The notes under the pieces: generated by a model
Database searches by the model: none
What the model was told of the DNA's origin: nothing
Seen by the model: the letters and a program-made list of their open reading frames with translations, nothing else
Translations under genes and position numbers: made by a program
Part shown: piece by piece, positions 1 through 57,972 of the stretch
Layout of the letters: every line of letters begins with the position of its first letter
How positions within the stretch are numbered: position 1 is the stretch's first letter
IMG/VR virus record: IMGVR_UViG_3300036985_006199
Location: 1 to 57,972 of that record
Reading direction: 5' to 3' (one strand)
Source: a virus
Lineage: Duplodnaviria > Caudoviricetes
DNA: 57,972 nt

Positions 1-885
1 ATGCAGGTAGAGCCCGACAGGTACGTGTTTGAGGGGAACCCGGTGCGCGTGATTTGGGCGGGCGGGGAGCCGTGGTTCGCGGCGGAGGATGTGGTCCAGG
101 CCGTGGGCTGCGGAGAGCGGTTTGACGACCTGTTCCTGAGCGTCTCGGATGCGTGGAAACGCCGGATCACGGTGGGCGAGCAGCCGGTGTGGTGCGCGTC
201 GGACTGGGGCATCTACGCGCTGTTGATGCAGTGCGCGGCGACGCGACGGCATGCGCCGCTGGTCCCGAGGTTCCAGCAGTGGTTCGCGGGCGAGGTGCTG
301 CCGAAGGTGCGGAGCGTTGGCCTCTACGCGCCGGGCCGGACGGCGGCGGAGCGCTTGACGATCCTTGCCCAGCGGCTGGTGGACGCCGAGCAGCGGTTGC
401 AGGTGATCGACCGGGAGCGGGAGCAGGTCGTGGCAGCGCGGCGCGCGCTGATCCTCCAGGTGCATGACGCGACCCCGCAGGCGACGGGATTCGTTGGGGA
501 GATCGCGATCTACCCCAAGGACGCACCATTGCCAGTCGACGAGGCGTGTCATGTGGATGTGGAACCAGCGTTTGCACGGGAATTTCCGAAATCCCAAGAG
601 GAGGTGTCGTTGCGCGAGCGCATCCAGGAGACGGTGGATGACTACGTGGCCGAGCACCATCTGACGGATGAGCAAGCGGCTCAGGTGTGGCGCGAGGTCT
701 TCGCTTCCCTGAAGGATCGCACAGGGGTGGACCTGCGCAAGATGGCGAAGAACCGATCCTACCGCCGCAAGGAAACGGTGACGCCGCTGGACGTCGCGGA
801 GGAGGTCGATGCAGGGGCGCATCCGGGGACGCTGGCCGCCCTGCTGCGGATTGCGCTGCTCTTGAACATGCGGAAGCCCGGATGA
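1..885 (+). CDS. Bro-N domain protein (phage antirepressor-like)
   Basis: N-terminus FEGNPVRVIWAGGEPWFAAEDV...FQQWFAGEVLPKVRSVGLY matches the Bro-N pattern (PWF.a.DV; F..W...EVLP.IR..G.Y); coiled coil follows. Confidence 0.8.
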   Translation: MQVEPDRYVFEGNPVRVIWAGGEPWFAAEDVVQAVGCGERFDDLFLSVSDAWKRRITVGEQPVWCASDWGIYALLMQCAATRRHAPLVPRFQQWFAGEVLPKVRSVGLYAPGRTAAERLTILAQRLVDAEQRLQVIDREREQVVAARRALILQVHDATPQATGFVGEIAIYPKDAPLPVDEACHVDVEPAFAREFPKSQEEVSLRERIQETVDDYVAEHHLTDEQAAQVWREVFASLKDRTGVDLRKMAKNRSYRRKETVTPLDVAEEVDAGAHPGTLAALLRIALLLNMRKPG

Positions 886-1274
886 GCGACGTCACCATGC
901 AATGGGGCATCGCCCCGGCGATGACGCACCTCATCCATCCCGAGACGCCTTGGGCGTGGGTCGACGTCGACGCCATCCATATCGTTGTCTCTCCCGATCA
1001 GTCCGATTCGCGAGGTATCGGCAACATGACGACCTTGGGCGCGTCCCTCCTGGGCGTCCGCCGAGGGCCGCATGACGCCGTCGTCAAGGCGTTCGTGAGC
1101 GACTGCTTTGCGCCTGGCGGCAACGATCCGGCGCGTCATTGCGTTCTGCGGAGAACGGAGGACGGCAACCACGTGGACACGTTGCTCCTTCATGCCGTTA
1201 CCTACCGGGCCAAGCCAACCGTTGATCCCCTGCGCCTGTTCGCGGAGTTGGACCTTGTCGCCCTTGTCACATAG
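882..1274 (+). CDS. hypothetical protein
   Basis: ATG at 882 overlaps the Bro-N stop (ATGA coupling); in frame with ORF 687..1274. Confidence 0.6.
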   Translation: MSDVTMQWGIAPAMTHLIHPETPWAWVDVDAIHIVVSPDQSDSRGIGNMTTLGASLLGVRRGPHDAVVKAFVSDCFAPGGNDPARHCVLRRTEDGNHVDTLLLHAVTYRAKPTVDPLRLFAELDLVALVT

Positions 1275-1298
1275 GCGGGTTGAATCGCCGAACAGACG

Positions 1299-1326
1299 TT
1301 GACAAACGCAGCTTGCGCGTTAAAAT
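1299..1326 (+). promoter_or_regulatory. sigma70-type promoter (phage early motif TTGACAAACGC)
   Basis: TTGACA-16 nt-TAAAAT upstream of AGGAGG and the helicase ATG. Confidence 0.7.
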
Positions 1327-1374
1327 AATAGGGATCGCGGCGGCTGATCGTCGCGCCTGTCAGGAGGCCCCCAC

Positions 1375-3741
1375 ATGGACATGAACGGAATCGACCTACT
1401 GGTTATCGCGGAGCGTTTGCGGGCGGCGGCTGCCGCGTTGGCGAAGGTTTGCGACGGCGCGAAGAAGCGGGACGACGTGGGGTTTTCCGCGTCGGATACC
1501 TCTTACGGGCGGGCCATCGCGGGCACCCCTGCGGACCAGTGGACCCGGCAGGACTGCATCGCGGTATCGGCTTTGCTGGGCCACTACCGGGGCCAGTTGA
1601 CGGCCTACGGGGTGGACTGGGCGGGGCTGCCCAACGTCACCGAGCAGGTGAACCGGGAGGCGTCCTTCAAGGCGTTCAAGGAGCGGGCCACGGAGGCGGC
1701 GCGTCAGCAACAGCGGATGGACTACGTGGACGGGCGCATTACGCGCGAGCAGGTGCGCGTGGTGGCCCCCTACCTGGCGTGGGTCGAGAAGCGCACGGTC
1801 TGCATCGAGAGCCCGCGCGACGAGGCGCTCATCGCGGCGATCAAGGCGTGCCCGAACGGGCGGCGCTGGAACGGGCTGGCGCGACGCTGGGAGGCGGAAC
1901 TGAGCCCGGCGAACGCCAAGGCGCTCCTGGCGATCTTCTCGCGGTTCAACTTCCTCGTGAGTGGCGCGGACCAGGCGATATTGGCGCAGGCGCAGGTTGC
2001 GACGGCTGCTGCGACGGTAGAACGTCCCAAGGCGGATCATGTGGTCATCGAGGGCGACCGGATCGTGTTGCGCACCCCGTACAACCAAGAGGCCACGGCG
2101 GCGCTCAAGGATGCGCTTCCAGGGCGACGTTGGGATGCAGCGAATAAGGTCTGGACGGCACCCTGTACGGCGGAGGCGGCGCGGGCTGTCCAGGCACTGG
2201 CCGAGCGGTGGGGCTGGCGTCTGGGGGCGGCTGCGGCGCGGCTGGCGGAGATCCGGGCGGAGGCTGAAACCTTCCGTGCGGCGAGCAAGGCGGCGGATGC
2301 AGAGTTGGAGTTGCGTGGGCTTCGAGATGGCGCGGTTCCGTACTCCTACCAGAAGGCGGGCGTTGCCTACGCCGTTGCAAAACGTCGCGTGCTGATCGCC
2401 GACGAGATGGGAATCGGGAAATCATTGCAGGCACTTATGACGGTCGTGCAACTGGACGCCTATCCGGCGTTGGTCGTTGCGCCCAAGGCTGTCTTGCGGC
2501 AATGGACACGTGAGGTTGGCAAGTTCCTCGAAGGTCGCACGGCGAGCATCGTTGGGCTCAAGGGGAACGCCAAGAGGCTGGCGCGGCATGGGTTGACGGC
2601 GGGCTTGTGCGGGGACTTCGTTATCGTCAATTACGACATTCTCGGGCGCAATCTGGAGGCGTTTAAGGCGCATGGGTTCAAAGCGCTCATCGTCGACGAG
2701 TCACATTTTATCAAAAACAAGAAGGCGGCGCGCAGCCAGGCAGTCAAGGACATGGCCAAGCAGCAGGGGTTGCAGGCGGTTCTGCTGCTCACGGGAACGC
2801 CGGTTTTGAATCGACCTGTTGAGTTGACACATCAGTTGGACGTACTTGGGCAGCTCCAGGGGTTCGGTGGGTTCATGACGTTTGCGAAGCGCTACGCGAA
2901 CGCCAAGGAAACCAAGTTCGGATGGGACATGACTGGGGCCAGCAACTTGGACGAACTTAATCGTCTCCTTCGCGAGCGCTGCATGGTTCGGCGCGAGAAG
3001 AAAGACGTGTTGGCGGACTTGCCAGCGATGCAGAGAACGGTCGTCCCGGTCGAGGTCGATGATCCAAAGGCGTATGAGCAGGCCATGAACGACATCGTGC
3101 GTTGGATGGCGGGCCAGCGTGGAGAGCTGCCCAGCGAGTCGGCGTACCGGGCGGAGATGCTGGTTCGGATCGAGGGGCTGCGGCAGTTGGCGGTTGCGGC
3201 GAAGTACGCGGCCACACGCGAGTGGCTGGCCAACTGGCTGGACACGGCGGAGGGAGAGAAGCTGGTTGTATTCGCGCATCACAGGGACGCCCAGGAGAAG
3301 CTTAAGGCCGATCTCGCCGACTACGGCGCGGTGTCGATCAGCGGCGGGGACAGCGACGACAACAGGGACGCGGCGGTCAAGCGGTTCTGGAACGACCCGA
3401 CTTGTCGCGTGATCGTCTGCTCGATCAAGGCGGCGTCGGTTGGACTCAACTTGCAATGCGCGAGCAACGTGGCGTTCGTCGAGTTTGCTTGGCACGCGGC
3501 AGACATGGACCAGGCGGAGGCGCGCTGCCACCGAATTGGCGTCCAAGGCGCGGTTACAGCCTACTGGATAGCTGGCGAGGACACTTTTGACGAGGACATG
3601 ATTGCGCTGATCGAGAGTAAGCGCGAGGTTGCCCACGCAGCGGTTAGCGGAGGCGAGATCGAGAAGCAGGCGAACGTCGTTGCCTGGTTTGAGAAGCTGA
3701 TCGAACGCAAGCGGACCAAGGAGGCGTGGGAGGGCAACTGA
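1375..3741 (+). CDS. SNF2-family (HARP/SMARCAL1-like) helicase/annealing ATPase
   Basis: Motifs YQ, ADEMGIGKS (Walker A), DESH (DExH), LTGTP, GLNLQ, QAEARCHRIG; two N-terminal HARP-like repeats (RRWNGLARRW, RRWDAANKVW). Confidence 0.9.
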   Translation: MDMNGIDLLVIAERLRAAAAALAKVCDGAKKRDDVGFSASDTSYGRAIAGTPADQWTRQDCIAVSALLGHYRGQLTAYGVDWAGLPNVTEQVNREASFKAFKERATEAARQQQRMDYVDGRITREQVRVVAPYLAWVEKRTVCIESPRDEALIAAIKACPNGRRWNGLARRWEAELSPANAKALLAIFSRFNFLVSGADQAILAQAQVATAAATVERPKADHVVIEGDRIVLRTPYNQEATAALKDALPGRRWDAANKVWTAPCTAEAARAVQALAERWGWRLGAAAARLAEIRAEAETFRAASKAADAELELRGLRDGAVPYSYQKAGVAYAVAKRRVLIADEMGIGKSLQALMTVVQLDAYPALVVAPKAVLRQWTREVGKFLEGRTASIVGLKGNAKRLARHGLTAGLCGDFVIVNYDILGRNLEAFKAHGFKALIVDESHFIKNKKAARSQAVKDMAKQQGLQAVLLLTGTPVLNRPVELTHQLDVLGQLQGFGGFMTFAKRYANAKETKFGWDMTGASNLDELNRLLRERCMVRREKKDVLADLPAMQRTVVPVEVDDPKAYEQAMNDIVRWMAGQRGELPSESAYRAEMLVRIEGLRQLAVAAKYAATREWLANWLDTAEGEKLVVFAHHRDAQEKLKADLADYGAVSISGGDSDDNRDAAVKRFWNDPTCRVIVCSIKAASVGLNLQCASNVAFVEFAWHAADMDQAEARCHRIGVQGAVTAYWIAGEDTFDEDMIALIESKREVAHAAVSGGEIEKQANVVAWFEKLIERKRTKEAWEGN

Positions 3742-3745
3742 CAGG

Positions 3746-3773
3746 TTGACAAACAGGGGCAAGACTGTAAGCT
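3746..3773 (+). promoter_or_regulatory. sigma70-type promoter for the RAMP gene/array
   Basis: TTGACA(AAC)-16 nt-TAAGCT, followed by a hairpin (3786-3803), the 20-bp palindrome (3809-3828) and a GGAGG RBS. Confidence 0.6.
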
Positions 3774-3839
3774 GGCGGCAGGATTGCGGCAGTAGATTGC
3801 CGCTTTGCACGCGAACCCGGGTTCGCGTCGGAGGACAAC

Positions 3840-4661
3840 ATGGCGAAGGAAGAGAAGTCGGGTGTGACCACGAAGTTCAAACCGTTCCTGGACATCAAGT
3901 ACCTGCGAGTGAGAATCCAGGGGTACGATCCGCTGATCGTGCATGCCTGGTCGAAGAAGGCGGTCTTGGAACTCCTGGGCAAGTCGATGAAGATCCCCAA
4001 GGGGGCGCGCGAGGAAAAGAACGCTGAGCAGGAGATGGAGGACGCCAAATACTACGACCGGGACGGCAACGAGGCCATTTTGGCGACGGCGGTCAAGAAG
4101 GCCATGATCTCGGCGATCAGCATGGTGAGCGACCTGAAGAAGACGCACATGCGACAGGCGTTCTTCGTCTGGGGTACAGTGGACAAGGAGCGCTCCGCGA
4201 TTTTGAATGCAGAAGACGGAACGCCCATGAAGGGCTTGATGCGCTTGGACCCCGTGCGGGTGGGAGGGCAGAAGGGGGCGAAGTCGGCGGACATCCGCTT
4301 TCGCCCGGAGTACCCGGAGTGGGCGGTGGACGTCGTGATTGAGTACAACGCGCTGGGGATTTCCAAAGAGCAGATCGTCAACTTGATCAACACGGCTGGA
4401 TACGGCGTGGGCATCTTCGAGTGGCGCCCGGAGAAGGATGGGACGTACGGGCGTTTCGAGGTGGCTGACGTTGAGGATCTGCCGGAGAAGCCGAAGTGGA
4501 CCAAGGCGTCGGGCTACCTGCGCAAGGGCGAGATGGACGCCAAGTCGGTGCTTGAGGCGTTGCAGATCCAGAAGGCCGTGGCTGCGAATGAGATGCTGAA
4601 GAAGAAGAGCAAGAAAAAGAAGGGCAAGAAGGCGGAAGACGTCGAGGAGGACGAGGCATAG
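3840..4661 (+). CDS. stand-alone Cas7/RAMP-like RNA-binding protein (Vipr-like)
   Basis: RAMP-like order of motifs: strand YLRVRIQGYDPLIVH, helix ILATAVKKAMISA, RFRPEYPEWAVDVVIEY, and a C-terminal glycine-rich loop AGYGVGIFEWRPEKDGTYGRFEV; basic/acidic tail; no other cas genes in the window. Confidence 0.7.
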   Translation: MAKEEKSGVTTKFKPFLDIKYLRVRIQGYDPLIVHAWSKKAVLELLGKSMKIPKGAREEKNAEQEMEDAKYYDRDGNEAILATAVKKAMISAISMVSDLKKTHMRQAFFVWGTVDKERSAILNAEDGTPMKGLMRLDPVRVGGQKGAKSADIRFRPEYPEWAVDVVIEYNALGISKEQIVNLINTAGYGVGIFEWRPEKDGTYGRFEVADVEDLPEKPKWTKASGYLRKGEMDAKSVLEALQIQKAVAANEMLKKKSKKKKGKKAEDVEEDEA

Positions 4662-4723
4662 GCCCGCGCCCTTCTTTCAACGGGCTTGGATCGCTACTCC
4701 TGGGAGGGCGGCGATCTGGGCCA

Positions 4724-5671
4724 GGCATGGCAGGAGAGGAATGGCAAGTTTTGGCGAGAATTGGCGGGGCATGGTTCGGCAGGAACGGCTGGGACTGGAT
4801 GGGTGAGGAGCGGCATGGTGCGGAAAGGCAGGAGAGGACTGGCAAGAATGGCGAGAATTGGCGGGGCCTGGCTCGGCAGGATCGGCTGGTCTTGGTATAG
4901 TTCGGTTGGGCGAGGCAACGTGAGGCAGGCAAGGAGGGGCTGGGTTCGGCCCGGTAAGGTTGGGCTGGCAGGGGCAGCGTGAGGCAGGCTTGGCATGGAT
5001 GGATTCGGCATGGGCGGAGAGGTCTGGAAGGGCAGGACTGGAGGGGCAAGGTCTGGACTGGCCAGTCTAGGTGCGGCCTGGCAGGAATGGCGGGGCTCGG
5101 TTCGGACGGATGTGCTTGGCAGGCGCGGCGAGGATGGGCTTGGCGCGGTCTGGTGACGTGTGGTTTGGCAAGGCAGGAGAGGTTGGTTCTGGAGTGGCTC
5201 GGCACGGCGTTGTACGACATGGCAAGGCAGGAGAGGTGAGGCAAGGCGCGGTAGGGACCGGCATGGTGTGGACGGGCACGGCAGGAACGGCTTGTCGGGG
5301 TTCGGTACGGTAGGGTGCGGCGAGGCTCGGATCGGCTGGAACGGCACGGTACGGTTGCGCAGGGACCGGAGCGGACGGGCAGGAAAGGCAAGGCGTGTTG
5401 AGGTCGGGACGGGCCTGGCGCGGATCGGCAGGCGGGGTTAGGACTGGCGGGGCTAGGTGAGTCCTGGATCGGATCGGCAGGTTGGGAGTGGGATGGATTG
5501 GCTTGTTGAGGCCGGGCTGGCGAGGCCAGGTGGGGCACGGTGGGAATGGGTTGGGCCTGTCAGGGCCGGTATGGCGGAGCATGGCGGCGCAGTCCGGGGC
5601 TGGGCAGGTCACGCCAAGGCAGGCGTGGCAAGGTCTGGCGGGGGGCCGCTCGGCATGGAACGGGACGGCGG
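4724..5671 (+). repeat. GGH-NN pentamer array in ~20 units (mostly GGCA + 7-11 pentamers); putative guide RNA array
   Basis: Units start at 4729, 4778, 4827, 4875, 4924, 4983, 5031, 5080, 5118, 5172, 5226, 5280, 5334, 5378, 5427, 5476, 5515, 5564, 5603, 5618; e.g. 5226 ggca ggaga ggtga ggcaa ggcgc ggtag ggacc ggcat ggtgt ggacg ggcac. Confidence 0.9.
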
Positions 5672-5710
5672 GTTCTCCGAAAATGGACCCGCAGAAAGGA
5701 TCTACAGCAC

Positions 5711-6172
5711 ATGAGAAGAAAATACCGGATCTGGGTCACCGTACAGTGGTTGACGCATGAAGAGGCGTGCGACACGTGCGGCGTGGAGTTCCTCGATCAA
5801 TGGGCCTTTGAAGACACCAACATCTACCCCCTCAGCACGGACGAGAACGGGGGCGACCCCCCGGATACCGATCCGCTCTGGGCGATGTCCTGCCACTGCG
5901 ATCATGACCTGCACGATGACACGTCCATGGAAGAGTTCTGTCGCGGGTTGGCCCATCACGTGTGGGCGATGACGGGTCGATGGGTGCCCGTCCTCATCCA
6001 GTGGTGCCGCATCGCCCCGGTGGACACCCTCTCGTTCGACCATGCAGACTTCGACGCGTTCGCGACCGAGGTGCATTCGGACCTGTTCCCATCCCGTGCC
6101 GAGGCGGTCGACGCCCTCGTCCAGTCCAGCCTCATCCTCCCCTCGGATGGATCCCCCAGCGGTTCCGCCTAG
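5711..6172 (+). CDS. hypothetical acidic His/Cys-rich protein
   Basis: ATG at 5711 after AAAGGA; the upstream part of ORF 5540 lies in the repeat array. Confidence 0.6.
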   Translation: MRRKYRIWVTVQWLTHEEACDTCGVEFLDQWAFEDTNIYPLSTDENGGDPPDTDPLWAMSCHCDHDLHDDTSMEEFCRGLAHHVWAMTGRWVPVLIQWCRIAPVDTLSFDHADFDAFATEVHSDLFPSRAEAVDALVQSSLILPSDGSPSGSA

Positions 6173-6183
6173 CCACCCTTCGC

Positions 6184-6213
6184 TTGACAAACGCACTCTG
6201 CCACGCATACCCT
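6184..6213 (+). promoter_or_regulatory. putative promoter (TTGACAAACGC motif)
   Basis: TTGACAAACGCA followed by a weak -10 (TACCCT, 18-nt spacer). Confidence 0.4.
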
Positions 6214-6262
6214 AGACGGCGTTGCCGCGATCTCCCCCTAGAGATCGACTAGATGACAAAGG

Positions 6263-7069
6263 TTGCCCGATGACCCGTATTCCGATGCACCTGTGCGCAA
6301 AGGTGTCACCCCCTGGTGCCCCATGAGCCGGGGGAACCCCTTCGAGAAAATCAAGAAGCTGCGCTGCCACCAGGAGGTCTACGAGCGTCTCTGCGCGGGC
6401 TATCCCTGCCCCGAGGTGGCCCGCTACATCCAGGAGGACGAGGGGGAATACCTCGACGTGGGGCGGCCCTCGCTGGTCGGCATGCTCCGGGACTACACCG
6501 AAAGCGAGATCGTGGGCGTCGACCTGATCGCACCAAGGCTCCCGCACGTTGTGGTCAAGGCGCAGAAGGAGTTCAGCGACCGGCTGGAAGACTTGCGCCG
6601 TCTGGAACGCGCCTACGAGGCGTTGCTGTACCGCTTCGACCTGTCCCATGGTGAAGAGCGTCGCAACGGCAAGGTCAATCCCGATGTAGACCGGCAGGCC
6701 AAGGTCTTGATGGATTACATCTCCAAGATGCACGACGTTAAGATGGATCTGGGGCTCACCGGATCTCGCGACTTGGGCACGCTGACGGTGAGTGCGGAGC
6801 GGTTGGCCGCGATCAAGGACAAGTATGGCGAGGGCGCGGCGCGGGCCTTTGGCGATCCGGTTTCCAGGGCCAAGGTCTTGGGTCTGTTGAGGCGCGTGAT
6901 GAAGATCTCGGAGCGCGGAGATGTCCTGGAGTCAGACCTGGAAGAGGCGAACCTGGGTTCGCGTGACGATTCCGAACAATACCCGGAAGCTATAGAGGCC
7001 GAATTTTCTGAGGCGACCACCCCGAAACCCGCATTAGGACCGACCGAAGAAGATTCGGAAGAGCGATGA
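6263..7069 (+). CDS. putative terminase small subunit
   Basis: Helical protein directly upstream of, and ATGA-coupled to, the large terminase; start uncertain (6263 TTG or 6323 ATG). Confidence 0.45.
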   Translation: MPDDPYSDAPVRKGVTPWCPMSRGNPFEKIKKLRCHQEVYERLCAGYPCPEVARYIQEDEGEYLDVGRPSLVGMLRDYTESEIVGVDLIAPRLPHVVVKAQKEFSDRLEDLRRLERAYEALLYRFDLSHGEERRNGKVNPDVDRQAKVLMDYISKMHDVKMDLGLTGSRDLGTLTVSAERLAAIKDKYGEGAARAFGDPVSRAKVLGLLRRVMKISERGDVLESDLEEANLGSRDDSEQYPEAIEAEFSEATTPKPALGPTEEDSEER

Positions 7070-10000
7070 TCGTCACCGCCTCCAACGGGCGTCGTCGGAG
7101 CGTCAGGACGGGCGGAGAGGACATCCGCGCCTTCAAGGAGGGGTACGCGCTGTGTACGCCCGAGGAGCGGTCTCTGATCCAGGCGCTACTGAACGAGGGT
7201 GATCCGAATTCGGCGGCGGTGTTGAGTGTGGAGCTGAACGAGTCCCTGTACCGTCGCCCATTGGTATCCATGCAGCAGTTCATTGAAGATCCCTACTACC
7301 TGGGTGACTCCATGGGGACGATGTACCCGGCGCTCAAGAAGGACGTTATCGCCCTATTTGAAGCTCCATACAGGGAAGTGGTGCTGTGCCTGCATCCAGA
7401 CACGCCGATACCGCTCTTGAATGGGATGATGCCGACGCTGCGTTCGTTGGCGGAGAAGTGGGCGCAGGACAAACAGGACTTCTGGATATATGGAGTCAAT
7501 CCAGATGGACATGTTCGTCCTGCGTTGGCCACTGAACCGCGTTGCACAGGGGAGGACGACTATTATCGAGTGACGCTAGATGACGGGTCGTTCTTTGTAT
7601 CCAACGCTCGGCACAGGATGGTGATGCGAGACGGAGGCAAGCGGCAGGTTATGGACATGGTGGCTGGCGACAGTCTGATGCCATTCCAGACAGTCATGTC
7701 CACCAAGGGACGCGGAAGGCGCATCGCTGGATATGAGATGGTCATGGATTTTGTCGACGAAGAAATGCGGTATACGCATGCTCTTGTAGCGGACCATGTG
7801 CATGGATCGGTCGATCCGTCCAAGGTGACGATCCACCATGTTGACTTCGACAAACGGAATAACGAACCAGACAACTTGTCCCTCATGCCATGGAGTGATC
7901 ACCAGCTTTTGCATGCGCGGACGCGCAGAGAATGGCTTGCCGTCGATTCGGAGAGTCGGACTGCGCTAGCTGAACGCCAGCGGGCCATATGCAAAGATCC
8001 ACATTCTCCACTGAGGATGGCCCATGCTGAATTTATGGCGTCTCCAGAAGGCAGGGCACTTTCTGCAAATAATTTGGCGAAGGCCATTATCACCATAGAT
8101 GACAGGCGCGAGAGAGGTGGCAGGGCTTCTGTTTGTCGTTGGAATGGGCCTGATGGAGAAGAGCATAGGGCCGCTGCTTCAGAGCGAATGCGTGTTCGGA
8201 ATTTGTCTGGCAATGCGGCGGAGGCAGGTCGGCTGTCGTTTTCTAATCGTTCACCAGAGGCTCAAGAACGCCAGCGTCAACGGGCATTATTGAATTCGAT
8301 GAGGCAGCGTCGTGATGACGTGAATCCATCCACTATACGAGAGGCTATTGATAGCGGGTCGTCCACGTTCAAAGCTGTGGCAAAGAAGCTTGGTTGCTCT
8401 CCATGGCGCGTTCGTTGTGCGATTGTGGAAGCAGGCTTGTCGCTCCGAGAGTTCTTCCCTCGCACGCGAAATCATTATGTTGTGTCCGTGGAGCCGTGTG
8501 GAAGAGGCCCCGTATACTGCATGACGGTTCCTGACACTGAGAACTTCGCAATAGCAACGAGGCGACCAGATGGGACCGTTGCGCGATCTGGTGTTTTCTC
8601 CAGCAACACCGGAAGTATCGGATCGGGCAAAACTTTCCTGGCGAGTGCGGCCATTTGCCGCATTTTGTACGAGCTGTCGTGCATGAAGAATCCCCAGTTG
8701 ACGTTTGGGATGTCGCCCGGCACCGAGATGGTGATCATGCTGATCTCCAAGAACCTCGTGTTGGCGCGGGAGGTGATGAAAACGAGCATTGATGACAAGA
8801 TCAAGCTGAGCCCGTACTTCATGCAGCACTTCACGCCTAAATTCTCGACAGACTACACCTTGTTTCCCAATAGCATCCGCATGAACATTGGGTCATATGG
8901 TGCTGAGCGCGCCCTTGGAGCGAATATTTTTTCAGCTTTTCTGGATGAGTGTTTAGGCAAGAAAAGCTTGTTAAGCATTGGTGAACATGGTAAAAGCGCA
9001 CAGTTTCCCGTTGGCGATCTGTGGGCAATGGGGCCTGCGGGGCGCGACGGGTTGCTGGTTGAAGCGCTGGACCATGCGACGGGTCAGCAGACGTGGACGC
9101 CGTTTAGGATGCGGCTGTCCACGGTGCAACCGTTGGTACGGATCGAGACGAACCTGGGTTCGTGTGTGCGGGCTATTGAACCGTCTCGGGAGCACCCCTT
9201 GCTGGTGCGGCGCGATGAATGGCTGATCTACGTCCCGGCGCGAGAGATTGTGGTTGGGGACGAGGTCGTCTGGAGGCGCGACGATGGCGAAGAAGGGCGA
9301 GACGTTGAGCGAGGAGCAGCGACAGAAGTTGTCGGAGGCCGCGAAGCAGCGGACAGGGGAACGCAATCCATTCTGGGGGAAGACGCACAGCGAGGAGACC
9401 AAGGCGCTGTATGCAGAGAATGCGCGGCAGCAGTGGACGGGGGTCAAGCAGAGCGAGGAGACAAAGGCCAAGCGGTCGGCTGCGTTAAAGGGGCGCGTGA
9501 TGTCAGCGGAGACGCGAGCCAAGATGGCGGCATCGGCCAAGGCGCGCTGCACGCCGGAGTGGCGGGCGCGGATGTCGGCGCAGACCACGGCGGATCGAGC
9601 GAGCGGGCGTGTGACGAACATGCCCCCTGTGTATCCGGCAGGGCCAGATCATCCGAACCGTGGACAGAAGCGGACGGAGGAACAGCGGCAGCGGATGCGC
9701 GAAGCGTTCCAGGATCGCCCTGGACATGCGCACAACGAGGAATCGCGGGGCAAGATCTCGGAGGGGAATGCGCAGGCGATCAAAGATCGAGTGCGGTCCT
9801 ACCGCTACCATGTGTCGTCGCCGGATGGAGGCTTGGTGCCTTGCCGGACGGAGAACGAGAGGCACCTGGCTCAACGGCTGTGCATGGAAAGCGGTGTGGT
9901 GCGCATTGTAGGCGAAGATCAGATGGAGTGGATGCCTTACGAGTTGGATGGAAAGAAAAGGATGACGATTGGCGACTTCTTAGTGATAAGGAGCGATGGC

Positions 10001-13000
10001 GTGCAAGTATTAGTGGAGGGGAAAGATTCGGCACATCTTTATCGAGACAGGGAACGTGCGCGCTTGGAAGCAGAATGGAAGTGGTGCCAGAAAAATGGGC
10101 ACTTGATGATCCTTGCGGTGAACGATCAGCGCATTCCGAGTGTATGGACGGGACCGTTTGTGACGGAGGAGTTCATGGAGAGCGTGCGGAAACATCGCGT
10201 GCGCTTTCGCACCATGTTGACGGTAGAACCCTCGGAGGCTGTCGCTCCGAGTGCTTGCGAGTCACCGACCTGTCCGACGCCTACCAGCTCGTCCGAGTAA
10301 CGGCCACGCGGGATCTTCCAGCCGAACAGACCTACAGCATAGAGACGGACTGCCAGACCTTCGTGGCGGACGGTTGCGTGGTCCACAACACGAACTTCCC
10401 TCCGAAGCGGAGTGCACAGCAGATCAATCAGACGTTTGGCAAACAGCTCACGGCGGCTAATTTCGACATCGTGGAGAAGGTCTACCGATCCATGGTGCGG
10501 CGGATCAAGTCGCGCTTCCAGACGGCAGGCGGCGACTTCCCGGGCATGGTCATCATGGTGTCGTCGGCGGCGACGTTGGACAGCTTCACCGAGCGTAAGA
10601 TTCGGGAGGCGCGTCAGGATCCAACGGTGTTTGTGCGGGATCATACGGCGTGGACATCGAAGCCCATGGACCACTTCTGTGGTAAGTGGTTCTACGTGCT
10701 GTGCTCGAAGTCCAGCCTCCGCTCGCGCATCCTCGAAGACGGGGAGTACGATGAGATCTCGCCTGAGTACCTTGAGGAAAACAATGCTTGGCTGATCGAG
10801 GTGCCGGTAGAATACAAGGAGGACTTCGAGAGCAACCTGGAAGACTCGTTGCGCGACATCGCGGGTGTTTCGACGCAGGCGATTTCGGCGTTCTTCCAGC
10901 GTGTGGATGCAATCGAGGCGTGCATTGTGCCGGGACGCAAGCATCCATTCTCTAGTGAGGTCTGGGTCTCTGGCTCACCGGCTACGTTCGATTGGGACTA
11001 TCTGTGCCGCCGGATCGAGCGGCGACTGCCTGGAGGGTTTACCGAGACCGCGTGGGCTCCAAAGGAGTCTCCTTCGAGTCCGCGTTGGATTCACATTGAC
11101 ACGTCAATCAGTGGAGATAGCACGGGATTTTGTTGTGGGCGTATAGACAGGTGGGTCGAGGTCGTGCGGCGGGATGGGGAGGGGCACGCCTATACCGATA
11201 CCGCACCATATTATGTCATTGAGGTGCTGCTTAGTATTAGACCGCCGTCGGGCGACCAGATCTACATGCCGGATCTGCGACGTCTTGTGTACGAGTTGCA
11301 GGCGCATGGCTTCCCAATCCACGGGTTTTCCAGTGACTCTTTTCAGTACGTCGAGATGCATCAACAGATCAGGCGGCACGGCATCCATACCGAGCTGATC
11401 TCCATGGATCGCACCATTGATCCTTACGAGGAGCTGAAGTCGGCTATTTACGAGAAGCGCATCGAATTCTACGAGTACACGAACCTGCTTCAGGAGTTGC
11501 GATCTTTGGAATATGATCGCGTGAAGGGTAAAATTGACCATCCTAGACATTCGAGTAAAGATTGCATCTCTGGGGACACCAGGATTTCCTTGCTGAACGG
11601 TAGTGAGGTCATGATCCGGGATCTCGTTGGGCAGGAATTCTGGGTGTACGCCTGCACACCGAACGGTACGGTGGTTCCAGCCCACGCTCATAATGTACAT
11701 CTGGTTGGAGACCGGGACGTGATGCGAATTTGGCTCGACAACGGGTCGCATTTGGATTGCACTCCAGACCATGAGATCATGATGCGCGATGGCGAGTTCC
11801 GGGAAGCTAAGTCCATATCGGTTGGAGATAGCCTCATGCCGTTGTATCGGGATGTTTCCGTGGCAAATCCAAAGCATGGTCTGGATGGGTATGAGAGAGT
11901 TCTTGATAACAAGACCGGACGGTATGTTTTTACGCACCAGTTGGTCGCCAATACGGTTGGTGGATTTGCATATGCGGGGAATAGGAAAGAGCGCCGAATC
12001 ATTCATCATGCCGATTTTAATAAGAGAAATAACGATCCGGCCAACCTTGTTCCCATGGAGTGGCATGAACATCTGCGCGTGCATCGAACCGTAGCGTCTC
12101 AGAATATGAAACGGCTGTGGGAGGATGACGAGTATCGGAAGAAGGCATGTCTACGCAGTGGGAAGATCGGAAGGGTAACCGGGCCGATCAACATGACACG
12201 GTACAACAGGTCTCAGGAACGCATCGAGAAACTTCAGGCCAAGGGGACATTCGCGGCAAATGGAAAGAAGGTCATGCAGCAGTTGTGGGCGGACCCTGAA
12301 TATCGACGCCGACATCGTCAGCGCGTGTCTGGATCTGGCAACCATTGGGCGAGGAAAGATGTGACGATGGATCGCATATTGACCGTTGCTGCGAGCGTCA
12401 CGAGCCAGGTTGATCTGTTGCGAGAGTTACGGTGTACCCAGAAGGTATTGGCGCGAGTCTTGTTGGAGAACGGGATGTCTTGCCGGGACTTGGCGGTGAA
12501 ATTTGGTCATCATCGCCATCGTGGCAGCGCGGCTTATCAGTTTCGACATGACGTTACATTTGACCGTGTTCTGGAGACTGCGAAGACGGTGTCCACCGTC
12601 CAGGAACTGTGCGCTACCATGAAATGTACTCCAAAGGTGTATCACCGCGTGATCCAATCACAGGGATGGACAGCAGCGAAATTCAAGGGCGCACATTTCA
12701 AAAAGTCGCAGACTAACCATCAGGTGGTGCGCGTGGAAATGCTTGGGGCGGTCCCTGTGTATGATATGACGGTGGACGTTCATCATAACTTCGCCATCTC
12801 CGCTGGCATGTTTGTCCACAACTGCTCTGATGCCCTGGCCGGGACGATCTGGGGACTGCGGCAACAGGCCGCTCGCTTGCCGTGGGCTGCTGATGCTGAT
12901 ACACCAAGAGTAGCGGTCGGTCATGATCATGGCTGGGTGAGCGACATGATCCCAGCCGAGGACGTGGATCTGGACGAGGTACGCGCGGCACGCTCGGCTC

Positions 13001-13044
13001 AGTCTGCCCACGTTCTGATGCCCTTCTTCATAGGAGATGACTGA
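7066..13044 (+). CDS. terL: terminase large subunit precursor with three inteins (mature ~685 aa)
   Basis: Spliced exteins give VVL|TGSIGSGKT (Walker A), FLDE|T (Walker B), IHIDTSISGDSTG and KIDHPRHSSKD|CSDA (RNase H-like nuclease). Confidence 0.92.
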   Translation: MIVTASNGRRRSVRTGGEDIRAFKEGYALCTPEERSLIQALLNEGDPNSAAVLSVELNESLYRRPLVSMQQFIEDPYYLGDSMGTMYPALKKDVIALFEAPYREVVLCLHPDTPIPLLNGMMPTLRSLAEKWAQDKQDFWIYGVNPDGHVRPALATEPRCTGEDDYYRVTLDDGSFFVSNARHRMVMRDGGKRQVMDMVAGDSLMPFQTVMSTKGRGRRIAGYEMVMDFVDEEMRYTHALVADHVHGSVDPSKVTIHHVDFDKRNNEPDNLSLMPWSDHQLLHARTRREWLAVDSESRTALAERQRAICKDPHSPLRMAHAEFMASPEGRALSANNLAKAIITIDDRRERGGRASVCRWNGPDGEEHRAAASERMRVRNLSGNAAEAGRLSFSNRSPEAQERQRQRALLNSMRQRRDDVNPSTIREAIDSGSSTFKAVAKKLGCSPWRVRCAIVEAGLSLREFFPRTRNHYVVSVEPCGRGPVYCMTVPDTENFAIATRRPDGTVARSGVFSSNTGSIGSGKTFLASAAICRILYELSCMKNPQLTFGMSPGTEMVIMLISKNLVLAREVMKTSIDDKIKLSPYFMQHFTPKFSTDYTLFPNSIRMNIGSYGAERALGANIFSAFLDECLGKKSLLSIGEHGKSAQFPVGDLWAMGPAGRDGLLVEALDHATGQQTWTPFRMRLSTVQPLVRIETNLGSCVRAIEPSREHPLLVRRDEWLIYVPAREIVVGDEVVWRRDDGEEGRDVERGAATEVVGGREAADRGTQSILGEDAQRGDQGAVCRECAAAVDGGQAERGDKGQAVGCVKGARDVSGDASQDGGIGQGALHAGVAGADVGADHGGSSERACDEHAPCVSGRARSSEPWTEADGGTAAADARSVPGSPWTCAQRGIAGQDLGGECAGDQRSSAVLPLPCVVAGWRLGALPDGEREAPGSTAVHGKRCGAHCRRRSDGVDALRVGWKEKDDDWRLLSDKERWRASISGGERFGTSLSRQGTCALGSRMEVVPEKWALDDPCGERSAHSECMDGTVCDGGVHGERAETSRALSHHVDGRTLGGCRSECLRVTDLSDAYQLVRVTATRDLPAEQTYSIETDCQTFVADGCVVHNTNFPPKRSAQQINQTFGKQLTAANFDIVEKVYRSMVRRIKSRFQTAGGDFPGMVIMVSSAATLDSFTERKIREARQDPTVFVRDHTAWTSKPMDHFCGKWFYVLCSKSSLRSRILEDGEYDEISPEYLEENNAWLIEVPVEYKEDFESNLEDSLRDIAGVSTQAISAFFQRVDAIEACIVPGRKHPFSSEVWVSGSPATFDWDYLCRRIERRLPGGFTETAWAPKESPSSPRWIHIDTSISGDSTGFCCGRIDRWVEVVRRDGEGHAYTDTAPYYVIEVLLSIRPPSGDQIYMPDLRRLVYELQAHGFPIHGFSSDSFQYVEMHQQIRRHGIHTELISMDRTIDPYEELKSAIYEKRIEFYEYTNLLQELRSLEYDRVKGKIDHPRHSSKDCISGDTRISLLNGSEVMIRDLVGQEFWVYACTPNGTVVPAHAHNVHLVGDRDVMRIWLDNGSHLDCTPDHEIMMRDGEFREAKSISVGDSLMPLYRDVSVANPKHGLDGYERVLDNKTGRYVFTHQLVANTVGGFAYAGNRKERRIIHHADFNKRNNDPANLVPMEWHEHLRVHRTVASQNMKRLWEDDEYRKKACLRSGKIGRVTGPINMTRYNRSQERIEKLQAKGTFAANGKKVMQQLWADPEYRRRHRQRVSGSGNHWARKDVTMDRILTVAASVTSQVDLLRELRCTQKVLARVLLENGMSCRDLAVKFGHHRHRGSAAYQFRHDVTFDRVLETAKTVSTVQELCATMKCTPKVYHRVIQSQGWTAAKFKGAHFKKSQTNHQVVRVEMLGAVPVYDMTVDVHHNFAISAGMFVHNCSDALAGTIWGLRQQAARLPWAADADTPRVAVGHDHGWVSDMIPAEDVDLDEVRAARSAQSAHVLMPFFIGDD
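7387..8607 (+). mobile_element. intein 1 in TerL (407 aa, HNH endonuclease)
   Basis: Starts CLHPDT, ends GVFSSN|T; HNH motif IHHVDFDKRNNEPDNL; inserted just before Walker A. Confidence 0.88.
8950..10389 (+). mobile_element. intein 2 in TerL (480 aa) containing a nested out-of-frame endonuclease gene
   Basis: Starts CLGKKS, block B SREHPLL, ends FVADGCVVHN|T; inserted after Walker B DE. Confidence 0.85.
9284..10300 (+). CDS. NUMOD3-repeat, TnsA-like PD-(D/E)XK homing endonuclease nested in the +1 frame of intein 2
   Basis: GGAGG at 9272 then ATG 9284; NUMOD3-like repeats (NPFWGKTHSEETK, KQSEETKAKRS, HNEESRGKISE); nuclease-like MPYELDGKKRMTIGDFLV...LVEGK. Confidence 0.8.
   Translation: MAKKGETLSEEQRQKLSEAAKQRTGERNPFWGKTHSEETKALYAENARQQWTGVKQSEETKAKRSAALKGRVMSAETRAKMAASAKARCTPEWRARMSAQTTADRASGRVTNMPPVYPAGPDHPNRGQKRTEEQRQRMREAFQDRPGHAHNEESRGKISEGNAQAIKDRVRSYRYHVSSPDGGLVPCRTENERHLAQRLCMESGVVRIVGEDQMEWMPYELDGKKRMTIGDFLVIRSDGVQVLVEGKDSAHLYRDRERARLEAEWKWCQKNGHLMILAVNDQRIPSVWTGPFVTEEFMESVRKHRVRFRTMLTVEPSEAVAPSACESPTCPTPTSSSE
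11563..12822 (+). mobile_element. intein 3 in TerL (420 aa, HNH endonuclease)
   Basis: Starts CISGDT, block B CTPDH, HNH IHHADFNKRNNDPANL, ends HNFAISAGMFVHN|C. Confidence 0.9.
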
Positions 13045-13046
13045 AC

Positions 13047-16000
13047 ATGGGCTGGATGGACACCGTCAAGAAGTTCTTCAGCCGCGACACCACGGGCAAG
13101 GTCACTGAACTGGCCCGGGGGTCTTCTGGCGAATCGTCTATGCCGAACATGGTGCCAAGCGCGCCAGACTCCGGCATGGGCGGAGCATACCAACAGCTTG
13201 CGACGATGCTCTCGGTCGACGCGGACCTCATGCTCCGCTATGCCGACTACGAGAACATGGACGACTACCCGGAGATCAGCGCGGCGCTGGACATCTACGC
13301 CGACGACGCGACGATCACGGACGCCGTGCATGGGCGGGTGATCTGGGGCACCTCGAAGGACAAGATTGTCCGGGACATCGTCAATGACTTGCTGCATCGC
13401 CGCATCCGCATCGAAGAGGACATCTGGGCGGCCGTTCGCACCATGGGTCAGTACGGAAATTTGTACTGTTTGCCTGCTGGATCTCGGGTGTGGACTGACC
13501 AGGGGCCGCGCGCTATCGAGACAATCGAAGCAGGCGCCATGGTCCAGGGGTACAAGGAAGGGGAAAAGGTCTTTTTGCCAGTAGCGAGGCGGTTGGACAA
13601 CGGGGTGCGCGAGATCTTCCGAGTGCGCACTCGGCATCGGGAGTTTTTTGCGACAGCAGACCACCCTGTGCTGGTTGACTGCGGCAATGGTGTCACGGAG
13701 TGGGTGCAAGTCGGTGATCTGAGGGTCGTGCGTTATGAGCCGAGTCCTGGTCGGAATACAGGCAGTATAAATTATGCCAAGACGCACAAATTGGTGATTG
13801 CCACCTCGTGTCATGAGGCAGCGGAAGCCCCGCTGTGCCGAGATCTGTTCGTTGCCGACGTGCATCCCAAGGAGCGAGAGATCGGCGGAAACGTGACCAA
13901 CGATTTCTGCGCCCCTGATCGGATGGATCCGTGGCTGTGTCGTCTCCTCGGGTTCATGTATGGGGATGGCGGACTAGCTACCGAGAGAATGGACGTGAGC
14001 AACAGCACGGTGTGGCTCTGTCGCAAGGAATACGAGGACCGCAACGAATACTACGAGGGGTTGTTGCGGCGCTTGCATCTCGAACCGAATCCGAATGAGG
14101 ACGGGACACTGACACTCGTTCATTCCATCCTATTCAAGTGCTTCTTGCTGTCGCTCGGCTGGAAGAACGGATCGGGAAAGAAGCGACTCCCGCTGTGGCT
14201 GGGTAGTTTACCACGAGAGCATCGGTTGGCGTTCCTGGATGGGTTCATGGATGCAGATGGATGGACGACCGATCCGCCAACATGGACGGGGTCGGCATAT
14301 CACTTTGAGATCAGCAATATCGAGTTGGCGCGAGATCTGAAGTGCCTGATCGATGGACTTGGGTTCCGCTCTGGGAACCTACGGTTCAGGACGCGCGAAG
14401 CACCGATTATCAACGGAAAACAGGTTCAGTCTGTGCAAGAGTCAGCGATGCTGACGTTCTCACGGCATGAGTTTGGTGGGGACTTTGTGTCGGAGACTCT
14501 TCTCGAAGTTGAGCCTGCCGGACAAGCACAGGTCTACGATCTGGAAATCGCGGACGATGCACATAATTTCGTGGCGGAAGGTGTCGTTGTTCACAACTGC
14601 GAGATCGTGATGAACGAGACCGGCGTGCTGGGTCTCAACTGGCTGCCCCCGCCGACCATGCGGCGCATCATCGACGTGCGCGGCAGCCTTGTCGGGTTCG
14701 TGCAAGATCCGTCCGGCATGTTCTCCTTCAACATTGCGACGCGGGAGGATCTGGAGAAGCTGCGCGAGAAGCGCGACGGCAGCACGGCGACCTTCTTCTA
14801 CCCCTGGGAGGTGGCGCACTGGCGCCTGCGGGGCAAGCAGATGCGGGCGCTGTACGGCTACTCCCTGCTGGACTCGGCCCGGTGGATCTGGAAGCGCCTT
14901 GTGATGCTGGAGGACAGCAGCCTGGTCTGCAAGCTGTGCCTGCATGGTGACACGTTGGTATGGACTCCGGGTGGAGCTACGAAGATCCGGGACGTTGAAG
15001 AGGGAGATGAGGTGCTTTCCTACGCTCCTGGTGGTGCGTTGATCAAAACACGTGTGACATATAAGAAACACAACGGGACGGATAGGTTGTTCCGGGTGTC
15101 AAGCAAGCATAGGGATATTGTCGCTAACGCGACCCACCCGGTGCTCGTTGAGTGGTCTGTTGGGAATGGAAGTGGACGACCGAAGACGAGGTTCCAGGAA
15201 TACGTAGAGGTTCAAAACATAAAGCCAGGAGAGCATATGTTTGTGACGCCGTCTGTCGAGGACGGGGTGTGCGACTACGTTCCGTTGGTGATGCCTGAAG
15301 TTGGGCAAAAAGCACGACTGATGCCGTCTGTTGCGTCTTCGCCTGCTGTTGAGATGAAGTTTGGGGCGGGACGTCTCGGTCAACGGTGCGGGGTTCGGTC
15401 TCCGCTGGTGAAGGAGTTCTTCGATGGCGAGTACGAGATCAATCTAGGGGCGGCGATTCGATTGCTTCGAGAGAATGGTACATCTCTGGATGTGTTGGAT
15501 GTGAGAGATGACTGGGGCGGAGCCGTTCCGAATATTCCCAATGTTGCCAACGAGGATTTCGCGCGTTGGTTTGGATTCATGATTGGAGATGGCTGGGCAT
15601 CGGAGCGCCCGTTCTCGAAGGGTGAGAAGAAATATTTTGTGCGCGAGATCGGTTTTGCCGCTGGCGTGGACGACGAGATCAATAAGAAATATCTTGCATT
15701 GTTTGAGCGGTTCTTTGGCCCGGCGCGGTTCAACAAGGATAGCAAGTCGACGCACGATCACGTTGGGGCATTCGTCATTTCTTCAAAGGTGGCGGTTGAG
15801 TTCATGTGCCTCAACGGATTTTCCACGGGTGCCCACAACAAGCGAGTTCCACAGTGGGTATTTGAGTCTCCGTTATCTGTGCGGCTTGCCTTCTTGGAGG
15901 GGCTTGCTGATGCGGACGGTCACATACGTGAGATGAGCGTTGGGGAGAATCATGCAAAGGTACGTTTCAAGCGAGTGACGCTGGAGATGTGCAACCATGG

Positions 16001-17186
16001 GCTTCTTGAAGATGTCCGGTTGCTCTGCATGCAGATTGGTTTAGTAGTGGGACATGTGAATTCTCGTGTGAGGGTGGGTGGTCGCACTATCTCTGGCAAT
16101 GACAATCCCTTGCCGGAGACGGTGTCGCACTCGTTTTCATATTCATTTGATCGCATGCCTTTGAGCGAGGATATCGAGAAGGTCGAAGAGGTCGCAGCGG
16201 ACGACATTTGGGATATCGGTGTAGTTGCGGAGGAGCACAACTTTGTGGCGAACGGTGTGGTTGTGCATAACACCAAGGCCCCGGCGCGCTTCGCCTTCTA
16301 CGTGGATACCGGCGAGATGCCGCCACGTGAGGCCAAGGCCATGGTGGAGGAGGTCCGCCGCCGCTACAAGAAGAAGCGGATCGTGGACCCGGCTACTGGA
16401 AAGCTAGACTTTCGATTTAATCCGCTCGAAAATAGTGAAGATTTCTTTATACCTACGCGGGCTGGGAAGGAAGCCTCGCGGGTGGAGGTCATTGCTGGCC
16501 CTGACTACGACGACACCAATGTGCTCGGCTACTTCCTGAAGAAGCTGTACGCGGCCATCCGCATCCCGCCGCAGTACCTGGGCGGCACCGAGGTGACGAA
16601 CCGGGCCGCGCTGACCCAGGAGGACGTGCAGTTCGCCCGGCTGGAGATGCGCCTCCAGAGCGAGTTCACGGGCGGTCTGTTGCAAGTGGTGCGCGTGCAT
16701 CTGGCCGCGCTGAACATCGATCCTGATTCGGTGAAGTGGGATCTGCGGATGTCCGCGCCGAGCAGCATCTTCGAGATGCAGCAGATCGAGGTTTGGAACG
16801 CGCGGGTGGCGTTGGCGGTGGGCCTGCGCGATTTCTTTACGATCCCGTGGATCATCGCAAACATCTTCCACATGTCGGATGAGGACGCGCTGTTTGCGAC
16901 CGAGGCGAAGCGCAACGAGGACGAGTCCACGGCCATGGCGCAGGCGCAGGTACAGGCGGACATCATGCAGCGGTTCCCGGAGCTGAGCCCCATGGCGGGG
17001 ATGCTCAGTGGGGCAGAGGGGGAGCAGCCCCCGCCGGGGGCGACTGAGGATGTGCGACGTGAGATCCGCCGGGTGATGGCCGAGACATCCGGGGGGCAGA
17101 ACGAGGTGTTGCGGCGACTCGCCCGGATCGAGCCCGCCATTTCCCGGGTCGAGCGGCGCGTGCGCACGGCTCGCACCGGGTCATGA
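13047..17186 (+). CDS. portal protein (T4 gp20-like) precursor with two inteins (mature ~557 aa)
   Basis: gp20-like motifs YENMDDYPEISAALDIYADD, YGYSLLDSAR, L..LEDS....L|TKAPARFAFYVDTG, EDFFIPTR; position after terL. Confidence 0.9.
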   Translation: MGWMDTVKKFFSRDTTGKVTELARGSSGESSMPNMVPSAPDSGMGGAYQQLATMLSVDADLMLRYADYENMDDYPEISAALDIYADDATITDAVHGRVIWGTSKDKIVRDIVNDLLHRRIRIEEDIWAAVRTMGQYGNLYCLPAGSRVWTDQGPRAIETIEAGAMVQGYKEGEKVFLPVARRLDNGVREIFRVRTRHREFFATADHPVLVDCGNGVTEWVQVGDLRVVRYEPSPGRNTGSINYAKTHKLVIATSCHEAAEAPLCRDLFVADVHPKEREIGGNVTNDFCAPDRMDPWLCRLLGFMYGDGGLATERMDVSNSTVWLCRKEYEDRNEYYEGLLRRLHLEPNPNEDGTLTLVHSILFKCFLLSLGWKNGSGKKRLPLWLGSLPREHRLAFLDGFMDADGWTTDPPTWTGSAYHFEISNIELARDLKCLIDGLGFRSGNLRFRTREAPIINGKQVQSVQESAMLTFSRHEFGGDFVSETLLEVEPAGQAQVYDLEIADDAHNFVAEGVVVHNCEIVMNETGVLGLNWLPPPTMRRIIDVRGSLVGFVQDPSGMFSFNIATREDLEKLREKRDGSTATFFYPWEVAHWRLRGKQMRALYGYSLLDSARWIWKRLVMLEDSSLVCKLCLHGDTLVWTPGGATKIRDVEEGDEVLSYAPGGALIKTRVTYKKHNGTDRLFRVSSKHRDIVANATHPVLVEWSVGNGSGRPKTRFQEYVEVQNIKPGEHMFVTPSVEDGVCDYVPLVMPEVGQKARLMPSVASSPAVEMKFGAGRLGQRCGVRSPLVKEFFDGEYEINLGAAIRLLRENGTSLDVLDVRDDWGGAVPNIPNVANEDFARWFGFMIGDGWASERPFSKGEKKYFVREIGFAAGVDDEINKKYLALFERFFGPARFNKDSKSTHDHVGAFVISSKVAVEFMCLNGFSTGAHNKRVPQWVFESPLSVRLAFLEGLADADGHIREMSVGENHAKVRFKRVTLEMCNHGLLEDVRLLCMQIGLVVGHVNSRVRVGGRTISGNDNPLPETVSHSFSYSFDRMPLSEDIEKVEEVAADDIWDIGVVAEEHNFVANGVVVHNTKAPARFAFYVDTGEMPPREAKAMVEEVRRRYKKKRIVDPATGKLDFRFNPLENSEDFFIPTRAGKEASRVEVIAGPDYDDTNVLGYFLKKLYAAIRIPPQYLGGTEVTNRAALTQEDVQFARLEMRLQSEFTGGLLQVVRVHLAALNIDPDSVKWDLRMSAPSSIFEMQQIEVWNARVALAVGLRDFFTIPWIIANIFHMSDEDALFATEAKRNEDESTAMAQAQVQADIMQRFPELSPMAGMLSGAEGEQPPPGATEDVRREIRRVMAETSGGQNEVLRRLARIEPAISRVERRVRTARTGS
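13467..14597 (+). mobile_element. portal intein A (377 aa, LAGLIDADG)
   Basis: CLPAGS...ATADHP...LLGFMYGDG...FLDGFMDADG...HNFVAEGVVVHN|C. Confidence 0.9.
14937..16271 (+). mobile_element. portal intein B (445 aa, LAGLIDADG)
   Basis: CLHGDT...NATHP...WFGFMIGDG...FLEGLADADG...HNFVANGVVVHN|T. Confidence 0.9.
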
Positions 17187-17193
17187 TAACGAG

Positions 17194-18060
17194 GTGACCA
17201 TGTACGCGAAGTCCCAGGACATGAAGAAGTGGTTGGACGGGAGCATCGAGGAGCGCATCGGCCAGGTGGCGGAGGCCGTCTCGCGTGCCGTTGGTGCCGA
17301 GGTGGAGATGATCGCGACCAAGGACGACTGCGCCCTGTTCCGTGACCCGGGTGGGCGTTTGTCCGAGGCCGTGTTTGTTATCCATGATGGCGTGATCGAG
17401 AGCGTCGAGATCCGGGTGGACCCCATGCCAGTGTACGAGGAGGAGCAGCTTCCTCGACTGGTGGCGGACGAGCTAAGGGAGATCGCGCATGGCATGCTCC
17501 ATGGGGAGCCGATGACGCGAACCCGGGTTCGCGTGCTCGCCGGACTCTTGAAGGAGGACGAGGACTATTGGCTGGGCGATGTGATCGCTCACATGGACCG
17601 CGCCTTGCTGGCAGAGGACACCGACCATTGGCACGTGGCCTACCAGGCGAACCAGGAGAAGATCCGCACGGCGATGTGGGGATCGATCCGGGAGTTGGAG
17701 GCGCGTATCCCCAAAACGGCATACGCCAAGATCCCGGCAGGTCGGCTATCGGAGTTCAACGAGGAACTGCACGAGTCCCTGGGGATCGTTTCTACCCGGC
17801 TGAGTGAGATTGTTGACGGAATCTCTGGCTTGGTGTTTGATGAAACAGATGGGTTTTATGGTGCCATCCGCCGGTCGCTAATTGCTGAAGCGCAGCTCCT
17901 CCGTGGGCTGCTCGCCAAGGCCGAACAGTTGATGAGAGCGGAAGATATAGACCGGGTGGCATTGGCTCATGATCGGCTGTGCGGGCGAGCGAGAACCATG
18001 GAAGTAGTGGCCGCATACCTAGCGGGGCGGTCCAAGAAAGGCGCAGAGGAGACGAGATGA
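17194..18060 (+). CDS. hypothetical head-module protein
   Basis: Long ORF between portal and protease genes with an RBS (start GTG 17194 or ATG 17200). Confidence 0.6.
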   Translation: MTMYAKSQDMKKWLDGSIEERIGQVAEAVSRAVGAEVEMIATKDDCALFRDPGGRLSEAVFVIHDGVIESVEIRVDPMPVYEEEQLPRLVADELREIAHGMLHGEPMTRTRVRVLAGLLKEDEDYWLGDVIAHMDRALLAEDTDHWHVAYQANQEKIRTAMWGSIRELEARIPKTAYAKIPAGRLSEFNEELHESLGIVSTRLSEIVDGISGLVFDETDGFYGAIRRSLIAEAQLLRGLLAKAEQLMRAEDIDRVALAHDRLCGRARTMEVVAAYLAGRSKKGAEETR

Positions 18061-18995
18061 AGATCAAGCTGAGTGCGAATACCCTGCAAGAGGATCTGAA
18101 TGCCCTGGGGATCGGCGGCCTGAACGAGGACGTCATGGCGTCGGTGGCGCTGGGCGTGCCCCTGTCCGAGAAGTCCTGCGGCATGGGCAAGGGCATGGCC
18201 GATGACGAAGAGGAGATGGACGACGAAGAAGAAGAAGAGGACGGCGAGGACTACGAGGAGTCCCGGCACGATCCGATGGACGGCCCGTTCGTCACGCACA
18301 TCCTGTTCGACCGCATCATGGCGCTCCCCTTCGAGAACCTGGCTGAGGATGACGTGCGGCGCGTGATCGAGGGCCTCAAGACGAAGCGCATCCCGCGCAA
18401 CGTCCGGGGCATCCAGGAGCGCGCCGAGGAAGTGGCCCAGCACCTGGTGCAAGAGGTCATGGGCAAGCGGACCCGCAAGTTCAAGGCGGGCGGCATGGCC
18501 AAGAAGCTCTCCATCGTGTGCCCACAAGGCTATCGCAAGAACCCCAACGGCAAGGGCTGTGTGCGGGCGGCGGTGGCAGCGGGCGGCGCGGGCAAGCTGG
18601 CGAAGACCAAGCGCAAGGCGTCCCTCTGGGCACGCACCGGCAAGGGCGCGAAGTCCGCGAAGAAGTCGGAGCGCATGGCGGGCCGACGTGGCGAGGAGTT
18701 CGCGGTCGAGCTGGAGCATCTGCTCGGAGAACAGGTGGATCGCACCATGAGCGTACGCGATGAGATCATGGGCCGCATCGGCAACATCATCGAGATGATC
18801 AACCTGGAATTCGACGACGAGGCCGTGGCTGACGTGTTCGAGTCCGCCGTGGACTCCCTGGCCGCCTCTTACGAGGCCGGTCGTCTGGACGAGGACGTCA
18901 TGGACGCGGACGCTTTCCTGGCCGAGATCCGGCCGGTGATGGCGCTGATCTCGAAGTCGCTCGACAGGTTGGACACGGTCGGATCGGGAAACTGA
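18057..18995 (+). CDS. putative prohead core/scaffold-associated protein; probable -1 frameshift extension to 19195
   Basis: ATG 18057 after GAGGAG; acidic tract plus K/R-rich middle; ends in G GGA AAC TGA followed by hairpins. Confidence 0.6.
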   Translation: MKIKLSANTLQEDLNALGIGGLNEDVMASVALGVPLSEKSCGMGKGMADDEEEMDDEEEEEDGEDYEESRHDPMDGPFVTHILFDRIMALPFENLAEDDVRRVIEGLKTKRIPRNVRGIQERAEEVAQHLVQEVMGKRTRKFKAGGMAKKLSIVCPQGYRKNPNGKGCVRAAVAAGGAGKLAKTKRKASLWARTGKGAKSAKKSERMAGRRGEEFAVELEHLLGEQVDRTMSVRDEIMGRIGNIIEMINLEFDDEAVADVFESAVDSLAASYEAGRLDEDVMDADAFLAEIRPVMALISKSLDRLDTVGSGN

Positions 18996-19211
18996 CCGAC
19001 GGCCACCTCGGAGAGGGTGGCCAGCGACGCCGGACGGGAACGACGTCCGGGAGGCATGAGCTGATGGGATTCGAGTCCACGAAGAAGGCCGCGCGGCTCA
19101 GCGGGAACAAGACGGATCGCCGTGTATCCCCTGAAGCCAAGCGGCGTTCTGAGTGGAGTCTTTTGGCCCGGACGGGTCTTCAGCGGAAGCGCTGAGGGGA
19201 TTGGTGAAACG

Positions 19212-20840
19212 ATGCCGCAGCTACTGATCGAGACCAGCAAACCCACAGCGTTTCTGATGGCGGAGGCTCGCCAGGCCGCTGGGTCTGGGAAGCTCGTGGC
19301 GCGTGGTGAGTTCGGTCGGGTGGGCGTTCCGACGCAGAACGGTAGACGGTATTCGGAAGCGCTGATGGGGCGGGAAATCAAGCGCCTCACAGAGGATCTG
19401 AAGACCCGTCGCGTGTTGGGCGAGCTGGACCACCCGGCAGATGGCAAGACGAGCCTGAAGCGCGTGAGCCATGTCATCACGGACCTGTGGATCGAGAAGG
19501 ATGGCCGGGTGATGGGCGAGGCCGAGATCCTGAACACGCCCGAGGGGAAGACCCTGAAGGCGCTGATCGAGGCGAATATCCCCATCGGCGTATCGTCGCG
19601 CGGGTTTGGCAGCACCAAGCCAGCGGCAGACGAGGAGGCTGAGGACGTTCAGGACGACTTCAGTTTGAAGACCTACGACTTCGTGGCGGATCCGGCCGTG
19701 CGGACGGCGATCCCGAACATCACCACGGAGTCGGTGGATGAGCCGACGGCGGCGCAGATGTTCCTGTCCGAGTTCCCGGACGTGGCCACCCAGATCCAGG
19801 AGGCGGCGGCGCAGGACGCGCTGACCAAGGCCAAGGACAAGGTCACGGCGGGGCTGGACGCGGCGGTGGCCGAGGCCGAGCGACGGGTGCGGTCCGAGAT
19901 GACCGAGGCGTTCGAGCGGCGGCTGGCGCAGGCGCTGATCGAGGCGCGGGAGGACATCGGCACGCAGCTCCGCGAGGAGTACGCGATTGATCCGTCCGTC
20001 GGTGGTGCACGGGCCACATTGGCGGCCATCGCGGAGATGGTCGGCGCGTATCGGCAGAGCCCGGACGAGGCGGCCGTGCGCGATGCGCTGCGGGCCAAGG
20101 ACATCGAGGTCGCGGAGCGCACCAAGGAGCGGGACGAGGCGGTGGAAGAGGGCACGCAGGCGGCGATCATGCTGCGTGTAGAGCGCCAGATCGGGTCTCA
20201 CCCGATGGCAGAGATGATTCGCGAGCTGTTGCGCGGAACGCGCATGGAGTCGGCGGATGACGTCGACGCCAAGCTGGCGGTGGTGATGGAGCATCTCCCT
20301 GCGCCGTCCGTGGATGTGACCCCGGACGGGCCGACGGAACAGGAGATGGAGCTACGGGAAGAGAACGCGACCCTGCGCGGCGATATGCGGCTGTTGCAGG
20401 CAAAGGCGGATTCGTTGGACGAGAAGTTGCGCCGTGTTGTGGAGTTGACGAAACGCGCGGATGCCTCGCTGGCCGAGGCGGACGAGCGGGCGGAGAAGGC
20501 AGAGGCGATGCTGGTCGAGGCGCAGGAGCGCGCTGACCGGGCGGAGCTGGACGCCTACAAAGCCAAGAAGGTTGCAGGGCTGGTAAACAGTTCGAGCGTG
20601 ATGGGTCTGTTGGAGGACGTGGCCTCCCGGGCCGATGTGGACAAGGTCGTGGCAAGGCACGGGTCGATGGAGATCTCGGATCCAGAATTGCGTGAGATGC
20701 GCCGCAAGCTCCAACGGGGCCAGGGCGACGAGCGCGATCTGACCGAGGACCGCGCGCCACAGGCAGGTGCCGTACGAGGGGCCGACGACTTCGGCAACTC
20801 GTTCGACATCATGCGGCGGCTGGCGGGGTACAACAGCTAA
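19212..20840 (+). CDS. prohead protease (T4 gp21-like) fused to a coiled-coil scaffold
   Basis: NGRRYS, LGELDHP, VSHVIT, ILNTPEGK, GVSSRGFGS, YDFVADP are gp21 hallmarks; long helical C-terminus. Confidence 0.88.
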   Translation: MPQLLIETSKPTAFLMAEARQAAGSGKLVARGEFGRVGVPTQNGRRYSEALMGREIKRLTEDLKTRRVLGELDHPADGKTSLKRVSHVITDLWIEKDGRVMGEAEILNTPEGKTLKALIEANIPIGVSSRGFGSTKPAADEEAEDVQDDFSLKTYDFVADPAVRTAIPNITTESVDEPTAAQMFLSEFPDVATQIQEAAAQDALTKAKDKVTAGLDAAVAEAERRVRSEMTEAFERRLAQALIEAREDIGTQLREEYAIDPSVGGARATLAAIAEMVGAYRQSPDEAAVRDALRAKDIEVAERTKERDEAVEEGTQAAIMLRVERQIGSHPMAEMIRELLRGTRMESADDVDAKLAVVMEHLPAPSVDVTPDGPTEQEMELREENATLRGDMRLLQAKADSLDEKLRRVVELTKRADASLAEADERAEKAEAMLVEAQERADRAELDAYKAKKVAGLVNSSSVMGLLEDVASRADVDKVVARHGSMEISDPELREMRRKLQRGQGDERDLTEDRAPQAGAVRGADDFGNSFDIMRRLAGYNS

Positions 20841-20861
20841 CAACAGATCAGGAGAAACATC

Positions 20862-22472
20862 ATGCAAGCTCGAAACATCGTGGAAGAGAACGGCAAGCGG
20901 ACCGTGTTCGACGAGTCCTACGGCAAGGTGTGCGAGTCGCGTTGGGCCAAGATCCTTCAGCCCATGAACGAGCGCGATCCCATCAACAACCACTACGTGC
21001 GGCGCTGCACGGCGATCATCATGGAGAACGAGATGGACCACATCAAGTCTCTCCATGAGGACACCCTCAGCACCAACGCGGGCGCGTTCACGAAGTACGT
21101 GTTCCCGGTCCTCCGGCGCGTCTTCCCGAACCTGATCGCCAACCAGCTCGTCTCGGTGCAGCCGATGACCGCCCCCGTCGGCGGCATCTTCTACTACGAG
21201 AAGAAGTACGACGACCGCAAGGGCACCAAGATCCCGCAGTACGGCATCACCAATGCCCCGTACAACATGGCCTACGACGGTGCCGTCGTGGCAGGCGACA
21301 ACATCAACCAGAACTTCGCCCGCATGTACTCCTCGGAGTACGTGGACTACGACGTCGTCTGCACCCAGGCGACCGCCGTGGCCGCCCTCTCGAACGTGGG
21401 CGCCAACTGCCGCCTGCCCGAGTGGAAGCCCATCCGCGCGCCGGGCGTGGACGGCCAGCGCACGTTCTACGTGAAGCTGTACTACCGTGTGCTCGACCAC
21501 GCGGGTGCGTTGCCCCTCGACATCGTGGCCACCCTGGATCCGACCGGCGTGACCAGCAACCTCGTGGACAACTACGGCACCACCGTGGGCACGTTCACCG
21601 TCAGCACGGGAGCCTGGACCCTCAACGCCTACGACGAGACCGGCGTGGCGTCGACCTTCGTCGCCAGCACCGTGATCTACGGGCAATACTTCGTGAACTT
21701 CGAGCAGGTGGGCTACACCTCCGGCGCGGAGATCCCGAGCATCAGCCTCGACATCGCCCTGCACACCGTGAAGGCCGAGAGCCGCAAGCTGAAGGCCCGC
21801 TGGTCCGTGGAAGCCGTCGACGACATGCGCGCCCTGCACGGCATGGACGCCGAGACCGAGCTGGTCGGCACGTTCGCCAACGAGGTCATGCTGGAGACGG
21901 ACCGCGAGATCGTGGACGCCCTCGTGACCGGCGCCAAGTTCGCCGCGACGTACACCTACTCGTACTCGGCCGGTACCCAGGGCGAGATCGAGACCATCCG
22001 CAACCTGCTCACCAAGATCAGCGCCGTGGCGGCCTCCATCCACACCGCGTCGGGTCGCGCCCCAGCCAACTTCATCGTGGTGTCCCCGAGCGTGGGCGCC
22101 CTGCTCGACCAGCTCTCGACGCACGGCGACTTCGCCAGCATCGAGCAGAACGTGCAGAGCCCGACCTACGGCCCGATCACGTCGGACTTCGGCATCGCCC
22201 GCATCGGCACCCTGCTCAAGCGGTTCGCGGTCTACCAAGACCCCTACATGACCGTCAACAAGGTGCTCGTCGGCCTCAAGGGCAACAACTTCCTCGACGC
22301 GGGCTTCGTGTACGCCCCGTACGTCCCACTCCAGGTCACCCCGACCTTCATGGATCCCAACGACTTCACGTTCCGCAAGGGCGTCCGCACCAGGTACTGC
22401 ACGAAGATGCTGCGCCCCGAATACTACGGCGTCGTGACCTGCTCCGGTCTGCCCGCCGTGACCACCGTCTGA
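20862..22472 (+). CDS. major capsid protein (T4 gp23-like)
   Basis: RRVFPNLIANQLVSVQPMTAPVG, AESRKLKARWS.EA..D..A.HG.DAE.EL, YAPYVPL, RYCTKM; strongly biased codon usage. Confidence 0.95.
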   Translation: MQARNIVEENGKRTVFDESYGKVCESRWAKILQPMNERDPINNHYVRRCTAIIMENEMDHIKSLHEDTLSTNAGAFTKYVFPVLRRVFPNLIANQLVSVQPMTAPVGGIFYYEKKYDDRKGTKIPQYGITNAPYNMAYDGAVVAGDNINQNFARMYSSEYVDYDVVCTQATAVAALSNVGANCRLPEWKPIRAPGVDGQRTFYVKLYYRVLDHAGALPLDIVATLDPTGVTSNLVDNYGTTVGTFTVSTGAWTLNAYDETGVASTFVASTVIYGQYFVNFEQVGYTSGAEIPSISLDIALHTVKAESRKLKARWSVEAVDDMRALHGMDAETELVGTFANEVMLETDREIVDALVTGAKFAATYTYSYSAGTQGEIETIRNLLTKISAVAASIHTASGRAPANFIVVSPSVGALLDQLSTHGDFASIEQNVQSPTYGPITSDFGIARIGTLLKRFAVYQDPYMTVNKVLVGLKGNNFLDAGFVYAPYVPLQVTPTFMDPNDFTFRKGVRTRYCTKMLRPEYYGVVTCSGLPAVTTV

Positions 22473-22553
22473 TAGAAAACCACTAACATTTTGATATGTT
22501 ATGCGCTTGGTTACGCTGGGCGCAACCTCACTTTTAGCTGCGTCCGTTTCCAT

Positions 22554-22583
22554 TTGACACTGAGCTGGCATTGGTCATACCAT
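22554..22583 (+). promoter_or_regulatory. promoter of the endonuclease gene downstream of the capsid gene
   Basis: TTGACA-18 nt-TACCAT; ATG 22590 follows after a 6-nt gap. Confidence 0.5.
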
Positions 22584-22589
22584 TGCCAA

Positions 22590-24227
22590 ATGGAAGACAC
22601 CTTTGAAAAACGGGACTGGAAGTCTAGCGGCGGAGTGCGTTTGGTGGTGCTGGATCTGGGCCAGGAATCGGTGGTGGAGCGGCTTGCTCATGGGATCACG
22701 GTGGAGCCTGGTTGCATCTATGTGTTCTCGGACGAGTGGTCGGATCGGCGTATAGCGTGTGAATCATTTGCGCAGTCACGGGCGGGCATCTTCGAGCGTC
22801 GTATGGGAGCACGGAAGTGTGTGGTGCGGGAGGTGGAGAAGGCGGAGGCTCGGAAGTTTTTAGATGAGTTCCACATCCAGGGAGCAAACCACCTGTCTCT
22901 TGTCGTGTTTGGTCTATTCGTGGGGGAAGAACTGATCGGCGTCTTGTCTCTTGGACGGCACCATCGACAGGGGCAGGAACGGCGGGTCGTATTGGACCGG
23001 CTATGCTTTCGTGCTGGGGTGCAAGTGGTGGGCGGGTCATCTCGGATGTTGGATCGGGCTCGGACATGGGCGGAAGAGCATGGCTATGACGAGATTTTGA
23101 GCTTTAGTGACAACCGTCTGACGCCTGGTGTCGTGTACGACCGGCTGGGGTTTGTGGCGGATTCTTATTGTCGTCCTGACTACTTCTATGTGCAAGATGG
23201 TCGACGTATTTCAAAGCAGAGCCAGCGCAAACGAGCGAGTGGGTGCCCAGTGGGGATGACGGAGCGGTCATGGGCTCAGGATCGTGGTTTGATTCGTTGC
23301 TACGATGCGGGGAAGGTTAGGTGGGTGTTGCCACTGAAACCGTTGTCTCACCCGACGCGACAGGAGGAAAATTCGGAGCAGGCGGCCAGGCGCAATGCGG
23401 ATGGTATCTGTGGTGGTGGGCTCCACATGCGTGGGTATTTCCCTTTCAAGAAGGCGGGTGGGGAGGTGTACTTTGGGTCTTCCTACGAGCTGCGCTGCAT
23501 GTTCGAGCTGGAAAACGATCCAGATGTGCGAACCTTTCGGCGGTGCGAGGTGTTCAAGACTCCAAAGGGACGGTGGCGTGCCCCGGACCTATGGATCGAG
23601 AGACGAGATGGGCGCGGCGAGATCTGGGAGGTTAAGCCATCTGCCATGGTGGACAAGCCGAGAGCGCGGGCGCAGATCGCGGACACCGCTGTGCATGCGG
23701 CAACGACTGGTGTTGGATTTCGTGTCTGGACGGAGCGGGACAGCGCGCTGAAAGAGGATGGCCGGATCATTGGATGGGCGCGTGAGTATCTGTCGCGTCA
23801 GCAGGGGGATACCACTTACGAGGTGCGGAACAAGCGGACACGCAAGGCCATTCGAGAGCGTCATTATGCGAAGGAGCAGGCAGCGTCGGTCGTGGTGCAT
23901 TGCGACTACTGTAAGGTGGACCACACGGTGTTGCCGCGTACATACGCTCGGAACATTGCAAATCACGATGGGGTGTACGTGTGCGAGGCCATGGCTGGGC
24001 ACATCGGCGGAAGCAAGCCAAAGGACCACTTGAAAAAGACGAACCCGTACGCGGTGGAGGGACGGAAGCAGTGCAGCATGTGCGAGCAGATACTTCCCGT
24101 GGATCAGTTCCAGAAGAGGATAGCTTCATGGGATGGGTTGAGCGCGGCATGCAAGCCGTGCCTCCGAGTGTACGATGCGGCGCGGTACCGGAAGCGGTGC
24201 GACGCGAACCCAGGTTCGTGTCGGTGA
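22590..24227 (+). CDS. free-standing endonuclease-like protein: GNAT/Mom-like N-domain, TnsA-like PD-(D/E)XK domain and Zn ribbons
   Basis: ARKCVVRE...FLDEFHIQG...SFSDNRL...YDAGKVRW; SSYELR...PDLWIE...IWEVKP; CxxC pairs; lower GC3 than flanking genes. Confidence 0.6.
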   Translation: MEDTFEKRDWKSSGGVRLVVLDLGQESVVERLAHGITVEPGCIYVFSDEWSDRRIACESFAQSRAGIFERRMGARKCVVREVEKAEARKFLDEFHIQGANHLSLVVFGLFVGEELIGVLSLGRHHRQGQERRVVLDRLCFRAGVQVVGGSSRMLDRARTWAEEHGYDEILSFSDNRLTPGVVYDRLGFVADSYCRPDYFYVQDGRRISKQSQRKRASGCPVGMTERSWAQDRGLIRCYDAGKVRWVLPLKPLSHPTRQEENSEQAARRNADGICGGGLHMRGYFPFKKAGGEVYFGSSYELRCMFELENDPDVRTFRRCEVFKTPKGRWRAPDLWIERRDGRGEIWEVKPSAMVDKPRARAQIADTAVHAATTGVGFRVWTERDSALKEDGRIIGWAREYLSRQQGDTTYEVRNKRTRKAIRERHYAKEQAASVVVHCDYCKVDHTVLPRTYARNIANHDGVYVCEAMAGHIGGSKPKDHLKKTNPYAVEGRKQCSMCEQILPVDQFQKRIASWDGLSAACKPCLRVYDAARYRKRCDANPGSCR

Positions 24228-24419
24228 TGCGATTTGACCGGGGATCGGGCGCGGTGTACGGTTAGTGGAGCCCGAGTCTGTGAGAACCCACCGACAGGTA
24301 CCTTCTCCATGCACTCTGCCTTTGCTCCCGCCGCCCTGGCGGGAGGTCTATGCCAACACCTTTGACCTATGCCATTGAACCAGCTAGGATGTTCTGTGTT
24401 GACACTTGGAGGTGTAACC

Positions 24420-24824
24420 ATGGCGAAGTACATGTTGAAGCGTGGCATATCCCGCCTGCCCATCGACGGCATGCGTGAGATCCCGCGCGAGGGGTTTCCT
24501 CCGCTGAAGCAGTCGGAGACGGTGGTGTTCGAGGCCGGGACGGTCGTGGATACCGACTTGGACTTCGGATCATGGGTCGAGGATGGAACCTTGGTGCGCA
24601 TCCGCGAGCAGGGTGAGCCGCCACGTCCGCCGAAGCCGGTCCCGGTGCCCGAGGTCAAGCGCGAGATCCTGATGCCGATGCCGTCGTTCGTACAGGCAGA
24701 GGTCGTCAAGGAGGAGGAGCCCGTGGCCGCGTCGGACGAGCCCACGGAGCCGGTGGTCACGGAGGGGCCGGTGCCCGAGGGCAATACGCCCGTGGAGACA
24801 CCTCGGCCAAGGCGACGCCGATGA
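24420..24824 (+). CDS. hypothetical Pro/Glu-rich protein
   Basis: GGAGG then ATG 24420. Confidence 0.6.
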   Translation: MAKYMLKRGISRLPIDGMREIPREGFPPLKQSETVVFEAGTVVDTDLDFGSWVEDGTLVRIREQGEPPRPPKPVPVPEVKREILMPMPSFVQAEVVKEEEPVAASDEPTEPVVTEGPVPEGNTPVETPRPRRRR

Positions 24825-25504
24825 TGCACGCACGACGTGTCGATGGGGCGGTGGCTCCGGGGCGGCTCGGCATTGGCGAGACGGTTGAGGTACGCACGCG
24901 CATGGGGCATCTGGTGGCACGTGGAGACATATGCGGCCAGACGCCGTTCGGCATCACCCTGCGTGAGGACGGCACCAACCACAAGTTCTACATGGCGGAG
25001 TTTTTCTTGTTCTTCCCGGAGGAGCCCGAGGTGCCCGAGGTCGCGGCCAACCTGATCGCCGATGCGCATCCCGATGCGCGGGTGCGCGCCCGTTTGGGCC
25101 AGGTGGCCGAGCAGGACATCATGGGGGCGACGCCCAAGGCGCAGAAGGTGAAGGGGAAGGGCGCTGCCACGGACGACGCGGAGGCCGAGGCCGCGACCGA
25201 TGACGAGGAGGACGAGGAGACGCCAGAGGAGGCGGCGGCCCCGGCCAACGACACGCCGAACATCGACGTGGCCAAGTTGCCGAAGGACATCCAGCAGGCC
25301 GTGATGGTGGTGCAGAAGTTGGATGATGACCAACTGAACTATATCCTAGCGCAGACTGGGCAGGCGCTGATGAGCGCGCTGCGGCGTAACAGCGTGAACG
25401 AGGCGGATCTACACGGCCTGGTGCAGAAGTCGCAGAACGCCATCTACCGCATCCTGACGGGGAAGCCCGCGCGGGAGTGGAAGAAGGCGGCGGGAAAGAA
25501 GTAG
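24821..25504 (+). CDS. hypothetical protein
   Basis: ATGA-coupled ORF with typical phage codon usage. Confidence 0.6.
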   Translation: MMHARRVDGAVAPGRLGIGETVEVRTRMGHLVARGDICGQTPFGITLREDGTNHKFYMAEFFLFFPEEPEVPEVAANLIADAHPDARVRARLGQVAEQDIMGATPKAQKVKGKGAATDDAEAEAATDDEEDEETPEEAAAPANDTPNIDVAKLPKDIQQAVMVVQKLDDDQLNYILAQTGQALMSALRRNSVNEADLHGLVQKSQNAIYRILTGKPAREWKKAAGKK

Positions 25505-25508
25505 CGCC

Positions 25509-26237
25509 ATGCAGAACGTCCAGACGGATGCGGAGCTACGGGTGTGGATCAAGCGCCGTCTGGGCGACGGCGTGATCTGCGTCGAACTCACCGACGAACA
25601 GTTGGACGTCAACATTCAGATGTCTAAGGACTTCTGGCGCGCGTGGGTGGGCCAGGCGAAGATGATCTACTTGCAGACGACCGGCGTGAGCGAGTACGCC
25701 GAGGCGCTGATCGGGCCGGACGTGGACAGCGTGGCAGAGGTGATCTTCCCGGTCCATGACGACTTGACGCGGCTGTTCTCGTGGGCGGACGTCGAGGTGA
25801 ATCCGTACACCTGGGTGCACGCGGGCTACGGTGGCTACTCCGCGCTGGTGCAGCTCATGCAGTACCGGGAGCTGGGGTCGCGAGTGGTCAGCAACGACCT
25901 CGATTGGGAGTGGGATCGGGCGCGTCGTATGCTCATCATGACACCGCCATTGAATACGAATTTGAACGGCCAGCGGGTCGGTGTGGTGTACATCTCGACT
26001 GAGGTCGATATGACGAAGATGAGCAACTCGGAGTATTGGCTGTTTCGCGAGTACGCCATGGTGCAGTCGATGAAGACGCTGGGCATGATCCGCATGAAGT
26101 ATTCGGACAAGCCGAGTGCCACGGGGTCATTTGGGATGGACGGTGATTCGGTGTACGCGAACGCCGATGCGCGTGAAAAAGAGTTGGAAGAGAAGATTCG
26201 CCAGTTGCAGTCGCCCGTCGGGTTCTGGACTGCCTAG
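25509..26237 (+). CDS. neck protein (T4 gp13-like head-tail adaptor)
   Basis: ELRVWIKRRLG...VELTDEQLD and LG.IR.KY...G...MDG motifs. Confidence 0.75.
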   Translation: MQNVQTDAELRVWIKRRLGDGVICVELTDEQLDVNIQMSKDFWRAWVGQAKMIYLQTTGVSEYAEALIGPDVDSVAEVIFPVHDDLTRLFSWADVEVNPYTWVHAGYGGYSALVQLMQYRELGSRVVSNDLDWEWDRARRMLIMTPPLNTNLNGQRVGVVYISTEVDMTKMSNSEYWLFREYAMVQSMKTLGMIRMKYSDKPSATGSFGMDGDSVYANADAREKELEEKIRQLQSPVGFWTA

Positions 26238-26248
26238 AGGAGGTCCGC

Positions 26249-27190
26249 ATGATCAGTCACGTAGGTCCGTTGAATGAGATCTTGGGGTCTATCGCTGAGT
26301 GCATGTCCGAGTCCGAGAAGCGCATGCTGGGGATCACGCCGAGCACGCGCCAGGACGACGTCTTGCGACGGGGCGCGGTGAAGGCGCTCGCCGAGGACGC
26401 CATCGCCACATCGCAGCAGCACGTCCCGCTGAGCACGGCTCGGTCGGTCGACCGCAAGGACATGCGGCCGTGGCAGGGCAAGGAGAGCGACGGCGAGATC
26501 ATGTTCAACTTCGAGTCCGCCATGGACGCGCAGGATCTGTACGATTTCGTGCTGGAGACCGGGCTGGTCACGCCGGGCGAGGTGAAGCTCTACATGAGCG
26601 AGCACCAGACCAGCGTGCACTTCGCGCCCAGTGTCCTCGTGCAGAAGCCCGAGATAATCCAGATGGCCTTGATCTCCTATCACGAGCAGGCGACGGAGGA
26701 GAGTATCGAGTACCTGAACGCGCTGGCCGAGGATGTCAGCACGGTGCTGGAGATGAAGGTGAAGCAGATACGTGGCAGCGCGGAGCCATATGCCAAGCGA
26801 GGCGTGGACTTCAATCCGTTCCATGGAAGGGATGGGGAATTCACGACGCGCAAAGGCACCGAGTCTGGCGGGTCATGGTCGGACGGGACGCATAAAGGCA
26901 GCAAGCACTTGGCAGCGTCGAAGAAGGGTAAAAAGTTGCACTTCGTGGCCACCAAACTGCCGTGTGGACGGTTGGCGCGAGAGGCACACAAGAACACGCG
27001 GTGCTGGGACGGGCGGAGCGTTGGTGCGAAGCTGGCACAGGCTAAGAAGGGCACGGATCGAGATTCTAGCCCACGTCTGATGCCGGGCGTCAAAGAGGGA
27101 TTCAGCAGGGAAGACATCGCCACCATCAACGAGTGCCTGGCGATGTACGGCAGCAAGAAGCGCCTGTCCGAGGGTCGACGCTACGTCTGA
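26249..27190 (+). CDS. hypothetical virion-associated protein
   Basis: GAGGAGG RBS; contains FNPFHGRDGEFT motif and a basic C-terminus. Confidence 0.6.
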   Translation: MISHVGPLNEILGSIAECMSESEKRMLGITPSTRQDDVLRRGAVKALAEDAIATSQQHVPLSTARSVDRKDMRPWQGKESDGEIMFNFESAMDAQDLYDFVLETGLVTPGEVKLYMSEHQTSVHFAPSVLVQKPEIIQMALISYHEQATEESIEYLNALAEDVSTVLEMKVKQIRGSAEPYAKRGVDFNPFHGRDGEFTTRKGTESGGSWSDGTHKGSKHLAASKKGKKLHFVATKLPCGRLAREAHKNTRCWDGRSVGAKLAQAKKGTDRDSSPRLMPGVKEGFSREDIATINECLAMYGSKKRLSEGRRYV

Positions 27191-27383
27191 CTCTCGTTCC
27201 GTGGTGAAGCGGAGGCATGTACATCATCGTCAAACGCGTCAACCACAGGACATGGTTTTGGACCGGGAACCAGTGGAGCGATGAGTTTCCCGAGGCGAAC
27301 CTGTACGGCAGTCGGGACGAGGCGACCAGGGCGTTGCGGTTGGCCTGTGGTGGCATGGTGATCGCGGCAGGTGGAGGTGATCC

Positions 27384-27944
27384 ATGGCAATCTACGGCCC
27401 CGAATGTTGTCCGACTGAGGCGGCCTATCTCAAGTCGCTGGAGGCGGAGCGGATCGCGCTGGTGGGGCCGACCTGCGAGTATTACAGCCTCAACCGGGGT
27501 CGCAATGTGGACCCGCTGTATGGCGAGCCGGATAACGATCCGCTGTACGGCGGTCACGATCCGCGTGGGACTGATCAGAACCACCCGACGTCGTGGAACT
27601 TCTCGCCGAACGTGACCGGGGGCGAGGCCCCGCTGACCTTCCAATGCACGGTGGAGTACCAGGAGGCGGAGAACCGCCAGCCGTCCATACGGGAGGAAGG
27701 CAAGATCGTCGAATACGATGCGACGTGCTGCATCGCGGTCCTCCATTGGGAGACGGCGGTGAAGGGGCGCCCGTTTGCGGGGCGGATGCCGAAAGAGGGC
27801 GACGTGATCTACGTGTTCAACCTGTGGTGGGACGTGGTGAACGCGGGGTCGTCGGGAAACATCCTGGGGTCGGCGATGACCGTGGGGTACAAGCTACTGC
27901 TCAAGCGCCGGTCGAAGTTCGTGCCGGAACGAAAGGTAGGCTGA
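27384..27944 (+). CDS. putative head closure/neck protein (gp14-like)
   Basis: DPLYGE and PKEGDVIY motifs; position in the neck module; GGAGG RBS. Confidence 0.55.
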   Translation: MAIYGPECCPTEAAYLKSLEAERIALVGPTCEYYSLNRGRNVDPLYGEPDNDPLYGGHDPRGTDQNHPTSWNFSPNVTGGEAPLTFQCTVEYQEAENRQPSIREEGKIVEYDATCCIAVLHWETAVKGRPFAGRMPKEGDVIYVFNLWWDVVNAGSSGNILGSAMTVGYKLLLKRRSKFVPERKVG

Positions 27945-27948
27945 GAAC

Positions 27949-28470
27949 ATGGCGACGATGAGGCAGGTCTTCCGGGCGTTGACAGAAGGTGAGTCCGCAT
28001 CGGAGATCACGCACAAGTATGCGCAGGACAGGAGCACGGAGGCCGCCGCTGCATTCGTGGAGCAGTTCAAGCGCGCGGGCTTCAAGATCCTCGATCACCA
28101 ATTCGCCGATGGGTGGGGACTGTCGTCGGCGACCATCCAGATGCTGGGCGTGCGCGTGCCGATCATGGTCGGTGTGCAGAACCTGCCCAAGGGCGTGCAG
28201 ATGCACGTGGAGTTCCAATCGCCGATGTCGCGTGGGCCGCAGTGGGAGGCGCTGGGACCGGAGCTGTTCAAGGCGACGAAGGCGGCCAGTAACGTCTTTC
28301 GAGCGGGCGGCGCTGAGGTGAATGTGGGCAAAAAAGGAAAAGACGATTGGCCCTATGTGTGGATCTATCCGGGGGACGACGTGGCGGATGATGTGAAGCA
28401 ATTTCCGGGGCGCGTGCGGAAGTTCGCGACCGACGTGGCGGCACGCATGTCCCAGTTTGTGGACGCCTGA
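27949..28470 (+). CDS. hypothetical protein with MRxxF..LTE leader
   Basis: ORF in operon; N-terminus MATMRQVFRALTE. Confidence 0.55.
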   Translation: MATMRQVFRALTEGESASEITHKYAQDRSTEAAAAFVEQFKRAGFKILDHQFADGWGLSSATIQMLGVRVPIMVGVQNLPKGVQMHVEFQSPMSRGPQWEALGPELFKATKAASNVFRAGGAEVNVGKKGKDDWPYVWIYPGDDVADDVKQFPGRVRKFATDVAARMSQFVDA

Positions 28471-28492
28471 CCGCTAGAGGGGAGCAGTTGAC

Positions 28493-28858
28493 ATGCTGAG
28501 CGAGATGATCATCAAGAGGGAGATCGCCAATGGGATGAGCGCGGTGTGTGCGTGGTGCGAGCATCACTGGTCCGCGTTGAAAGAGGGGCGCACGCCGGGG
28601 TGCCAGCAGCACGACTGCGGCGGTCCGCTCAAGGGGTTGGCGTTCCCGCGCTACAAGGGACCGCGTGCCAACCTGGCGAGCTACTGCTATATCTGCGGCA
28701 CCGATGCCGACATGGCGGTGGAGTTCACGGGGCGTGGCAGCGTTGGATGCTGCAAAGGGCATGAGTCGTCGCTGCGGAAGATGATCGCGCGGGATGGCCA
28801 GGCCGTGGTCGTCAATGAGCGCTTGGTTCCCGTGGTGAGCACGCCTGCGGTGTCTTAG
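28493..28858 (+). CDS. Cys-rich putative Zn-binding protein
   Basis: CAWCEH, CQQHDC, CYIC, CCKGH. Confidence 0.6.
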   Translation: MLSEMIIKREIANGMSAVCAWCEHHWSALKEGRTPGCQQHDCGGPLKGLAFPRYKGPRANLASYCYICGTDADMAVEFTGRGSVGCCKGHESSLRKMIARDGQAVVVNERLVPVVSTPAVS

Positions 28859-28864
28859 CCGCGC

Positions 28865-29728
28865 ATGGCAAAGATACGCTACCAGCGTCCGAAACTGGCT
28901 ACGATGTCGCCGACTCCGACGAGCTACAACCTGGCCCAGACGGTGGCCGTCTACAACGATGTCATCGCGAAATTGCCGGAGCGGGTGGAGCGCGGGCGTG
29001 CGCTGTTCTTGCAGATGATGGCGGGCCTGTTGAAGCAGAAGGTGCAACAGCGTGCCCCGAGGATTCTGATGAACGGCAAGGAGATGAAGTACGCCGAGGA
29101 TCTGCGCATCGCGTTGGTCAGCGGGGCACCCGACGACATGGATGCGATGGCGATCTACCTGGACAGCACGACGGCGGTGTTGACCGAGGAGGCGGCGGGG
29201 CGCACTGCGCTGTACGTGTTACCGCATCGCAAGTCGCCAGGATGGGTCGAGGTGCTCACCAAGTGGGGACCGTGGCCTGCGGAGTTGCTTCCGGTACGCT
29301 TGGCTGGGCAGCACGCGAAGGTGGTCGCGCGGAGTGCGCGCCCGGACGAGCTGCGCGCGCTGACGGTGCGCCTGGGAAAGCGTCGAGTGGAGATCCTGCG
29401 TGAGCTGGAAGACGCCGGGGCTGAGAACCCACGTATGGAGCGCACGCTGTACGGCGTGGGCACGGAGGTGCGGCAGGACATCGCCCACGCGGTCTTGCGG
29501 CGCGAGTTTGGATTGGACGGATTGAGGCCCAAGTCGCACTGGCGGCCTGCCCTGCGCGAGACGGTGGAGGCGGTGCCAGACGCCATGGAGCGCTTCAACC
29601 GTTACATCGTCACGGGACGTGAGAATGTGTTCTTGTTGCCAGAAGTCGATGATCAGATTACGATTAGCCAGTTGCACGATGGCGCCCCATTTGCTCGGGA
29701 GATCGCACCATTCGTGCCCAAACGCTGA
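28865..29728 (+). CDS. hypothetical protein (possible neck/tail completion)
   Basis: ORF in operon; REFG...HWRPA motif reminiscent of tail-completion proteins. Confidence 0.5.
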   Translation: MAKIRYQRPKLATMSPTPTSYNLAQTVAVYNDVIAKLPERVERGRALFLQMMAGLLKQKVQQRAPRILMNGKEMKYAEDLRIALVSGAPDDMDAMAIYLDSTTAVLTEEAAGRTALYVLPHRKSPGWVEVLTKWGPWPAELLPVRLAGQHAKVVARSARPDELRALTVRLGKRRVEILRELEDAGAENPRMERTLYGVGTEVRQDIAHAVLRREFGLDGLRPKSHWRPALRETVEAVPDAMERFNRYIVTGRENVFLLPEVDDQITISQLHDGAPFAREIAPFVPKR

Positions 29729-29741
29729 AGGAGATGCACCG

Positions 29742-29927
29742 ATGACGCAGCATGAGATGGACAAGTTGAACGCTCTGAACCACACGCTTGGCGATGTCGA
29801 GAACGAACTACTGCGGCGGCGTGTGGCGCACTTGGATTCCGCCATGGACGACAACATGGAAGTCATGAACCAACTCGCCGCACAGGGACACGTCGAGATC
29901 TGCCCGTGCGGTGACGACGAAGAATAG
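29742..29927 (+). CDS. small hypothetical protein
   Basis: AAGGAG RBS then ATG 29742. Confidence 0.5.
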   Translation: MTQHEMDKLNALNHTLGDVENELLRRRVAHLDSAMDDNMEVMNQLAAQGHVEICPCGDDEE

Positions 29928-29960
29928 CCAGAGGCGAACCCGGGTTCGCGTGAGGACGCA

Positions 29961-30650
29961 TTGACGATTATCGGCACGCTAGATCTCCGCGCCTGGGATA
30001 CCGGGGTGCCGCTCACGCTCGAAGCCGAAGTTGTCACCTACCCCGTGGACGGGGAGGAGCGCGGGATCTACGCCGTGCGCGTGCCGGGGGTGAATTCGAA
30101 CCTGGCCCACCTCGATAACCGCGTGCCGATCCTGTTCTACACTCCCGAGGACGCCTATCAGGACTTTTTGCTGCCGTGCATCACGGTGAAGCGCAATGAC
30201 ATGACGCCCGCGTTCGACCGACATCCCTGGTATACGTGGGTGGCGCGCGGACCGGCGAAGGGCGCTCGCGAGATCGTCCTTCCGAGTGGGCAGAAGGGGT
30301 ACGACCGCTACGAGAACCAGTGGCGGGCGACCCAGTTTGACATCACCTACGATGTGCAGATCATGGCGCGGCGACAGCAGGAATCGAACGCCATGTTGCA
30401 GTATGTGCTGCGGCACTTTCTGGCCCCGTCCTTCATTTTCAAGGTTGTTGACAGCCTGGGGGATGTGCGGGAATATGATGCTGTAGATGTTAGTGTTTCG
30501 GAGACGTCGGAGCTTGCCGACATTGCTGACAGGACGATTGGATGGACGATTGCCTTCACAGCCCGTGCGGAAATCGACCTCCACGATCCAGTGGAGATGC
30601 CAGCCGTGCAGGCCGTGGATGTGACGTACGCTCGATACCGTCCGCGTTGA
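29961..30650 (+). CDS. putative tail terminator/sheath stabiliser (gp15-like)
   Basis: LLPCITV.R, FDITYDVQIMAR pattern; located upstream of the sheath gene. Confidence 0.55.
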   Translation: MTIIGTLDLRAWDTGVPLTLEAEVVTYPVDGEERGIYAVRVPGVNSNLAHLDNRVPILFYTPEDAYQDFLLPCITVKRNDMTPAFDRHPWYTWVARGPAKGAREIVLPSGQKGYDRYENQWRATQFDITYDVQIMARRQQESNAMLQYVLRHFLAPSFIFKVVDSLGDVREYDAVDVSVSETSELADIADRTIGWTIAFTARAEIDLHDPVEMPAVQAVDVTYARYRPR

Positions 30651-30661
30651 GGAGGAGCTGA

Positions 30662-31108
30662 ATGGGTTGGTACTACTACTCGGGCAACGTCGTGAAATCG
30701 ATCCCCGTATCGCGCACCAAGTCGGTCGCGGTGCGGCCGAATTCCAAGATCGAGATCCTGGAAGTGACGCAGGAAGCGCAGACCATGCTGAGCATGGGCA
30801 TCCTGAAGCGCACGGGGAAGCCGCTGGGAGCGATTTCGATGGAGGATGCCCCCCCACGTCCCAAGGTGCATCTGCGGGACGTGCTGCCCCCTTCGGGGCT
30901 GGCCATGCACTTCGCCGAGAAGGGGGTCACGACGTCCGAGGCTCTCCCACCGCGAAAGCCTGTTGGTGCGCCCGAGTTCACCGTCCACGAGTTGGAGGCG
31001 AAGTCGGCTGTTGTTGCGCCCGAGATGCCGGGCGCTGCTGCTGTGTTGCCGGATGATGCTGCCGAAGACAATGAGAGTGGGAAGTCGAAACGGCGGCGCG
31101 GCCACTAG
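30662..31108 (+). CDS. hypothetical protein
   Basis: GAGGAGG RBS; ORF between terminator-like and sheath genes. Confidence 0.6.
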   Translation: MGWYYYSGNVVKSIPVSRTKSVAVRPNSKIEILEVTQEAQTMLSMGILKRTGKPLGAISMEDAPPRPKVHLRDVLPPSGLAMHFAEKGVTTSEALPPRKPVGAPEFTVHELEAKSAVVAPEMPGAAAVLPDDAAEDNESGKSKRRRGH

Positions 31109-31138
31109 GCCGGGCCTGCGGACAACACGGAGCAGACT

Positions 31139-34100
31139 ATGAGCGAATTCACCTATCCGGGCGTGTACATCAAGGAGATTCCGAGCGGTCCGGGGCCGAT
31201 TGCTGGCGTTTCGACGTCCAACCTGGGCCTGATCGGGTTCACAACGCGGGGGCCGGTTGACGAGCCCGTGCTGGTGACCAGTTTCTCGGAGTTCACGGAG
31301 AAGTTCGGCACGTTCACTGAGAAGGGCCTGGCCCCGATCATGGCGTATGCCTTCTTCCAGAACAGCGGGCAGCGGCTGTACATGGTGCGCGTGTGCCATG
31401 ACGACGCCTCCGAGTCGTCTTGGGACTACGAGATGGCAAAGACCGGCGAGATCCTGGGGATCACGACGATCCCGAGCGGCCTGTACGATCTGCAACTCGA
31501 CCGCATGCCGGTGAAGGCGACCGTGCCCGGCAGCGTGATCGTCACCTTCCCGAACGCGGCTATCCCGGGCAACACCAACGTGTTCCGGGACAACGGCCTG
31601 GGCGCGATGGTCGCCACGGGCGCGGGGTCGGGCGGCACCGGCAGCATCGACTACGTGACCGGCGAGATCACCATTCAGTTGGCGGTCCCCGGCGAGTTCA
31701 CGGGCGCCCCGAACGCGATCACGGCGGCCTACACCTATCGCGTGCTGCGCTTCGCCATGAAGTGGCCGGGCGTGGTGGGCGACAACTTCCGCGTGCTGCT
31801 CCAGCCGGGCAGCGACGACTTCATGGTTGCCGCCCAGGCGCGCTGGACGCGCTTCACCGCCGTCGTCCAGGAAGACCTGAACGCGAACCCGTTGAGCCGC
31901 GCCTGGTCGACCCTGGAGACCTTCGCGGACGTCGTGCTCGACGACCCGACCAGCAAGAACTACATCGTCCTCGTCATGAACGACGCGATCAACGGATCGC
32001 AGTACGTGCAGGTCGTGGACTACGGCAACGAGACCAACCCGCCGGAGCTGGCGGGCACCGCTGTCACGGGGGAGGATCTCTCCACCATGCAGCAGCACAG
32101 CGACGGGTCCGGCACCGTCCCGGCGGCCTACGATGGCGCCTGGAAGGGCTGGAAGTACCTCCTGGCCAACGAGGTGTTCCCGACCACGCTGAAGGCGCAG
32201 TTCCAGTTCGTCGAGGGCAACCCCTCGTCCCCGGGCGGCCCGCTGGCCCTGAACATCGGCATCGGCGCCTCGCCGGTCTCGGCGGTGCCCATCCTGACCT
32301 GGAGCCAGGCGGCCCTCGATGCGAACACCGTGCAGATCTCCTGCACGCTGACCTCGGCTGGGGCGACCCTGATCACGGACGACGGCGCGGGGCACCTCGT
32401 GTCCGGCGCGACCCAGGTCGGCACCGTGATCTACACGACCGGCGCCATCACCATCGACGTCACCCCGCTGGCCGACACCTTCGTGGCCAACTCGGCGCTG
32501 TACCTGGACTGCGTCTATGCGCAGCCGGTGACCGTGGGCGACGACGGCCAGGGCAACGCCTACATCGTGGACCCGGCATCGTTGACCCCGCCGCTGGTGG
32601 GCGTGCCGGTCAAGTTCCAGCTCAACGCTTCGGGCACGAACACCATCGCCTATGACGATGGCGAGTTGATCCTCACCTGGAAGATCGATGGCAATCCGGC
32701 GGCGGGACCGTGCGGCGTGGCGACCTCACCGACGTCCGCCCTCAAGACCGGCGCGATTGGCCCATACAGCCTGACCTCGGGTGCCACGTTCTCTGTGGAC
32801 GTGAACAACGCGGGTGCGGTGGCGGTGGCCTTCACGGCGACCAAGGCGACCCGCGCGGGCGGCGCGGTGTTCCCGATCACCGCGACGGTGGGCGGCGAGC
32901 AGTTCACGGCCATCATCAACGGCGTCTCGCACCTCATCACGGCGTCGGCGGGTCTTGAGACGGCCCTGGAGATCGCCAACCTCATCAACGCGGCCATCAC
33001 GGGTGGCAGCGCGGTCGAGACCGGCGGCGGCACGGGCGTCAGCATCAAGTCGGACCAGTTGGGCACGGGGTCGTCGGTCCAGATCGTTGCGGGGTCTCCG
33101 AACCTGGCGACGCTGATCGGTCACACGGCGGGCACCACGGCAGGCACCGGCAACGTGGCCGACATCACTTCCGTGCTGAACACCGAGGTGAAAGCGGCGG
33201 TGGAGCTGGCGACCACGGCGGACGTGACGGCCAACATCGACGGGTCGTTCACGATCTCGTCCCCGACGGCTGGCGTGGCTTCGGAGCTGGACTTCACGGT
33301 CGGCCTGTCCGCGCTGGGGATCATCGTCGAGACCATCAACGGCACCGCCGGGTTCGGTGGCGGCCAGACGGCGGACTACTACACCAATCCGCAGGACAGC
33401 ATCATCGGATCGCTGACCGGCGGGTCGGATGGGTCTGCGACCGATTCGGACGACGTGGTGAGCCCGCTGCTCGCGGCGGACATGCGCGCCCTGTACAGCT
33501 TCGGCAAGGTGGACGAGCTGATGCAGCTCGTGGCGGCTGACTTCCAGACGGACACCTACGTCATGGACGCGCTGCTGACCTACGCCGAGCTGATGAAGGA
33601 CAAGTTCGTGCTGGGCGCGGTGCCTTACGGCATGGCGTATCAGGCGGCGGTCACCTGGAAGCGCTTCACCCTGAACCGCTACTCCAGCTTCGGCGCGCTG
33701 TACTACCCGCACATCAAGATCCGCGACCCGCTCACGGGCACCAACGTGGACGTGCCTCCGGGCGGCCACATCGCGGGCGTCTACGCGCGCACCGATGCCG
33801 CCAAGAACGTGGGCAAGGCTCCGGCGGGCATGGAGGACGGCGTGCTGGCCTGGTCGACGGGGCTGGAGTACAGCCTCACCCCGACGCAGGTGGGCGTGCT
33901 GAACGAGAACAAGATCAACTGCCTCGTCCAGTGGCCGCACACGGGCCGCGTGGTCTGGGGCGCGCGCTCCCTGGACGTGTCCGGTGGCGAGTGGCCGTAC
34001 CTCCAGATGCGGCGGCTGTTCATGTTCGTGGAGAAGTCGGTCTTCAAGGCCACCCACGTCCATGTCTTCAAGAACAACGGGCCACAGCTCTGGAACGAGA

Positions 34101-34315
34101 TCAGCACCCAGCTCGTGACCTTCCTGACGGGCCTCCAGCAGGGCGGCTACTTCGCGGGCACCTCCCCGAGCGAGTCGTTCTTCGTGGTGTGCAACCGCTC
34201 GAACAACCCGCAGAACACGGTCGACCAGGGCATCGTGTACTGCGACGTGGGCATCGCGGCCAACAAGCCTGCGGAGTTCATATGTTTCCGCTTCTCCCAA
34301 AAAAGCGTAAGCTAA
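31139..34315 (+). CDS. contractile tail sheath protein with large internal insertion domains
   Basis: YPGVYIKE, GFTTRGP, ALYYPHI, PPGGHIAGVYARTD, KAPAG, VWGARSL, RRLF, KPAEFI. Confidence 0.95.
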   Translation: MSEFTYPGVYIKEIPSGPGPIAGVSTSNLGLIGFTTRGPVDEPVLVTSFSEFTEKFGTFTEKGLAPIMAYAFFQNSGQRLYMVRVCHDDASESSWDYEMAKTGEILGITTIPSGLYDLQLDRMPVKATVPGSVIVTFPNAAIPGNTNVFRDNGLGAMVATGAGSGGTGSIDYVTGEITIQLAVPGEFTGAPNAITAAYTYRVLRFAMKWPGVVGDNFRVLLQPGSDDFMVAAQARWTRFTAVVQEDLNANPLSRAWSTLETFADVVLDDPTSKNYIVLVMNDAINGSQYVQVVDYGNETNPPELAGTAVTGEDLSTMQQHSDGSGTVPAAYDGAWKGWKYLLANEVFPTTLKAQFQFVEGNPSSPGGPLALNIGIGASPVSAVPILTWSQAALDANTVQISCTLTSAGATLITDDGAGHLVSGATQVGTVIYTTGAITIDVTPLADTFVANSALYLDCVYAQPVTVGDDGQGNAYIVDPASLTPPLVGVPVKFQLNASGTNTIAYDDGELILTWKIDGNPAAGPCGVATSPTSALKTGAIGPYSLTSGATFSVDVNNAGAVAVAFTATKATRAGGAVFPITATVGGEQFTAIINGVSHLITASAGLETALEIANLINAAITGGSAVETGGGTGVSIKSDQLGTGSSVQIVAGSPNLATLIGHTAGTTAGTGNVADITSVLNTEVKAAVELATTADVTANIDGSFTISSPTAGVASELDFTVGLSALGIIVETINGTAGFGGGQTADYYTNPQDSIIGSLTGGSDGSATDSDDVVSPLLAADMRALYSFGKVDELMQLVAADFQTDTYVMDALLTYAELMKDKFVLGAVPYGMAYQAAVTWKRFTLNRYSSFGALYYPHIKIRDPLTGTNVDVPPGGHIAGVYARTDAAKNVGKAPAGMEDGVLAWSTGLEYSLTPTQVGVLNENKINCLVQWPHTGRVVWGARSLDVSGGEWPYLQMRRLFMFVEKSVFKATHVHVFKNNGPQLWNEISTQLVTFLTGLQQGGYFAGTSPSESFFVVCNRSNNPQNTVDQGIVYCDVGIAANKPAEFICFRFSQKSVS

Positions 34316-34337
34316 TCGCATACTTAGGAGAATCAAT

Positions 34338-35213
34338 ATGGGAGAAGCGAGAGTACGGATAGACGCGATAACGGAGGTGGCCATCGTGGCCGCTTACCAG
34401 GCGGGCGTCCGTACTCTTTTCGTGGCGAAGCAGTTTGGCGTGAGTGATACGACCGTGCGCAATATGTTGCGGAAGCACGGCATCACGCCAGACGGTCAGC
34501 CTGATCCGTTGAATGCCGACCAGGTAGCAGAGGTTGTACGCCTCTACACCGTGGATGAGTTGAATACGCACCAGATCGCGGAGCAGATGGGCATTGGCAG
34601 CAATGCCACGGTGTTGCGCTATCTCAAGCGGGCTGGCGTGACGATGCGGGCTAGGCTGAAGCGTCACAAGCTGAGTGTGGCGCAGCGTCGTGGACTGGTT
34701 GAGCGGTACGAGGCGGGCGAGAACTTCGCCGACTTGCAGCGTGCCTATGGCGTGTCGAGTTCTGTGGCACATGCATGCCTAGAAGAGCACGGGATCAAGG
34801 CGCGGGCACCGGGCAAGCGGCTTCCGGCTTGGCAGGATGCGAAGGGTCGCACCTGGTTCCTGTCTTCGCGCTGGGAGCGCCTGTACGCGGAGTGGATGGA
34901 TCGTGAGGGTCTGGAGTGGACCTATGAGTCGCGGTGCTTCAAGCTTGATGCCGAGGGTCATGTCCAGTTCACGCCGGACTTTGTCGTGATGGTTGACGGC
35001 GTGGAGGAGTACCATGAGGTTAAGGGCTGGCTGCACAAGGCGGACATCGCCAAGGTGCGGGCGTTCGCCGCGCAGTACCCGCAGGAGGCCACACGACTCA
35101 AGTTGATCGGTCCTGCGGAGATGGCCGCGCGGGGCCTGGAAGCAGAACATTACGAGCGGCATTCGCAGGTGGCGTTGATCGAAGATTTACAGGGCGAGGT
35201 GATCTATGAGTGA
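34338..35213 (+). CDS. HTH-repeat PD-(D/E)XK endonuclease (free-standing homing endonuclease-like)
   Basis: Three HTH-like repeats, then SRWE...WTYE...FTPDF...EVKGW. Confidence 0.7.
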   Translation: MGEARVRIDAITEVAIVAAYQAGVRTLFVAKQFGVSDTTVRNMLRKHGITPDGQPDPLNADQVAEVVRLYTVDELNTHQIAEQMGIGSNATVLRYLKRAGVTMRARLKRHKLSVAQRRGLVERYEAGENFADLQRAYGVSSSVAHACLEEHGIKARAPGKRLPAWQDAKGRTWFLSSRWERLYAEWMDREGLEWTYESRCFKLDAEGHVQFTPDFVVMVDGVEEYHEVKGWLHKADIAKVRAFAAQYPQEATRLKLIGPAEMAARGLEAEHYERHSQVALIEDLQGEVIYE

Positions 35214-35694
35214 GATTCGGCGCATTCCCAATGTCATGATGCAGGCCATCGTCAATGGCGGAAGTGTCAGCGGGGTGGCTCCGGCGGGCGCGGGCATGGT
35301 GGATAGCGCCGAATCCCTCTACACCGGGCAGTACCGCAAGTGGACGGTGTGCGCGGTGGGGGGCCTCTTCCAGATCCCGGCGGATCTGACCACGGGCTGG
35401 CGCTTGGCGCGCTTGGTGTGGCACCTGCCGGGCGTGAGCGGGATCAAGATCAATTTGGTCGACGAGGATGCCGTGGTCTACGAGGTGGCGGCTCCGACGA
35501 CGGCGGATGGGCAGTATGTGCCCGATGATGGGGGTCTGCTGGTGCTTCCGGGGTGGGCGATCAAGGTGGTCGGCACCAACGTCCTGACGAGCGCTGGCAG
35601 GGTGGTTGCGTTCGCGGCGCCGGGGTGGCGCACGGATGCGTTTGAAGTCAAAGTCCTGGGCGAGGCGAAGTACCCTCCGCCCAAGCAGCCGTAG
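35206..35694 (+). CDS. hypothetical tail-module protein
   Basis: GAGGTG RBS; beta-rich ORF. Confidence 0.55.
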   Translation: MSEIRRIPNVMMQAIVNGGSVSGVAPAGAGMVDSAESLYTGQYRKWTVCAVGGLFQIPADLTTGWRLARLVWHLPGVSGIKINLVDEDAVVYEVAAPTTADGQYVPDDGGLLVLPGWAIKVVGTNVLTSAGRVVAFAAPGWRTDAFEVKVLGEAKYPPPKQP

Positions 35695-35712
35695 GGCGGC
35701 GAGGAGAATACG

Positions 35713-36252
35713 ATGCGCGCAGCAGTCGACGATCTGATGCAGGGATTTCGGTTCCATGTGCGTGGCAAGAACCGCGACGACAAGGATCTCCTCCAGCCCG
35801 GCTTCATCCGGGGTGCGGCGGGTGGCGAGCCTTTCGAGGGCGGAGCGGAGGCCGGGTTCCAGAGCGTGACCCTGCCCGAGCTGTCGCTGGAGCCGGTGGA
35901 GTATCGCGAGGGCACCTTCACTTGGACACAGAAGTACCCTGGCCCCCCGACCGTGAGCGACTGCACGCTGATGCGCGGCATCGCCAAGAAGGACACTGCG
36001 TTCTTCGACTGGGTCTACGGGGCCGTGACCGGCGTCGAGTACCGCATGGACGTCACGATCTGGCACTACCAGCGGGCCGAGATGGGCAGCGCGGCGCGGT
36101 CGGAGACTTCGACGGACATGCGGCGCGTGCTCTGCCACAACTGCGTCCCGACGCGGGCCAAGCCTGCCGCCGACTTCGATTCGATGAGCGGCGAGGTGTC
36201 GATGGCCGAGGTGGACTTCGCACTGGAGAGTTTCGAACTACTCACCAAGTAG
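35713..36252 (+). CDS. tail tube protein (T4 gp19-like)
   Basis: FRFHV, AGFQSVTLPE, EYREG, TLMRG, FFDW pattern. Confidence 0.85.
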   Translation: MRAAVDDLMQGFRFHVRGKNRDDKDLLQPGFIRGAAGGEPFEGGAEAGFQSVTLPELSLEPVEYREGTFTWTQKYPGPPTVSDCTLMRGIAKKDTAFFDWVYGAVTGVEYRMDVTIWHYQRAEMGSAARSETSTDMRRVLCHNCVPTRAKPAADFDSMSGEVSMAEVDFALESFELLTK

Positions 36253-36291
36253 AGAACCAGGAGGCGGGCGAGGAGGCCGCGTGACACCACC

Positions 36292-36855
36292 ATGCCGAGT
36301 CGCCACCCACTGGAAGACCTGCTTCAATCCCACCGCTTCTGGCTGGTCGATCTCGTGCCGTCCTCGACGTTCCCGTTCTTCGTGATGGGCGCCCCGATCA
36401 TGGGGTTCCAGTCGATCACGATGCCCGAGGTGACGTTGGAGGTGGACGAGATCAAGCAGGTCAACTCCATGTACAAGCGGTACGCCTACAGCGGGGGCAG
36501 CGTGGGGGCGATCACGCTGACGCGCGGGGCGCGGGCCTATGATGACACCTTCAACCTGTGGGTGGACCGGGCGATCCGGGGCTACGACATGGTGCCGCGC
36601 AACCTGCTCTTGATCCAGTTCACGGGGATCAACGTGGCGAACGCGCTGGGGCTGAGCGTGGACCTGCCGACGGCGATCCAGGCGTGGGAGGTCGCACAGT
36701 TCCTGCCGGGCAGGGCCTGGTTGCTGTGGGATTGTATCCCGACGCGGTACAAGGCGGGCACGGACATGGACGCGATGTCGGGGGACGTGAGTATAATGGA
36801 ACTCGATATACAGCCAGTAGCCGTAACCGAGTTTGCGCTACTGAGCGTGACGTGA
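36292..36855 (+). CDS. second tail tube-like protein (gp19 family)
   Basis: GFQSITMPE, ITLTRG, W.LWDCIPTRY; paralog of the upstream tube gene. Confidence 0.8.
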   Translation: MPSRHPLEDLLQSHRFWLVDLVPSSTFPFFVMGAPIMGFQSITMPEVTLEVDEIKQVNSMYKRYAYSGGSVGAITLTRGARAYDDTFNLWVDRAIRGYDMVPRNLLLIQFTGINVANALGLSVDLPTAIQAWEVAQFLPGRAWLLWDCIPTRYKAGTDMDAMSGDVSIMELDIQPVAVTEFALLSVT

Positions 36856-37553
36856 GAGAGGAAAAGATGCGCAAACTGATCGAGCAAATGGATTATGCGA
36901 AAGACATCTTTGGGAATCGGGCGGTTCTGTTTAGCGATCTCAAGAACGGCGATGTGTTCGGACGGACAACGGATGACGGAGAACGTCCGTATGTCAAAGT
37001 GGGCAAACGGACCGCAGTGTTGCAGGACAAGTATCATGGCAAGGACACGAAGAAGTATGACATCTGGCGTGTTGCGCTGGACGAATATGTCGAGCGTAAG
37101 GGAAGGATCGCGGAATCCACAATGTTGACAATGGCGGCGGTTTTCCATCGGTTGGAAGAGTCCGAACTGGCTGCGGCGAGTAAGTTCATGCGTGGGGACA
37201 TGGGGTTGCACATCATCAAGTACCCATCTGGTCGGTTTGGATTCGTGGGGAAAGTCCCGGTGGAGCTGGGATATGCCAGGAAAGATGGGAAGCCGTTCGA
37301 TGCGGAGTCGCGCAAGAAGCTCAAAGACGATTTGAGTTTCGGGATGCCAGTTATTGGGAAAGAAAAGTCTGCCTTTGTGAGTCTGTCGTGGGCCACGGCG
37401 AAAGATGCGCTGAAAGCGGCGCGCAAGGCTGGGTTCGAGGTAGAACAAGACGCTGATTACCCGCAGGATTGAGCACCATGGCCGTGGTGGAGTTCAATCC
37501 GTTGAGCGTGACGTGAGAGAGGAAAAGATGCGCAAACTGATCGAGCAAATGGA
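36842..37553 (+). repeat. 51-bp perfect direct repeat (36842-36892 and 37503-37553)
   Basis: tgagcgtgacgtgagagaggaaaagatgcgcaaactgatcgagcaaatgga occurs twice, flanking gene 36867-37472. Confidence 0.9.
36867..37472 (+). CDS. hypothetical protein, MRKLIE leader (putative internal head protein)
   Basis: GAGG RBS, ATG 36867; lower GC. Confidence 0.6.
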   Translation: MRKLIEQMDYAKDIFGNRAVLFSDLKNGDVFGRTTDDGERPYVKVGKRTAVLQDKYHGKDTKKYDIWRVALDEYVERKGRIAESTMLTMAAVFHRLEESELAAASKFMRGDMGLHIIKYPSGRFGFVGKVPVELGYARKDGKPFDAESRKKLKDDLSFGMPVIGKEKSAFVSLSWATAKDALKAARKAGFEVEQDADYPQD

Positions 37554-38127
37554 CAGGGTCATGGGCGATAGTCGGAAGAAGCGGGCGACCATGGATGCGG
37601 ATACCCACGAGACTGTCTGGGGGCTGGGTGCCGAGGCCGCGCGATCAGGTGGCAAGAAGTTCGATCTCGATGGCGCCTTCATAGCTGCGGTGCGGAAGTA
37701 TGGGACCAAGGTGTTCCCGGCTGCCAAAGCCCGCGAGGACGACCCTTGGTTCGACGAGTTCTTCCAGGCGTTTCGAGATGGCGCGGCAGCGGCTGGGGCT
37801 TCAGTAGATGAAGCGACGGGCGTTCTGAACGTGCTGACCGAGGCGAAGGTCTGGGCCACGAAGGGGCTTTTGGATTTCGGCTGGACTCCGTTCTCTCGCG
37901 AAGTGGAGATCGGCTTAGGGGGCGAGTGGTGGGCAGGTGAGCTGTCGCCGCAGGCAGGCAAGTCGGTGACGTTCCATCATCGCAAGGAGAAGGTGGACGA
38001 GGCGTACAAGCCGGTGCTCGTGGCCTGGGAGTTCGGGAAGGACGCGACGGTGGTGACCATCACAGGCGGCTTCCTGAGTGAACCGGCGACGGTGGAGTTG
38101 GGCGTGAAGAAGGTCGTGTCCGAGTGA
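37528..38127 (+). CDS. hypothetical protein, MRKLIE leader
   Basis: First 9 residues identical to 36867 gene. Confidence 0.6.
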   Translation: MRKLIEQMDRVMGDSRKKRATMDADTHETVWGLGAEAARSGGKKFDLDGAFIAAVRKYGTKVFPAAKAREDDPWFDEFFQAFRDGAAAAGASVDEATGVLNVLTEAKVWATKGLLDFGWTPFSREVEIGLGGEWWAGELSPQAGKSVTFHHRKEKVDEAYKPVLVAWEFGKDATVVTITGGFLSEPATVELGVKKVVSE

Positions 38128-38143
38128 TCACGAGCCGGAGGAG

Positions 38144-38962
38144 ATGACGATGCGACGACTGATTGAATCCTTGGGGTCGACGGACATGCGGGCGATCCTG
38201 GAGCGGCTGGAAGTGAAGACGAAGACGGGTGTGACCCTGCGCGTGCTGAGCGGGGGGCAAGAACCCGAGCCAGATGTCGCCGCCGCGTCCCAGGGAGCGG
38301 AGCCGCCGTCGTCATCGAAGCCATCCGAGTACGGCTACGTGGGGACCAGCGTCGGTGTGCCGGTCGGCGAGACCGTCGAGCGCGATGGCCTGCGGTTCCA
38401 TCGGTACGCCTCCAGCTTGCGCGTGACGGACATCACCAACGCGGGGAAGCGTGGGAAGTCGTGTCCCGAGTTCGCGCTGTTCAACCTGGACTACGGGGTG
38501 AAGGACGCGAAGCAGATCGCGGCGGTGGAGGATGCCTTGAAGGACATCGCCAAGGCAAAGACCTATGCGCAGGCCGTGGCCCTTGCCCGAGGGGTAGCGG
38601 CCAAGGATTCGCAGCGCGGGATGGCGTTTGCCAGCGTGGAAGAGCGGCAGTTGCGCGGGGTGGACGTGGAGCCTGCGTCGGACAGCACTGGGCGCACCAT
38701 CAAGATCGAGACGCCGACCTTTACGCTGGAGGCCGGGGCGACCGACTTCTCGGTGGCTGAGAAGGTGCGCCCTGGGCATGGCGGTGATGATACCCGGATG
38801 ATCATCCCACCTGTCGGTGGCGCGAAGAAGACGGCGATCACGGTGTTCCGTTCCTGGGTGAAGCAGAACCTGAACGACATCAAACGCATGACGTTCCGCG
38901 AGCTGAGCAAGGCGATGGCAGACGCAGGCCTGAACTATCACAGCTTCAGCACGATGGATTGA
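38144..38962 (+). CDS. hypothetical protein, MRRLIE leader
   Basis: GGAGGAG RBS. Confidence 0.6.
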   Translation: MTMRRLIESLGSTDMRAILERLEVKTKTGVTLRVLSGGQEPEPDVAAASQGAEPPSSSKPSEYGYVGTSVGVPVGETVERDGLRFHRYASSLRVTDITNAGKRGKSCPEFALFNLDYGVKDAKQIAAVEDALKDIAKAKTYAQAVALARGVAAKDSQRGMAFASVEERQLRGVDVEPASDSTGRTIKIETPTFTLEAGATDFSVAEKVRPGHGGDDTRMIIPPVGGAKKTAITVFRSWVKQNLNDIKRMTFRELSKAMADAGLNYHSFSTMD

Positions 38963-38972
38963 GGAGGCAGGA

Positions 38973-39353
38973 ATGCGGTCACTGATTGGACGGATCGAGA
39001 GCATCTTCGAGGACTACAGCGCGATGGTCGACGACCCGAAGCACATGCCGAAGGTGCTGGCGAAAGCGTTCGTGGAATACCTGAAGCCACTGGGCAAGGT
39101 GAAGGTCGTCAAGGCCGAGGCCACGGCGCCGCGCGGTTGGGACTACGGGTTCCTCGGCATCTTCGAGATCACATACGACGGTGAGCCGGTGAAGTTGACG
39201 CTGTCCATGCCTATCGCGAGGAACGAGACGGGTGGAAACGTGGCAGCCGATGGTGGGTACGGAGTGATCGCGACATCGAACAAGGCGGCGGATGTCGACA
39301 AGGCGCTGCGCTACATGGCCAGCGAGGTCGTGACCCGCTTCAAAAAGCGATAG
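38973..39353 (+). CDS. hypothetical protein, MRSLIGRIE leader
   Basis: GAGGAGG RBS. Confidence 0.6.
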   Translation: MRSLIGRIESIFEDYSAMVDDPKHMPKVLAKAFVEYLKPLGKVKVVKAEATAPRGWDYGFLGIFEITYDGEPVKLTLSMPIARNETGGNVAADGGYGVIATSNKAADVDKALRYMASEVVTRFKKR

Positions 39354-39363
39354 GGAGACGGCA

Positions 39364-40068
39364 ATGAAGAACCTCATTGAGAGCACGGAAACAGCGTTGG
39401 AAGATGTCGAGTTCTTCGAGGCGATCTTGGATGCAGACGACGACATCCTGGACGAGACGTTTGACGCGGACGACGTGGCGCGCTTGGAGGCCCTGGCCGA
39501 CCTGATCGGGGCGTGCGAGGACGGCGTGCTATCTGAGGACGACGACGATCTCATGGAGGGCCTGCGGAGCTGGCTGCTCAAGAAGAAAAAGCAGTTGGTG
39601 CGCAAGCTGCCGCCGGGCGCCAAGATGGTCTTCGGCAAGATCGTCAAGGGCGGCAAGGTGGTGGGCGGCGCGGCCAAGAAGGCGGCGGCGGGCGTGCAGA
39701 AGGCGGTCCAGAAGGGCGTGGCGGCGAAGCGCGCGGTGCAGGGCGCGGCCTATCGCTTCACGGACGCGGGCCAGAAGGCGCGGGCGGCGGCCAAGAAGGT
39801 GGCCGACACCAAGGGGCGCAAGGCGGGCGCAGCGGCCTGGCAGAAGTCCCAGGAGACCTACAAGAAGCACGTCAAGGCGGGCGAGAGCCATGCCTTTGCG
39901 TCGTCGCAGGCGCATAAGGAGAAGGCGAAGGCTGCTGGGAAGCCGCGCAAGTCGAAGGCACCTGCACCAGCGGCTCCGGCTCCGGCTCCGGTGAAGAAGA
40001 AGAGCGCGCCGCGCAAGCGCAAGACCAAGATGGAAGACGTGTTCCAGGAGATGGGCGTGATCGCATAG
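39364..40068 (+). CDS. acidic-leader, Lys/Ala-rich histone-H1-like protein
   Basis: D/E-rich first ~65 aa followed by a K/A-rich region. Confidence 0.6.
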   Translation: MKNLIESTETALEDVEFFEAILDADDDILDETFDADDVARLEALADLIGACEDGVLSEDDDDLMEGLRSWLLKKKKQLVRKLPPGAKMVFGKIVKGGKVVGGAAKKAAAGVQKAVQKGVAAKRAVQGAAYRFTDAGQKARAAAKKVADTKGRKAGAAAWQKSQETYKKHVKAGESHAFASSQAHKEKAKAAGKPRKSKAPAPAAPAPAPVKKKSAPRKRKTKMEDVFQEMGVIA

Positions 40069-40096
40069 ACGCGAACCCGGGTTCGTGTGGAGGTGC

Positions 40097-40717
40097 ATGA
40101 TGGGCAAGCTAGGACGGCTGGGAACGCAGATGATGACCGAGGCTACTGCGATCACGCAGAACGCCAAGGCAGTGCGGCAGGGGCAGATCCTGCCCAGCGA
40201 GAAGCGGGATTCTGGGTATTTCGGACGGATCGAGTTCCGGTTTGAAAACGCGGACGAGATCTGGGCGGAGACGTTTCGCGTGATCATGTCCGAGATGCCT
40301 GACGTGTCTTCAATGGCGATCAGAGACTATCTGGACTCGAAAAGCGGGATGCACTTCGGTGATCTGGTGGCTGGGGAACTAAAGAAGACGTTGCCAACGC
40401 CGGATTCGGCTTTGTACGGTCGAGTGTTCAATCCCAAGATGGCGGACGTGAAGCGCGTCGTGGCGTTAGTGTTTGGCGCCAATCCATGGATGCAGAAACA
40501 CCTCGCGGAGTATGCAAAGGACCAGGAAGCATCCACTAGCGGGACGATGTCTTCCATTGGCAGGTGGGTAGACAGCGTTGTCAATGCGTTCGAGCTGGCG
40601 CAGGACCAGGAGAAGAAGAAGAACTGGAAAGAGCGAGATGCGGCCTTGCACGACTTGCAGAAGGCGGCGGACCAGTTGCTCACAACATCCAGGGCCTGGA
40701 TGGCACAGAGGAGATAG
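40097..40717 (+). CDS. hypothetical protein
   Basis: Palindrome + GGAGG + ATG. Confidence 0.6.
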   Translation: MMGKLGRLGTQMMTEATAITQNAKAVRQGQILPSEKRDSGYFGRIEFRFENADEIWAETFRVIMSEMPDVSSMAIRDYLDSKSGMHFGDLVAGELKKTLPTPDSALYGRVFNPKMADVKRVVALVFGANPWMQKHLAEYAKDQEASTSGTMSSIGRWVDSVVNAFELAQDQEKKKNWKERDAALHDLQKAADQLLTTSRAWMAQRR

Positions 40718-40720
40718 AAC

Positions 40721-41164
40721 ATGAAGACGATGCGGGACATTTTCGAAGGTATTTCTAAGCGGTTGGGACCAGATGAGTTTGAGTTCCAAGGAAAAAAAGG
40801 ACGCTGGCGCACAGTAAAAGGTAGCGAGATTTTCTTTCCAGAAGATGGGTCTGGGCCTATGGGCATGCCGAATGGCATGAAAAAGTCGAAAAACGATGAT
40901 GAAGGACCAGACTTGTCTTTCAAAGGAAAGCCTGTTCCTATTGATAAAAGCCATTGGAAGAACACTTCTGATGAACAGATCGGGAGGCTTGTATCTCAAG
41001 TGATGTTCCTTGAATACGATGCGTATAGAAAGAAGAATCCGAAGAAGTTCAAGAGTGAAAAGGCAGAAATCGCTGACAAGATTGAATTCTTCAAATACGG
41101 AATAGATGACAAGGTTCGTTCAGAGATGGCACATGGTGCAAAATGGGCTGGTATCAAGTGGTAG
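40721..41164 (+). CDS. hypothetical protein (low GC), MKTMRDIFE leader
   Basis: Flanked by a 23-bp direct repeat. Confidence 0.6.
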   Translation: MKTMRDIFEGISKRLGPDEFEFQGKKGRWRTVKGSEIFFPEDGSGPMGMPNGMKKSKNDDEGPDLSFKGKPVPIDKSHWKNTSDEQIGRLVSQVMFLEYDAYRKKNPKKFKSEKAEIADKIEFFKYGIDDKVRSEMAHGAKWAGIKW

Positions 41165-41229
41165 CGTTGCCGAAGTAGATCGGTTGGCGACGGCAGCGCG
41201 ATTCTGGATGGCACAGAGGAGATAGATCC

Positions 41230-41526
41230 ATGAGAACGATGCGCGAGTTGTTTGAAGCGGTCGAGATGCCTACTGAGCAGGATGTCGAAGAGGCGTTTGG
41301 CGTCTTGGAGGCACAGCTCAAGAAGTACAAGCTGGAGACCAAGAGCGGGCGTTTGCGCACTGCCGATCCTGACGAGTTCCAGCTCATGGACATGACGGAC
41401 GTCTACTGGCGCTTCAAGCACAGCCCGACCCGGAACTATCTGTACGTGGAGCGCAACACGAAGCGCCACAACATCGTGGTGCCCAACGAGGGTAAGCCCT
41501 TCTTCATGGGCTACTTCGATGCGTGA
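41230..41526 (+). CDS. hypothetical protein, MRELFEAVE leader
   Basis: GAGGAG RBS. Confidence 0.6.
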   Translation: MRTMRELFEAVEMPTEQDVEEAFGVLEAQLKKYKLETKSGRLRTADPDEFQLMDMTDVYWRFKHSPTRNYLYVERNTKRHNIVVPNEGKPFFMGYFDA

Positions 41527-41532
41527 GGAACG

Positions 41533-41970
41533 ATGACGGAGCGTGTGACAGTGGCGTCGGACGTCCTGGATCGCGTGCGTGCGATCTTGCGAGAACGTCG
41601 CCTGGTCGAGCGAGAGGCCCAGCAGCCGCGTCCGAGCCAGGGGGCTGCCCGTGCTACTGCTCGATTGAAAGCGCCGCTCCTGGGGACGAACAAGCGCCCT
41701 GTGGGGGAAGTGCGGGTGCTGGTCATCGTGCCCAACGATCCGCTGGACGGGGTGGACGTGCATGTGCGGTGGACGCGCGTGGGGTTCGCGTTCTGGTATG
41801 TGAAGACGGTGGATCTCGGGCCGCTGGAGGACGCCGAGGCGGCGGACCTGGCGGGGGTCGAGATGGTGCTGACGGCGGTGGGTTGGACGGCCAGCGGGTC
41901 GGTGCCGCTGCGGTCGATGAACCGGGCGTTTCCAAAGGTGCGCAAGAGCGCGAGTGACGTGACGCTGTAG
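41533..41970 (+). CDS. hypothetical protein
   Basis: GAGG RBS, in operon. Confidence 0.5.
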   Translation: MTERVTVASDVLDRVRAILRERRLVEREAQQPRPSQGAARATARLKAPLLGTNKRPVGEVRVLVIVPNDPLDGVDVHVRWTRVGFAFWYVKTVDLGPLEDAEAADLAGVEMVLTAVGWTASGSVPLRSMNRAFPKVRKSASDVTL

Positions 41971-41995
41971 CGCGAGAACGATACGGAGGACGGCG

Positions 41996-42556
41996 ATGTC
42001 GTTGAGAAAATTGGTCGAGGATGTCCAGTCGGTGATGGAGTGGGGCGGGCGCGGGCGTGGGCGTGGTTACAGCCAAGATCCCTACCTGACGAAGGCGAAG
42101 GTAGCGGGGACCGACGTCAAGGGGCTGCCCTACAAGAAGGGCGACGAGATCATGATCTACAAGGACGGCGCCATCTACGCGGGAGCCAACAAGGACAAGG
42201 CGTGGCGGGAGTTCCAGGCGGCCAAGGATGACGAGGCGTTCATGAGCGGGGGCATGGAGAGCGCGGAGTCGACGGGGCCGGAGCTGGACGAGGCGAAGGA
42301 GATGAGTCCGCGCGAGCTGATCGACAAGGGCGACAACCTGATCAAGATCTTGGAGGGCGCTGTTGAGGAGATGCGCAAGGGTGTTGCGGAAGCACAGGCG
42401 GAGCTGAAGGGCTACGCGCGCATCGGCGTGCCGGAGCGGGCGGCTTCTGCGCTGCTGAAGAAGCACATGCTTCCACCGGCAGAGCGCTTGGAGGACATGG
42501 CCAAGAAGGTGCGCGAGACCATCGAGGACGGAATCAAGGTGTTTTCGCGGGAGTGA
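41996..42556 (+). CDS. hypothetical protein, MSLRKLVE leader
   Basis: GGAGG RBS. Confidence 0.6.
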   Translation: MSLRKLVEDVQSVMEWGGRGRGRGYSQDPYLTKAKVAGTDVKGLPYKKGDEIMIYKDGAIYAGANKDKAWREFQAAKDDEAFMSGGMESAESTGPELDEAKEMSPRELIDKGDNLIKILEGAVEEMRKGVAEAQAELKGYARIGVPERAASALLKKHMLPPAERLEDMAKKVRETIEDGIKVFSRE

Positions 42557-42969
42557 ATGACATGCTGATGCTCACATTGATTGAGAAGATCGAGCGGGAG
42601 ATGACAGAGGCAGACAACCTGCTGGAACATCTCCAAAGCGAAGATTTTGTGGGATGGGCGTCAGAGCAAGGTTTGGCCAGGATTGATCCAAGACGCGGTG
42701 AGGCACTAGAGAAGACAGTTGCATTGATAGATAAAATAATAAAGCCACTTGAGAAGATACATCGGGAAATTGTAAAGGCGAAAGATGTGTTGGCAGATCG
42801 TAATCCAAAGCAATGGGGTCATGGCAAGAGCGACACATTGATGTATAACGCAATGTCTAATTTGTCATATCTTAGCGATGCGATATGGAAAAACATGGGG
42901 ATTGCCCAGGATGTTATTTCAACTCTCTATGATGCGGGAGAAGCGGCCATGCCAAAGCCGAGGGATTGA
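42553..42969 (+). CDS. hypothetical protein (low GC)
   Basis: Overlapping start; LTLIEKIE leader-like motif. Confidence 0.5.
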   Translation: MNDMLMLTLIEKIEREMTEADNLLEHLQSEDFVGWASEQGLARIDPRRGEALEKTVALIDKIIKPLEKIHREIVKAKDVLADRNPKQWGHGKSDTLMYNAMSNLSYLSDAIWKNMGIAQDVISTLYDAGEAAMPKPRD

Positions 42970-42987
42970 GAAACACAGGAGACGATC

Positions 42988-43608
42988 ATGACGATGCGGT
43001 ATCTCATTGAGCGGATCAACAGATTGCTTGAGGCGCGGAGCGTGGAGGTAGCAGTCAAGGAATTGCCGGACGCGATCCGCAAGGCGCTCAAAGAGGTGGG
43101 GTATCGCAGTCGGGACATCGGCGTGGTGCCGCAGGCGACCGTGAGCCTGAACCCCTACGCGGGGGACGGCGAGCGCGGATTTGCGGTGCTCGTGAACCTC
43201 TCGACGGGGGCCTCCAAGGTGGTGCGGGGCGACTGGGGTGGGAGTTCGCCAGTGGGCGGGCCGTCCATCGACCAGGATCGTGGCGACCATCCCTTGCCGC
43301 GTGACGGCGTGGCCATCGTGGGCAGCTCGGGCGGGCGGGGTACCTATGCGACGATCTACGTGCATCCTGACAGCGTGGTTCCGTTGCTCCCAGGTGATGT
43401 GGAGATGAGCGAGCGTGAGGCGGGCATCTTGCGCAGCATGGGGATGACGTCGAGCTACCGCAAGGAGCTGTTTGCGGACATGAAGGTGCAGCAGAGCGAG
43501 GTCGACGCGCTGGTCAAGCGCGGGTGGATCGCGGTGAACAAGGCGGGGGCGTTGAGTTTGACGACAGCGGGCAAGAACGCGGCGCAATCTGCGCATGCAC
43601 GACGTTGA
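42988..43608 (+). CDS. hypothetical protein, MRYLIE..LLEA leader, C-terminal winged-helix-like segment
   Basis: AGGAG RBS; LVKRGWI...LTTAGK ending. Confidence 0.6.
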   Translation: MTMRYLIERINRLLEARSVEVAVKELPDAIRKALKEVGYRSRDIGVVPQATVSLNPYAGDGERGFAVLVNLSTGASKVVRGDWGGSSPVGGPSIDQDRGDHPLPRDGVAIVGSSGGRGTYATIYVHPDSVVPLLPGDVEMSEREAGILRSMGMTSSYRKELFADMKVQQSEVDALVKRGWIAVNKAGALSLTTAGKNAAQSAHARR

Positions 43609-43618
43609 TGGTGATCTG

Positions 43619-44977
43619 ATGAACATGAGCGCGTTGATGGCCTTGTACGAGCATCGCATGATCATGGAAGACACCATGGCCGTGACGCCAGAGCTGATCG
43701 CGAAGCTGCGCAAGGACTTCCTGGTGCTCGTGGGGAACGTGCCGCGTGTGGATACGGTGGAGAAGCTGACGACGTTCCGGTTGGGCGTGAAGACGTTTCG
43801 CGATCTGCTAGAGCGCATCATGAACACGGCCAAGGAGTATCTGGGCGATGTGGCGCGGTTCGCGGAGTTGAAGTTTGATAACGCGCTGGCGTCGGATGCC
43901 CGTTACTTGGCGGACCACATGAGCGATGCGTGGAAGCTGCACATGGCGCTGATCGTGCCGGGACAGAGTTTGGAGTCCATCGTTCGCGCCGCTTCCGGCA
44001 ACAGTTACTTCCTGGGTAGGGCGCAGGAGACATACCTGTACAAATTCACAAGTGAGGCAAAGAAGTGGGATGCCGCAGCACGGCGGGTGGCCCCGAAGGC
44101 GTGGAAGTGGTTCGAGAGCGCGGCGACGACTGTTGCCAAGGGTGCGGCGTATGGTGGGCGCGGGGCGCTAAAGGTGGATCGCGGCACGGGGACATTGCGT
44201 GAACTGGCGGGGTTCAAGGTGCGGTTGGATGGGTTTTCGGGGAGCGACTTTGACGTTGAGGGAGTGCAGCGGTTTGAGCAGGGATTGATCTTATTTCGCC
44301 AGTTGGCGGGCAAGCGCTTTCCCAGCTTGCTGCGGAACACGACGCCTTTCGTCTTGGTCTTCTCGGGAGATGCGACAGGGGGCCGAGCGGCTGCGCATTG
44401 GACGGCGAATGAGGTCGTCGTGTCGTTCTGGGGGATGCAAAACGATCCGAAGAGGACGGCGCATACGATTGCGCACGAACTGGCGCACGGGGTCTATCGC
44501 ACCTATTTGAGCGGCGAGGCGCGGGATGCCTGGGAGACGTTCATTAAGGGCAGCACGGAGAGCTTGGATCTGCGACAGGTGCTCAAGGACATTGGGGACG
44601 ACGGATGGCTGCACGAGCCGACCGCGTACAAGGACGATCCGATCCGTTGGTTGCAGGTGTCTGGGCTCGGACATGATCGGAGCTATCGGTTTGAGCGCGG
44701 GTCGGACATTCGGAAATGGCTGGACGGTGGCGGCGATTCCGTGGTGCAGGTGACACGGGTGCCGATCACGGCGTATGCCAGTACGAATCCCGAAGAAGCC
44801 TTCTGCGAGGCGTTTGGCATGCTGATCGCGTATGGGCCACGGACGGTATTGCCCGAGGTGCGTCAGATGCTGGGCATGGTGCTGCCGCAGCTCAGGACCG
44901 AGTGGGTGGAGTTTGGGACATTGCTCTTGTTGCTGGAGGCGAAAGCCGGAGGTTTCCCATGCCATCGAACTGCCTGA
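43619..44977 (+). CDS. zincin-type metallopeptidase domain protein
   Basis: HELAH (HExxH) plus downstream YASTNPEEAFCEAF. Confidence 0.7.
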   Translation: MNMSALMALYEHRMIMEDTMAVTPELIAKLRKDFLVLVGNVPRVDTVEKLTTFRLGVKTFRDLLERIMNTAKEYLGDVARFAELKFDNALASDARYLADHMSDAWKLHMALIVPGQSLESIVRAASGNSYFLGRAQETYLYKFTSEAKKWDAAARRVAPKAWKWFESAATTVAKGAAYGGRGALKVDRGTGTLRELAGFKVRLDGFSGSDFDVEGVQRFEQGLILFRQLAGKRFPSLLRNTTPFVLVFSGDATGGRAAAHWTANEVVVSFWGMQNDPKRTAHTIAHELAHGVYRTYLSGEARDAWETFIKGSTESLDLRQVLKDIGDDGWLHEPTAYKDDPIRWLQVSGLGHDRSYRFERGSDIRKWLDGGGDSVVQVTRVPITAYASTNPEEAFCEAFGMLIAYGPRTVLPEVRQMLGMVLPQLRTEWVEFGTLLLLLEAKAGGFPCHRTA

Positions 44978-45636
44978 TCGTGAATGGTGAGAAGGTCGCG
45001 GTCCCCACGTCGATCCTCGACCTGGGGTGTCGGGTCTACAACTTCATCGACGATGGGGAGCCCAACTTGCGGAACGCTCCGCGCACGAAGCCGGTCCAGC
45101 ACTTGGTGCTGCACGAGACGGCGGGGAACAGCGCGACGGGCTGCAAGGACACCCTGCGCCAGAAGAAGATCGGCGTGCACCTGATCCTGGGCAAGAACGG
45201 CGACCTCTCGTGCCACGCGGATCTGGCGACGGACGTGTGCTGGCACGGGAACCAGTTGAACGCTACGTCGGTGGGCATCGAGGTGGTGAACCCTTATCGA
45301 CCGGAGTACGCGCGCAATCCGCGTGGGCCGGTGCTCCCGGCGCAGTGGTGGACGTGGATTCCGCCGGGGCATGAGCGGACCTACCAGGCGCCGCTGGGCG
45401 TGCAGGTGGCCATCGTCAAGGCGCTTGTGCCGTGGCTGTGCGAGGTCATGGGCATCCCCTACGAGTTTCCGACGAAGGGCCTGAACGCGAAGGCGCGGCA
45501 GATCACGGGCTGGAAGGCTCCGCCGCTGGGGTGGTATGCGAAGCCGGGGCCGGGCGTCGTGGCGCACAGGGATTATAGTTCCCATTCCGATGCCAGGTAT
45601 TTGCTGGAGCAGGTGATGGGAGGAACCCTGGGATGA
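44959..45636 (+). CDS. N-acetylmuramoyl-L-alanine amidase (Amidase_2; endolysin-like)
   Basis: LVLHET, GVHLIL, WHG..N..SVGIEV, VVAHRD; GGAGG then ATG 44959. Confidence 0.85.
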   Translation: MPSNCLIVNGEKVAVPTSILDLGCRVYNFIDDGEPNLRNAPRTKPVQHLVLHETAGNSATGCKDTLRQKKIGVHLILGKNGDLSCHADLATDVCWHGNQLNATSVGIEVVNPYRPEYARNPRGPVLPAQWWTWIPPGHERTYQAPLGVQVAIVKALVPWLCEVMGIPYEFPTKGLNAKARQITGWKAPPLGWYAKPGPGVVAHRDYSSHSDARYLLEQVMGGTLG

Positions 45637-45971
45637 ATTCGAACGACCGGCTGCGCGCGTTACTGGACGACCTGCCGAGTGCGGCTCCGCGTGTGATGCT
45701 GACCGAGGCGGCGCAGCGCTTGATGCGGTCGTTGAAAACGCAGGGGGAGCGGGCGGTACGCGGACGGCTGGTGACGCAGTACGTGTTCGAGGCGGTGCAG
45801 CGGCCGGGCGGGGTGTCGATCACCATGCGGATCGAGGGGCGGCACGCGATGTCGGTGGCGCAGCAACTTGCCAAGCGGTTCGCCATGGGGGAAGATATGG
45901 GGAGTGCCGAGGTGACGCGCACGGAGCGCGGGGCCGTGCTGGAGCTGCGGCCACGGGAGACGCGATCATGA
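45633..45971 (+). CDS. hypothetical protein
   Basis: ATGA-coupled to the amidase gene. Confidence 0.55.
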   Translation: MNSNDRLRALLDDLPSAAPRVMLTEAAQRLMRSLKTQGERAVRGRLVTQYVFEAVQRPGGVSITMRIEGRHAMSVAQQLAKRFAMGEDMGSAEVTRTERGAVLELRPRETRS

Positions 45972-46123
45972 TCGTGGAGCTGAAGAAGGTGAAGGCGCAG
46001 AAGCGGAACCGGAAGCGGGCCATGGACTGGCGCGCTGCGCAGACGTCGGGCATCGTACCGTTGCCCATTTCGATGAGCACCAACGCGCCGCTACCAGCGG
46101 TGCCCGCCACGGGCGGACCATAG
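45968..46123 (+). CDS. small basic protein (51 aa, not in the ORF track)
   Basis: GGAG RBS, ATGA overlap, MIVELKKVKAQKRNRKR...; fills the intergenic gap. Confidence 0.45.
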   Translation: MIVELKKVKAQKRNRKRAMDWRAAQTSGIVPLPISMSTNAPLPAVPATGGP

Positions 46124-46132
46124 GAGATCCAC

Positions 46133-46720
46133 ATGAGCACCATGAGACAGATTCTTCGAGAGGTGGAGACGACTTCGGCACGCACGCCTGTGGGCGAGGC
46201 CGTGAACGCGGCGGTGGTGGATCGCATGGCGCAGGCCATGCTGGACAGCCCGAAGCTGGCTCCGATTGCCGGGCGCGTGCTCGACGACGAGCAATGGGAG
46301 ATGTTCAGCGGGCTCATGTTGGAGCCGCTGCGGGCGTTGATCGCCAAGGCGCTGGACGTGTCCGGCGTGGCGGTCTCGGGCGGCCTGCTGTCCAAGGCAG
46401 GGCGGGAGATGAAGAGCGCCGCACGCGGCGATATCGGCGTGAGCGAGGGATTGAAAGACGCAGGGATACTTGATGCGATCAAGGCGGATTGGGCAAATAT
46501 CTTGGCGCAGCTCGTTGCGGACAAGAACAACGAGGAATACTACCAGCCTGGTGTAAATCCTGATGAGTATGGCAAAAGAACATCCGAAAAGATGATGTCA
46601 AAAATGATCGCAAATCCAAGGGATGCGCGTGGAGCGTTGAGTAGGAATTCTGCTCTAAAGAAGGCGGCAGCGCGAAATGGCATCAAAACTTCAGCACAAT
46701 GGGATTCGTTATTCGCGTGA
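46133..46720 (+). CDS. hypothetical protein, MRQILREVE leader
   Basis: AGGAG RBS. Confidence 0.6.
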   Translation: MSTMRQILREVETTSARTPVGEAVNAAVVDRMAQAMLDSPKLAPIAGRVLDDEQWEMFSGLMLEPLRALIAKALDVSGVAVSGGLLSKAGREMKSAARGDIGVSEGLKDAGILDAIKADWANILAQLVADKNNEEYYQPGVNPDEYGKRTSEKMMSKMIANPRDARGALSRNSALKKAAARNGIKTSAQWDSLFA

Positions 46721-46785
46721 GACTCTGTTGTGCAATGGTGCAGTCGGAAGTTTCTACAGAAGAATGAATTGAGCAAGGAGACACC

Positions 46786-47118
46786 ATGTCGTTACGGAAA
46801 CTGGCCCATGACGTGCGGCGGACGCTGGCGGAGGCTTCGCCGGAGTTCCGTTCGGGGCGTGCCGAGGTGGAGAAGCTGATCGACGCCATGCTGGCGGGGT
46901 CGCAGGTGGAGCCCAGGGCCAAGGCCGTCATCGGGCGCGATGGCGACATGGCGAAGCTGCTGGGCGATCTGCGCCTGGCGCTGTACCCCATTGTCGTGCA
47001 CACCCTCCAGAGGATGGGCGGCAAGGTCGGCGGGTCCGGGAACGTGCAGGCGGCGTTGCGTGGCATGGCGCGGGAGGAGCGCGAGCACCCCCCGACCCCC
47101 GGCATCGATCTGGATTGA
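46786..47118 (+). CDS. hypothetical protein, MSLRKL..LAEA leader
   Basis: AAGGAG RBS. Confidence 0.55.
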   Translation: MSLRKLAHDVRRTLAEASPEFRSGRAEVEKLIDAMLAGSQVEPRAKAVIGRDGDMAKLLGDLRLALYPIVVHTLQRMGGKVGGSGNVQAALRGMAREEREHPPTPGIDLD

Positions 47119-47574
47119 TTAGGCGGTCTTGAGGGCGGCAGCGTCGGCAGCGACTTCGACCATGACGCCCTTGAACTTGGCCGCGCCAGCGACCTTGGTC
47201 TTCGGCAGCTTCGCCTTGACTTCATCAAAGATGGCAGAGATGCGCCCGTTGGGGTCGTACTCTTCGACGAGCGCCTGGCGCGCGGCCTTGTTGGCCTTGG
47301 CGTCGCCGTTGACGGACTCCTTGGCGAGGTCGGCGATGATCTCGCAGGCGCGCTCGCGGGTACACCCGCTCATCTTGAGGGCGATGATGAGGAACTCTTC
47401 CGAGAGCAGAGAAGACGTCGAGGTCTTCTCGGTGTCGGGAGCGATCTCCAGGTGGCCGGAGATGTGGACGGTGACGTCCACGGCGTGCTCGCCCGGGGTG
47501 AGGGCGGCGCGGGCGGTCTTGGCTTCGGCGTCTTTGACGGCCTTGGAGAGGGCGACGAGATTGGCGTTGTCCAT
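47119..47574 (-). CDS. hypothetical early protein
   Basis: GGAGG RBS and its own promoter on the minus strand. Confidence 0.65.
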   Translation of the reverse strand: MDNANLVALSKAVKDAEAKTARAALTPGEHAVDVTVHISGHLEIAPDTEKTSTSSLLSEEFLIIALKMSGCTRERACEIIADLAKESVNGDAKANKAARQALVEEYDPNGRISAIFDEVKAKLPKTKVAGAAKFKGVMVEVAADAAALKTA

Positions 47575-47628
47575 GGAACCTCCTATTTTGCGACCGGGCA
47601 TCCGCGCCCGGCATCCTGCCTGTCTCTC

Positions 47629-47657
47629 AATCTAACCGCGCCCATGGCGTTTGTCAA
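47629..47657 (-). promoter_or_regulatory. early promoter
   Basis: TTGACAAACGC...17 nt...TAGATT-GAGAGACA on the minus strand. Confidence 0.7.
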
Positions 47658-47804
47658 CAACTGCGTTTGCGATTTCAGGACCACGCGACCCACGGCGAAA
47701 CCGGAATAGATATTGGATACTCGACTGGGAATATGCAAAAACCCTTGGCCTGAAAAAAGACGCTTGGATAGGTATGCAGGAAACGGGGCGAACCCGGGTT
47801 CGCG

Positions 47805-48080
47805 TCAATCCCCCGCCTCGGTCTGTGTCATGACGAGCGCGGGACCGGCGATGAAGTCGCCCTCGCGCAGGTTGGGAGCGGCGTAGGCGGTGGCCAGGGG
47901 GTTTGGGGGCAGCTCTTTGAGCTTGCCCTCTTCGTTGATGCACATGATGAGGTCGTCATCCAGATGGACGAATTCGATGTAGCCGCCGACGAAGGCTTGC
48001 AGCTCGTCGAGATCGAAGGCGACACCATTGTTGGGGGTGACCCATTCGGCGTTGCCGGTGACAGGGATGAGTCGTGCCAT
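47805..48080 (-). CDS. DUF3846-like small protein
   Basis: LDELQAFVGGYIE...INEEGKL..LPPN..AT...IAGPAL. Confidence 0.7.
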   Translation of the reverse strand: MARLIPVTGNAEWVTPNNGVAFDLDELQAFVGGYIEFVHLDDDLIMCINEEGKLKELPPNPLATAYAAPNLREGDFIAGPALVMTQTEAGD

Positions 48081-48305
48081 CTATTTCCTCCCGAGTTGGC
48101 GGGCGATCTCTTGGAGCGCCTTGGTTTGGTCTTCCTGTGCGCGCACCAGGCGCTCGAACAGGGCGTCGGTCTGCCGTTGCTGGTAGGTCGGGTCGGCCTG
48201 CGCCTCGGGCACGGCGAGCCGCGCCAGGGGGCCGCCCAGCGCGAAGGCGAGGGCGACGCCTGCGAGCAGGATCGCGACGTGCCAGCGGGGGGGTCGGTGT
48301 TCCAT
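48081..48305 (-). CDS. small membrane-anchored protein
   Basis: MEHRPPRWHVAILLAGVALAFALGG hydrophobic segment. Confidence 0.55.
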   Translation of the reverse strand: MEHRPPRWHVAILLAGVALAFALGGPLARLAVPEAQADPTYQQRQTDALFERLVRAQEDQTKALQEIARQLGRK

Positions 48306-48307
48306 GG

Positions 48308-48676
48308 CTACCCCCATACCAGATCGGTGTTGAGTGTGATGCACGTTGTGACGACCTTGAGCAGGCCGTGAAGGCGCTCGCGCTCGCGCTCCTCGGTGGT
48401 CCCGCACATGACGACTGCGCCGCGACCTGGGCCGGGACGTTGGACCAGATCGTCCTCGCAATGATAGACCTCACGCTGGTTCAGGGCGCGGAGCAGGCGC
48501 TGGGCCACGGCGTGGAGGTCGATGACGGGGGCCTCGCCGCAGGGCTCGTTGGGGAGTCCCGCGAGGTCCAGCATGCGGGCCGCGTTGCCGTTGGCGAAGT
48601 TGATCCACGCCTGGGGCTCGGGGCCGTAGGGGCCGTCCACGTTGGGGCACTCGCGGGGCTGGAATGTGACGCTCAT
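48308..48676 (-). CDS. hypothetical protein
   Basis: GAGGAGG RBS; coupled to the upstream gene. Confidence 0.6.
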   Translation of the reverse strand: MSVTFQPRECPNVDGPYGPEPQAWINFANGNAARMLDLAGLPNEPCGEAPVIDLHAVAQRLLRALNQREVYHCEDDLVQRPGPGRGAVVMCGTTEERERERLHGLLKVVTTCITLNTDLVWG

Positions 48677-48903
48677 GCGGCCTCCTCGGTGGCCGGGATG
48701 AACCGGCAGCCGGGGACGGTGGCCACGATGTCGGCCAGCGTCCCGTAGCGGATGATCATGGGCTGATCCTTGTGGTCATACTCCCCATCGTCCTTGTCGG
48801 CGAGGCGTACGTCGTAGAGGATCATGCCCTCGGGAATGGCCCAGGCGATGTCGTGGTCGTCGCGGTCGTAGATGCTGGCAATGATTGTCTTCTCGATGAG
48901 CAT
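48673..48903 (-). CDS. hypothetical protein
   Basis: GGAGG RBS then MLIEKT. Confidence 0.55.
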   Translation of the reverse strand: MLIEKTIIASIYDRDDHDIAWAIPEGMILYDVRLADKDDGEYDHKDQPMIIRYGTLADIVATVPGCRFIPATEEAA

Positions 48904-48946
48904 GGCGTCCTCCGAGCGGTCATCGCGACCGCCATCCGTGTCTCTC

Positions 48947-48974
48947 AATTTAACCGCTGAGTTGCGTTTGTCAA
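48947..48974 (-). promoter_or_regulatory. early promoter
   Basis: TTGACAAACGC...16 nt...TAAATT-GAGAGACA on the minus strand. Confidence 0.7.
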
Positions 48975-49011
48975 TCGCACAGTTGGGGGACGGTTGGGGG
49001 ATCGGGCGAGA

Positions 49012-49041
49012 TTGACAGTGGGTGGGCGCGTTGAGTACGAT
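49012..49041 (+). promoter_or_regulatory. divergent promoter for the RHH gene/tail genes
   Basis: TTGACA-18 nt-TACGAT. Confidence 0.5.
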
Positions 49042-49078
49042 AGGCGCAAGATGTGAGTGAGGTGTGCGCAAGAGAGGC

Positions 49079-49282
49079 ATGTACATGCGGCTGAACGTGG
49101 AGTGCCAGGATGACCTGTTGGACGAGTTTCGCGCACGCGCGGAGGCGTTGGGTCGTTCCGTGTCGGACGTGACCCGCGAGCTGATCGTGGGGTGGGTACG
49201 GCAGGAGCGGCGCGCGGAATCGGAGCGCCTGACTCTGGATGCACAGCGTAAACAAGCAGGAGGGTCAACCACCGTCGTTTGA
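49079..49282 (+). CDS. ribbon-helix-helix (CopG-like) DNA-binding protein
   Basis: RLNVECQDDLLDEFRARAEALGRSVSDVTRELI; its 3' end runs into the IS left end. Confidence 0.7.
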   Translation: MYMRLNVECQDDLLDEFRARAEALGRSVSDVTRELIVGWVRQERRAESERLTLDAQRKQAGGSTTVV

Positions 49283-49515
49283 AGACGACGGCTTGTGAGG
49301 AGTAGCAGAGCCAGTGCGAAACGAGCGAGTTAAACGGGAGACTAGCGTGGGCAAGATCGGGTCGAGAGATCCGGTCGTTGGAAGCCAACTGAACGAGCTG
49401 CCCGTGGCAGAGCGCGGTACGTCTGAGATGCTACCCAAGTCCCAGACCTCTACGTTCGTCAGTCGCGATGGGGAACAGAGACGAGTTCAAGGGTCTCGGC
49501 TTACAGCGACAAAAA
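49264..49515 (+). ncRNA. omegaRNA (HEARO-like) scaffold
   Basis: ~250 nt between the IS left end and the PLMP start, with typical GACTAGC and ATGCTACCCAAGTCC segments; boundaries approximate. Confidence 0.65.
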
Positions 49516-49517
49516 CC

Positions 49518-50549
49518 TTGGTGCCGGTGTTGGGAGTAGAACGAGAGCCGTTGATGCCGACGACGCCATCGCGGGCGCGGCGGTGGATCAGAGACGGGAA
49601 GGCGACGCCCTTTTACAACAAGGGGATCTTCTGTGTGCGGTTGAACGTGGAGACGGGGAAAGCGGTGCAGGAAATTGCGTGCGGGATTGATCCTGGAAGT
49701 AAAAAAGAGGGTTTCACGGTGAAGTCGGCGGCGCACACGTTTTTGAACATTCAGGCGGATGCCGTAACGTGGGTTCGTGATGCGGTGGAAGCACGGCAGA
49801 ACATGCGACGGGCGCGGCGGTTTCGGAACACGCCGTGTCGAAAGCAACGAGAGAATCGGGCGCGTGGTGGATTGCCACCCTCGACGAAAGCGCGGTGGCA
49901 GTGGAAGTTGCGGCTGGCGACGTGGTTGCAGATGGTCTATCCGATTTCGTGTTTTGTGGTGGAGGACATCAAGGCGAAGACCAAGGGACAGCGGCGATGG
50001 GATCGGTCGTTCAGTCCGCTGGAGGTAGGGAAACAGTGGTTTTACGGAGAGCTGTCTGGCCTTGGAAAAGTGGAATTGAAGCAAGGATGGGAGACGGCGG
50101 AACTGCGGTTGCATGCTGGGTTAAAGAAGACGAAAAAGAAGATGGACGCGGTGTTTGATGCACATTGCGTGGACAGTTGGGTGCTGGCGAATTGGTTTGT
50201 GGGCGGGCACATCAAGCCAGACAATGAAAGTCTGCTACTTGTAACACCGTTACAGTTTCACAGACGGCAACTGCATGCGTTGCAACCGGCGAGTGGTGGG
50301 GCGCGGCGGTCATACGGTGGAACGCGAAGTCTTGGGTTGAAGCGGGGATCCGTGGTGATGCATCCCAAATATGGAAGGACGTATGTGGGCGGCACGAGCA
50401 ATGGTCGGATCAGTTTGCATTCTGTGGAAACAGGGAAGCGACTAGCGCAAAACGTAAATGTATTCGATTGTCGGTTTGTAACCTACAGCACATGGAGGAC
50501 GGCACTTCCTCTGCCAGCTAAAGCAGGCAGTTTCCGTGCCGGGGAGTAG
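49518..50549 (+). CDS. isrB: IsrB RNA-guided nickase (PLMP + RuvC, no HNH)
   Basis: EPLMPT, GIDPGSK (RuvC-I), RRARRFR bridge helix, VVEDIK (RuvC-II), HCVDS (RuvC-III); no HNH; start approximate. Confidence 0.8.
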   Translation: MVPVLGVEREPLMPTTPSRARRWIRDGKATPFYNKGIFCVRLNVETGKAVQEIACGIDPGSKKEGFTVKSAAHTFLNIQADAVTWVRDAVEARQNMRRARRFRNTPCRKQRENRARGGLPPSTKARWQWKLRLATWLQMVYPISCFVVEDIKAKTKGQRRWDRSFSPLEVGKQWFYGELSGLGKVELKQGWETAELRLHAGLKKTKKKMDAVFDAHCVDSWVLANWFVGGHIKPDNESLLLVTPLQFHRRQLHALQPASGGARRSYGGTRSLGLKRGSVVMHPKYGRTYVGGTSNGRISLHSVETGKRLAQNVNVFDCRFVTYSTWRTALPLPAKAGSFRAGE

Positions 50550-51374
50550 ATGATGATGGCTGACGAGACACAGGTGGAGATCAAGGACGTCGCGCTGACC
50601 AAGGGACACATGATGGACGTGGGGGCGAGCGCGCTGGCGGTGGAGCTGCCGTGCGGCTACCTCGACGACGCGGGGGTGGTGCATCGCGACCTTGTGGTGA
50701 CGGAGATGACCGGCTACGAGGAGGACTTGCTCGCGGGCAAGGGGCCGGTCCTGCCGCGCCTGAACCAGATCATCGCGAACTGCACCAAGCGGATTGGATC
50801 TGTGGAGGATCGTGCTGGCATCAGCCAAGCGGTGAGCACGTTGACGGCCAGTGATCGCATGATGGCGCTCCTGTCGATCCGGCGGGTGTCTCTGGGCGAT
50901 TTCTACGACGTGAAAGTGCAGTGCCCGAACTCCGAGTGCAAGGAGGAGGTGCGGTACGCGCTGAATCTGGCGGAGGTGGAGACGCATGCCATGGAAGACC
51001 CCACGGTGCGCGCGTTCGATCACACGCTGAAGTCGGGCAAGGCGGTGAAGTGGCACATCATGTCGAGCACGGACGAGGAGTGGTTGACCACCAAGACCAA
51101 GAAGAAGGAGGACGTGCTGACGCTGGGCCTGCTGGCGCGGGTGGACTCCATTGATGGTGTGGCGGTCAATCGCGAGGAAAAGCACCTGCGCGTGGCGATG
51201 GCCGCGCTCAAGGCGCTCCCCACGCGGGACCGGAACGAGATCCGCGAGCTGTTTGAGAAGTACGAGGGGCACGTCGACACCAATGTCGACTTTTCGTGTC
51301 CGTCGTGTCAGCATGAATGGAAGGCCGAACTGAGTCTGGGACAGCCGAGTTTTTTCTTCCCATCGGCCTCGTAG
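50550..51374 (+). CDS. tail assembly chaperone / baseplate hub assembly protein (gp26-like)
   Basis: ELPCG, MTGYEEDLL, DR...LLSIRRVSLG, CPxxxC and CPSC motifs; located before the tape measure gene; slippery T TTT TTC at 51350. Confidence 0.7.
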   Translation: MMMADETQVEIKDVALTKGHMMDVGASALAVELPCGYLDDAGVVHRDLVVTEMTGYEEDLLAGKGPVLPRLNQIIANCTKRIGSVEDRAGISQAVSTLTASDRMMALLSIRRVSLGDFYDVKVQCPNSECKEEVRYALNLAEVETHAMEDPTVRAFDHTLKSGKAVKWHIMSSTDEEWLTTKTKKKEDVLTLGLLARVDSIDGVAVNREEKHLRVAMAALKALPTRDRNEIRELFEKYEGHVDTNVDFSCPSCQHEWKAELSLGQPSFFFPSAS

Positions 51375-51568
51375 AGGCGCTGGAAGCGGAGGTCTTCTTC
51401 CTGATGGAGCTACAGGGCGGCACGTACAACAGCGTGATGGCCATGCCCTACAGCCGCCGTCGGCGGTTTGTGGAGCAGAAGCAGACGCTGGAGACCAGCC
51501 GCCGCGCCAACGAGGAACAGGCCGCCGCCCGCGCTCGCATGCGGTCGCGCACGCGAGGCAGACGGTAG
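51350..51568 (+). CDS. -1 frameshift extension of the tail chaperone (G/GT-like)
   Basis: Heptamer T TTT TTC in the correct phase; -1 frame reads FLPIGLVEALEAEVFFLME...MPYSRRRRF. Confidence 0.7.
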   Translation, partial: FFLPIGLVEALEAEVFFLMELQGGTYNSVMAMPYSRRRRFVEQKQTLETSRRANEEQAAARARMRSRTRGRR

Positions 51569-51598
51569 GACGCGAACCCGGGTTCGCGTGGAGGACGC

Positions 51599-54500
51599 AT
51601 GAACCTGCTAGGGATCACCTGGGGCATGGGCGCGCGGGACGTCGGCATGAAGGCCGCCGTGGATTCGGCCCAGAAGGGGCTGAACAACCTCAACGACGGG
51701 TTAGAGCGCCAGTCCAAGATCGCCTCCAAGTCCAAGATGGCAGGGTTCTTTGACGGGATAAAGAACAGCGTAAAAAACTTCAACATCGCTTCCATTGCGT
51801 CCGATATCAATTCGCTGACTGGTGATACTGGAAATCTGAGTAGCTCCTTGGAGTCCATGGGCGTGGCCAATGCGAAGGCGGCGGCGCCTTTTGTGGCATC
51901 TATGAACCTGAGTGCGGACGCCGCACGTAAGATGACCAGTCGGATCTCGGGCATGGCCATCGGTATGAACGTGGGGGCCGAGTCCGTGGCCAAGGTGTAC
52001 ACCGAGTTCAACCGCATGACCCCGGCGGCCAAGGAGACGGCCAAGGCGCTGGGCATGACCGAGAAGGACTTCGTGAAGTTCACGGAGACCACGGGCGTGT
52101 CGATAGAGGATCTGAACAGCTCGATCACGGACCTGACCGGGTCGTGGGGCATGGCACCAAAGAAGGTGGCCACGTTCCTGAATTCGATGACGGAGTTGGG
52201 CAAGAAGACGGGCATGGGCATGTCGCCGATCAAGGGCATGAAGGAGAACCTTCAGGCGCTGGACGACACGTTCGAGAAGTTGCCGCCGGGCATGCAGCGG
52301 ACCGGGGACGAGATCACGGCGCTGATGGAGAGTTCGGTGCGGCTGGCCGGGGCGTTTGCGGCGCAGGGCGCGAGCCAGGAAGACGCGATGAAGATGGGCG
52401 CGGACACCGCGAAGATGTTTGCGGAGCAGTCCACGCAGATCGAGCGTCTCATGAAGACAGGATTTGGGGCGGATAGCATTGAAGCAGCATCTCCGCTGAT
52501 CAAGTATCTGACTGGGCTGGGCATCGGATTTGATGAGGCCAAGGGCATCATCGACACTGGGTCGCGGGACACCGTAAAGGGCGTCCAGGCGATGCAGGCC
52601 GCGTTCACCAAGTACAACGTCACCGGGGCGCAGCAGCAGGCCATGCTATCCGGGCTGAGCGAGTCCATGGGCGAGAGCGTCAAGGGCCTTGGCTATTTGG
52701 CATCTGGTGGGGACGCGGCTGCTGCGAAACTCAAGGAGATGTCCGATGTCACGGTCGTGGGGAAGGACACCCTGAAGGCGTATGGGGACCAGGCGTTCCG
52801 TAGCGGGCGCACCTTGCAAGATGCGTATGATCTGGCGAAGGAAGGCTTCGATATGCAGATCAGGAGCATTTCGCGGGCCGACGTGAAGGGATTGATTGGG
52901 AGTAAGATGGGGGCCTTCCGTGAGGTGGGGAAAGAGATTAAGGCGCTGGCCGCTGATGATGGACCGATGGGAATGCTCGTGCGCGGCATGTCCACGTTCA
53001 AGCAAATGGGTATGGGTGGTGTGTTCCTTCAGGTTGGCAAGGCCATGGGCGTGAACGTGAAGGAAGCCCAGAAGATGTCCATTAAGTACAGCCTGGCCTT
53101 TGAGACCATGCAGGGTTTCGCAAAGGAACTCGGCCCGGTGATGAGTTTGATTGGCCAGTTCGGACCCATGGGCATTGCCGCAGGAGGCATCGTTGGGTTC
53201 TTCATGCTGAGTGATGCAGACCGTTCAAAGATCTTGGAGTCCCTTGGGCCGCTATGGGAGAAGGCCAAGGCGATGGCTAGTGATCTTTGGTATGGGACAA
53301 AGGGTAAGACTGGAATCAAGCAAGGGCTGATTGACGCGTGGGACGATTTCTCGACGTATGTGCAAGGACAGTGGCCCGAATGGAAAGAGAACATCAAGAC
53401 GTTGTTCTCTTGGCTCGGCAAAGAGGTGCTTCCAGGGGTGATCGAGTTTGGGAAGACCGTCGCGGGTTCTGTTTTTAATGCGATTGTGGATCATTTCGGC
53501 ACTGGTGGCGTGCTCATCGGAGGGGCGTTTGCAGGCGCTATCATGGGCGCAAAATTTGGACCATGGGGCGGCCTGGTTGGGTTCGTTGCCGGATCGTTGA
53601 TTGCCGGGTCTGAGGCGGCCATCTCAGATGCTGAGAAGCGCATCAAGGGGTTCGAGGACGCGCAGAAGGCGAGCAAGGAAGCGGCAAAGATGTCGGAACT
53701 TGCCGGTTCCCAGGAAATCCAAGATCGCCGCATGGCAGACCTTGAGAAGCTCAAGCAGGCGTACTTGGACACGCAGTATAAGATCACGGGGTCCATGTAT
53801 TTCCCAGAGGGGGATATTGAGAATGACCAGGGGTTCATAAAGTTCCGCGATTCGTTCAATCAGGCGATTGGTTCAATGAAGACTAATCCCGTTGATTGGA
53901 CAAAGATCGTCGGGGGTCCAGACATTGGCAAGGCACTGGTAGAACAGCAGATGCAGGGGGTAATGGCTGCACAGGAGGCTAGCCGTGCTGAGATGGTCGC
54001 CAGTGGTAGCAAGGCAATAAAAGGATACGGCATTGCTGGGAAAGCCGTGTGGGCATTGGGCGGGGCTCTTGGTGCTCCTTTGGCAGAGGGCATACAGTCG
54101 ATGTTCGACGCTGGTGTCATCCAGGAGAAGATGGATGCAGAGATAGCCAAGATCGATGCGGGTGGGAAGGTGACGGGGCAGCAGACGCTCATGGAGCAGT
54201 TCGCTGGAGTGCAGCACTTCCCCGAGGTGCAGGCGATGTTTGCGCAGTTGCAACAGCAGGGTGCAAGCGCAACGGATTACTTGAAAGCTGCCCAGGAGGC
54301 TGTATCGAAATACAGCAAGACGGCGGCCACCGACTCCGCCCAGGCCATGGTGAATGCTCAGTCGATCAACGGACAGTTGTTTGTCACATTTGAGGGGCTT
54401 CAGGATAACCTAAGTGGCGTTGCTACAATGCTTGGCACGGACAAGACGACGTTGTTGCAGAAGGCAGTTGAAGAGGGCCTGAGCCTGGGGACAGTGATTG

Positions 54501-55507
54501 TGCGTGTCGCCGCTGACCTTGGGCGGATGACTGGTCAGAACGTGGTACTGATCGAGCCAGACCAGTTGTCCATGCTCAAGGAAGCCACGGGCATGGCCGG
54601 AGAATACATTGGCCAACTCAAGTCTGTGGGAGGGATTTCCGACAAAGAGGCGGCATATATCCAGGACAACGCCGAGTGGTATGTGGAATCTGGGCCGAGG
54701 ATGTCCGAGGAAGGCAAGGACATCATGGGCAATGCCCTTCCGACTGTGCAAGCCGCGCCGGAGAACCCGCTTATTGCTGCTGCCGGGGCTTTTGCGCAGC
54801 AGGTTAAGGGGACGATGGGTGAAGTTGGTAGCGCGATGTCTGTTGTGGCCAGTGGATTCAAGGCGCAGAACGAGATCATAGCCAAGGAGGCGAGTATCGC
54901 GGGAAAGGCTATTGTGGTCGCGGAGGGGAGTGGAATTTCGGATAATGCGTGGGTGATCTCTGAATCGGCGGACGCGGCTGCACAGCTTGCCAAGGATCGA
55001 CTTGGAGCATCATCGCCAATCATCGACGGGCCACTTGCAGGAGTTGGCAGTTTTGGTGAGGGCGATCCGGCATGGCGCGCGGGTCGTACGTTGATGGAGT
55101 CGTTCGCGGCGGGCATTGACGGTGGGGCGATGATCGTGGCCGACGCGGTGGCGCGCGTGCTGGACGAGTCGGTGATCGCCACCTTCGATACCTACAAGGC
55201 GAAGATGGAGGAGATCGCCAAGAAGAAGAGCCTGCTGCAAGATGTGGCATCCATGATGGTGCGTGACTTCGGCGGAAACCTGGAGAGCACGATCACGATT
55301 GACGATAAGACGGAGGACGTGAAGAGCACTATGAAGGCCATGCTGAACATTCCTGGCCTGGCCGGGGTGACCATGGCGATCATCAACGAGAGCGCGAAGC
55401 AGCGGGCGATCTTGGACAAGATCCGAGGGTTCACGCAGACCATCGCGGAGAGTGAATTCGTGACCAAGGGCGGGACGCCGACGACGGCGCCCGTGCTAGG
55501 AGGCTGA
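51599..55507 (+). CDS. tape measure protein
   Basis: 1302 aa, Ala/Gly/Met-rich helical protein with hydrophobic segments, after the chaperone genes. Confidence 0.85.
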   Translation: MNLLGITWGMGARDVGMKAAVDSAQKGLNNLNDGLERQSKIASKSKMAGFFDGIKNSVKNFNIASIASDINSLTGDTGNLSSSLESMGVANAKAAAPFVASMNLSADAARKMTSRISGMAIGMNVGAESVAKVYTEFNRMTPAAKETAKALGMTEKDFVKFTETTGVSIEDLNSSITDLTGSWGMAPKKVATFLNSMTELGKKTGMGMSPIKGMKENLQALDDTFEKLPPGMQRTGDEITALMESSVRLAGAFAAQGASQEDAMKMGADTAKMFAEQSTQIERLMKTGFGADSIEAASPLIKYLTGLGIGFDEAKGIIDTGSRDTVKGVQAMQAAFTKYNVTGAQQQAMLSGLSESMGESVKGLGYLASGGDAAAAKLKEMSDVTVVGKDTLKAYGDQAFRSGRTLQDAYDLAKEGFDMQIRSISRADVKGLIGSKMGAFREVGKEIKALAADDGPMGMLVRGMSTFKQMGMGGVFLQVGKAMGVNVKEAQKMSIKYSLAFETMQGFAKELGPVMSLIGQFGPMGIAAGGIVGFFMLSDADRSKILESLGPLWEKAKAMASDLWYGTKGKTGIKQGLIDAWDDFSTYVQGQWPEWKENIKTLFSWLGKEVLPGVIEFGKTVAGSVFNAIVDHFGTGGVLIGGAFAGAIMGAKFGPWGGLVGFVAGSLIAGSEAAISDAEKRIKGFEDAQKASKEAAKMSELAGSQEIQDRRMADLEKLKQAYLDTQYKITGSMYFPEGDIENDQGFIKFRDSFNQAIGSMKTNPVDWTKIVGGPDIGKALVEQQMQGVMAAQEASRAEMVASGSKAIKGYGIAGKAVWALGGALGAPLAEGIQSMFDAGVIQEKMDAEIAKIDAGGKVTGQQTLMEQFAGVQHFPEVQAMFAQLQQQGASATDYLKAAQEAVSKYSKTAATDSAQAMVNAQSINGQLFVTFEGLQDNLSGVATMLGTDKTTLLQKAVEEGLSLGTVIVRVAADLGRMTGQNVVLIEPDQLSMLKEATGMAGEYIGQLKSVGGISDKEAAYIQDNAEWYVESGPRMSEEGKDIMGNALPTVQAAPENPLIAAAGAFAQQVKGTMGEVGSAMSVVASGFKAQNEIIAKEASIAGKAIVVAEGSGISDNAWVISESADAAAQLAKDRLGASSPIIDGPLAGVGSFGEGDPAWRAGRTLMESFAAGIDGGAMIVADAVARVLDESVIATFDTYKAKMEEIAKKKSLLQDVASMMVRDFGGNLESTITIDDKTEDVKSTMKAMLNIPGLAGVTMAIINESAKQRAILDKIRGFTQTIAESEFVTKGGTPTTAPVLGG

Positions 55508-55510
55508 TAG

Positions 55511-55876
55511 ATGCCTGCACCGACCCCGACCATTCCCAAGCGAGTGCTCACGGCGACCTCGGGATCGCCCATGCGGTTCATGGATGAGGAGGTCATCTGG
55601 GATCTGGAGCAGGGGTCGCCCGTGCGGTTCCGTCGCCCGTTCGAGATGCCCAACTGGGAGGGCGTGACTGACAACGAGGTGGAATACGTCGTCGAGGATC
55701 CGTGGATGCGGATGGACATCCTGGCCAAGCGGTTCTACGGCAACGAGGAGATGGGGTGGGTCATCGCGGCGCGCAACAACATGGACCTGCCGGACGTCGA
55801 GTTGTACCCGGGGCGGCGGCTGAAGATCCCCACGCGGGCGTGGGTCGAGCGCGTGTTGCTCCGGCAGGGGAGATAG
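55511..55876 (+). CDS. baseplate LysM/tail-X-like protein
   Basis: RMDILAKRFYG...WVIAARN...LYPGRRLKIP. Confidence 0.75.
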   Translation: MPAPTPTIPKRVLTATSGSPMRFMDEEVIWDLEQGSPVRFRRPFEMPNWEGVTDNEVEYVVEDPWMRMDILAKRFYGNEEMGWVIAARNNMDLPDVELYPGRRLKIPTRAWVERVLLRQGR

Positions 55877-55879
55877 CGG

Positions 55880-57250
55880 ATGTTTACTGATCCGGTGGCG
55901 CAGATCGTCATTACGAACCCTGAAACGGGAAAGGTGTGGCAGTTCAGCGCGCCGGAGTTCCCGTTCGTGACAGGGGTGACTTTGGCCTTTGAGTTCGCGC
56001 GCAAGGCGTCCCTCCAGATCACGTTTGACGCTCCCTATGACGTGGCGATTGAAAAGCTCCTCTCCTTGGACTCGCCGTTCACGATGGGGAACCAGGTGCG
56101 GGCGCGGATCGGCTACGCGAAGCAGCCGGACTGGTGGACCGAGTGGTTCGATGGGTTCCTGGTAGCGGGCGGGGACGGGCTCACCATTGATCCGAACGGG
56201 ATGACCGGGACGATCACGGTGCAGGTGGTGTCGGATGGGGGCGGCTACACGGTGTCGCAGGAGATCGTGAAGACGACAGACCCGTACGATATGTTTATGC
56301 AGTGCGCGAAGGCGTTAGGTGCTGAGTTCAGGCCGTCTACCGATGCAACGAACCTCATGCAGGCGTTTACAGCGGCGTCTGGCAAGGAGACGACCGAGGC
56401 TGGTTGGAAGCCAGAGGCGTTCGCTGGGATGTTGGTCTGGGAGGCGGCTTCGGCGTTGGCGAAGATGGCGAATTTGAAGATGTGGATCGGTCCTAGACTG
56501 GAAAGTCCTGGAAGCGGTGTGCGTTTCTTGCATCTGGGGACAGAGGCGGAGTTGAGTAGCGGCATTCTGAGCCAGCTTAAACCGGCGGGAGAGGCGGGTG
56601 GGACAGGGGTGCGGCCGACGTTCCGTATGCGTGGGGTGGTGGATCTGAACACGTCGACCTTCCCGTGCCTGTCTTGGGCGCCGGAGGGGTCGGGATTTGC
56701 GTCCTGGCTCTCGACCAGCACGGGACAGTCGGGCAAGGGCGTGGAGAAGGTCTTCGTCAATCAAAAGACCGGGCTGATTGAGTCCGTGGTGGCGAAGGCG
56801 GCGGATCGCAAGGTGGCGACGGCGGGGGCGGTGGCGACGCCGGGCCAGGAGGACTCCAAGGCGACGGATGCCTCGGGCAAGGACGTCACCGGGGACGCAA
56901 AGAAGGCGGACGGAAAAGAGGCGGTGGTGACGAGCGGCCCGGTTCCGGAAGGGCCAGCGGGGACGGCTCGGGCGCAACTATCGGCGGAGGCCGAGCGTGA
57001 TGCGGGGAGCCCCTCGCAGGTGGGCGTCATCACATCGTTGGGGCTGCCGTGGGTGATCCCGTCCGAGCTGGTGTTTTTGCGCGGCTGCGGCGTTATCTAC
57101 GACGGTCCCTACTTGGTGGACAAGGCGACCCATACGTGGGGGCCGGGAAAGTACGAGATGACGCTGACGTGCCGTCGCCAGGGGGATGGCACAGGGCAGA
57201 AGACTGGCGAGAAGATCCAAACGCCCGTGGGCACGATGCCGGAGAAATAG
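55880..57250 (+). CDS. baseplate hub / late-control-D-like protein
   Basis: RIGY near the N-terminus; C-terminal GLPW..P...L.G.G..YDGPYLV....H...G.Y...L. Confidence 0.7.
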   Translation: MFTDPVAQIVITNPETGKVWQFSAPEFPFVTGVTLAFEFARKASLQITFDAPYDVAIEKLLSLDSPFTMGNQVRARIGYAKQPDWWTEWFDGFLVAGGDGLTIDPNGMTGTITVQVVSDGGGYTVSQEIVKTTDPYDMFMQCAKALGAEFRPSTDATNLMQAFTAASGKETTEAGWKPEAFAGMLVWEAASALAKMANLKMWIGPRLESPGSGVRFLHLGTEAELSSGILSQLKPAGEAGGTGVRPTFRMRGVVDLNTSTFPCLSWAPEGSGFASWLSTSTGQSGKGVEKVFVNQKTGLIESVVAKAADRKVATAGAVATPGQEDSKATDASGKDVTGDAKKADGKEAVVTSGPVPEGPAGTARAQLSAEAERDAGSPSQVGVITSLGLPWVIPSELVFLRGCGVIYDGPYLVDKATHTWGPGKYEMTLTCRRQGDGTGQKTGEKIQTPVGTMPEK

Positions 57251-57972
57251 ATGTTCGGAAATCGTAGCGACTCCCTGCGGCTGGCGACCGACCCGATTGG
57301 GTGGCTCAAGGACACGTTGGCGCGGATCGGCCTAGAGGGGTTTGCGCGGCGATTCTACGGCATCTACCCCGGGGTGGTGGTGAGCAATGCGGACCCCGAG
57401 AACCGTGGCAGGATTCAGGCGCTGTGCCCGGCTGTGGGACTGAACACGGCGGACCAGATCGGTCAGAGCTGGTGGGCATACCCGTGCATGTCGGGGCTGA
57501 GCGTGGACCCGGACACGAAGCAGATGAGCGGGGTGTTCTACCCGCCGGAGGTGAACGGCCAGGTGTGGCTCATGTTCCAGCACGGCGACCCCGAGTTCCC
57601 GGTCTACATGGGCGGCTACATGGCGGCGGACAAGGCCAGCGACACGTTCGATGCGGAGACCGCGCTACGCAAGGGCATCCGCACGCGCTCGGGGCACTAC
57701 CTGCGCATGTCGGACGACCCCGAGGATCTGCACCTGATCCTGGGCAAGGGGGACGGCGCGGGAGAGGCGACCGCCGCCTTCCTCACCATTGACAAGGACG
57801 GGTCGACCCTGATCACGAACGAGCTGGGCAGCATGCTCTTCATGAACGCGACCACGCCGGAGACCAGCCTCATGACGGCCAACGACAAGGGCGAGGTCAC
57901 GGCGATGCTGATGCTGGGGGACGACAAGGTCACGCTGGCCACCAAGAGCGGTGGGGCCATCGGCATCGACGG
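57251..57972 (+). CDS. baseplate spike (gp5/VgrG-like OB-fold), truncated at the window end
   Basis: Not in the ORF track; translates MFGNRS...FYGIYPGVVVSNADPENRGRIQ...PPEVNGQVWLMFQHGDPEFPVYMG. Confidence 0.85.
   Translation, partial: MFGNRSDSLRLATDPIGWLKDTLARIGLEGFARRFYGIYPGVVVSNADPENRGRIQALCPAVGLNTADQIGQSWWAYPCMSGLSVDPDTKQMSGVFYPPEVNGQVWLMFQHGDPEFPVYMGGYMAADKASDTFDAETALRKGIRTRSGHYLRMSDDPEDLHLILGKGDGAGEATAAFLTIDKDGSTLITNELGSMLFMNATTPETSLMTANDKGEVTAMLMLGDDKVTLATKSGGAIGID

Follow-up and report, generated by a model that had tools for sequence, protein, structure and literature searches.

The vipr gene and its product

Within the window, by which we mean the whole 57,972-nucleotide stretch of viral DNA analysed here, a gene encoding a 273-residue protein stands ahead of a long array of five-nucleotide repeats, and the features of this locus are collected in Table 1. 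Both the open reading frame and the motif GYGVGIFEWRPEKDGTYGRF inside it are present as the first-pass annotation had described for a RAMP-like protein. When the AlphaFold model (pLDDT 88) was compared with known structures, the predicted fold matched Cmr, Csm3, and Cas7 chains, with Z values of up to 10.9. No Vipr entry was among these fold matches, with the Foldseek library ending on 8 April 2026. At the sequence level, the only significant match in the PDB was the Vipr protein of SUSP1 (PDB ID: 36pp_D), with E-values of 2.2e-4 for the single sequence and 1.4e-11 for a profile of 121 homolog sequences, and a total of 219 Vipr homologs were retrieved. The resemblance to VIPR systems that the first-pass annotation had raised is borne out by this match and by the arrays that the homologs carry. 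As for the proposed Cas7/RAMP identity, the RAMP fold holds while the family does not, as the product is a Vipr and not a Cas7 proper, Vipr having been placed outside Cas5/6/7 (bioRxiv 10.64898/2026.04.26.720920). The protein has no family in Pfam or NCBIfam, and its PHROGs match (phrog_4652) is of unknown function.

Table 1. Features of the vipr locus and its surroundings, by window position.
Feature	Position	Strand	Remarks
Promoter-like motif, TTGACA ... TAAGCT	3746..3773	+	Upstream of vipr; predicted to belong to a promoter family used phage-wide
22-nt palindrome in the vipr 5' leader	3808..3829		One of eight dispersed window copies; candidate operator or RNA hairpin
vipr gene, 273 aa	3840..4661	+	RAMP core (about residues 19-214), then about 60 aa of C-terminal extension that includes a long helix and is specific to the clade
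Site in vipr read by sister guide L006_12	4317..4340	+	14/16 here, 16/16 in G005
Leader	4662..4732	+	Predicted hairpin at about 4683-4722; ends GGCAT-GGCAG; sequence conserved in sisters
Staggered vrRNA array	4733..5672	+	19 units of 8-12 GGH-NN pentamers, 1-nt overlap; GGCAG last in 15/19
Guide 1	4733..4782	+	Private; best match in the KMDLG motif of the sisters' probable small-terminase gene, 15/18
Guide 3	4831..4879	+	Nearly duplicates guide 1; holds one 4-nt unit; KMDLG motif, 16/18 in G003 and G005
Guide 14	5382..5431	+	Family in 6/7 arrays; 18/18 in bacterial dinD, at the C-terminal KKVERRLAS motif
Trailer guides 16-19	5480..5672	+	In 7, 7, 5, and 6 of 7 arrays, respectively
Predicted hairpin at the array 3' end	5668..5692	+	Possible terminator or 3' cap; z -1.3 (weak)
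Conserved gene, probable small terminase	6323..7069	+	Overlaps the large-terminase start; assigned by position; 66 homologs
Predicted target sites in the 6323-7069 gene	6614-6640, 6734-6760		Recurrent among sisters

In the sequence alignment, His35, Arg155, Glu194, Trp195, and Arg196 correspond to His17, Arg138, Asp177, Trp178, and Arg179 of SUSP1 Vipr, in which, according to the accessible part of the structural report, the residues reading G1 and G2 and stacking on Y3 have been identified (10.64898/2026.04.26.720927). Moreover, Arg155 and Arg196 are invariant across the 121 homologs. Judged by this alignment, the G-loop and thumb residues that bind GG are retained in the window Vipr. The residue preceding the G-loop Glu is Phe in seven of the eight close-clade proteins and Gly in SUSP1 and most of the family, and the C-terminal extension is conserved within the same close clade of eight.

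Array architecture

The five-nucleotide GGH-NN periodicity noted at the outset proved to be confined to one place and one strand. Between 4662 and 5700, the GG autocorrelation reached 132 at lag 5 and 117 at lag 10, as against 14-18 at lags 2, 3, 7, and 8; each of the five 500-nt bins ranking highest for periodicity in the window (starts 4501-5501) overlaps the array, and no such signal was seen on the minus strand in the window scan. Among 170 regular pentamers, G has a frequency of 0.94 at position 1 and 0.89 at position 2, position 3 is C (0.46), A (0.26), or T (0.26) and seldom G (0.02), and positions 4-5 are near uniform, a composition from which we conclude that the GGH-NN scheme is correct.

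Pentamers begin at 4724, with the first full unit at 4733, and here the last G of the terminal GGCAG also serves as the first G of the next unit. The other unit ends are GGCTG (twice) and GGCCG (once), and the last unit runs into the predicted 3' hairpin. Units 3, 6, and 8 each hold an internal 4-nt step. The unit step follows 5n-1 and ranges from 38 to 59 nt, so that the originally proposed length of about 49 nt is the commonest step among several; likewise, the unit that had been placed at 5226 actually starts at 5230.

The same staggered array lies 3' of vipr in all eight close viral loci and in two close metagenome loci. More broadly, 97 of 126 homolog loci have a sense-strand total of at least eight GG-NNN pentamers lying in runs, compared with four on the opposite strand, which agrees with the expectation that homologs would stand next to arrays. 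These 126 loci are those with enough flank among 132 examined, namely 80 from metagenomes and 52 of 80 viral loci, the other 28 having been dropped as close-clade and duplicate records. Some homologs have very long arrays of 150-190 pentamers in runs (L212, L214, and L297; L236 and L239), in some cases flanking the gene on both sides, and in L246 and L247 the runs (35 pentamers) lie on the strand opposite vipr. At L060 (G010:C1:140920-144144), a related phage with a 64% identical capsid protein encodes another kind of Vipr, matching the profile at E 4e-9; its array is of an NGGCR type, with units ending in AGGAA/T-CGTGG, and is followed by a conserved-looking ORF. We take L060 to be an independent acquisition of VIPR within one phage family.

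Flanking sequences and expression

The promoter anticipated ahead of the gene has a candidate in the TTGACA motif at 3746, though a sigma-70 scan did not call it. The motif TTGACAAAC-N-TA...T also precedes vipr in the sister genomes G001 and G005 and recurs throughout the sister genomes. For the leader hairpin, 12 consensus pairs with no compensatory changes and a z of 0.27 leave the structure unsupported, and Rfam gave no match. Downstream of the array and before the next promoter, the ORF at 5702-6172 is not conserved among the sisters and probably represents a variable slot rather than a vap, the accessory gene that is "typically" present in VIPR (10.64898/2026.04.26.720920). Upstream, an SNF2 helicase gene is conserved, a distant homolog of which also precedes the terminase genes in G010, which has no vipr at that place. 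The 6323-7069 gene gave a weak lead only in the Atlas (Terminase_5 on 67% of a 0.91 cluster), and from its position is probably the small terminase.

Words of the locus are present in two sediment metatranscriptomes. Contigs of the first (X1) span much of the array together with a portion of vipr, one 158-nt piece showing no difference; their depth is 3-7, they carry no strand or end information, pieces of the flanking genes are covered as well, and DNA carry-over is possible. The second run gave mainly short foreign pieces. These contigs lend slight support to expression of the array and vipr. As a separate observation, RNA-run contigs join across or double back within the array at 4833-4983 and 5381-5441, which suggests strain variants with units deleted or duplicated.

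The phage and its genome

The genes of the window, among them those for Gp23 capsid, Gp20 portal, prohead protease, and tail sheath, make up the region for packaging and structure in a T4-like phage with a sheath. This large sediment phage has a genome of roughly 185 kb, about one third of which is in the window (sister G003 has 168,688 nt at 91% estimated completeness). Capsid proteins are 93-96% identical between the window and the sister contigs, and the nearest ones from cultured phages share less than 31% identity with that of the window. Several inteins with HNH and LAGLIDADG endonucleases occur in the large terminase and portal (7066-17186); these are absent from G001 and G002, and other sisters hold different sets.

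Other elements of the window were also noticed. Directly 3' of the major capsid gene lies a Mom-family DNA-modification gene (22491-24227), which would be a second anti-restriction trait of the phage. An RRXRR-domain protein with an HNH-family PHROG match (49314-50549) is presumably IscB-like, and would be a second possibly RNA-guided gene of the phage. An exact 51-nt direct repeat with a spacing of 661 nt (36842-36892 and 37503-37553) spans the ribosome site and gene start in each copy. Furthermore, a 22-nt palindrome is dispersed at 3808, 6944, 9145, 17514, 24201, 29931, 40068, 47784, and 51569, several copies standing directly ahead of a GGAGG ribosome site. Its strict form occurs eight times in the window and 3-16 times in six of seven close sister records, and no copy was found in G008 and G010. 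It may be an operator, an RNA hairpin, or a REP-like element.

Constraint on the NN pairs and polarity of the array

We compared seven arrays, with units paired on pentamer positions 3-5 at equal weight. In 113 orthologous guide pairs (942 pentamers), the fractions differing at positions 1 to 5 were 0.02, 0.11, 0.23, 0.07, and 0.06, where chance would give 0.10, 0.24, 0.68, 0.74, and 0.75. Between distant clades, the NN pair differs by 6-8%, base 3 by 33%, and base 2 by 19%. As the NN pair drifts less (6-7%) than base 3 (23%), it is the NN pair that carries information. A contiguous code with base 3 also read was considered and rejected, since base 3 drifts and equals the skipped target base in only 15% of cases (163/1080). 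Of six frames, sense codon positions 1-2 agree best with the dinucleotide usage of the guides, yet the fit does not exceed that of a uniform usage.

These data bear on a simpler account of the locus, in which a solo Cas7-like anti-CRISPR or an orphan CRISPR RAMP lies beside a G-rich, low-complexity repeat without guide function. While its CRISPR RAMP fold matches would suit such a protein, the sequence match is to Vipr and not Cas7, a neutral repeat is not expected to constrain its NN pairs more than base 3, and the arrays travel with the gene (97/126 loci), all of which makes this account extremely improbable.

The array is polar, with private guides at the 5' end and shared guides at the 3' end. 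Guide sharing rises toward the 3' end (rho 0.47, the units not being independent): units 16 and 17 are found in all seven arrays, 14 and 19 in six, and 18 in five, and units 1, 3, 5, 8, and 10 are private to the window array among the seven. The window, L001, and L002 have unit 2 in common; ahead of it the window and L001 each have a first unit of their own and L002 has none, a context that would fit guide addition at the leader end. Recombination also acts on the arrays, given that in L006 and L007 blocks of the same units appear in a different order and internal units have been lost or replaced.

Scaffold base 3 and the G-loop residue

GGA accounts for 26% of the window units, and in SUSP1 this triplet abolished silencing (10.64898/2026.04.26.720920), a discrepancy that weighs against the VIPR reading. 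From 138 loci, we kept 57 distinct proteins with a readable motif and at least 15 pentamers, and placed them on a quick tree. Where the residue before the G-loop acid is not Gly (but Phe, Cys, or His), 13 of 14 proteins have arrays with a GGA share of 25% or more; where it is Gly, one of 43 does. On this tree the trait undergoes about six changes, with six independent pairs over all branches and two on well-supported ones, and with only these two the sign test is unable to reach significance. Co-evolution of the G-loop residue with GGA use is, from these sequences, suggested but not shown. The homolog L299 has the G-loop CEWRM and an array with 79-89% GGA, and we regard it as a candidate GGA-specific variant.

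Guides matching sister phages

Decoding the guides gave matches beyond chance, so that the idea of a target spelled by the NN pairs stands, with the gap between pairs being 1 nt and not the 0-2 nt first allowed; the unit originally offered as the example (5230) returned only scattered, chance-level matches. For guides 1 and 3, the best match is to DIKMDLGLT, a motif encoded by the 6323-7069 gene of G003 and G005; this motif reads EIKMDLGLS in such homologs as P0177 and P0154, a form nearer guide 3. To the phage's own copy of this gene, the matches are 13/18 for guide 1 and 15/18 for guide 3. The two guides differ by the residues I/L, M/L, I/L, and a terminal S, all of which are seen at those places among the 66 homologs. 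Conversely, a guide of sister arrays L006 and L007 (L006_13) matches the window at 6614 in 17/18 positions, the sole mismatch being a synonymous Leu codon, and its owner's own gene in 15/18; a second, weaker match (16/18) lies inside a distant vipr gene. Another sister guide, L006_12, reaches 16/16 over its first eight units, and its owner's vipr reads DWMTDIII at the target site, versus EWAVDVIV. All of these sister-phage matches are on the sense strand with the skip at the wobble position.

Among 300 shuffles on 1.19 Mb of sister DNA, none did as well as L006_13, one as well as guide 3, 12 as well as L006_12, 53 as well as guide 1, and 82 as well as L007_1, by which measure guide 1 alone is not above shuffles. 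With 73 guides pooled and run on 2.65 Mb of DNA from related phages, three near-perfect matches were obtained versus 2.8 for shuffles. In a neighbourhood test of 88 guides, over a region picked after the matches were known, there were four matches at skip-1, one at skip-0, and none at skip-2. On these sequence comparisons, the sister-phage matches are likely, though not certain, to be real targets. The self-match is uncomfortably high, in that guide 3 on its own gene (15/18) exceeds the 80% threshold of the VIPR papers; no window guide had a self-target above shuffles in the window and the first loci.

A search of roughly 150 distant vipr neighbourhoods, covering both strands over 3.5 Mb, gave no convincing match for the window guides. 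Scans of the viral collection with guide 11 (14 matches), the guide-19 family (11), and guide 17 (80 listed of 102) gave scattered, chance-level matches with no second guide nearby. Close-lying matches of guides 16 and 18 in G003 were rejected as being out of frame. The trailer guides 16-19 had no targets in the viral-collection and genome searches, and altogether no target was found for 16 of the 19 window guides in the searches run.

Guide 14 and bacterial dinD

A 17-letter scan of the viral collection with the guide-14 family returned five matches, about the chance number. On L377, a 35-kb IMG/VR viral contig, the match extends to 18/18 with the window unit and lies in frame in dinD (NF008573, above the cut-off). 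A 20-letter pattern, chosen for a genome scan after this viral match, then gave at least 120 exact matches in species-representative genomes of many phyla, for an expected 0.5-1.1. Here, all 121 examined matches fall in the DinD motif VKKVERRLAS, in the sense direction and in wobble phase, and the site lies 72-99 nt before the dinD stop codon (80 measured). Moreover, the 5' extension of the family in distant sisters and its 3' extension in the window clade both fit the DinD motif. Within 401 genomes of one phylum there were two exact matches, one of them in the seed genome, dinD being patchy; with two mismatches allowed, 41 of the 401 matched, fewer than with the reversed control, which marks these as noise. 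No other guide matched the 80 dinD loci (2.2 Mb around dinD), and guide 15 on five genomes, as well as guides 16, 17, and 19 on 50 of the 120 dinD-bearing genomes, stayed near the control level with no shared in-phase motif.

Very large databases might by chance alone furnish both the dinD and the terminase matches, leaving a VIPR array whose targets are all unknown. Extensions by chance do occur, as with guide 11 (19/20) and guide 17 (18/18) on unrelated viral contigs, and the 20-letter scan was picked after the viral match. Even so, an expectation of about 1 would, by the Markov bound, hold the probability of at least 120 matches at about 1% per pattern, and every match is in the sense direction and wobble-phased. 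Besides this, all three sister-phage target sites are sense and in phase and belong to one or other of the two array-flanking genes, and the residues by which guide 1 departs from guide 3 are seen at those places among the 66 homologs. We consider chance an unlikely explanation, and regard the guide-14 family as very probably derived from dinD.

DinD itself matches the PADLOC candidate PDC-S13 (E 9.8e-114), and as a defence gene it has the status of a database candidate. The name is from NF008573 and SOS inducibility is from the literature on dinD, and in those parts of the literature that were accessible to our search dinD was met as an SOS reporter only, with no link of DinD to phage defence or VIPR. 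We examined the five nearest ORFs at 24 of 29 full-flank dinD loci (119 ORFs). Restriction-modification genes of type I, II, or III are near dinD in 13 of the 24 and other defence genes in one, and the next gene downstream is hsdS or a methyltransferase in eight. The remaining 10 have no restriction or other clear defence gene among these ORFs, two of them showing helicase-type matches only.

Whether guide 14 is aimed at the host can be read in two ways, to which we give equal and somewhat less than even weight. In one, VIPR is purely directed at mobile elements, and the source of guide 14 was a dinD copy carried by a competing element such as a prophage or satellite, any effect on host restriction being incidental. 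This would account for the first dinD match being on a viral contig (L377) and for the 10 of 24 loci without a clear defence gene nearby. Restriction enzymes are present before infection begins, and silencing their genes afterwards would for that reason help little, which also counts in its favour. Yet the exact matches, at least 120, are in cellular genomes of many phyla, DinD is a PDC-S13 candidate with restriction-modification neighbours in 13 of 24 loci, and a satellite target should have drawn several guides, where no other guide matched the 2.2 Mb around dinD. In the other reading, phages aim VIPR at host defences, and guide 14 would use the conserved end of dinD as an address tag common to many restriction operons (types I, II, and III) that are otherwise unrelated, so that dinD and, through a roadblock, the hsdS or mod gene behind it are silenced whatever the specificity of the enzyme; the array would gain guides at its leader end in a CRISPR-like manner without Cas1-Cas2, and a single G-loop residue would widen GGY to GGH. 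That the guide-14 family serves to silence host defence is, by itself, similarly tentative.

Proposed mode of action and relation to known systems

We are confident that the locus is best explained as a phage VIPR system, whose predicted targets are mixed, these being the terminase and vipr genes of related phages, and dinD. By this explanation, vipr and the array would be transcribed from the 3746 promoter, and the 1-nt stagger suggests that the array is cut at GGCAG/G junctions into vrRNAs of 40-60 nt. By homology with SUSP1 and P. fulva, one Vipr protomer may sit on each pentamer, with GGH buried and NN presented, and the filament may bind double-stranded DNA as a gapped R-loop that skips one target base per NN and blocks transcription. 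As the skipped base is the codon wobble, each guide spells about nine codons of a conserved protein motif. The recent 5' guides would be directed at terminase genes of related phages (and, in the sisters' guides, at vipr too), as a form of competition during co-infection. The old guide 14 would be directed at dinD, a damage-inducible gene of defence islands often found just ahead of hsdS or mod, with dinD and the downstream restriction-modification genes presumably silenced. New guides would be gained at the leader end.

The locus is a VIPR system and a member of an already described kind, which is clear because staggered arrays with 1-nt overlap and NNNGG variants have been described (10.64898/2026.04.26.720920). 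Shared with that description are the stand-alone RAMP gene, the absence of cas genes, the pentamer guides with a 1-nt skip at the wobble base, guides against other phages, staggered arrays (in the legend to its Fig. S18), and the NNNGG consensus. A VIPR guide there consists of about 9-16 tandem pentamers with a fixed GGY (or related consensus) and variable NN (10.64898/2026.04.26.720920), and the window has the GGH variant with 8-12 pentamers per unit. Non-canonical repeats are also reported in the accessible part of another source (10.64898/2026.10.21.760802). The minimal locus, in a phage and without cas genes or a CRISPR array, is found here for the window, where none of 54 ORFs scanned against PADLOC is a Cas protein and no CRISPR-like repeat family occurs, as had been said from the start. 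The wobble skip appears computationally in 3 of the 19 window guides and two sister guide families, the whole-set test being at chance. As for the mode of action, the available parts of the preprints show double-stranded DNA binding with transcriptional silencing for SUSP1 and P. fulva. Unlike in our analysis, the text of 10.64898/2026.04.26.720920 names no host-defence gene as target, and discusses neither array polarity nor guide acquisition.

Compared with the type II VIPR of SUSP1 (PDB ID: 36pp), and going by the accessible part of its report (10.64898/2026.04.26.720927), the window Vipr shares the fold and the equivalents of His17, Arg138, Asp177, Trp178, and Arg179, while SUSP1 Glu71 and Gly176 align with Ala84 and Phe193. 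The window protein is longer (273 versus 202 residues), uses GGH in place of GGY, and is without vap1. The 19 guides of the window are tail-less and overlapping, as opposed to four guides with a pseudoknot tail in SUSP1; in place of the invariant structured 3' tail of each type II vrRNA (SUSP1 and P. fulva), the window units end in one pentamer that overlaps the next. In the part of 10.64898/2026.10.15.759431 at hand, vipr-targeting and solo vrRNAs resemble L006_12 in being directed against the vipr of relatives, wobble-aligned, and with a lower self-match. The host targets described in that work are REP decoys that satellites employ, in contrast to a coding gene of defence islands and the sisters' terminase here. 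With the Cas7, Csm3, and Cmr4 proteins of class 1 CRISPR, the window Vipr has in common an RRM, thumb, and G-loop fold and a predicted filament on guide RNA, but the window contains no cas operon or repeat-spacer array, and its guide code is non-contiguous.

The system itself having already been published, the locus draws its interest from the guide against dinD, from the polarity of the array, and from the hypothesis on the G-loop. From the association between the G-loop and GGA comes a one-residue hypothesis for scaffold specificity, and the tail-less array of 19 guides offers a compact multiplexing scaffold. As a lineage in which to watch guides arise, there are seven related arrays whose 3' ends are shared and whose 5' ends are private, one 5' guide being duplicated. 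VIPR targets named so far, in the accessible parts of 2026.04.26.720920 and 2026.10.15.759431, are satellites, prophages, vipr genes, vrRNAs, and REP decoys. If a gene of defence islands is indeed the target of a guide kept for so long, VIPR would extend to counter-defence of the phage against its host, and guide 14 would be natural evidence that DinD (PDC-S13) acts against phages.

What the first reader, a model, noticed from the sequence alone, without database searches (positions are those of the whole stretch)
4729..5671. Second-level structure of the array: ~20 units delimited by a 4-nt phase break (GGCA|GGA)
Seen: the 5-nt register is reset by a tetramer, usually GGCA (variants GGCT at 5334 and 5515, GGCC at 5564), and the next pentamer is most often GGA-NN. 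Unit lengths mostly follow 4+5n: 49,49,48,49,59,48,49,38,54,54,54,54,44,49,49,39,49,39. The 3' units are more degenerate. Inference: GGCAGG(A) is a processing site or cap that releases individual guides, and the degeneracy gradient suggests polar ageing as in CRISPR arrays. A simple microsatellite would not keep the scaffold while diversifying NN.
Basis: partly seen in the sequence, partly recalled or inferred. Interest (0 to 1): 0.85.

Follow-up and report, generated by a model that had tools for sequence, protein, structure and literature searches.

The report
Phage VIPR guide-RNA array, staggered type
This stretch is a phage array of about twenty RNA guides for a small CRISPR-like protein encoded next to it, a kind of system (VIPR) first described in 2026 preprints, so it is a real and interesting member of a known kind.

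Summary
Window 4729-5671 parses into 171 GGNNN pentamers and 22 tetramers, 13 of them GGCA. Autocorrelation peaks at 5, 49 and 54 nt. The breaks are evenly spaced: 0 of 10,000 shuffles match.

The gene just upstream (3840-4661, +) is a Vipr protein. A profile of 83 homologues hits the solved 'SUSP1 Vipr protein' at E 5.7e-14. The model has a Cas7-like RAMP fold, and five published RNA-contact residues are kept.

A DNA-motif scan of IMG/VR, blind to the gene, gave 120 loci. 83 of them carry a Vipr homologue (25-43% identity) on the G-rich strand.

Across orthologous units GG almost never varies (2 of 140 columns), the N positions do (26 of 210), and the boundary tetramer never does (0 of 32). 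Relatives differ by whole units.

The 4-nt break equals a 1-nt overlap of pentamer frames. That is the 'staggered vrRNA array' the VIPR preprint shows only as a supplementary figure; its text names the other two architectures as the ones confirmed by sRNA-seq.

Not shown: RNA ends and targets. The 'polar ageing' idea is not supported. Verdict: new member of a known kind.

The parts
3840..4661 (+). vipr gene: 273-aa RAMP (Cas7-like) protein, with a C-terminal helix and a lysine-rich tail that most homologues lack
   Evidence: phrog_4652, function unknown. Profile of 83 homologues against PDB 36pp_D 'SUSP1 Vipr protein', E 5.7e-14; single sequence E 2.2e-4 over residues 20-208. AF2 model pLDDT 87, pTM 0.80. 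Foldseek top hits are Cmr4, type VII Cas7 and Csm3, probability 1.00. H35, R155, E194, W195 and R196 align with SUSP1 H17, R138, D177, W178 and R179. Most of the 82 other homologues are 186-260 aa and end soon after the G-loop.
4662..4728 (+). Leader between the vipr stop codon and the first GGCA|GG boundary; it ends in ...CCAGGCATGGCAGG
   Evidence: Read directly. Near-identical in L002, L003 and L009, and similar in L007 and L008. No convincing sigma-70 promoter here.
4729..5671 (+). vrRNA array: 193 words (171 GGHNN pentamers, 22 tetramers), about 20 units of mostly 49 or 54 nt, G-rich on the strand that also codes for vipr
   Evidence: It is the only such array in the window.
4778..4826 (+). 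Example of an intact unit: GGCA plus 9 pentamers. Orthologous copies exist in L002 and L003, differing at 2 N positions only
5226..5279 (+). Example of a 54-nt unit: GGCA plus 10 pentamers, all starting with GG
   Evidence: An exact 1-nt-skip scan of IMG/VR with its NN string gave 0 hits.
5476..5560 (+). 3' block conserved in all relatives compared. It keeps the GG period, but its boundaries are irregular (GGCC, GGTG)
6614..6639 (+). Tentative target site in the neighbouring gene (true start about 6323, end 7069; unknown family; overlaps the start of the large terminase gene). A guide carried by the related phages G003/L008 matches it 17 of 18 under the 1-nt-skip rule, in frame
   Evidence: The gene was chosen after seeing the hit, so this is suggestive only.
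1375..3741 (+). SNF2-family helicase gene directly upstream of vipr, also present next to it in the close relatives; possible accessory gene, not established
   Evidence: Pfam SNF2-rel_dom 5.7e-31 and Helicase_C. Next to vipr in L002 and L004-L008, but in only 1 of the 83 distant vipr loci, L059, where it lies ~3.7 kb from vipr.

Best explanation
The region is the guide-RNA array of a VIPR (Viral Interference Programmable Repeat) system in a large, uncultivated sediment phage.

The array is transcribed in the G-rich sense, probably together with vipr. Vipr protomers bind one pentamer each. They clamp G1 and G2, and loosely the third base, and present bases 4-5 for pairing. A run of 9-11 pentamers therefore forms one helical filament that reads double-stranded DNA as NN-x-NN-x, skipping one target base per word.

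Every 49 or 54 nt a word is one base short (GG-C-A, then GG again). This puts the next GG out of step by one base. I infer that this stops one filament and starts the next, so one long transcript yields about 20 separate guides without tails, ribozymes or a Cas6-type nuclease. Host RNases may trim at the exposed junction.

The guides most likely silence genes of competing phages. There is a hint that related phages aim at each other's gene just downstream of the array.

Shown here: the anatomy, the homology and fold of Vipr, the linkage of gene and array, the conservation pattern, and unit-wise turnover. Taken from the literature on type II systems: the binding mode, the 1-nt-skip code and silencing. 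Inferred: that the phase break delimits guides, how they are cut, and what they target.
For: (1) Vipr identity. Profile hit to the solved SUSP1 Vipr at E 5.7e-14; single-sequence hit at E 2.2e-4 over nearly the full length; a confident model (pLDDT 87) whose best PDB matches are Cas7-family RAMPs. Residues that the cryo-EM paper names for G1, G2 and Y3 contacts (H17, R138, D177, W178, R179) align with H35, R155, E194, W195 and R196. R155 and R196 are invariant in 83 homologues.

(2) Linkage. Most hold G-rich period-5 arrays of 160-1640 nt. 83 of the 120 have a Vipr homologue at 25-43% identity next to the array. In every locus where both were found they share a strand. SNF2, the downstream gene and TerL are not linked outside the close relatives, apart from one weak SNF2 hit in L059.

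(3) All 8 loci found through the protein have an array right after the gene.

(4) Scaffold against code. Orthologous units vary at G1 in 1 of 70 columns, G2 1 of 70, position 3 14 of 70, position 4 9 of 70, position 5 3 of 70, and the boundary tetramer 0 of 32. Position 3 varies more than positions 4-5 (p 0.025), as expected if 4-5 are held by a target.

(5) Unit structure. All 22 breaks in the window are -1. In 119 loci there are 954 tetramers against 85 hexamers, 62 heptamers and 51 trimers. Unit lengths peak at 49 (160 cases), 54 (124) and 44 (103). Guides of 8-12 words dominate, which fits the published 9-16.

(6) Whole-unit turnover. The window and L002 share 9 collinear units. Most offset changes are of unit size (+49, -54, -59); two (+11, -38) are not. 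Several junctions sit at GGCAGG(A). A variant in one DNA run and one RNA-library run replaces 4834-4982, with one joint just after the GGCAGG at 4827 and the other at the GGCAGG at 4983.

(7) Sense of transcription. Strong hairpins followed by U runs sit right after the arrays of L002 (-24.4 kcal/mol, z -4.2) and L003 (-28.9 kcal/mol, z -6.3) on the G-rich strand.

Against: No RNA ends are known. The two metatranscriptome runs are assembled contigs at depth 3-7 and may contain DNA.

Position 3 is a pyrimidine in only 66% of words here (A 25%), against about 80% in the pooled loci. Several G-loop positions near the published Y3 pocket differ from SUSP1 (C173 aligns with V, G176 with F). The SUSP1 rules may therefore not transfer exactly.

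There is no type II style 3' tail between units. The accessory gene found in 50 of 85 other loci (phrog_15946) is absent from the window and its close relatives.

Exact 1-nt-skip scans of IMG/VR with 4 of the window's 11 guides of 8 or more words (of about 20 units) gave 0, 0, 2 and 6 hits. The hits are unrelated sequences at about the number I estimate for chance. A scan of 286 guides against 1.16 Mb of fetched loci showed no excess over shuffled or wrong-skip controls.

The window's own array has no clear terminator: hairpin -14.5 kcal/mol, z -1.3, no U run.
Confidence: 0.85

Rival explanations
1. A structural or neutral satellite: a G-rich pentanucleotide minisatellite that grew by slippage and unit duplication, with GGCA inherited from a founder unit and no function.
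For: Higher-order repeats can arise by duplication alone. Units 4729 and 4827 are paralogues. Rfam has no match.
Against: GG and GGCA stay fixed while the N positions diverge. The array sits at the same place in phages whose Vipr is only 63% identical. It is linked to one protein family in 83 of 120 loci found by DNA motif. Positions 4-5 are near maximum entropy, unlike a young satellite.
Confidence: 0.03
2. A protein-coding region: the long antisense ORFs (4387-5538, 383 aa; 4694-5347; 5067-5612) encode proline-rich repeat proteins.
For: All three minus-strand frames are open over hundreds of codons. Such ORFs from different loci match each other in BLAST.
Against: The period is 5 nt with -1 slips, which no reading frame can keep. 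Three overlapping frames are open at once, as expected from a C-poor, T-poor composition. There are no PHROG or Pfam hits. 83 of 87 members of the antisense ORF cluster lie mostly inside arrays, so their similarity is repeat similarity.
Confidence: 0.01
3. A DNA-level site: a packaging (pac) site for terminase, or a G-rich R-loop or G-quadruplex replication origin, placed just upstream of the terminase genes.
For: The array lies about 1.4 kb upstream of the large terminase gene (7066-13044). GG every 5 nt could form two-tier quadruplexes, and a G-rich non-template strand favours R-loops (general knowledge, not tested).
Against: Outside the close relatives no terminase or downstream-gene homologue is adjacent in the 120 motif-found loci, while Vipr is adjacent in 83. 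Terminator-like hairpins directly after the arrays of L002 and L003 point to an RNA product.
Confidence: 0.04
4. A sponge RNA for a host RNA-binding protein, for example CsrA at the repeated CAGGA or a ring protein that binds triplets at 5-nt spacing as TRAP does, rather than a guide array.
For: CAGGA recurs at 12 of 22 unit starts. That it resembles CsrB repeats, and that the 10-11 word units resemble TRAP sites, is recalled from memory and was not tested.
Against: The GGA preference is particular to this clade: in the pooled loci the third base after the break is C in 61% and A in 13%. The linked protein is a RAMP with the residues that hold GG. The host is unknown.
Confidence: 0.03
5. A CRISPR-like adaptive array with polar acquisition, in which new units enter at one end and old ones decay at the other.
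For: The 3' block is shared by all relatives while 5' and middle units differ. This looks like trailer-end conservation in CRISPR arrays. The boundary tetramers of the last units are non-canonical.
Against: No cas1- or cas2-like gene or other integrase lies at the locus. L007 and L008 differ by block rearrangements, not by end additions. GG integrity is flat along the array. Differences between the window and L002 are scattered over the array.
Confidence: 0.04

Closest known systems
VIPR systems, 'staggered vrRNA arrays' (bioRxiv 10.64898/2026.04.26.720920, legend of Fig. S18; I read the Results, Discussion, two Methods sections and text passages; figures and supplements were not viewable)
   Same: A Vipr RAMP gene next to a long array of GG-anchored pentamers. 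Neighbouring guides overlap by 1 nt, which is the 4-nt word seen here. There are no tails or ribozymes between guides. The system is phage-borne.
   Different: I could not see the figure, so I cannot say whether its boundary is GGCA|GG or whether this clade is in their set of 667 NCBI-derived systems. The text says 'the latter two' of its three other architectures (ribozyme arrays and single-guide systems) were confirmed by sRNA-seq, which I read as leaving the staggered type unconfirmed. The window adds about 20 guides in one array, a 273-aa Vipr with a C-terminal helix and lysine-rich tail, and no phrog_15946-type accessory gene.
Type II VIPR of Escherichia phage SUSP1 and a Pseudomonas fulva prophage (same preprint, plus the cryo-EM preprint 10.64898/2026.04.26.720927, Results part 1 read)
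   Same: A homologous protein, one protomer per pentamer, conserved GG-contact residues, and guides of 9-16 words.
   Different: SUSP1 vrRNAs are separate ~100-nt RNAs, each ending in a conserved ~40-nt tail with a pseudoknot, and position 3 is strictly a pyrimidine. Here the units abut with only GGCA between them, and position 3 is 'not G' (A 25%).
Class 1 CRISPR-Cas backbone (Cas7, Csm3 or Cmr4 on crRNA)
   Same: The same RAMP fold, and a protein filament on a guide RNA with a periodic flipped base (as described in the preprints).
   Different: The period is 5 rather than 6. The guide code is gapped rather than a contiguous spacer. There is no repeat-spacer array, no Cas6 and no cas1/cas2. 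The system is carried by a phage.

Membership tests
VIPR system | Vipr protein: a minimal RAMP with RRM core, glycine-rich loop and thumb | tested here: met
   AF2 model with pLDDT 87. Foldseek top hits are Cas7-family RAMPs at probability 1.00. The C-terminal G-loop motif G-x-G-x-x-E-W-R-P...G-x-F is conserved in the family.
VIPR system | Sequence homology to an experimentally characterised Vipr | tested here: met
   PDB 36pp_D 'SUSP1 Vipr protein': profile E 5.7e-14; single sequence E 2.2e-4 over residues 20-208 against 2-187.
VIPR system | Residues that hold G1, G2 and Y3 (SUSP1 H17, D177, R138, W178, R179) | tested here: met
   They align with H35, E194, R155, W195 and R196 (residue names). 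One change is conservative (D to E). Two aligned G-loop positions differ: SUSP1 C173 (named as part of the Y3 pocket) aligns with V, and G176 with F.
VIPR system | Tandem pentanucleotide repeats with conserved GG(Y) and hypervariable NN, 9-16 per guide | tested here: met
   G 0.92/0.91 at positions 1-2; positions 4-5 at 2.0 bit; units mostly of 9-10 words. Position 3 is a pyrimidine in only 66% of words. The preprint allows NNNGG variants.
VIPR system | GG conserved and NN variable across related loci | tested here: met
   2 of 140 against 26 of 210 variable columns, p 8.6e-5.
VIPR system | Array adjacent to vipr in long intergenic DNA | tested here: met
   All 8 protein-found loci and 83 of 120 motif-found loci, always on the same strand.
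VIPR system | vrRNAs expressed and bound by Vipr | not testable with these tools
   In RNA-library run X10, 5 of the 6 contigs listed (7 laid) lie on the array, at depth 3-7. Contigs cannot show ends or strand, and DNA carry-over is possible.
VIPR system | Accessory vap gene | tested here: inconclusive
   phrog_15946 follows vipr in 50 of 85 loci but is absent from the window and 5 relatives. An SNF2 helicase sits upstream in this clade. The type definitions are in figures and supplements I could not open.
VIPR system | Natural targets that fit the 1-nt-skip rule | tested here: inconclusive
   Four exact scans gave only chance-level hits. One guide of a relative fits the window's downstream gene 17 of 18 in frame, and one window guide fits the relative's copy 15 of 18. 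The gene was chosen after the fact.
VIPR type II (SUSP1-like) | Each vrRNA ends in a conserved structured 3' tail of about 40 nt | tested here: not met
   Units abut with only a 4-nt word between them. This is therefore not type II architecture.
Staggered vrRNA array | Successive guides overlap by 1 nt, so the pentamer frame steps back by one at each border | tested here: met
   All 22 breaks in the window are tetramers. In 119 loci, 954 of 1152 breaks are tetramers.
CRISPR array | Identical repeats of 24-48 nt alternating with unique spacers, with cas1/cas2 nearby | tested here: not met
   No such repeats were found, and no cas-like adaptation genes lie in the flanks.

The most novel reading that the evidence does not exclude
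The one-base-short word GGCA is itself the ruler of the system. It breaks the Vipr filament, so one transcript is divided into about 20 independent guides with no nuclease, ribozyme or tail.

The same GGCAGG(A) junction also serves as a recombination joint through which co-infecting relatives swap whole guide cassettes, a primitive route to new specificities that needs no Cas1.

In this clade the guides are aimed at the rival's gene just upstream of the large terminase gene. The owners escape their own guides through synonymous first-position changes in Leu and Arg codons, the only synonymous changes that a wobble-skipping code can see.
Probability: 0.25. Interest if true: 0.75.

Novelty: new member of a known kind. 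Interest (0 to 1): 0.55.

Why it matters
VIPR is a months-old class of RNA-guided DNA recognition, proposed to be older than CRISPR.

This window and its relatives give a rich natural data set for it:
- about 20 guides per array;
- orthologous units in several phages;
- whole-unit turnover;
- a conserved border motif.

This data set makes a concrete question testable: how does a filament-forming guide protein know where one guide ends if there is no tail? It also shows that a simple DNA motif recovers more than 120 such loci in IMG/VR, far outside the cultured hosts studied so far.

Tried and rejected
- Rfam and blastn against GenBank phages: nothing.
- Before the protein was identified I considered a pac site, an R-loop origin, a G-quadruplex array, a CsrA or TRAP-like sponge, and antisense coding. 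All were dropped after the linkage result and the PDB hit.
- RNA evidence. Only two RNA-library runs hold part of the stretch, as assembled contigs. X10 covers parts of the array and of vipr; X21 covers 5641-5933. Parts without cover mean nothing. One X10 contig ends near 5280 in what I recall to be Illumina adapter sequence. This is a single fragment end from a fragmented library and I draw nothing from it.
- Target search, local. The first 10 words of 286 guides were scanned against 1.16 Mb of fetched loci. Counts for skip 1 equal those for shuffled word order.
- Target search, public. Exact IMG/VR scans were run for the guides at 5226 and 5118 (0 hits each), 4733 (2 hits) and 4778 (6 hits). 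The hits have GC 0.36-0.67, share no gene family, and are about as many as I estimate for chance. Exact matching is much stricter than the 80% NN match used in the preprint, so this does not argue against targets existing.
- Search for more relatives of the downstream gene, to make the cross-targeting test independent. This gave only 1 new viral and 5 metagenome loci. They repeat the same two orthologous sites, so independence was not gained.
- The sigma-70 and terminator consensus scan found nothing useful around the array.
Both were rerun.
Full report
**What is there.**
Window 4729-5671 is an intergenic stretch with 48.5% G. It lies between a 273-aa gene (3840-4661, +) and a 153-aa ORF (5711-6172, +), and all neighbouring genes are on the + strand. 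A parse anchored on GG gives 193 words: 171 pentamers and 22 tetramers, with no longer or shorter words. 13 of the tetramers are GGCA. Autocorrelation is 0.489 at lag 5 and higher still at lag 49 (0.51), with 0.49 at lag 54. The array therefore steps back by one base about every ten words. GGCAGG occurs 18 times here, against 33 times in the remaining ~57 kb of the same strand. The breaks are regularly placed: 12 of 21 gaps hold 8-11 pentamers, and 0 of 10,000 shuffles of word order reach that number. Positions 1-2 of the words are G in 92% and 91%. Position 3 avoids G (C .41, A .25, T .25). Positions 4-5 are close to random.

**Surroundings.**
The window is an IMG/VR virus record of 57,972 bases, estimated 31% complete. 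Upstream lies an SNF2-family helicase. Downstream lies a gene of unknown family whose true start is near 6323 (a relative has stop codons before that point). After it comes a 1992-aa large terminase reading frame. Rfam and GenBank phages gave nothing.

**The array travels with one gene.**
Searching IMG/VR with the 273-aa protein gave 8 loci at 63-96% identity. Every one has a period-5, G-rich array of 420-1060 nt directly after the gene, with the same GGCA|GG borders.

I then searched with the DNA motif GGCAGG(NNNGG)x6 alone. This motif occurs 4 times in the window and 0 times in 100 shuffles. Most hold G-rich period-5 arrays of 160-1640 nt.

tblastn with five window proteins found a homologue of the 273-aa protein, at 25-43% identity, in 83 of these 120 loci. 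The helicase appeared in only one of them (L059, 26% identity, ~3.7 kb from vipr), and the downstream gene and the terminase in none. Where both gene and array were detected they always share a strand. The usual order is gene then array, sometimes array then gene, and sometimes an array on both sides.

**The gene is a Vipr.**
The homologues end in a glycine-rich loop (G-x-G-E-W-R-P...G-x-F). A profile of 83 of them hits one solved structure, 36pp_D 'SUSP1 Vipr protein', at E 5.7e-14. The window's protein alone hits it at E 2.2e-4 over nearly its full length. The AlphaFold model is confident (pLDDT 87, pTM 0.80). Its best PDB neighbours are Cas7-family RAMPs: Cmr4, type VII Cas7 and Csm3.

**What the literature says.**
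The held library contains three bioRxiv preprints of 2026 on this name.
- The first (10.64898/2026.04.26.720920) I read in its Results, Discussion, two Methods sections and text passages. It describes VIPR systems: a phage-borne RAMP, Vipr, plus vrRNAs made of 9-16 YNNGG repeats. GGY is the scaffold, and the NN bases pair with double-stranded DNA while skipping one target base per repeat. The result is transcriptional silencing of competing phages and satellites.
- The second (10.64898/2026.04.26.720927) I read in Results part 1. It shows one protomer per repeat and names the contact residues H17 and D177 for G1, R138 and W178 for G2, and R179 for Y3.

In the alignment these residues correspond to H35, E194, R155, W195 and R196 of the window's protein. 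R155 and R196 are invariant in the family.

**The second-level structure.**
In the characterised type II systems each vrRNA is a separate RNA ending in a structured tail. That is not the case here.

The first preprint lists three other architectures, among them 'staggered arrays with overlapping vrRNAs'. The legend of its Fig. [quoted passage not shown] A 1-nt overlap of two pentamer frames is exactly a 4-nt word. The text says that 'the latter two' of the architectures it lists (ribozyme arrays and single-guide systems) were confirmed by sRNA-seq, which I read as leaving the staggered one unconfirmed. I could not see the figure or the supplements, so I do not know whether its border is GGCA|GG or whether this clade is among their 667 systems.

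In my pooled set of 119 loci the breaks are 954 tetramers, 85 hexamers, 62 heptamers and 51 trimers. 646 of the 878 tetramers scored away from array ends are GGCA. Unit lengths peak at 49, 54, 44, 59 and 39 nt. The share of GGCA is inflated by the search motif, which required one GGCAGG per locus. Discounting one per locus leaves about 527 of 759. In the 8 loci found through the protein the same border dominates, but those are close relatives.

I grouped equal-length units from the six arrays compared (window, L002, L003, L006, L007, L008). Variable columns are G1 1 of 70, G2 1 of 70, position 3 14 of 70, position 4 9 of 70, position 5 3 of 70, and border tetramer 0 of 32. GG against the N positions gives p 8.6e-5; position 3 against positions 4-5 gives p 0.025. 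This fits a scaffold held by the protein, a nearly free third base, and two bases held by a target.

Relatives differ by whole units:
- The window and L002 (Vipr 96% identical) share nine collinear units, with other units inserted, lost or replaced between them.
- Most offset changes between these two arrays are of unit size (+49, -54, -59); two (+11, -38) are not. Several shared blocks begin exactly at GGCAGG or end at GGCAGGA.
- L007 and L008 carry the same blocks in a different order.
- One unit recurs in near-identical form (three position-3 differences) in L006, L007 and L008, although their Vipr proteins differ.
- A variant seen in one DNA run and one RNA-library run replaces 4834-4982 with 144 other letters. 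One joint lies just after the GGCAGG at 4827 and the other at the GGCAGG at 4983.

**What is not supported.**
The proposed degeneracy gradient is weak: GG integrity by fifths is .84.87.87.90 and .79. The 3' ~85 nt is the most conserved part across the relatives. No adaptation genes are present. The conserved 3' end does resemble the trailer end of CRISPR arrays, but changes between relatives are scattered along the array rather than polar.

**Transcription.**
In L002 and L003 a strong hairpin followed by a U run sits right after the array on the G-rich strand (-24.4 and -28.9 kcal/mol; z -4.2 and -6.3). The window itself has only a weak hairpin without a U run.

Two metatranscriptome runs hold parts of the stretch. 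In X10, 5 of the 6 contigs listed (7 were laid) lie on the array. Because these are assembled contigs at depth 3-7, they show neither ends nor strand, and they do not exclude DNA.

**Targets.**
Four window guides were turned into exact 1-nt-skip patterns. The IMG/VR scans gave 0, 0, 2 and 6 hits, and the hits are unrelated sequences at about the number I estimate for chance. A local scan of 286 guides against 1.16 Mb showed no excess over controls.

I then fetched the whole records of three relatives (44.8, 58.4 and 168.7 kb, the last 91% complete). Each has exactly one array.
- One guide of G003/L008 (NN string TA GA GC CT CT TA CG TT GA) fits the gene downstream of the array. The match is in frame with the skipped base at the wobble position, on the peptide YEALLYRFD.
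- Its match is 17 of 18 in the window and in L154, 16 of 18 in G001 and G002, and only 15 of 18 in its own genome and in L157.
- The own copy differs by synonymous TTG (Leu) and AGA (Arg) codons.
- Conversely, the window's first guide fits G003's copy of the same gene 15 of 18, in frame, and its own copy 13 of 18.

Within that gene, 0 of 200 shuffles reach the observed 5 hits. However, the gene was chosen after seeing the first hit, and the hits reduce to two orthologous sites. Genome-wide, counts for skip 1 do not exceed those for shuffled guides. I treat this as a lead, not a finding.

**Accessory genes.**
In 50 of 85 loci a gene of about 150-170 aa (phrog_15946, function unknown) lies downstream of vipr on the same strand, usually between vipr and the array. 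An HMM built from it finds nothing in the window or in five relatives. In this clade an SNF2 helicase sits upstream instead. The window's Vipr also has about 60 extra C-terminal residues forming a helix and a lysine-rich tail. Which of the seven published types this clade belongs to cannot be settled without the figures and supplements.

**Verdict.**
The finding is real. The structure is a staggered vrRNA array of a VIPR system, so it is a new member of a kind described in 2026 preprints. Still open are the points that make this architecture interesting: where the RNAs end, what cuts them, whether the short word stops the filament, and what the guides hit.

Noticed in passing
L018:1862-2335, L023:799-1314, L015:2754-3281 (-), L016:3257-3742 and 46 other loci: A gene of about 150-170 aa (phrog_15946, function unknown; consensus motif ...SPLHxxFEWDD..AA..R..QAR...) lies downstream of vipr on the same strand in 50 of 85 loci, usually between vipr and the array. 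It may be one of the published vap genes. It is absent from the window's clade.
   Followed up: partly
window 7066-13044: The large terminase reading frame is 1992 aa, far longer than usual. Relatives match it only in separated pieces (for example 395 aa at 94% identity in L002), which suggests inteins or other insertions.
   Followed up: no
window 5711-6172: The 153-aa, Cys/His-rich ORF between the array and the next gene has no homologue in any of the 8 related loci and no family hit. This slot after the array is variable between relatives.
   Followed up: partly
L002:7753-7793 and L003:1568-1610: Strong hairpins followed by U runs lie immediately after the arrays on the G-rich strand. The consensus terminator scan missed the L002 one, whose loop is 9 nt (it was not run on L003). 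The window has no equivalent.
   Followed up: yes
window, whole length: Strong strand asymmetry outside the array as well: G 0.35-0.37 against C 0.26 on the + strand, which carries all the genes I looked at.
   Followed up: no
L006:7011, L007:7569, L008:3816: One 49-nt unit recurs in phages whose Vipr proteins are only 63-71% identical to the window's. The copies differ at only three position-3 bases. This suggests cassette exchange or strong selection for one target.
   Followed up: partly
window 6263-6322: The listed start of the gene downstream of the array (TTG at 6263) is probably wrong. A relative has stop codons in the corresponding stretch, and all orthologues begin at MSR/MSK, which is 6323 in the window.
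   Followed up: yes
window 4834-4982: Public sediment runs contain a variant of this array in which this stretch is replaced by 144 other letters. It is seen in one DNA run and one RNA-library run.
   Followed up: partly

Follow-up and report, generated by a model that had tools for sequence, protein, structure and literature searches.

The large terminase (TerL) gene of the window, as the whole stretch of 57,972 nt analysed here is called, contains three inteins, the second of which is occupied by a nuclease gene that is out of frame with respect to the terminase. This arrangement had been proposed in the initial annotation, and all of its elements were found at the coordinates listed in Table 1. 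It is very probably a mini-intein that harbours an entire endonuclease gene, of a free-standing kind, in the +1 frame, with the terminase frame being read through, the nuclease being translated from an internal start and the unit as a whole being mobile by homing. The host phages are uncultured T4-like phages from sediments.

Table 1 Features of the terminase region of the window.
Feature	Coordinates	Strand	Remarks
Large terminase (TerL) ORF with three inteins	7066..13044	+	1992 aa; PHROG terminase large subunit matches
Intein 1	7387..8607	+	407 aa; Walker A/P-loop region; in-frame HNH endonuclease
Extein DNA 5' of the insertion point	8920..8949	+	Walker B codons; patch of silent differences vs nearest intein-free allele
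Intein 2	8950..10389	+	480 aa in TerL frame; between Walker B ...FLDE and TNFPP
N-terminal HINT half	8950..9285	+	intein 2 residues 1-112; AlphaFold2 pLDDT 84-94, all beta
GGAGG ribosome-binding site of nested gene	9272..9276	+	7 nt before ATG
Nested +1-frame gene	9284..10300	+	338-aa putative homing endonuclease; ATG 9284, stop 10298-10300
TerL-frame 'shadow' linker	9286..10248	+	intein 2 residues 113-433; open, without protein-level constraint
NUMOD3-type DNA-binding repeats	9296..9598	+	nuclease residues about 5-105; Pfam NUMOD3 E 3.5e-19
TnsA-like PD-(D/E)xK catalytic domain	9791..10216	+	nuclease residues about 170-311; E192, D231, E245, K247
C-terminal HINT half	10249..10389	+	intein 2 residues 434-480; pLDDT 85-94
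Intein 3	11563..12822	+	420 aa; in-frame HNH endonuclease

The slot between the splicing parts of an intein normally holds an in-frame endonuclease domain. This is the case for the other two inteins of the gene, the extein parts of which align end to end with intein-free relatives. Pfam HNH_3 matched TerL residues 235-280 within intein 1, which served as the canonical comparison for an in-frame endonuclease and is missing in alleles L001 and L009-L015, and intein 3 gave a Pfam Intein_splicing match with E 1.7e-22 and a PHROG HNH match at residues 1605-1680.

The first residue of intein 2 is Cys and its last two are His-Asn, with Thr as the adjoining extein residue. Residues C1, S79-x-x-H82 and H479-N480 are invariant in all nine aligned inteins, and Thr is the next extein residue in 10/10 listed occupied alleles. 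The top Foldseek PDB matches of the N-terminal HINT half are inteins, e.g. the RadA intein 2lqm (E 5e-6). The C-terminal half shares its first 52 nt with the end of the nuclease gene (unstructured tail and stop codon) and is kept in the 190-aa mini-intein of L024. Between them, the 321 residues of the linker have pLDDT values of 24-31 and zero predicted secondary structure, and the TerL-frame reading of the nuclease DNA matches no Pfam or PHROG family beyond the splicing ends. According to the structure models, intein 2 is a class-1 mini-intein with a HINT fold of about 159 residues, the slot of which is filled by the nuclease gene.

The ribosome-binding site of the nested gene lies in the DNA that encodes the final strand of the N-terminal HINT half (V-W-R-R in the TerL frame). 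Each of the 14 nuclease ORFs examined, which represent 13 distinct alleles, has a GGAGG- or GAGG-type motif 5' of its ATG; in the nine aligned loci this motif ends 6-7 nt before the start codon. A conserved RNA hairpin, a promoter and a terminator regulating the nested gene were looked for and none was found. In a profile comparison the NUMOD3 repeats weakly matched the DNA-binding domain of I-TevI (1i3j, E 0.019), and their number differs among relatives, giving proteins of 216-805 aa. The catalytic domain matched Pfam Tn7_TnsA-like_N (E 2.3e-6, 28.5 bits at a cut-off of 26.5) and was modelled with pLDDT of about 87-95, the best Foldseek matches being TnsA 1t0f and 1f1z (E 5e-6 to 4e-5). Its four catalytic residues are invariant in 12/12 aligned proteins, while tail residues 319-338 have pLDDT below 50. 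The second and third nuclease domains present in L001 and L037 have lost catalytic residues. The nested gene has also been called in public data, with one protein (P0004) being 96% identical and others (P0005-P0012) 45-53% identical. The normal splicing ends, the central shadow sequence and the 338-aa NUMOD3 and TnsA-like product with its GGAGG and ATG, all recognised in the initial annotation, are thus borne out by the HINT fold and invariant splicing residues, by the predicted lack of structure and by the Pfam profile matches, respectively.

TnsA is a subunit of the Tn7 transposase. Among solved structures its fold is the nearest to that of the catalytic domain (PDB 1f1z, 1t0f), and the E...D...ExK pattern is common to both, but the window nuclease lacks the TnsA C-terminal domain and has an N-terminus built of NUMOD3 repeats, like homing endonucleases of the I-TevI type. 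Among the window ORFs looked at, no gene for a TnsB or TnsC partner was noticed. The window nuclease has the TnsA fold but is not a TnsA.

Identical nesting in the identical phase was found in 13 distinct phage and metagenome alleles with nuclease identities of 41-68% and GC contents of 38-67%, and among the loci fetched via the nuclease it was present in 7/7 metagenome and 12/12 viral loci. A contig from another study spans positions 8900-10450 with 32 substitutions, 0 gaps and both frames open; pieces from a third study likewise align with 0 gaps. The nuclease ORF of the window differs from that of a 96%-identical variant by 23 substitutions, of which 14 change the nuclease protein. In L024 the nuclease has been lost via deletion of a multiple of three bases, leaving a mini-intein with both HINT halves in frame.

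Throughout 9284..10297 neither the nuclease frame nor the TerL frame has a stop, as noted initially, whereas the third forward frame has 16. Shuffling of the nuclease codons left the TerL frame stop-free in 0 of 20000 trials, and the same number (0/20000) was obtained when synonymous codons were drawn anew according to the codon usage of the ORF itself, the mean being 9.6 stops. In the window nuclease ORF, a T-ending codon occurs before an AA/AG/GA codon at 0 of 91 places compared to 46/246 elsewhere (Fisher p 1.7e-7), and for the 13 alleles pooled the values are 0/1429 at such risky places and 733/3560 elsewhere. Any TerL-frame stop would inactivate an essential gene, which accounts for the lack of T-ending codons there. 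In the present phase every such stop is avoided by a silent T-to-C choice, so there is no amino-acid cost to the nuclease; dipeptides forcing a host-frame stop are absent from all the nucleases in the actual phase and number 0-4 in the other phase. In other coding regions of this phage taken as controls (terminase, inteins 1 and 3, portal, helicase) 7-22% of the risky places are T-ending. The low counts in the capsid (1/115) and sheath (6/196) genes are explained by the fact that both hardly use T-ending codons anywhere, and in genes poor in such codons, e.g. the capsid gene, the offset-2 frame is nearly open without any selection.

All 14 nuclease ORFs have 0 TerL-frame stops where means of 3.0-43.1 are expected, the upper value (~43) being that of an ORF of 805 codons. 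Eleven of these ORFs gave 0/2000 stop-free resamples. The other three, which are short and GC-rich (L030, L032 and L033; 3.0-4.6 stops expected, 17-70/2000 stop-free), gave counts of 70, 17 and 63, and for them the open frame by itself is weak evidence. The TerL frame is held open by selection, not by chance. The same had been suggested in the initial annotation, and the stop counts in the 13 alleles, the frame-specific dN/dS values given below and the indel-free assemblies agree with it.

The dN/dS ratio was calculated for both frames, as proposed initially. In the nuclease frame it is 0.21-0.29 for seven pairs with long divergence, which indicates purifying selection, while in the TerL frame across the shadow linker it is 1.25-2.3, without purifying selection (the linker comparison covers six pairs, the close pairs L001/L027 and L030/L032 being left out). 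Amino-acid identity is 18-48% in the TerL frame versus 49-70% in the nuclease frame, and the substitutions concentrate at codon position 3 of the nuclease. Functional two-frame coding exists only at the ends, namely the ribosome-binding site in the last strand of the N-domain and 52 nt at the 3' end, and over about 960 nt the sole demand on the TerL frame is that it stays open. The dual coding over about 1 kb that was originally described therefore holds in the sense that both frames are open, but two-frame function is confined to the two ends.

Alleles found via the extein alone comprise 4 occupied and 14 empty ones, requiring at least three gains or losses. The closest relatives are empty both for the window (L009, 96% extein identity) and for L017 (L018, L019 and L025), and a single sample contains the occupied and a precisely empty allele; in the empty alleles the junction coincides exactly with the intein borders. 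The HINT tree and the nuclease tree have three clades in common and agree with the extein tree except for L028, which has the intein and nuclease of one clade inside the extein of another (AU p 0.00087, to be read with the long branch and with the tested group having been named after an earlier extein tree was seen). Due to this agreement apart from L028, the spread could be largely vertical descent with loss and not active homing. In two independent pairs, silent differences cluster within the 30-50 nt that immediately precede the insertion point: of the mismatches in the upstream 300 nt, 6/8 fall in the last 30 nt for the window and L009, and for L017 and L018 7/10 upstream mismatches do so. 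On the strength of this sequence pattern, positions 8920..8949 are predicted to be the nuclease target or a co-conversion tract. Empty alleles vary there too (L010 and L012 differ at 9-10 positions in either of the final two 30-nt bins), and the patches could be ordinary polymorphism. Given the catalytically degraded extra domains of L001 and L037 and the gene loss in L024, some copies are decaying.

The arrangement is believed to work as follows. Ribosomes translating TerL would read through the nested gene and produce the unstructured 321-residue linker, after which the HINT halves would associate into one fold and splice, so that Walker B ...LDE becomes joined to TNF...; the frame is open and both the fold and the splicing residues are intact, which makes protein splicing the expected outcome. 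Internal initiation by other ribosomes at GGAGG-N7-ATG (9284) would yield the 338-aa nuclease, a separate translation suggested by the start signals and the purifying selection observed. During mixed infection the nuclease would cut terminase alleles that lack the intein, close to their Walker B codons, and repair from the occupied allele would copy intein and nuclease jointly. Such homing is what the patchy distribution, the coexistence of alleles and, on comparison of the flanking sequences, the silent patches point to. It is plausible that the element originated when a free-standing endonuclease invaded a mini-intein.

An assembly or sequencing artefact, in which two compensating indels shift an in-frame endonuclease domain, has next to no chance of being the explanation. 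The window is one metagenome-assembled record with an estimated completeness of 31%, and a run holding it identically may be its own source, but the same phase relation is seen in 13 distinct alleles from different assemblies, each with its own ribosome-binding motif, ATG and stop, the contig and pieces from the other studies have no gaps, and the complete absence of T-ending codons at the risky places is a signature of long-term selection, not of error. The compensating indels named initially as a possible refutation are thus contradicted by independent assemblies. It is also extremely improbable that the segment is removed at the RNA level as an unrecognised group I or II intron with a homing endonuclease gene, the HINT-like ends being irrelevant. 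NUMOD3 endonucleases are typical of group I introns as well as of free-standing genes, and many distant NUMOD3 matches are named 'group I intron endonuclease' by their sources. Despite that, positions 8700-10600 gave zero matches to Rfam intron families at E up to 1, and an excised RNA would need no open host frame, yet the frame is open in 13/13 alleles. The flanks form a complete HINT domain fold with all the splicing residues, both halves are in frame in the L024 deletion derivative, and the junctions of the empty alleles match the intein borders exactly, so the intron alternative put forward in the initial annotation is not supported.

A programmed +1 frameshift, which would fuse the nuclease to the N-extein and the N-terminal HINT half with no internal start, is very unlikely. 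It would agree with the nested gene starting exactly at the end of that half, with TerL-frame ribosomes crossing the nested start and with the failure to find a promoter-like site inside the gene; against it, the ATG and its motif are kept in all 13 alleles despite the GC divergence, no conserved structure surrounds the site (consensus energy -1.59 kcal/mol), and in L032 and L033 the nuclease frame has a stop one codon 5' of the ATG. Somewhat less remote, but still unlikely, is that the arrangement is real and the nuclease a decaying, non-homing passenger, with only the open TerL frame being selected. The degraded domains of L001 and L037, the missing gene of L024, the mostly matching trees and the predominance of protein-altering substitutions relative to the 96%-identical variant would fit this. 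The low nuclease-frame dN/dS of the seven pairs and the invariant catalytic residues speak against it, as do the presence/absence variation among near-identical exteins and within one sample and the intact nuclease ORF in 13/13 alleles, though a nuclease-frame stop would spare the terminase.

The reading of intein 2 as a mini-intein with a nested endonuclease gene has close parallels. According to the available text of a preprint by Gosselin, Arsenault and Gogarten (bioRxiv 10.1101/2025.01.02.630785), actinobacteriophage inteins, many of them in the large terminase, have an endonuclease in another frame or strand, and invasion of an intein by a free-standing endonuclease is proposed. As in intein 2, the host-frame splicing domain is intact, the endonuclease ORF lies out of frame in the slot, and the host-frame reading of the slot has no recognisable structure. 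In contrast to intein 2, with its NUMOD3 and TnsA-like PD-(D/E)xK enzyme in frame 2 (+1) and its T4-like sediment hosts, the same-strand case there is endonuclease VII-like in 'frame 3', the remaining ones are antisense LAGLIDADG and Vsr-like enzymes, and the hosts are actinophages. Stop-avoidance statistics, tandemly expanded nuclease ORFs and a wide GC range were not found in that text. The cyanobacterial dnaX intein, in which a LAGLIDADG endonuclease is encoded out of frame (Phillips, DeSimone and Gogarten, bioRxiv 10.64898/2026.09.14.751524) resembles intein 2, as far as the available text goes, in its disordered host-frame middle, the confidently folded endonuclease in the overlapping ORF, Shine-Dalgarno motifs 5' of the endonuclease start, low endonuclease-frame and raised host-frame dN/dS, and occupied and empty alleles occurring together in populations. 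Secondary invasion of a mini-intein is proposed there as well, but dnaX is a cellular gene and its endonuclease a LAGLIDADG enzyme in a '+2' ORF, unlike the phage terminase, PD-(D/E)xK and +1 of intein 2.

Like intein 2, the ShiLan element has an endonuclease gene out of frame in a host gene with the host frame open, and a disjunct distribution suggesting homing. As it lacks a splicing domain, its insert remains part of the host protein, whereas in intein 2 a complete HINT domain flanks the insert, which protein splicing is expected to excise. Fractured genes, as described in the accessible part of Dassa et al. 2009 (PMC2677866), contain split inteins, the two halves of which are separated by a free-standing endonuclease gene of GIY-YIG or Vsr-like type; NUMOD modules are mentioned in connection with the former. 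At its 3' end this gene runs into the start of the downstream intein half, by 6-69 bp there compared to 52 nt for the nuclease gene of intein 2. The nuclease family is, on that description, a different one, and the host gene is two ORFs repaired by trans-splicing, while the host frame of intein 2 runs through in 13/13 alleles, making it contiguous. Out-of-frame nesting is therefore a rare layout, first described in 2025 by the Gogarten group and so precedented; what is novel here is the nuclease family, the phage group and the phase.

The 57,972-base record, with an estimated completeness of about 31%, belongs to a T4-like phage possessing a Gp23-type capsid protein, a Gp20-type portal, an S77 prohead protease and a tail sheath. 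Insertion-free relatives of its large terminase align to the gene as four separate extein pieces, so three inteins are placed within it.

Large terminase gene of the window and the inteins it contains
Feature	Coordinates	Description
Large terminase	7066..13044	single ORF, 1992 aa
Intein 1	7387..8607	in-frame HNH endonuclease
Intein 2	8950..10389	after Walker B ...FLDE; nested out-of-frame nuclease
Intein 3	11563..12822	in-frame HNH endonuclease

Intein sets differ among relatives, and the terminase, judged from the alignments, has the make-up of a mosaic in which the intein sites are independent. The terminase of locus L001 has neither of the window's inteins 1 and 3 but carries an HNH intein at a further, fourth position, ...SISGD/C...HN/STGF (L001 6250-7530), which is empty in the window, and loci L009-L011 and L021 have no terminase inteins. 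The adjacent Gp20-type portal gene (1379 aa; 13047-17186), which contains Pfam Intein_splicing, Hint_2 and LAGLIDADG_3 matches, also appears to be intein-interrupted, so that the packaging genes would be unusually intein-rich, with at least four or five inteins in two neighboring genes. Elsewhere, an ORF beside the capsid gene (22491-24227) has matches to the Mom family of proteins and to a GNAT acetyltransferase domain, suggesting a DNA-modification function. A GC-rich stretch located 5' of the small-terminase-like gene, both in the window (5540-6250) and in L001 (1-1620), contains long ORFs that overlap one another in several frames and on both strands and that would encode Gly-, Arg- and Trp-rich products; Tandem Repeats Finder detected just two short arrays at 3800-6400 of the window.

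Intein 2 is inserted in frame after the Walker B motif hhhhDE, and 13 empty alleles read ...DE/TNF... with an exact join at the intein borders. The initial annotation ascribed normal splicing ends to it, which is borne out. The first residue, C1, is invariant in the nine aligned inteins and present in all 12 alleles with the N-terminus covered (L029, a locus cut at its 5' end, is outside this count), and S79 and H82 of block B are likewise invariant (9/9), the textbook motif having Thr in place of this Ser. At the C-terminus H479 and N480 are invariant and are followed by Thr as the extein residue in 10 of 10 occupied alleles. AlphaFold2 assembles a HINT fold from residues 1-112 and 434-480 (pLDDT 84-94), with residues 113-433 predicted at pLDDT 24-31 and without secondary structure. 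Foldseek returned 22 PDB matches of the HINT ends with E ≤ 0.001, and among the matches listed all are inteins or hedgehog HINT domains. Intein 2 thus has the sequence and predicted fold of a class 1 intein, and splicing activity is predicted for it.

The +1 frame of the intein contains the gene described initially, consisting of a GGAGG motif at 9272-9276, a 7-nt spacer, an ATG at 9284 and 338 codons ending at 10300. The encoded protein shows matches to NUMOD3 (E 3.5e-19) and Tn7_TnsA-like_N (PF08722; E 2.3e-6, 28.5 bits vs the cut-off of 26.5), and profile searches against Pfam and PHROG gave no match for the terminase-frame translation of the same DNA. The catalytic domain, residues 170-310, is modeled with pLDDT of about 87-95 (AlphaFold2, 12-sequence alignment), its closest PDB folds are TnsA structures (Foldseek, E 5e-6), and the PD-(D/E)xK pattern of E192, D231, E245 and K247 is invariant in all 12 aligned proteins. 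Profile, motif and predicted fold therefore agree on a putative nuclease with a TnsA-like N-terminal PD-(D/E)xK domain. TnsA proper was considered and rejected, as Pfam shows the N-terminal nuclease domain alone, the remainder being NUMOD3 repeats, and the gene sits in a terminase intein. Among solved structures searched by sequence with the nuclease, the NUMOD3 of I-TevI was the sole match, and a weak one. The domain family is rare, with 12 of 1.84 billion cluster representatives matching at E up to 1e-10; distant relatives share the C-terminal TnsA-like domain, have different DNA-binding N-termini and may be free-standing. A scan of 185,579 species genomes gave no confirmed relatives in cellular genomes, a result from which the host cannot be inferred.

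The nuclease of a variant 96% identical to that of the window (contig X3 from another study, whose nuclease is exactly the public protein P0004) differs by 23 substitutions in the ORF, 14 of which fall within 64 nt (9411-9474) in the second NUMOD3 repeat and are mostly protein-changing. The patch looks like recombination between repeats or alleles, not scattered point mutation.

The search with the extein yielded 18 viral loci and the search with the nuclease seven metagenome and 12 viral loci, giving 13 distinct occupied alleles once duplicates were removed. The pooled counts exclude L027, which is 99.8% identical to L001, as well as L040 and L042, both of which duplicate L037, and several loci proved to be the same contigs (L023 and L045 as L001, L034 as L017, L035 as L028, L039 as L031, L041 as L032, L043 as L033). 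The nucleases are 41-68% identical to that of the window, and the nested genes have a GC content of 38-67%. In all 13 alleles the intein occupies the same terminase site, the nuclease lies in the same phase, its ATG follows a GGAGG- or GAGG-type motif, and the terminase frame is stop-free. The proteins range from 216 to 805 aa, and the number of NUMOD3 repeats varies widely. The longest nested ORF, of 805 codons, is found in L037 (2602-5019; identical in L040 and L042) and codes for three tandem nuclease domains, of which only the first keeps D...ExK, the ExK motif being lost in the second and third. L001 (4001-5434) has two, the second without the catalytic D and K. In both loci the nested gene has been enlarged through duplication, in tandem, of the complete catalytic domain. 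At the other extreme, L024 is a 190-aa mini-intein which keeps the RBS, the ATG and a 47-codon remnant, with the deletion length being a multiple of three.

The open terminase frame across the nested gene is not due to chance. Neither codon shuffling of the nuclease ORF nor synonymous redrawing from its own codon usage produced a stop-free terminase frame (0/20000 each; mean of 9.6 stops in the latter). A terminase-frame stop is possible only at a T-ending nuclease codon preceding a codon that starts with AA, AG or GA. At these risky places the window nuclease has no T-ending codon (0/91 vs 46/246 elsewhere), and in the 13 alleles pooled there are 0/1429 vs 733/3560 at other places. The terminase, inteins 1 and 3, portal and helicase of the same phage, taken as controls, are not depleted, with 7-22% T-ending codons at risky places; low values in the capsid and sheath genes reflect only the near absence of T-ending codons throughout these two genes. 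Between 3.0 and 43.1 terminase-frame stops are expected across the 13 alleles, the upper value being that of L037, and none is observed in any of them. Stop-free resamples numbered 0/2000 in ten alleles and 17-70 of 2000 in three short GC-rich alleles, which are individually weak. That selection keeps the terminase frame open, as originally proposed, is upheld by these counts. No nuclease dipeptide forces a host-frame stop in this phase, since every NNT codon has an NNC synonym, and in the other phase there are 0-4 such dipeptides. Under the long-lived two-frame partnership suggested below, the +1 phase may be what made it possible, the genetic code letting every host-frame stop go silently.

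The dN/dS comparison of both frames that had been recommended was performed for eight pairs over the shared region minus the last 45 codons, one pair (L001/L027) being near-identical with too few changes. Values of 0.21-0.29 in the nuclease frame (five pairs with unsaturated dS) indicate purifying selection, and those in the terminase frame are 1.25-2.3 (all seven pairs). The differences between alleles are concentrated at nuclease codon position 3, and it is therefore only at the ends that both frames truly code. At the 5' end the RBS lies within the codons of the last strand of the N-domain; at the 3' end the nuclease ORF runs 52 nt into the C-terminal HINT half, and the nuclease tail over this overlap is predicted to be unstructured (pLDDT below 50).

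Other explanations of this layout were weighed. An assembly artefact, in which compensating indels would have put an in-frame nuclease out of frame, is ruled out by independent gap-free contigs: the X3 contig spans 8900-10450 with 32 substitutions, no gaps and both frames open, and the X7 pieces from a third study show no gaps either (X2 and X7 cover the region in pieces). The initial annotation also allowed for an unrecognised self-splicing intron, but an Rfam scan (cmscan, 8700-10600, E up to 1) returned four chance-level matches (E 0.1-0.95) and no intron family. With no recognisable ribozyme core of group I or II and a host frame kept open, which an excised segment would have no reason to maintain, this alternative is abandoned. 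In the split form described by Dassa et al. 2009 (PMC2677866), the host gene is broken in two; a fractured gene or naturally split intein does not fit the present family, in which the terminase frame runs unbroken across the nested gene in 13/13 alleles. We conclude that the nested layout is real, robust and well explained. As for its regulation, a consensus hairpin over the nuclease RBS in nine loci gave nothing meaningful (-1.59 kcal/mol). There were no sigma-70-like promoters and one terminator-like site, on the minus strand, which is no more than in shuffles, and the T4 late-promoter motif, TATAAATA, has no matches in the window.

Among the alleles ascertained by their exteins, four are occupied and 14 empty, with at least three changes on the extein tree; the first extein tree, with L016 left unscored since this locus begins inside the C-extein, still gives five changes. 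The nearest extein relative of the window, L009 (96% identical), is empty, as are near-identical relatives of L017. One contig of run X2 joins position 8933 to 10390 via 16 bases matching the L009-type empty allele, and this empty-allele contig is found alongside occupied-allele contigs of the same sample (depths 2.72 and 3.8). In the 300 bases 5' of the insertion point the window and L009 have eight differences, six of which are in the last 30 and represent silent third positions of six consecutive codons, at -1 to -16; between L017 and L018 seven of ten upstream differences lie in the last 30. These flank patches hint at a short co-conversion tract or target-site recoding, with empty alleles varying there too.

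Three clades are common to the HINT-half tree and the nuclease tree, and the two parts have therefore travelled together. The extein tree agrees with them save for L028, whose extein is placed with the L031 clade (support 100/99) and whose intein and nuclease group with the clade of the window. The AU test rejects the alternative placement (p 0.00087), L028 being a long branch and the group having been named after the earlier extein tree was seen. The nuclease thus has a conserved active site under purifying selection and resides in an element present or absent among similar alleles, which makes it a putative homing endonuclease, and the flank patches and the single lineage transfer are indirect hints of site-specific cleavage and biased inheritance.

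The Glu codon before the insertion (window 8947-8949) is GAA in 13/13 empty alleles and GAG in 7/10 occupied ones. Many of these rows are near-copies, so no conclusion was drawn; the pattern may reflect relatedness or could mark a base that matters for cleavage.

The architecture itself is already known. Actinophage inteins with an endonuclease in another frame or strand, many of them in terminase, have been reported, among them one with an endonuclease VII-like enzyme in frame 3 and others whose LAGLIDADG or Vsr-like enzymes are antisense (bioRxiv 10.1101/2025.01.02.630785). As in these inteins of Gosselin et al. 2025, an intact host-frame splicing domain is combined with an out-of-frame endonuclease between the splicing blocks, here in 13/13 alleles; unlike their endonuclease VII-like, LAGLIDADG and Vsr-like families, the present one is NUMOD3 plus TnsA-like according to Pfam and Foldseek. 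The ShiLan HNH insertion is a related element without a splicing domain. A cyanobacterial dnaX intein with an out-of-frame LAGLIDADG gene and frame-specific dN/dS was described in 2026 (bioRxiv 10.64898/2026.09.14.751524). The present inteins are set apart by the type of nuclease, its phase, the group of phages, and how deep and extreme the conservation is. In the main texts of the open literature searched, no intein with a TnsA-like or NUMOD3 nuclease turned up, a provisional result.

The mechanism that best explains the observed anatomy, selection on both frames, conserved arrangement and allele polymorphism would be that ribosomes translating the terminase read through an unstructured linker and protein splicing then removes intein 2, while a homing endonuclease of the free-standing type is made by internal initiation and cleaves at a specific site, and the intein and nuclease home together as one unit, the nuclease gene having presumably invaded a mini-intein in the past. 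It is tempting to go further and suggest a stable old two-frame partnership in place of a brief accidental stage leading to a split intein or to a domain in frame. A single ancestral mini-intein, paired with a PD-(D/E)xK/NUMOD3 nuclease of the free-standing type, would then have been kept with it as a unit through three clades and 38 to 67% GC, moved at least once between terminase lineages and tolerated nested growth to 805 codons. This suggestion is tentative, and we give it slightly less than an even chance.

Gene callers will either overlook such a nested gene or wrongly label the intein as decayed. Should splicing be confirmed, HINT domains would splice across 300-800 unstructured residues, which would be of interest for protein engineering; under the partnership reading, the HINT halves would have to do so across a linker of more than 800 residues. 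The origin of homing endonucleases within inteins is a long-standing question, and the model in which splicing came first and the endonuclease invaded later predicts an endonuclease gene of the free-standing type inside a still-contiguous intein. The nested-nuclease inteins of T4-like environmental phages supply such an intermediate, with empty, full, expanded and reduced states on record and a measurable signature of selection on a merely open frame. If the partnership reading is true, the empty site, the full intein, the duplicated-domain form and the mini-intein would make up a natural series for testing endonuclease acquisition.
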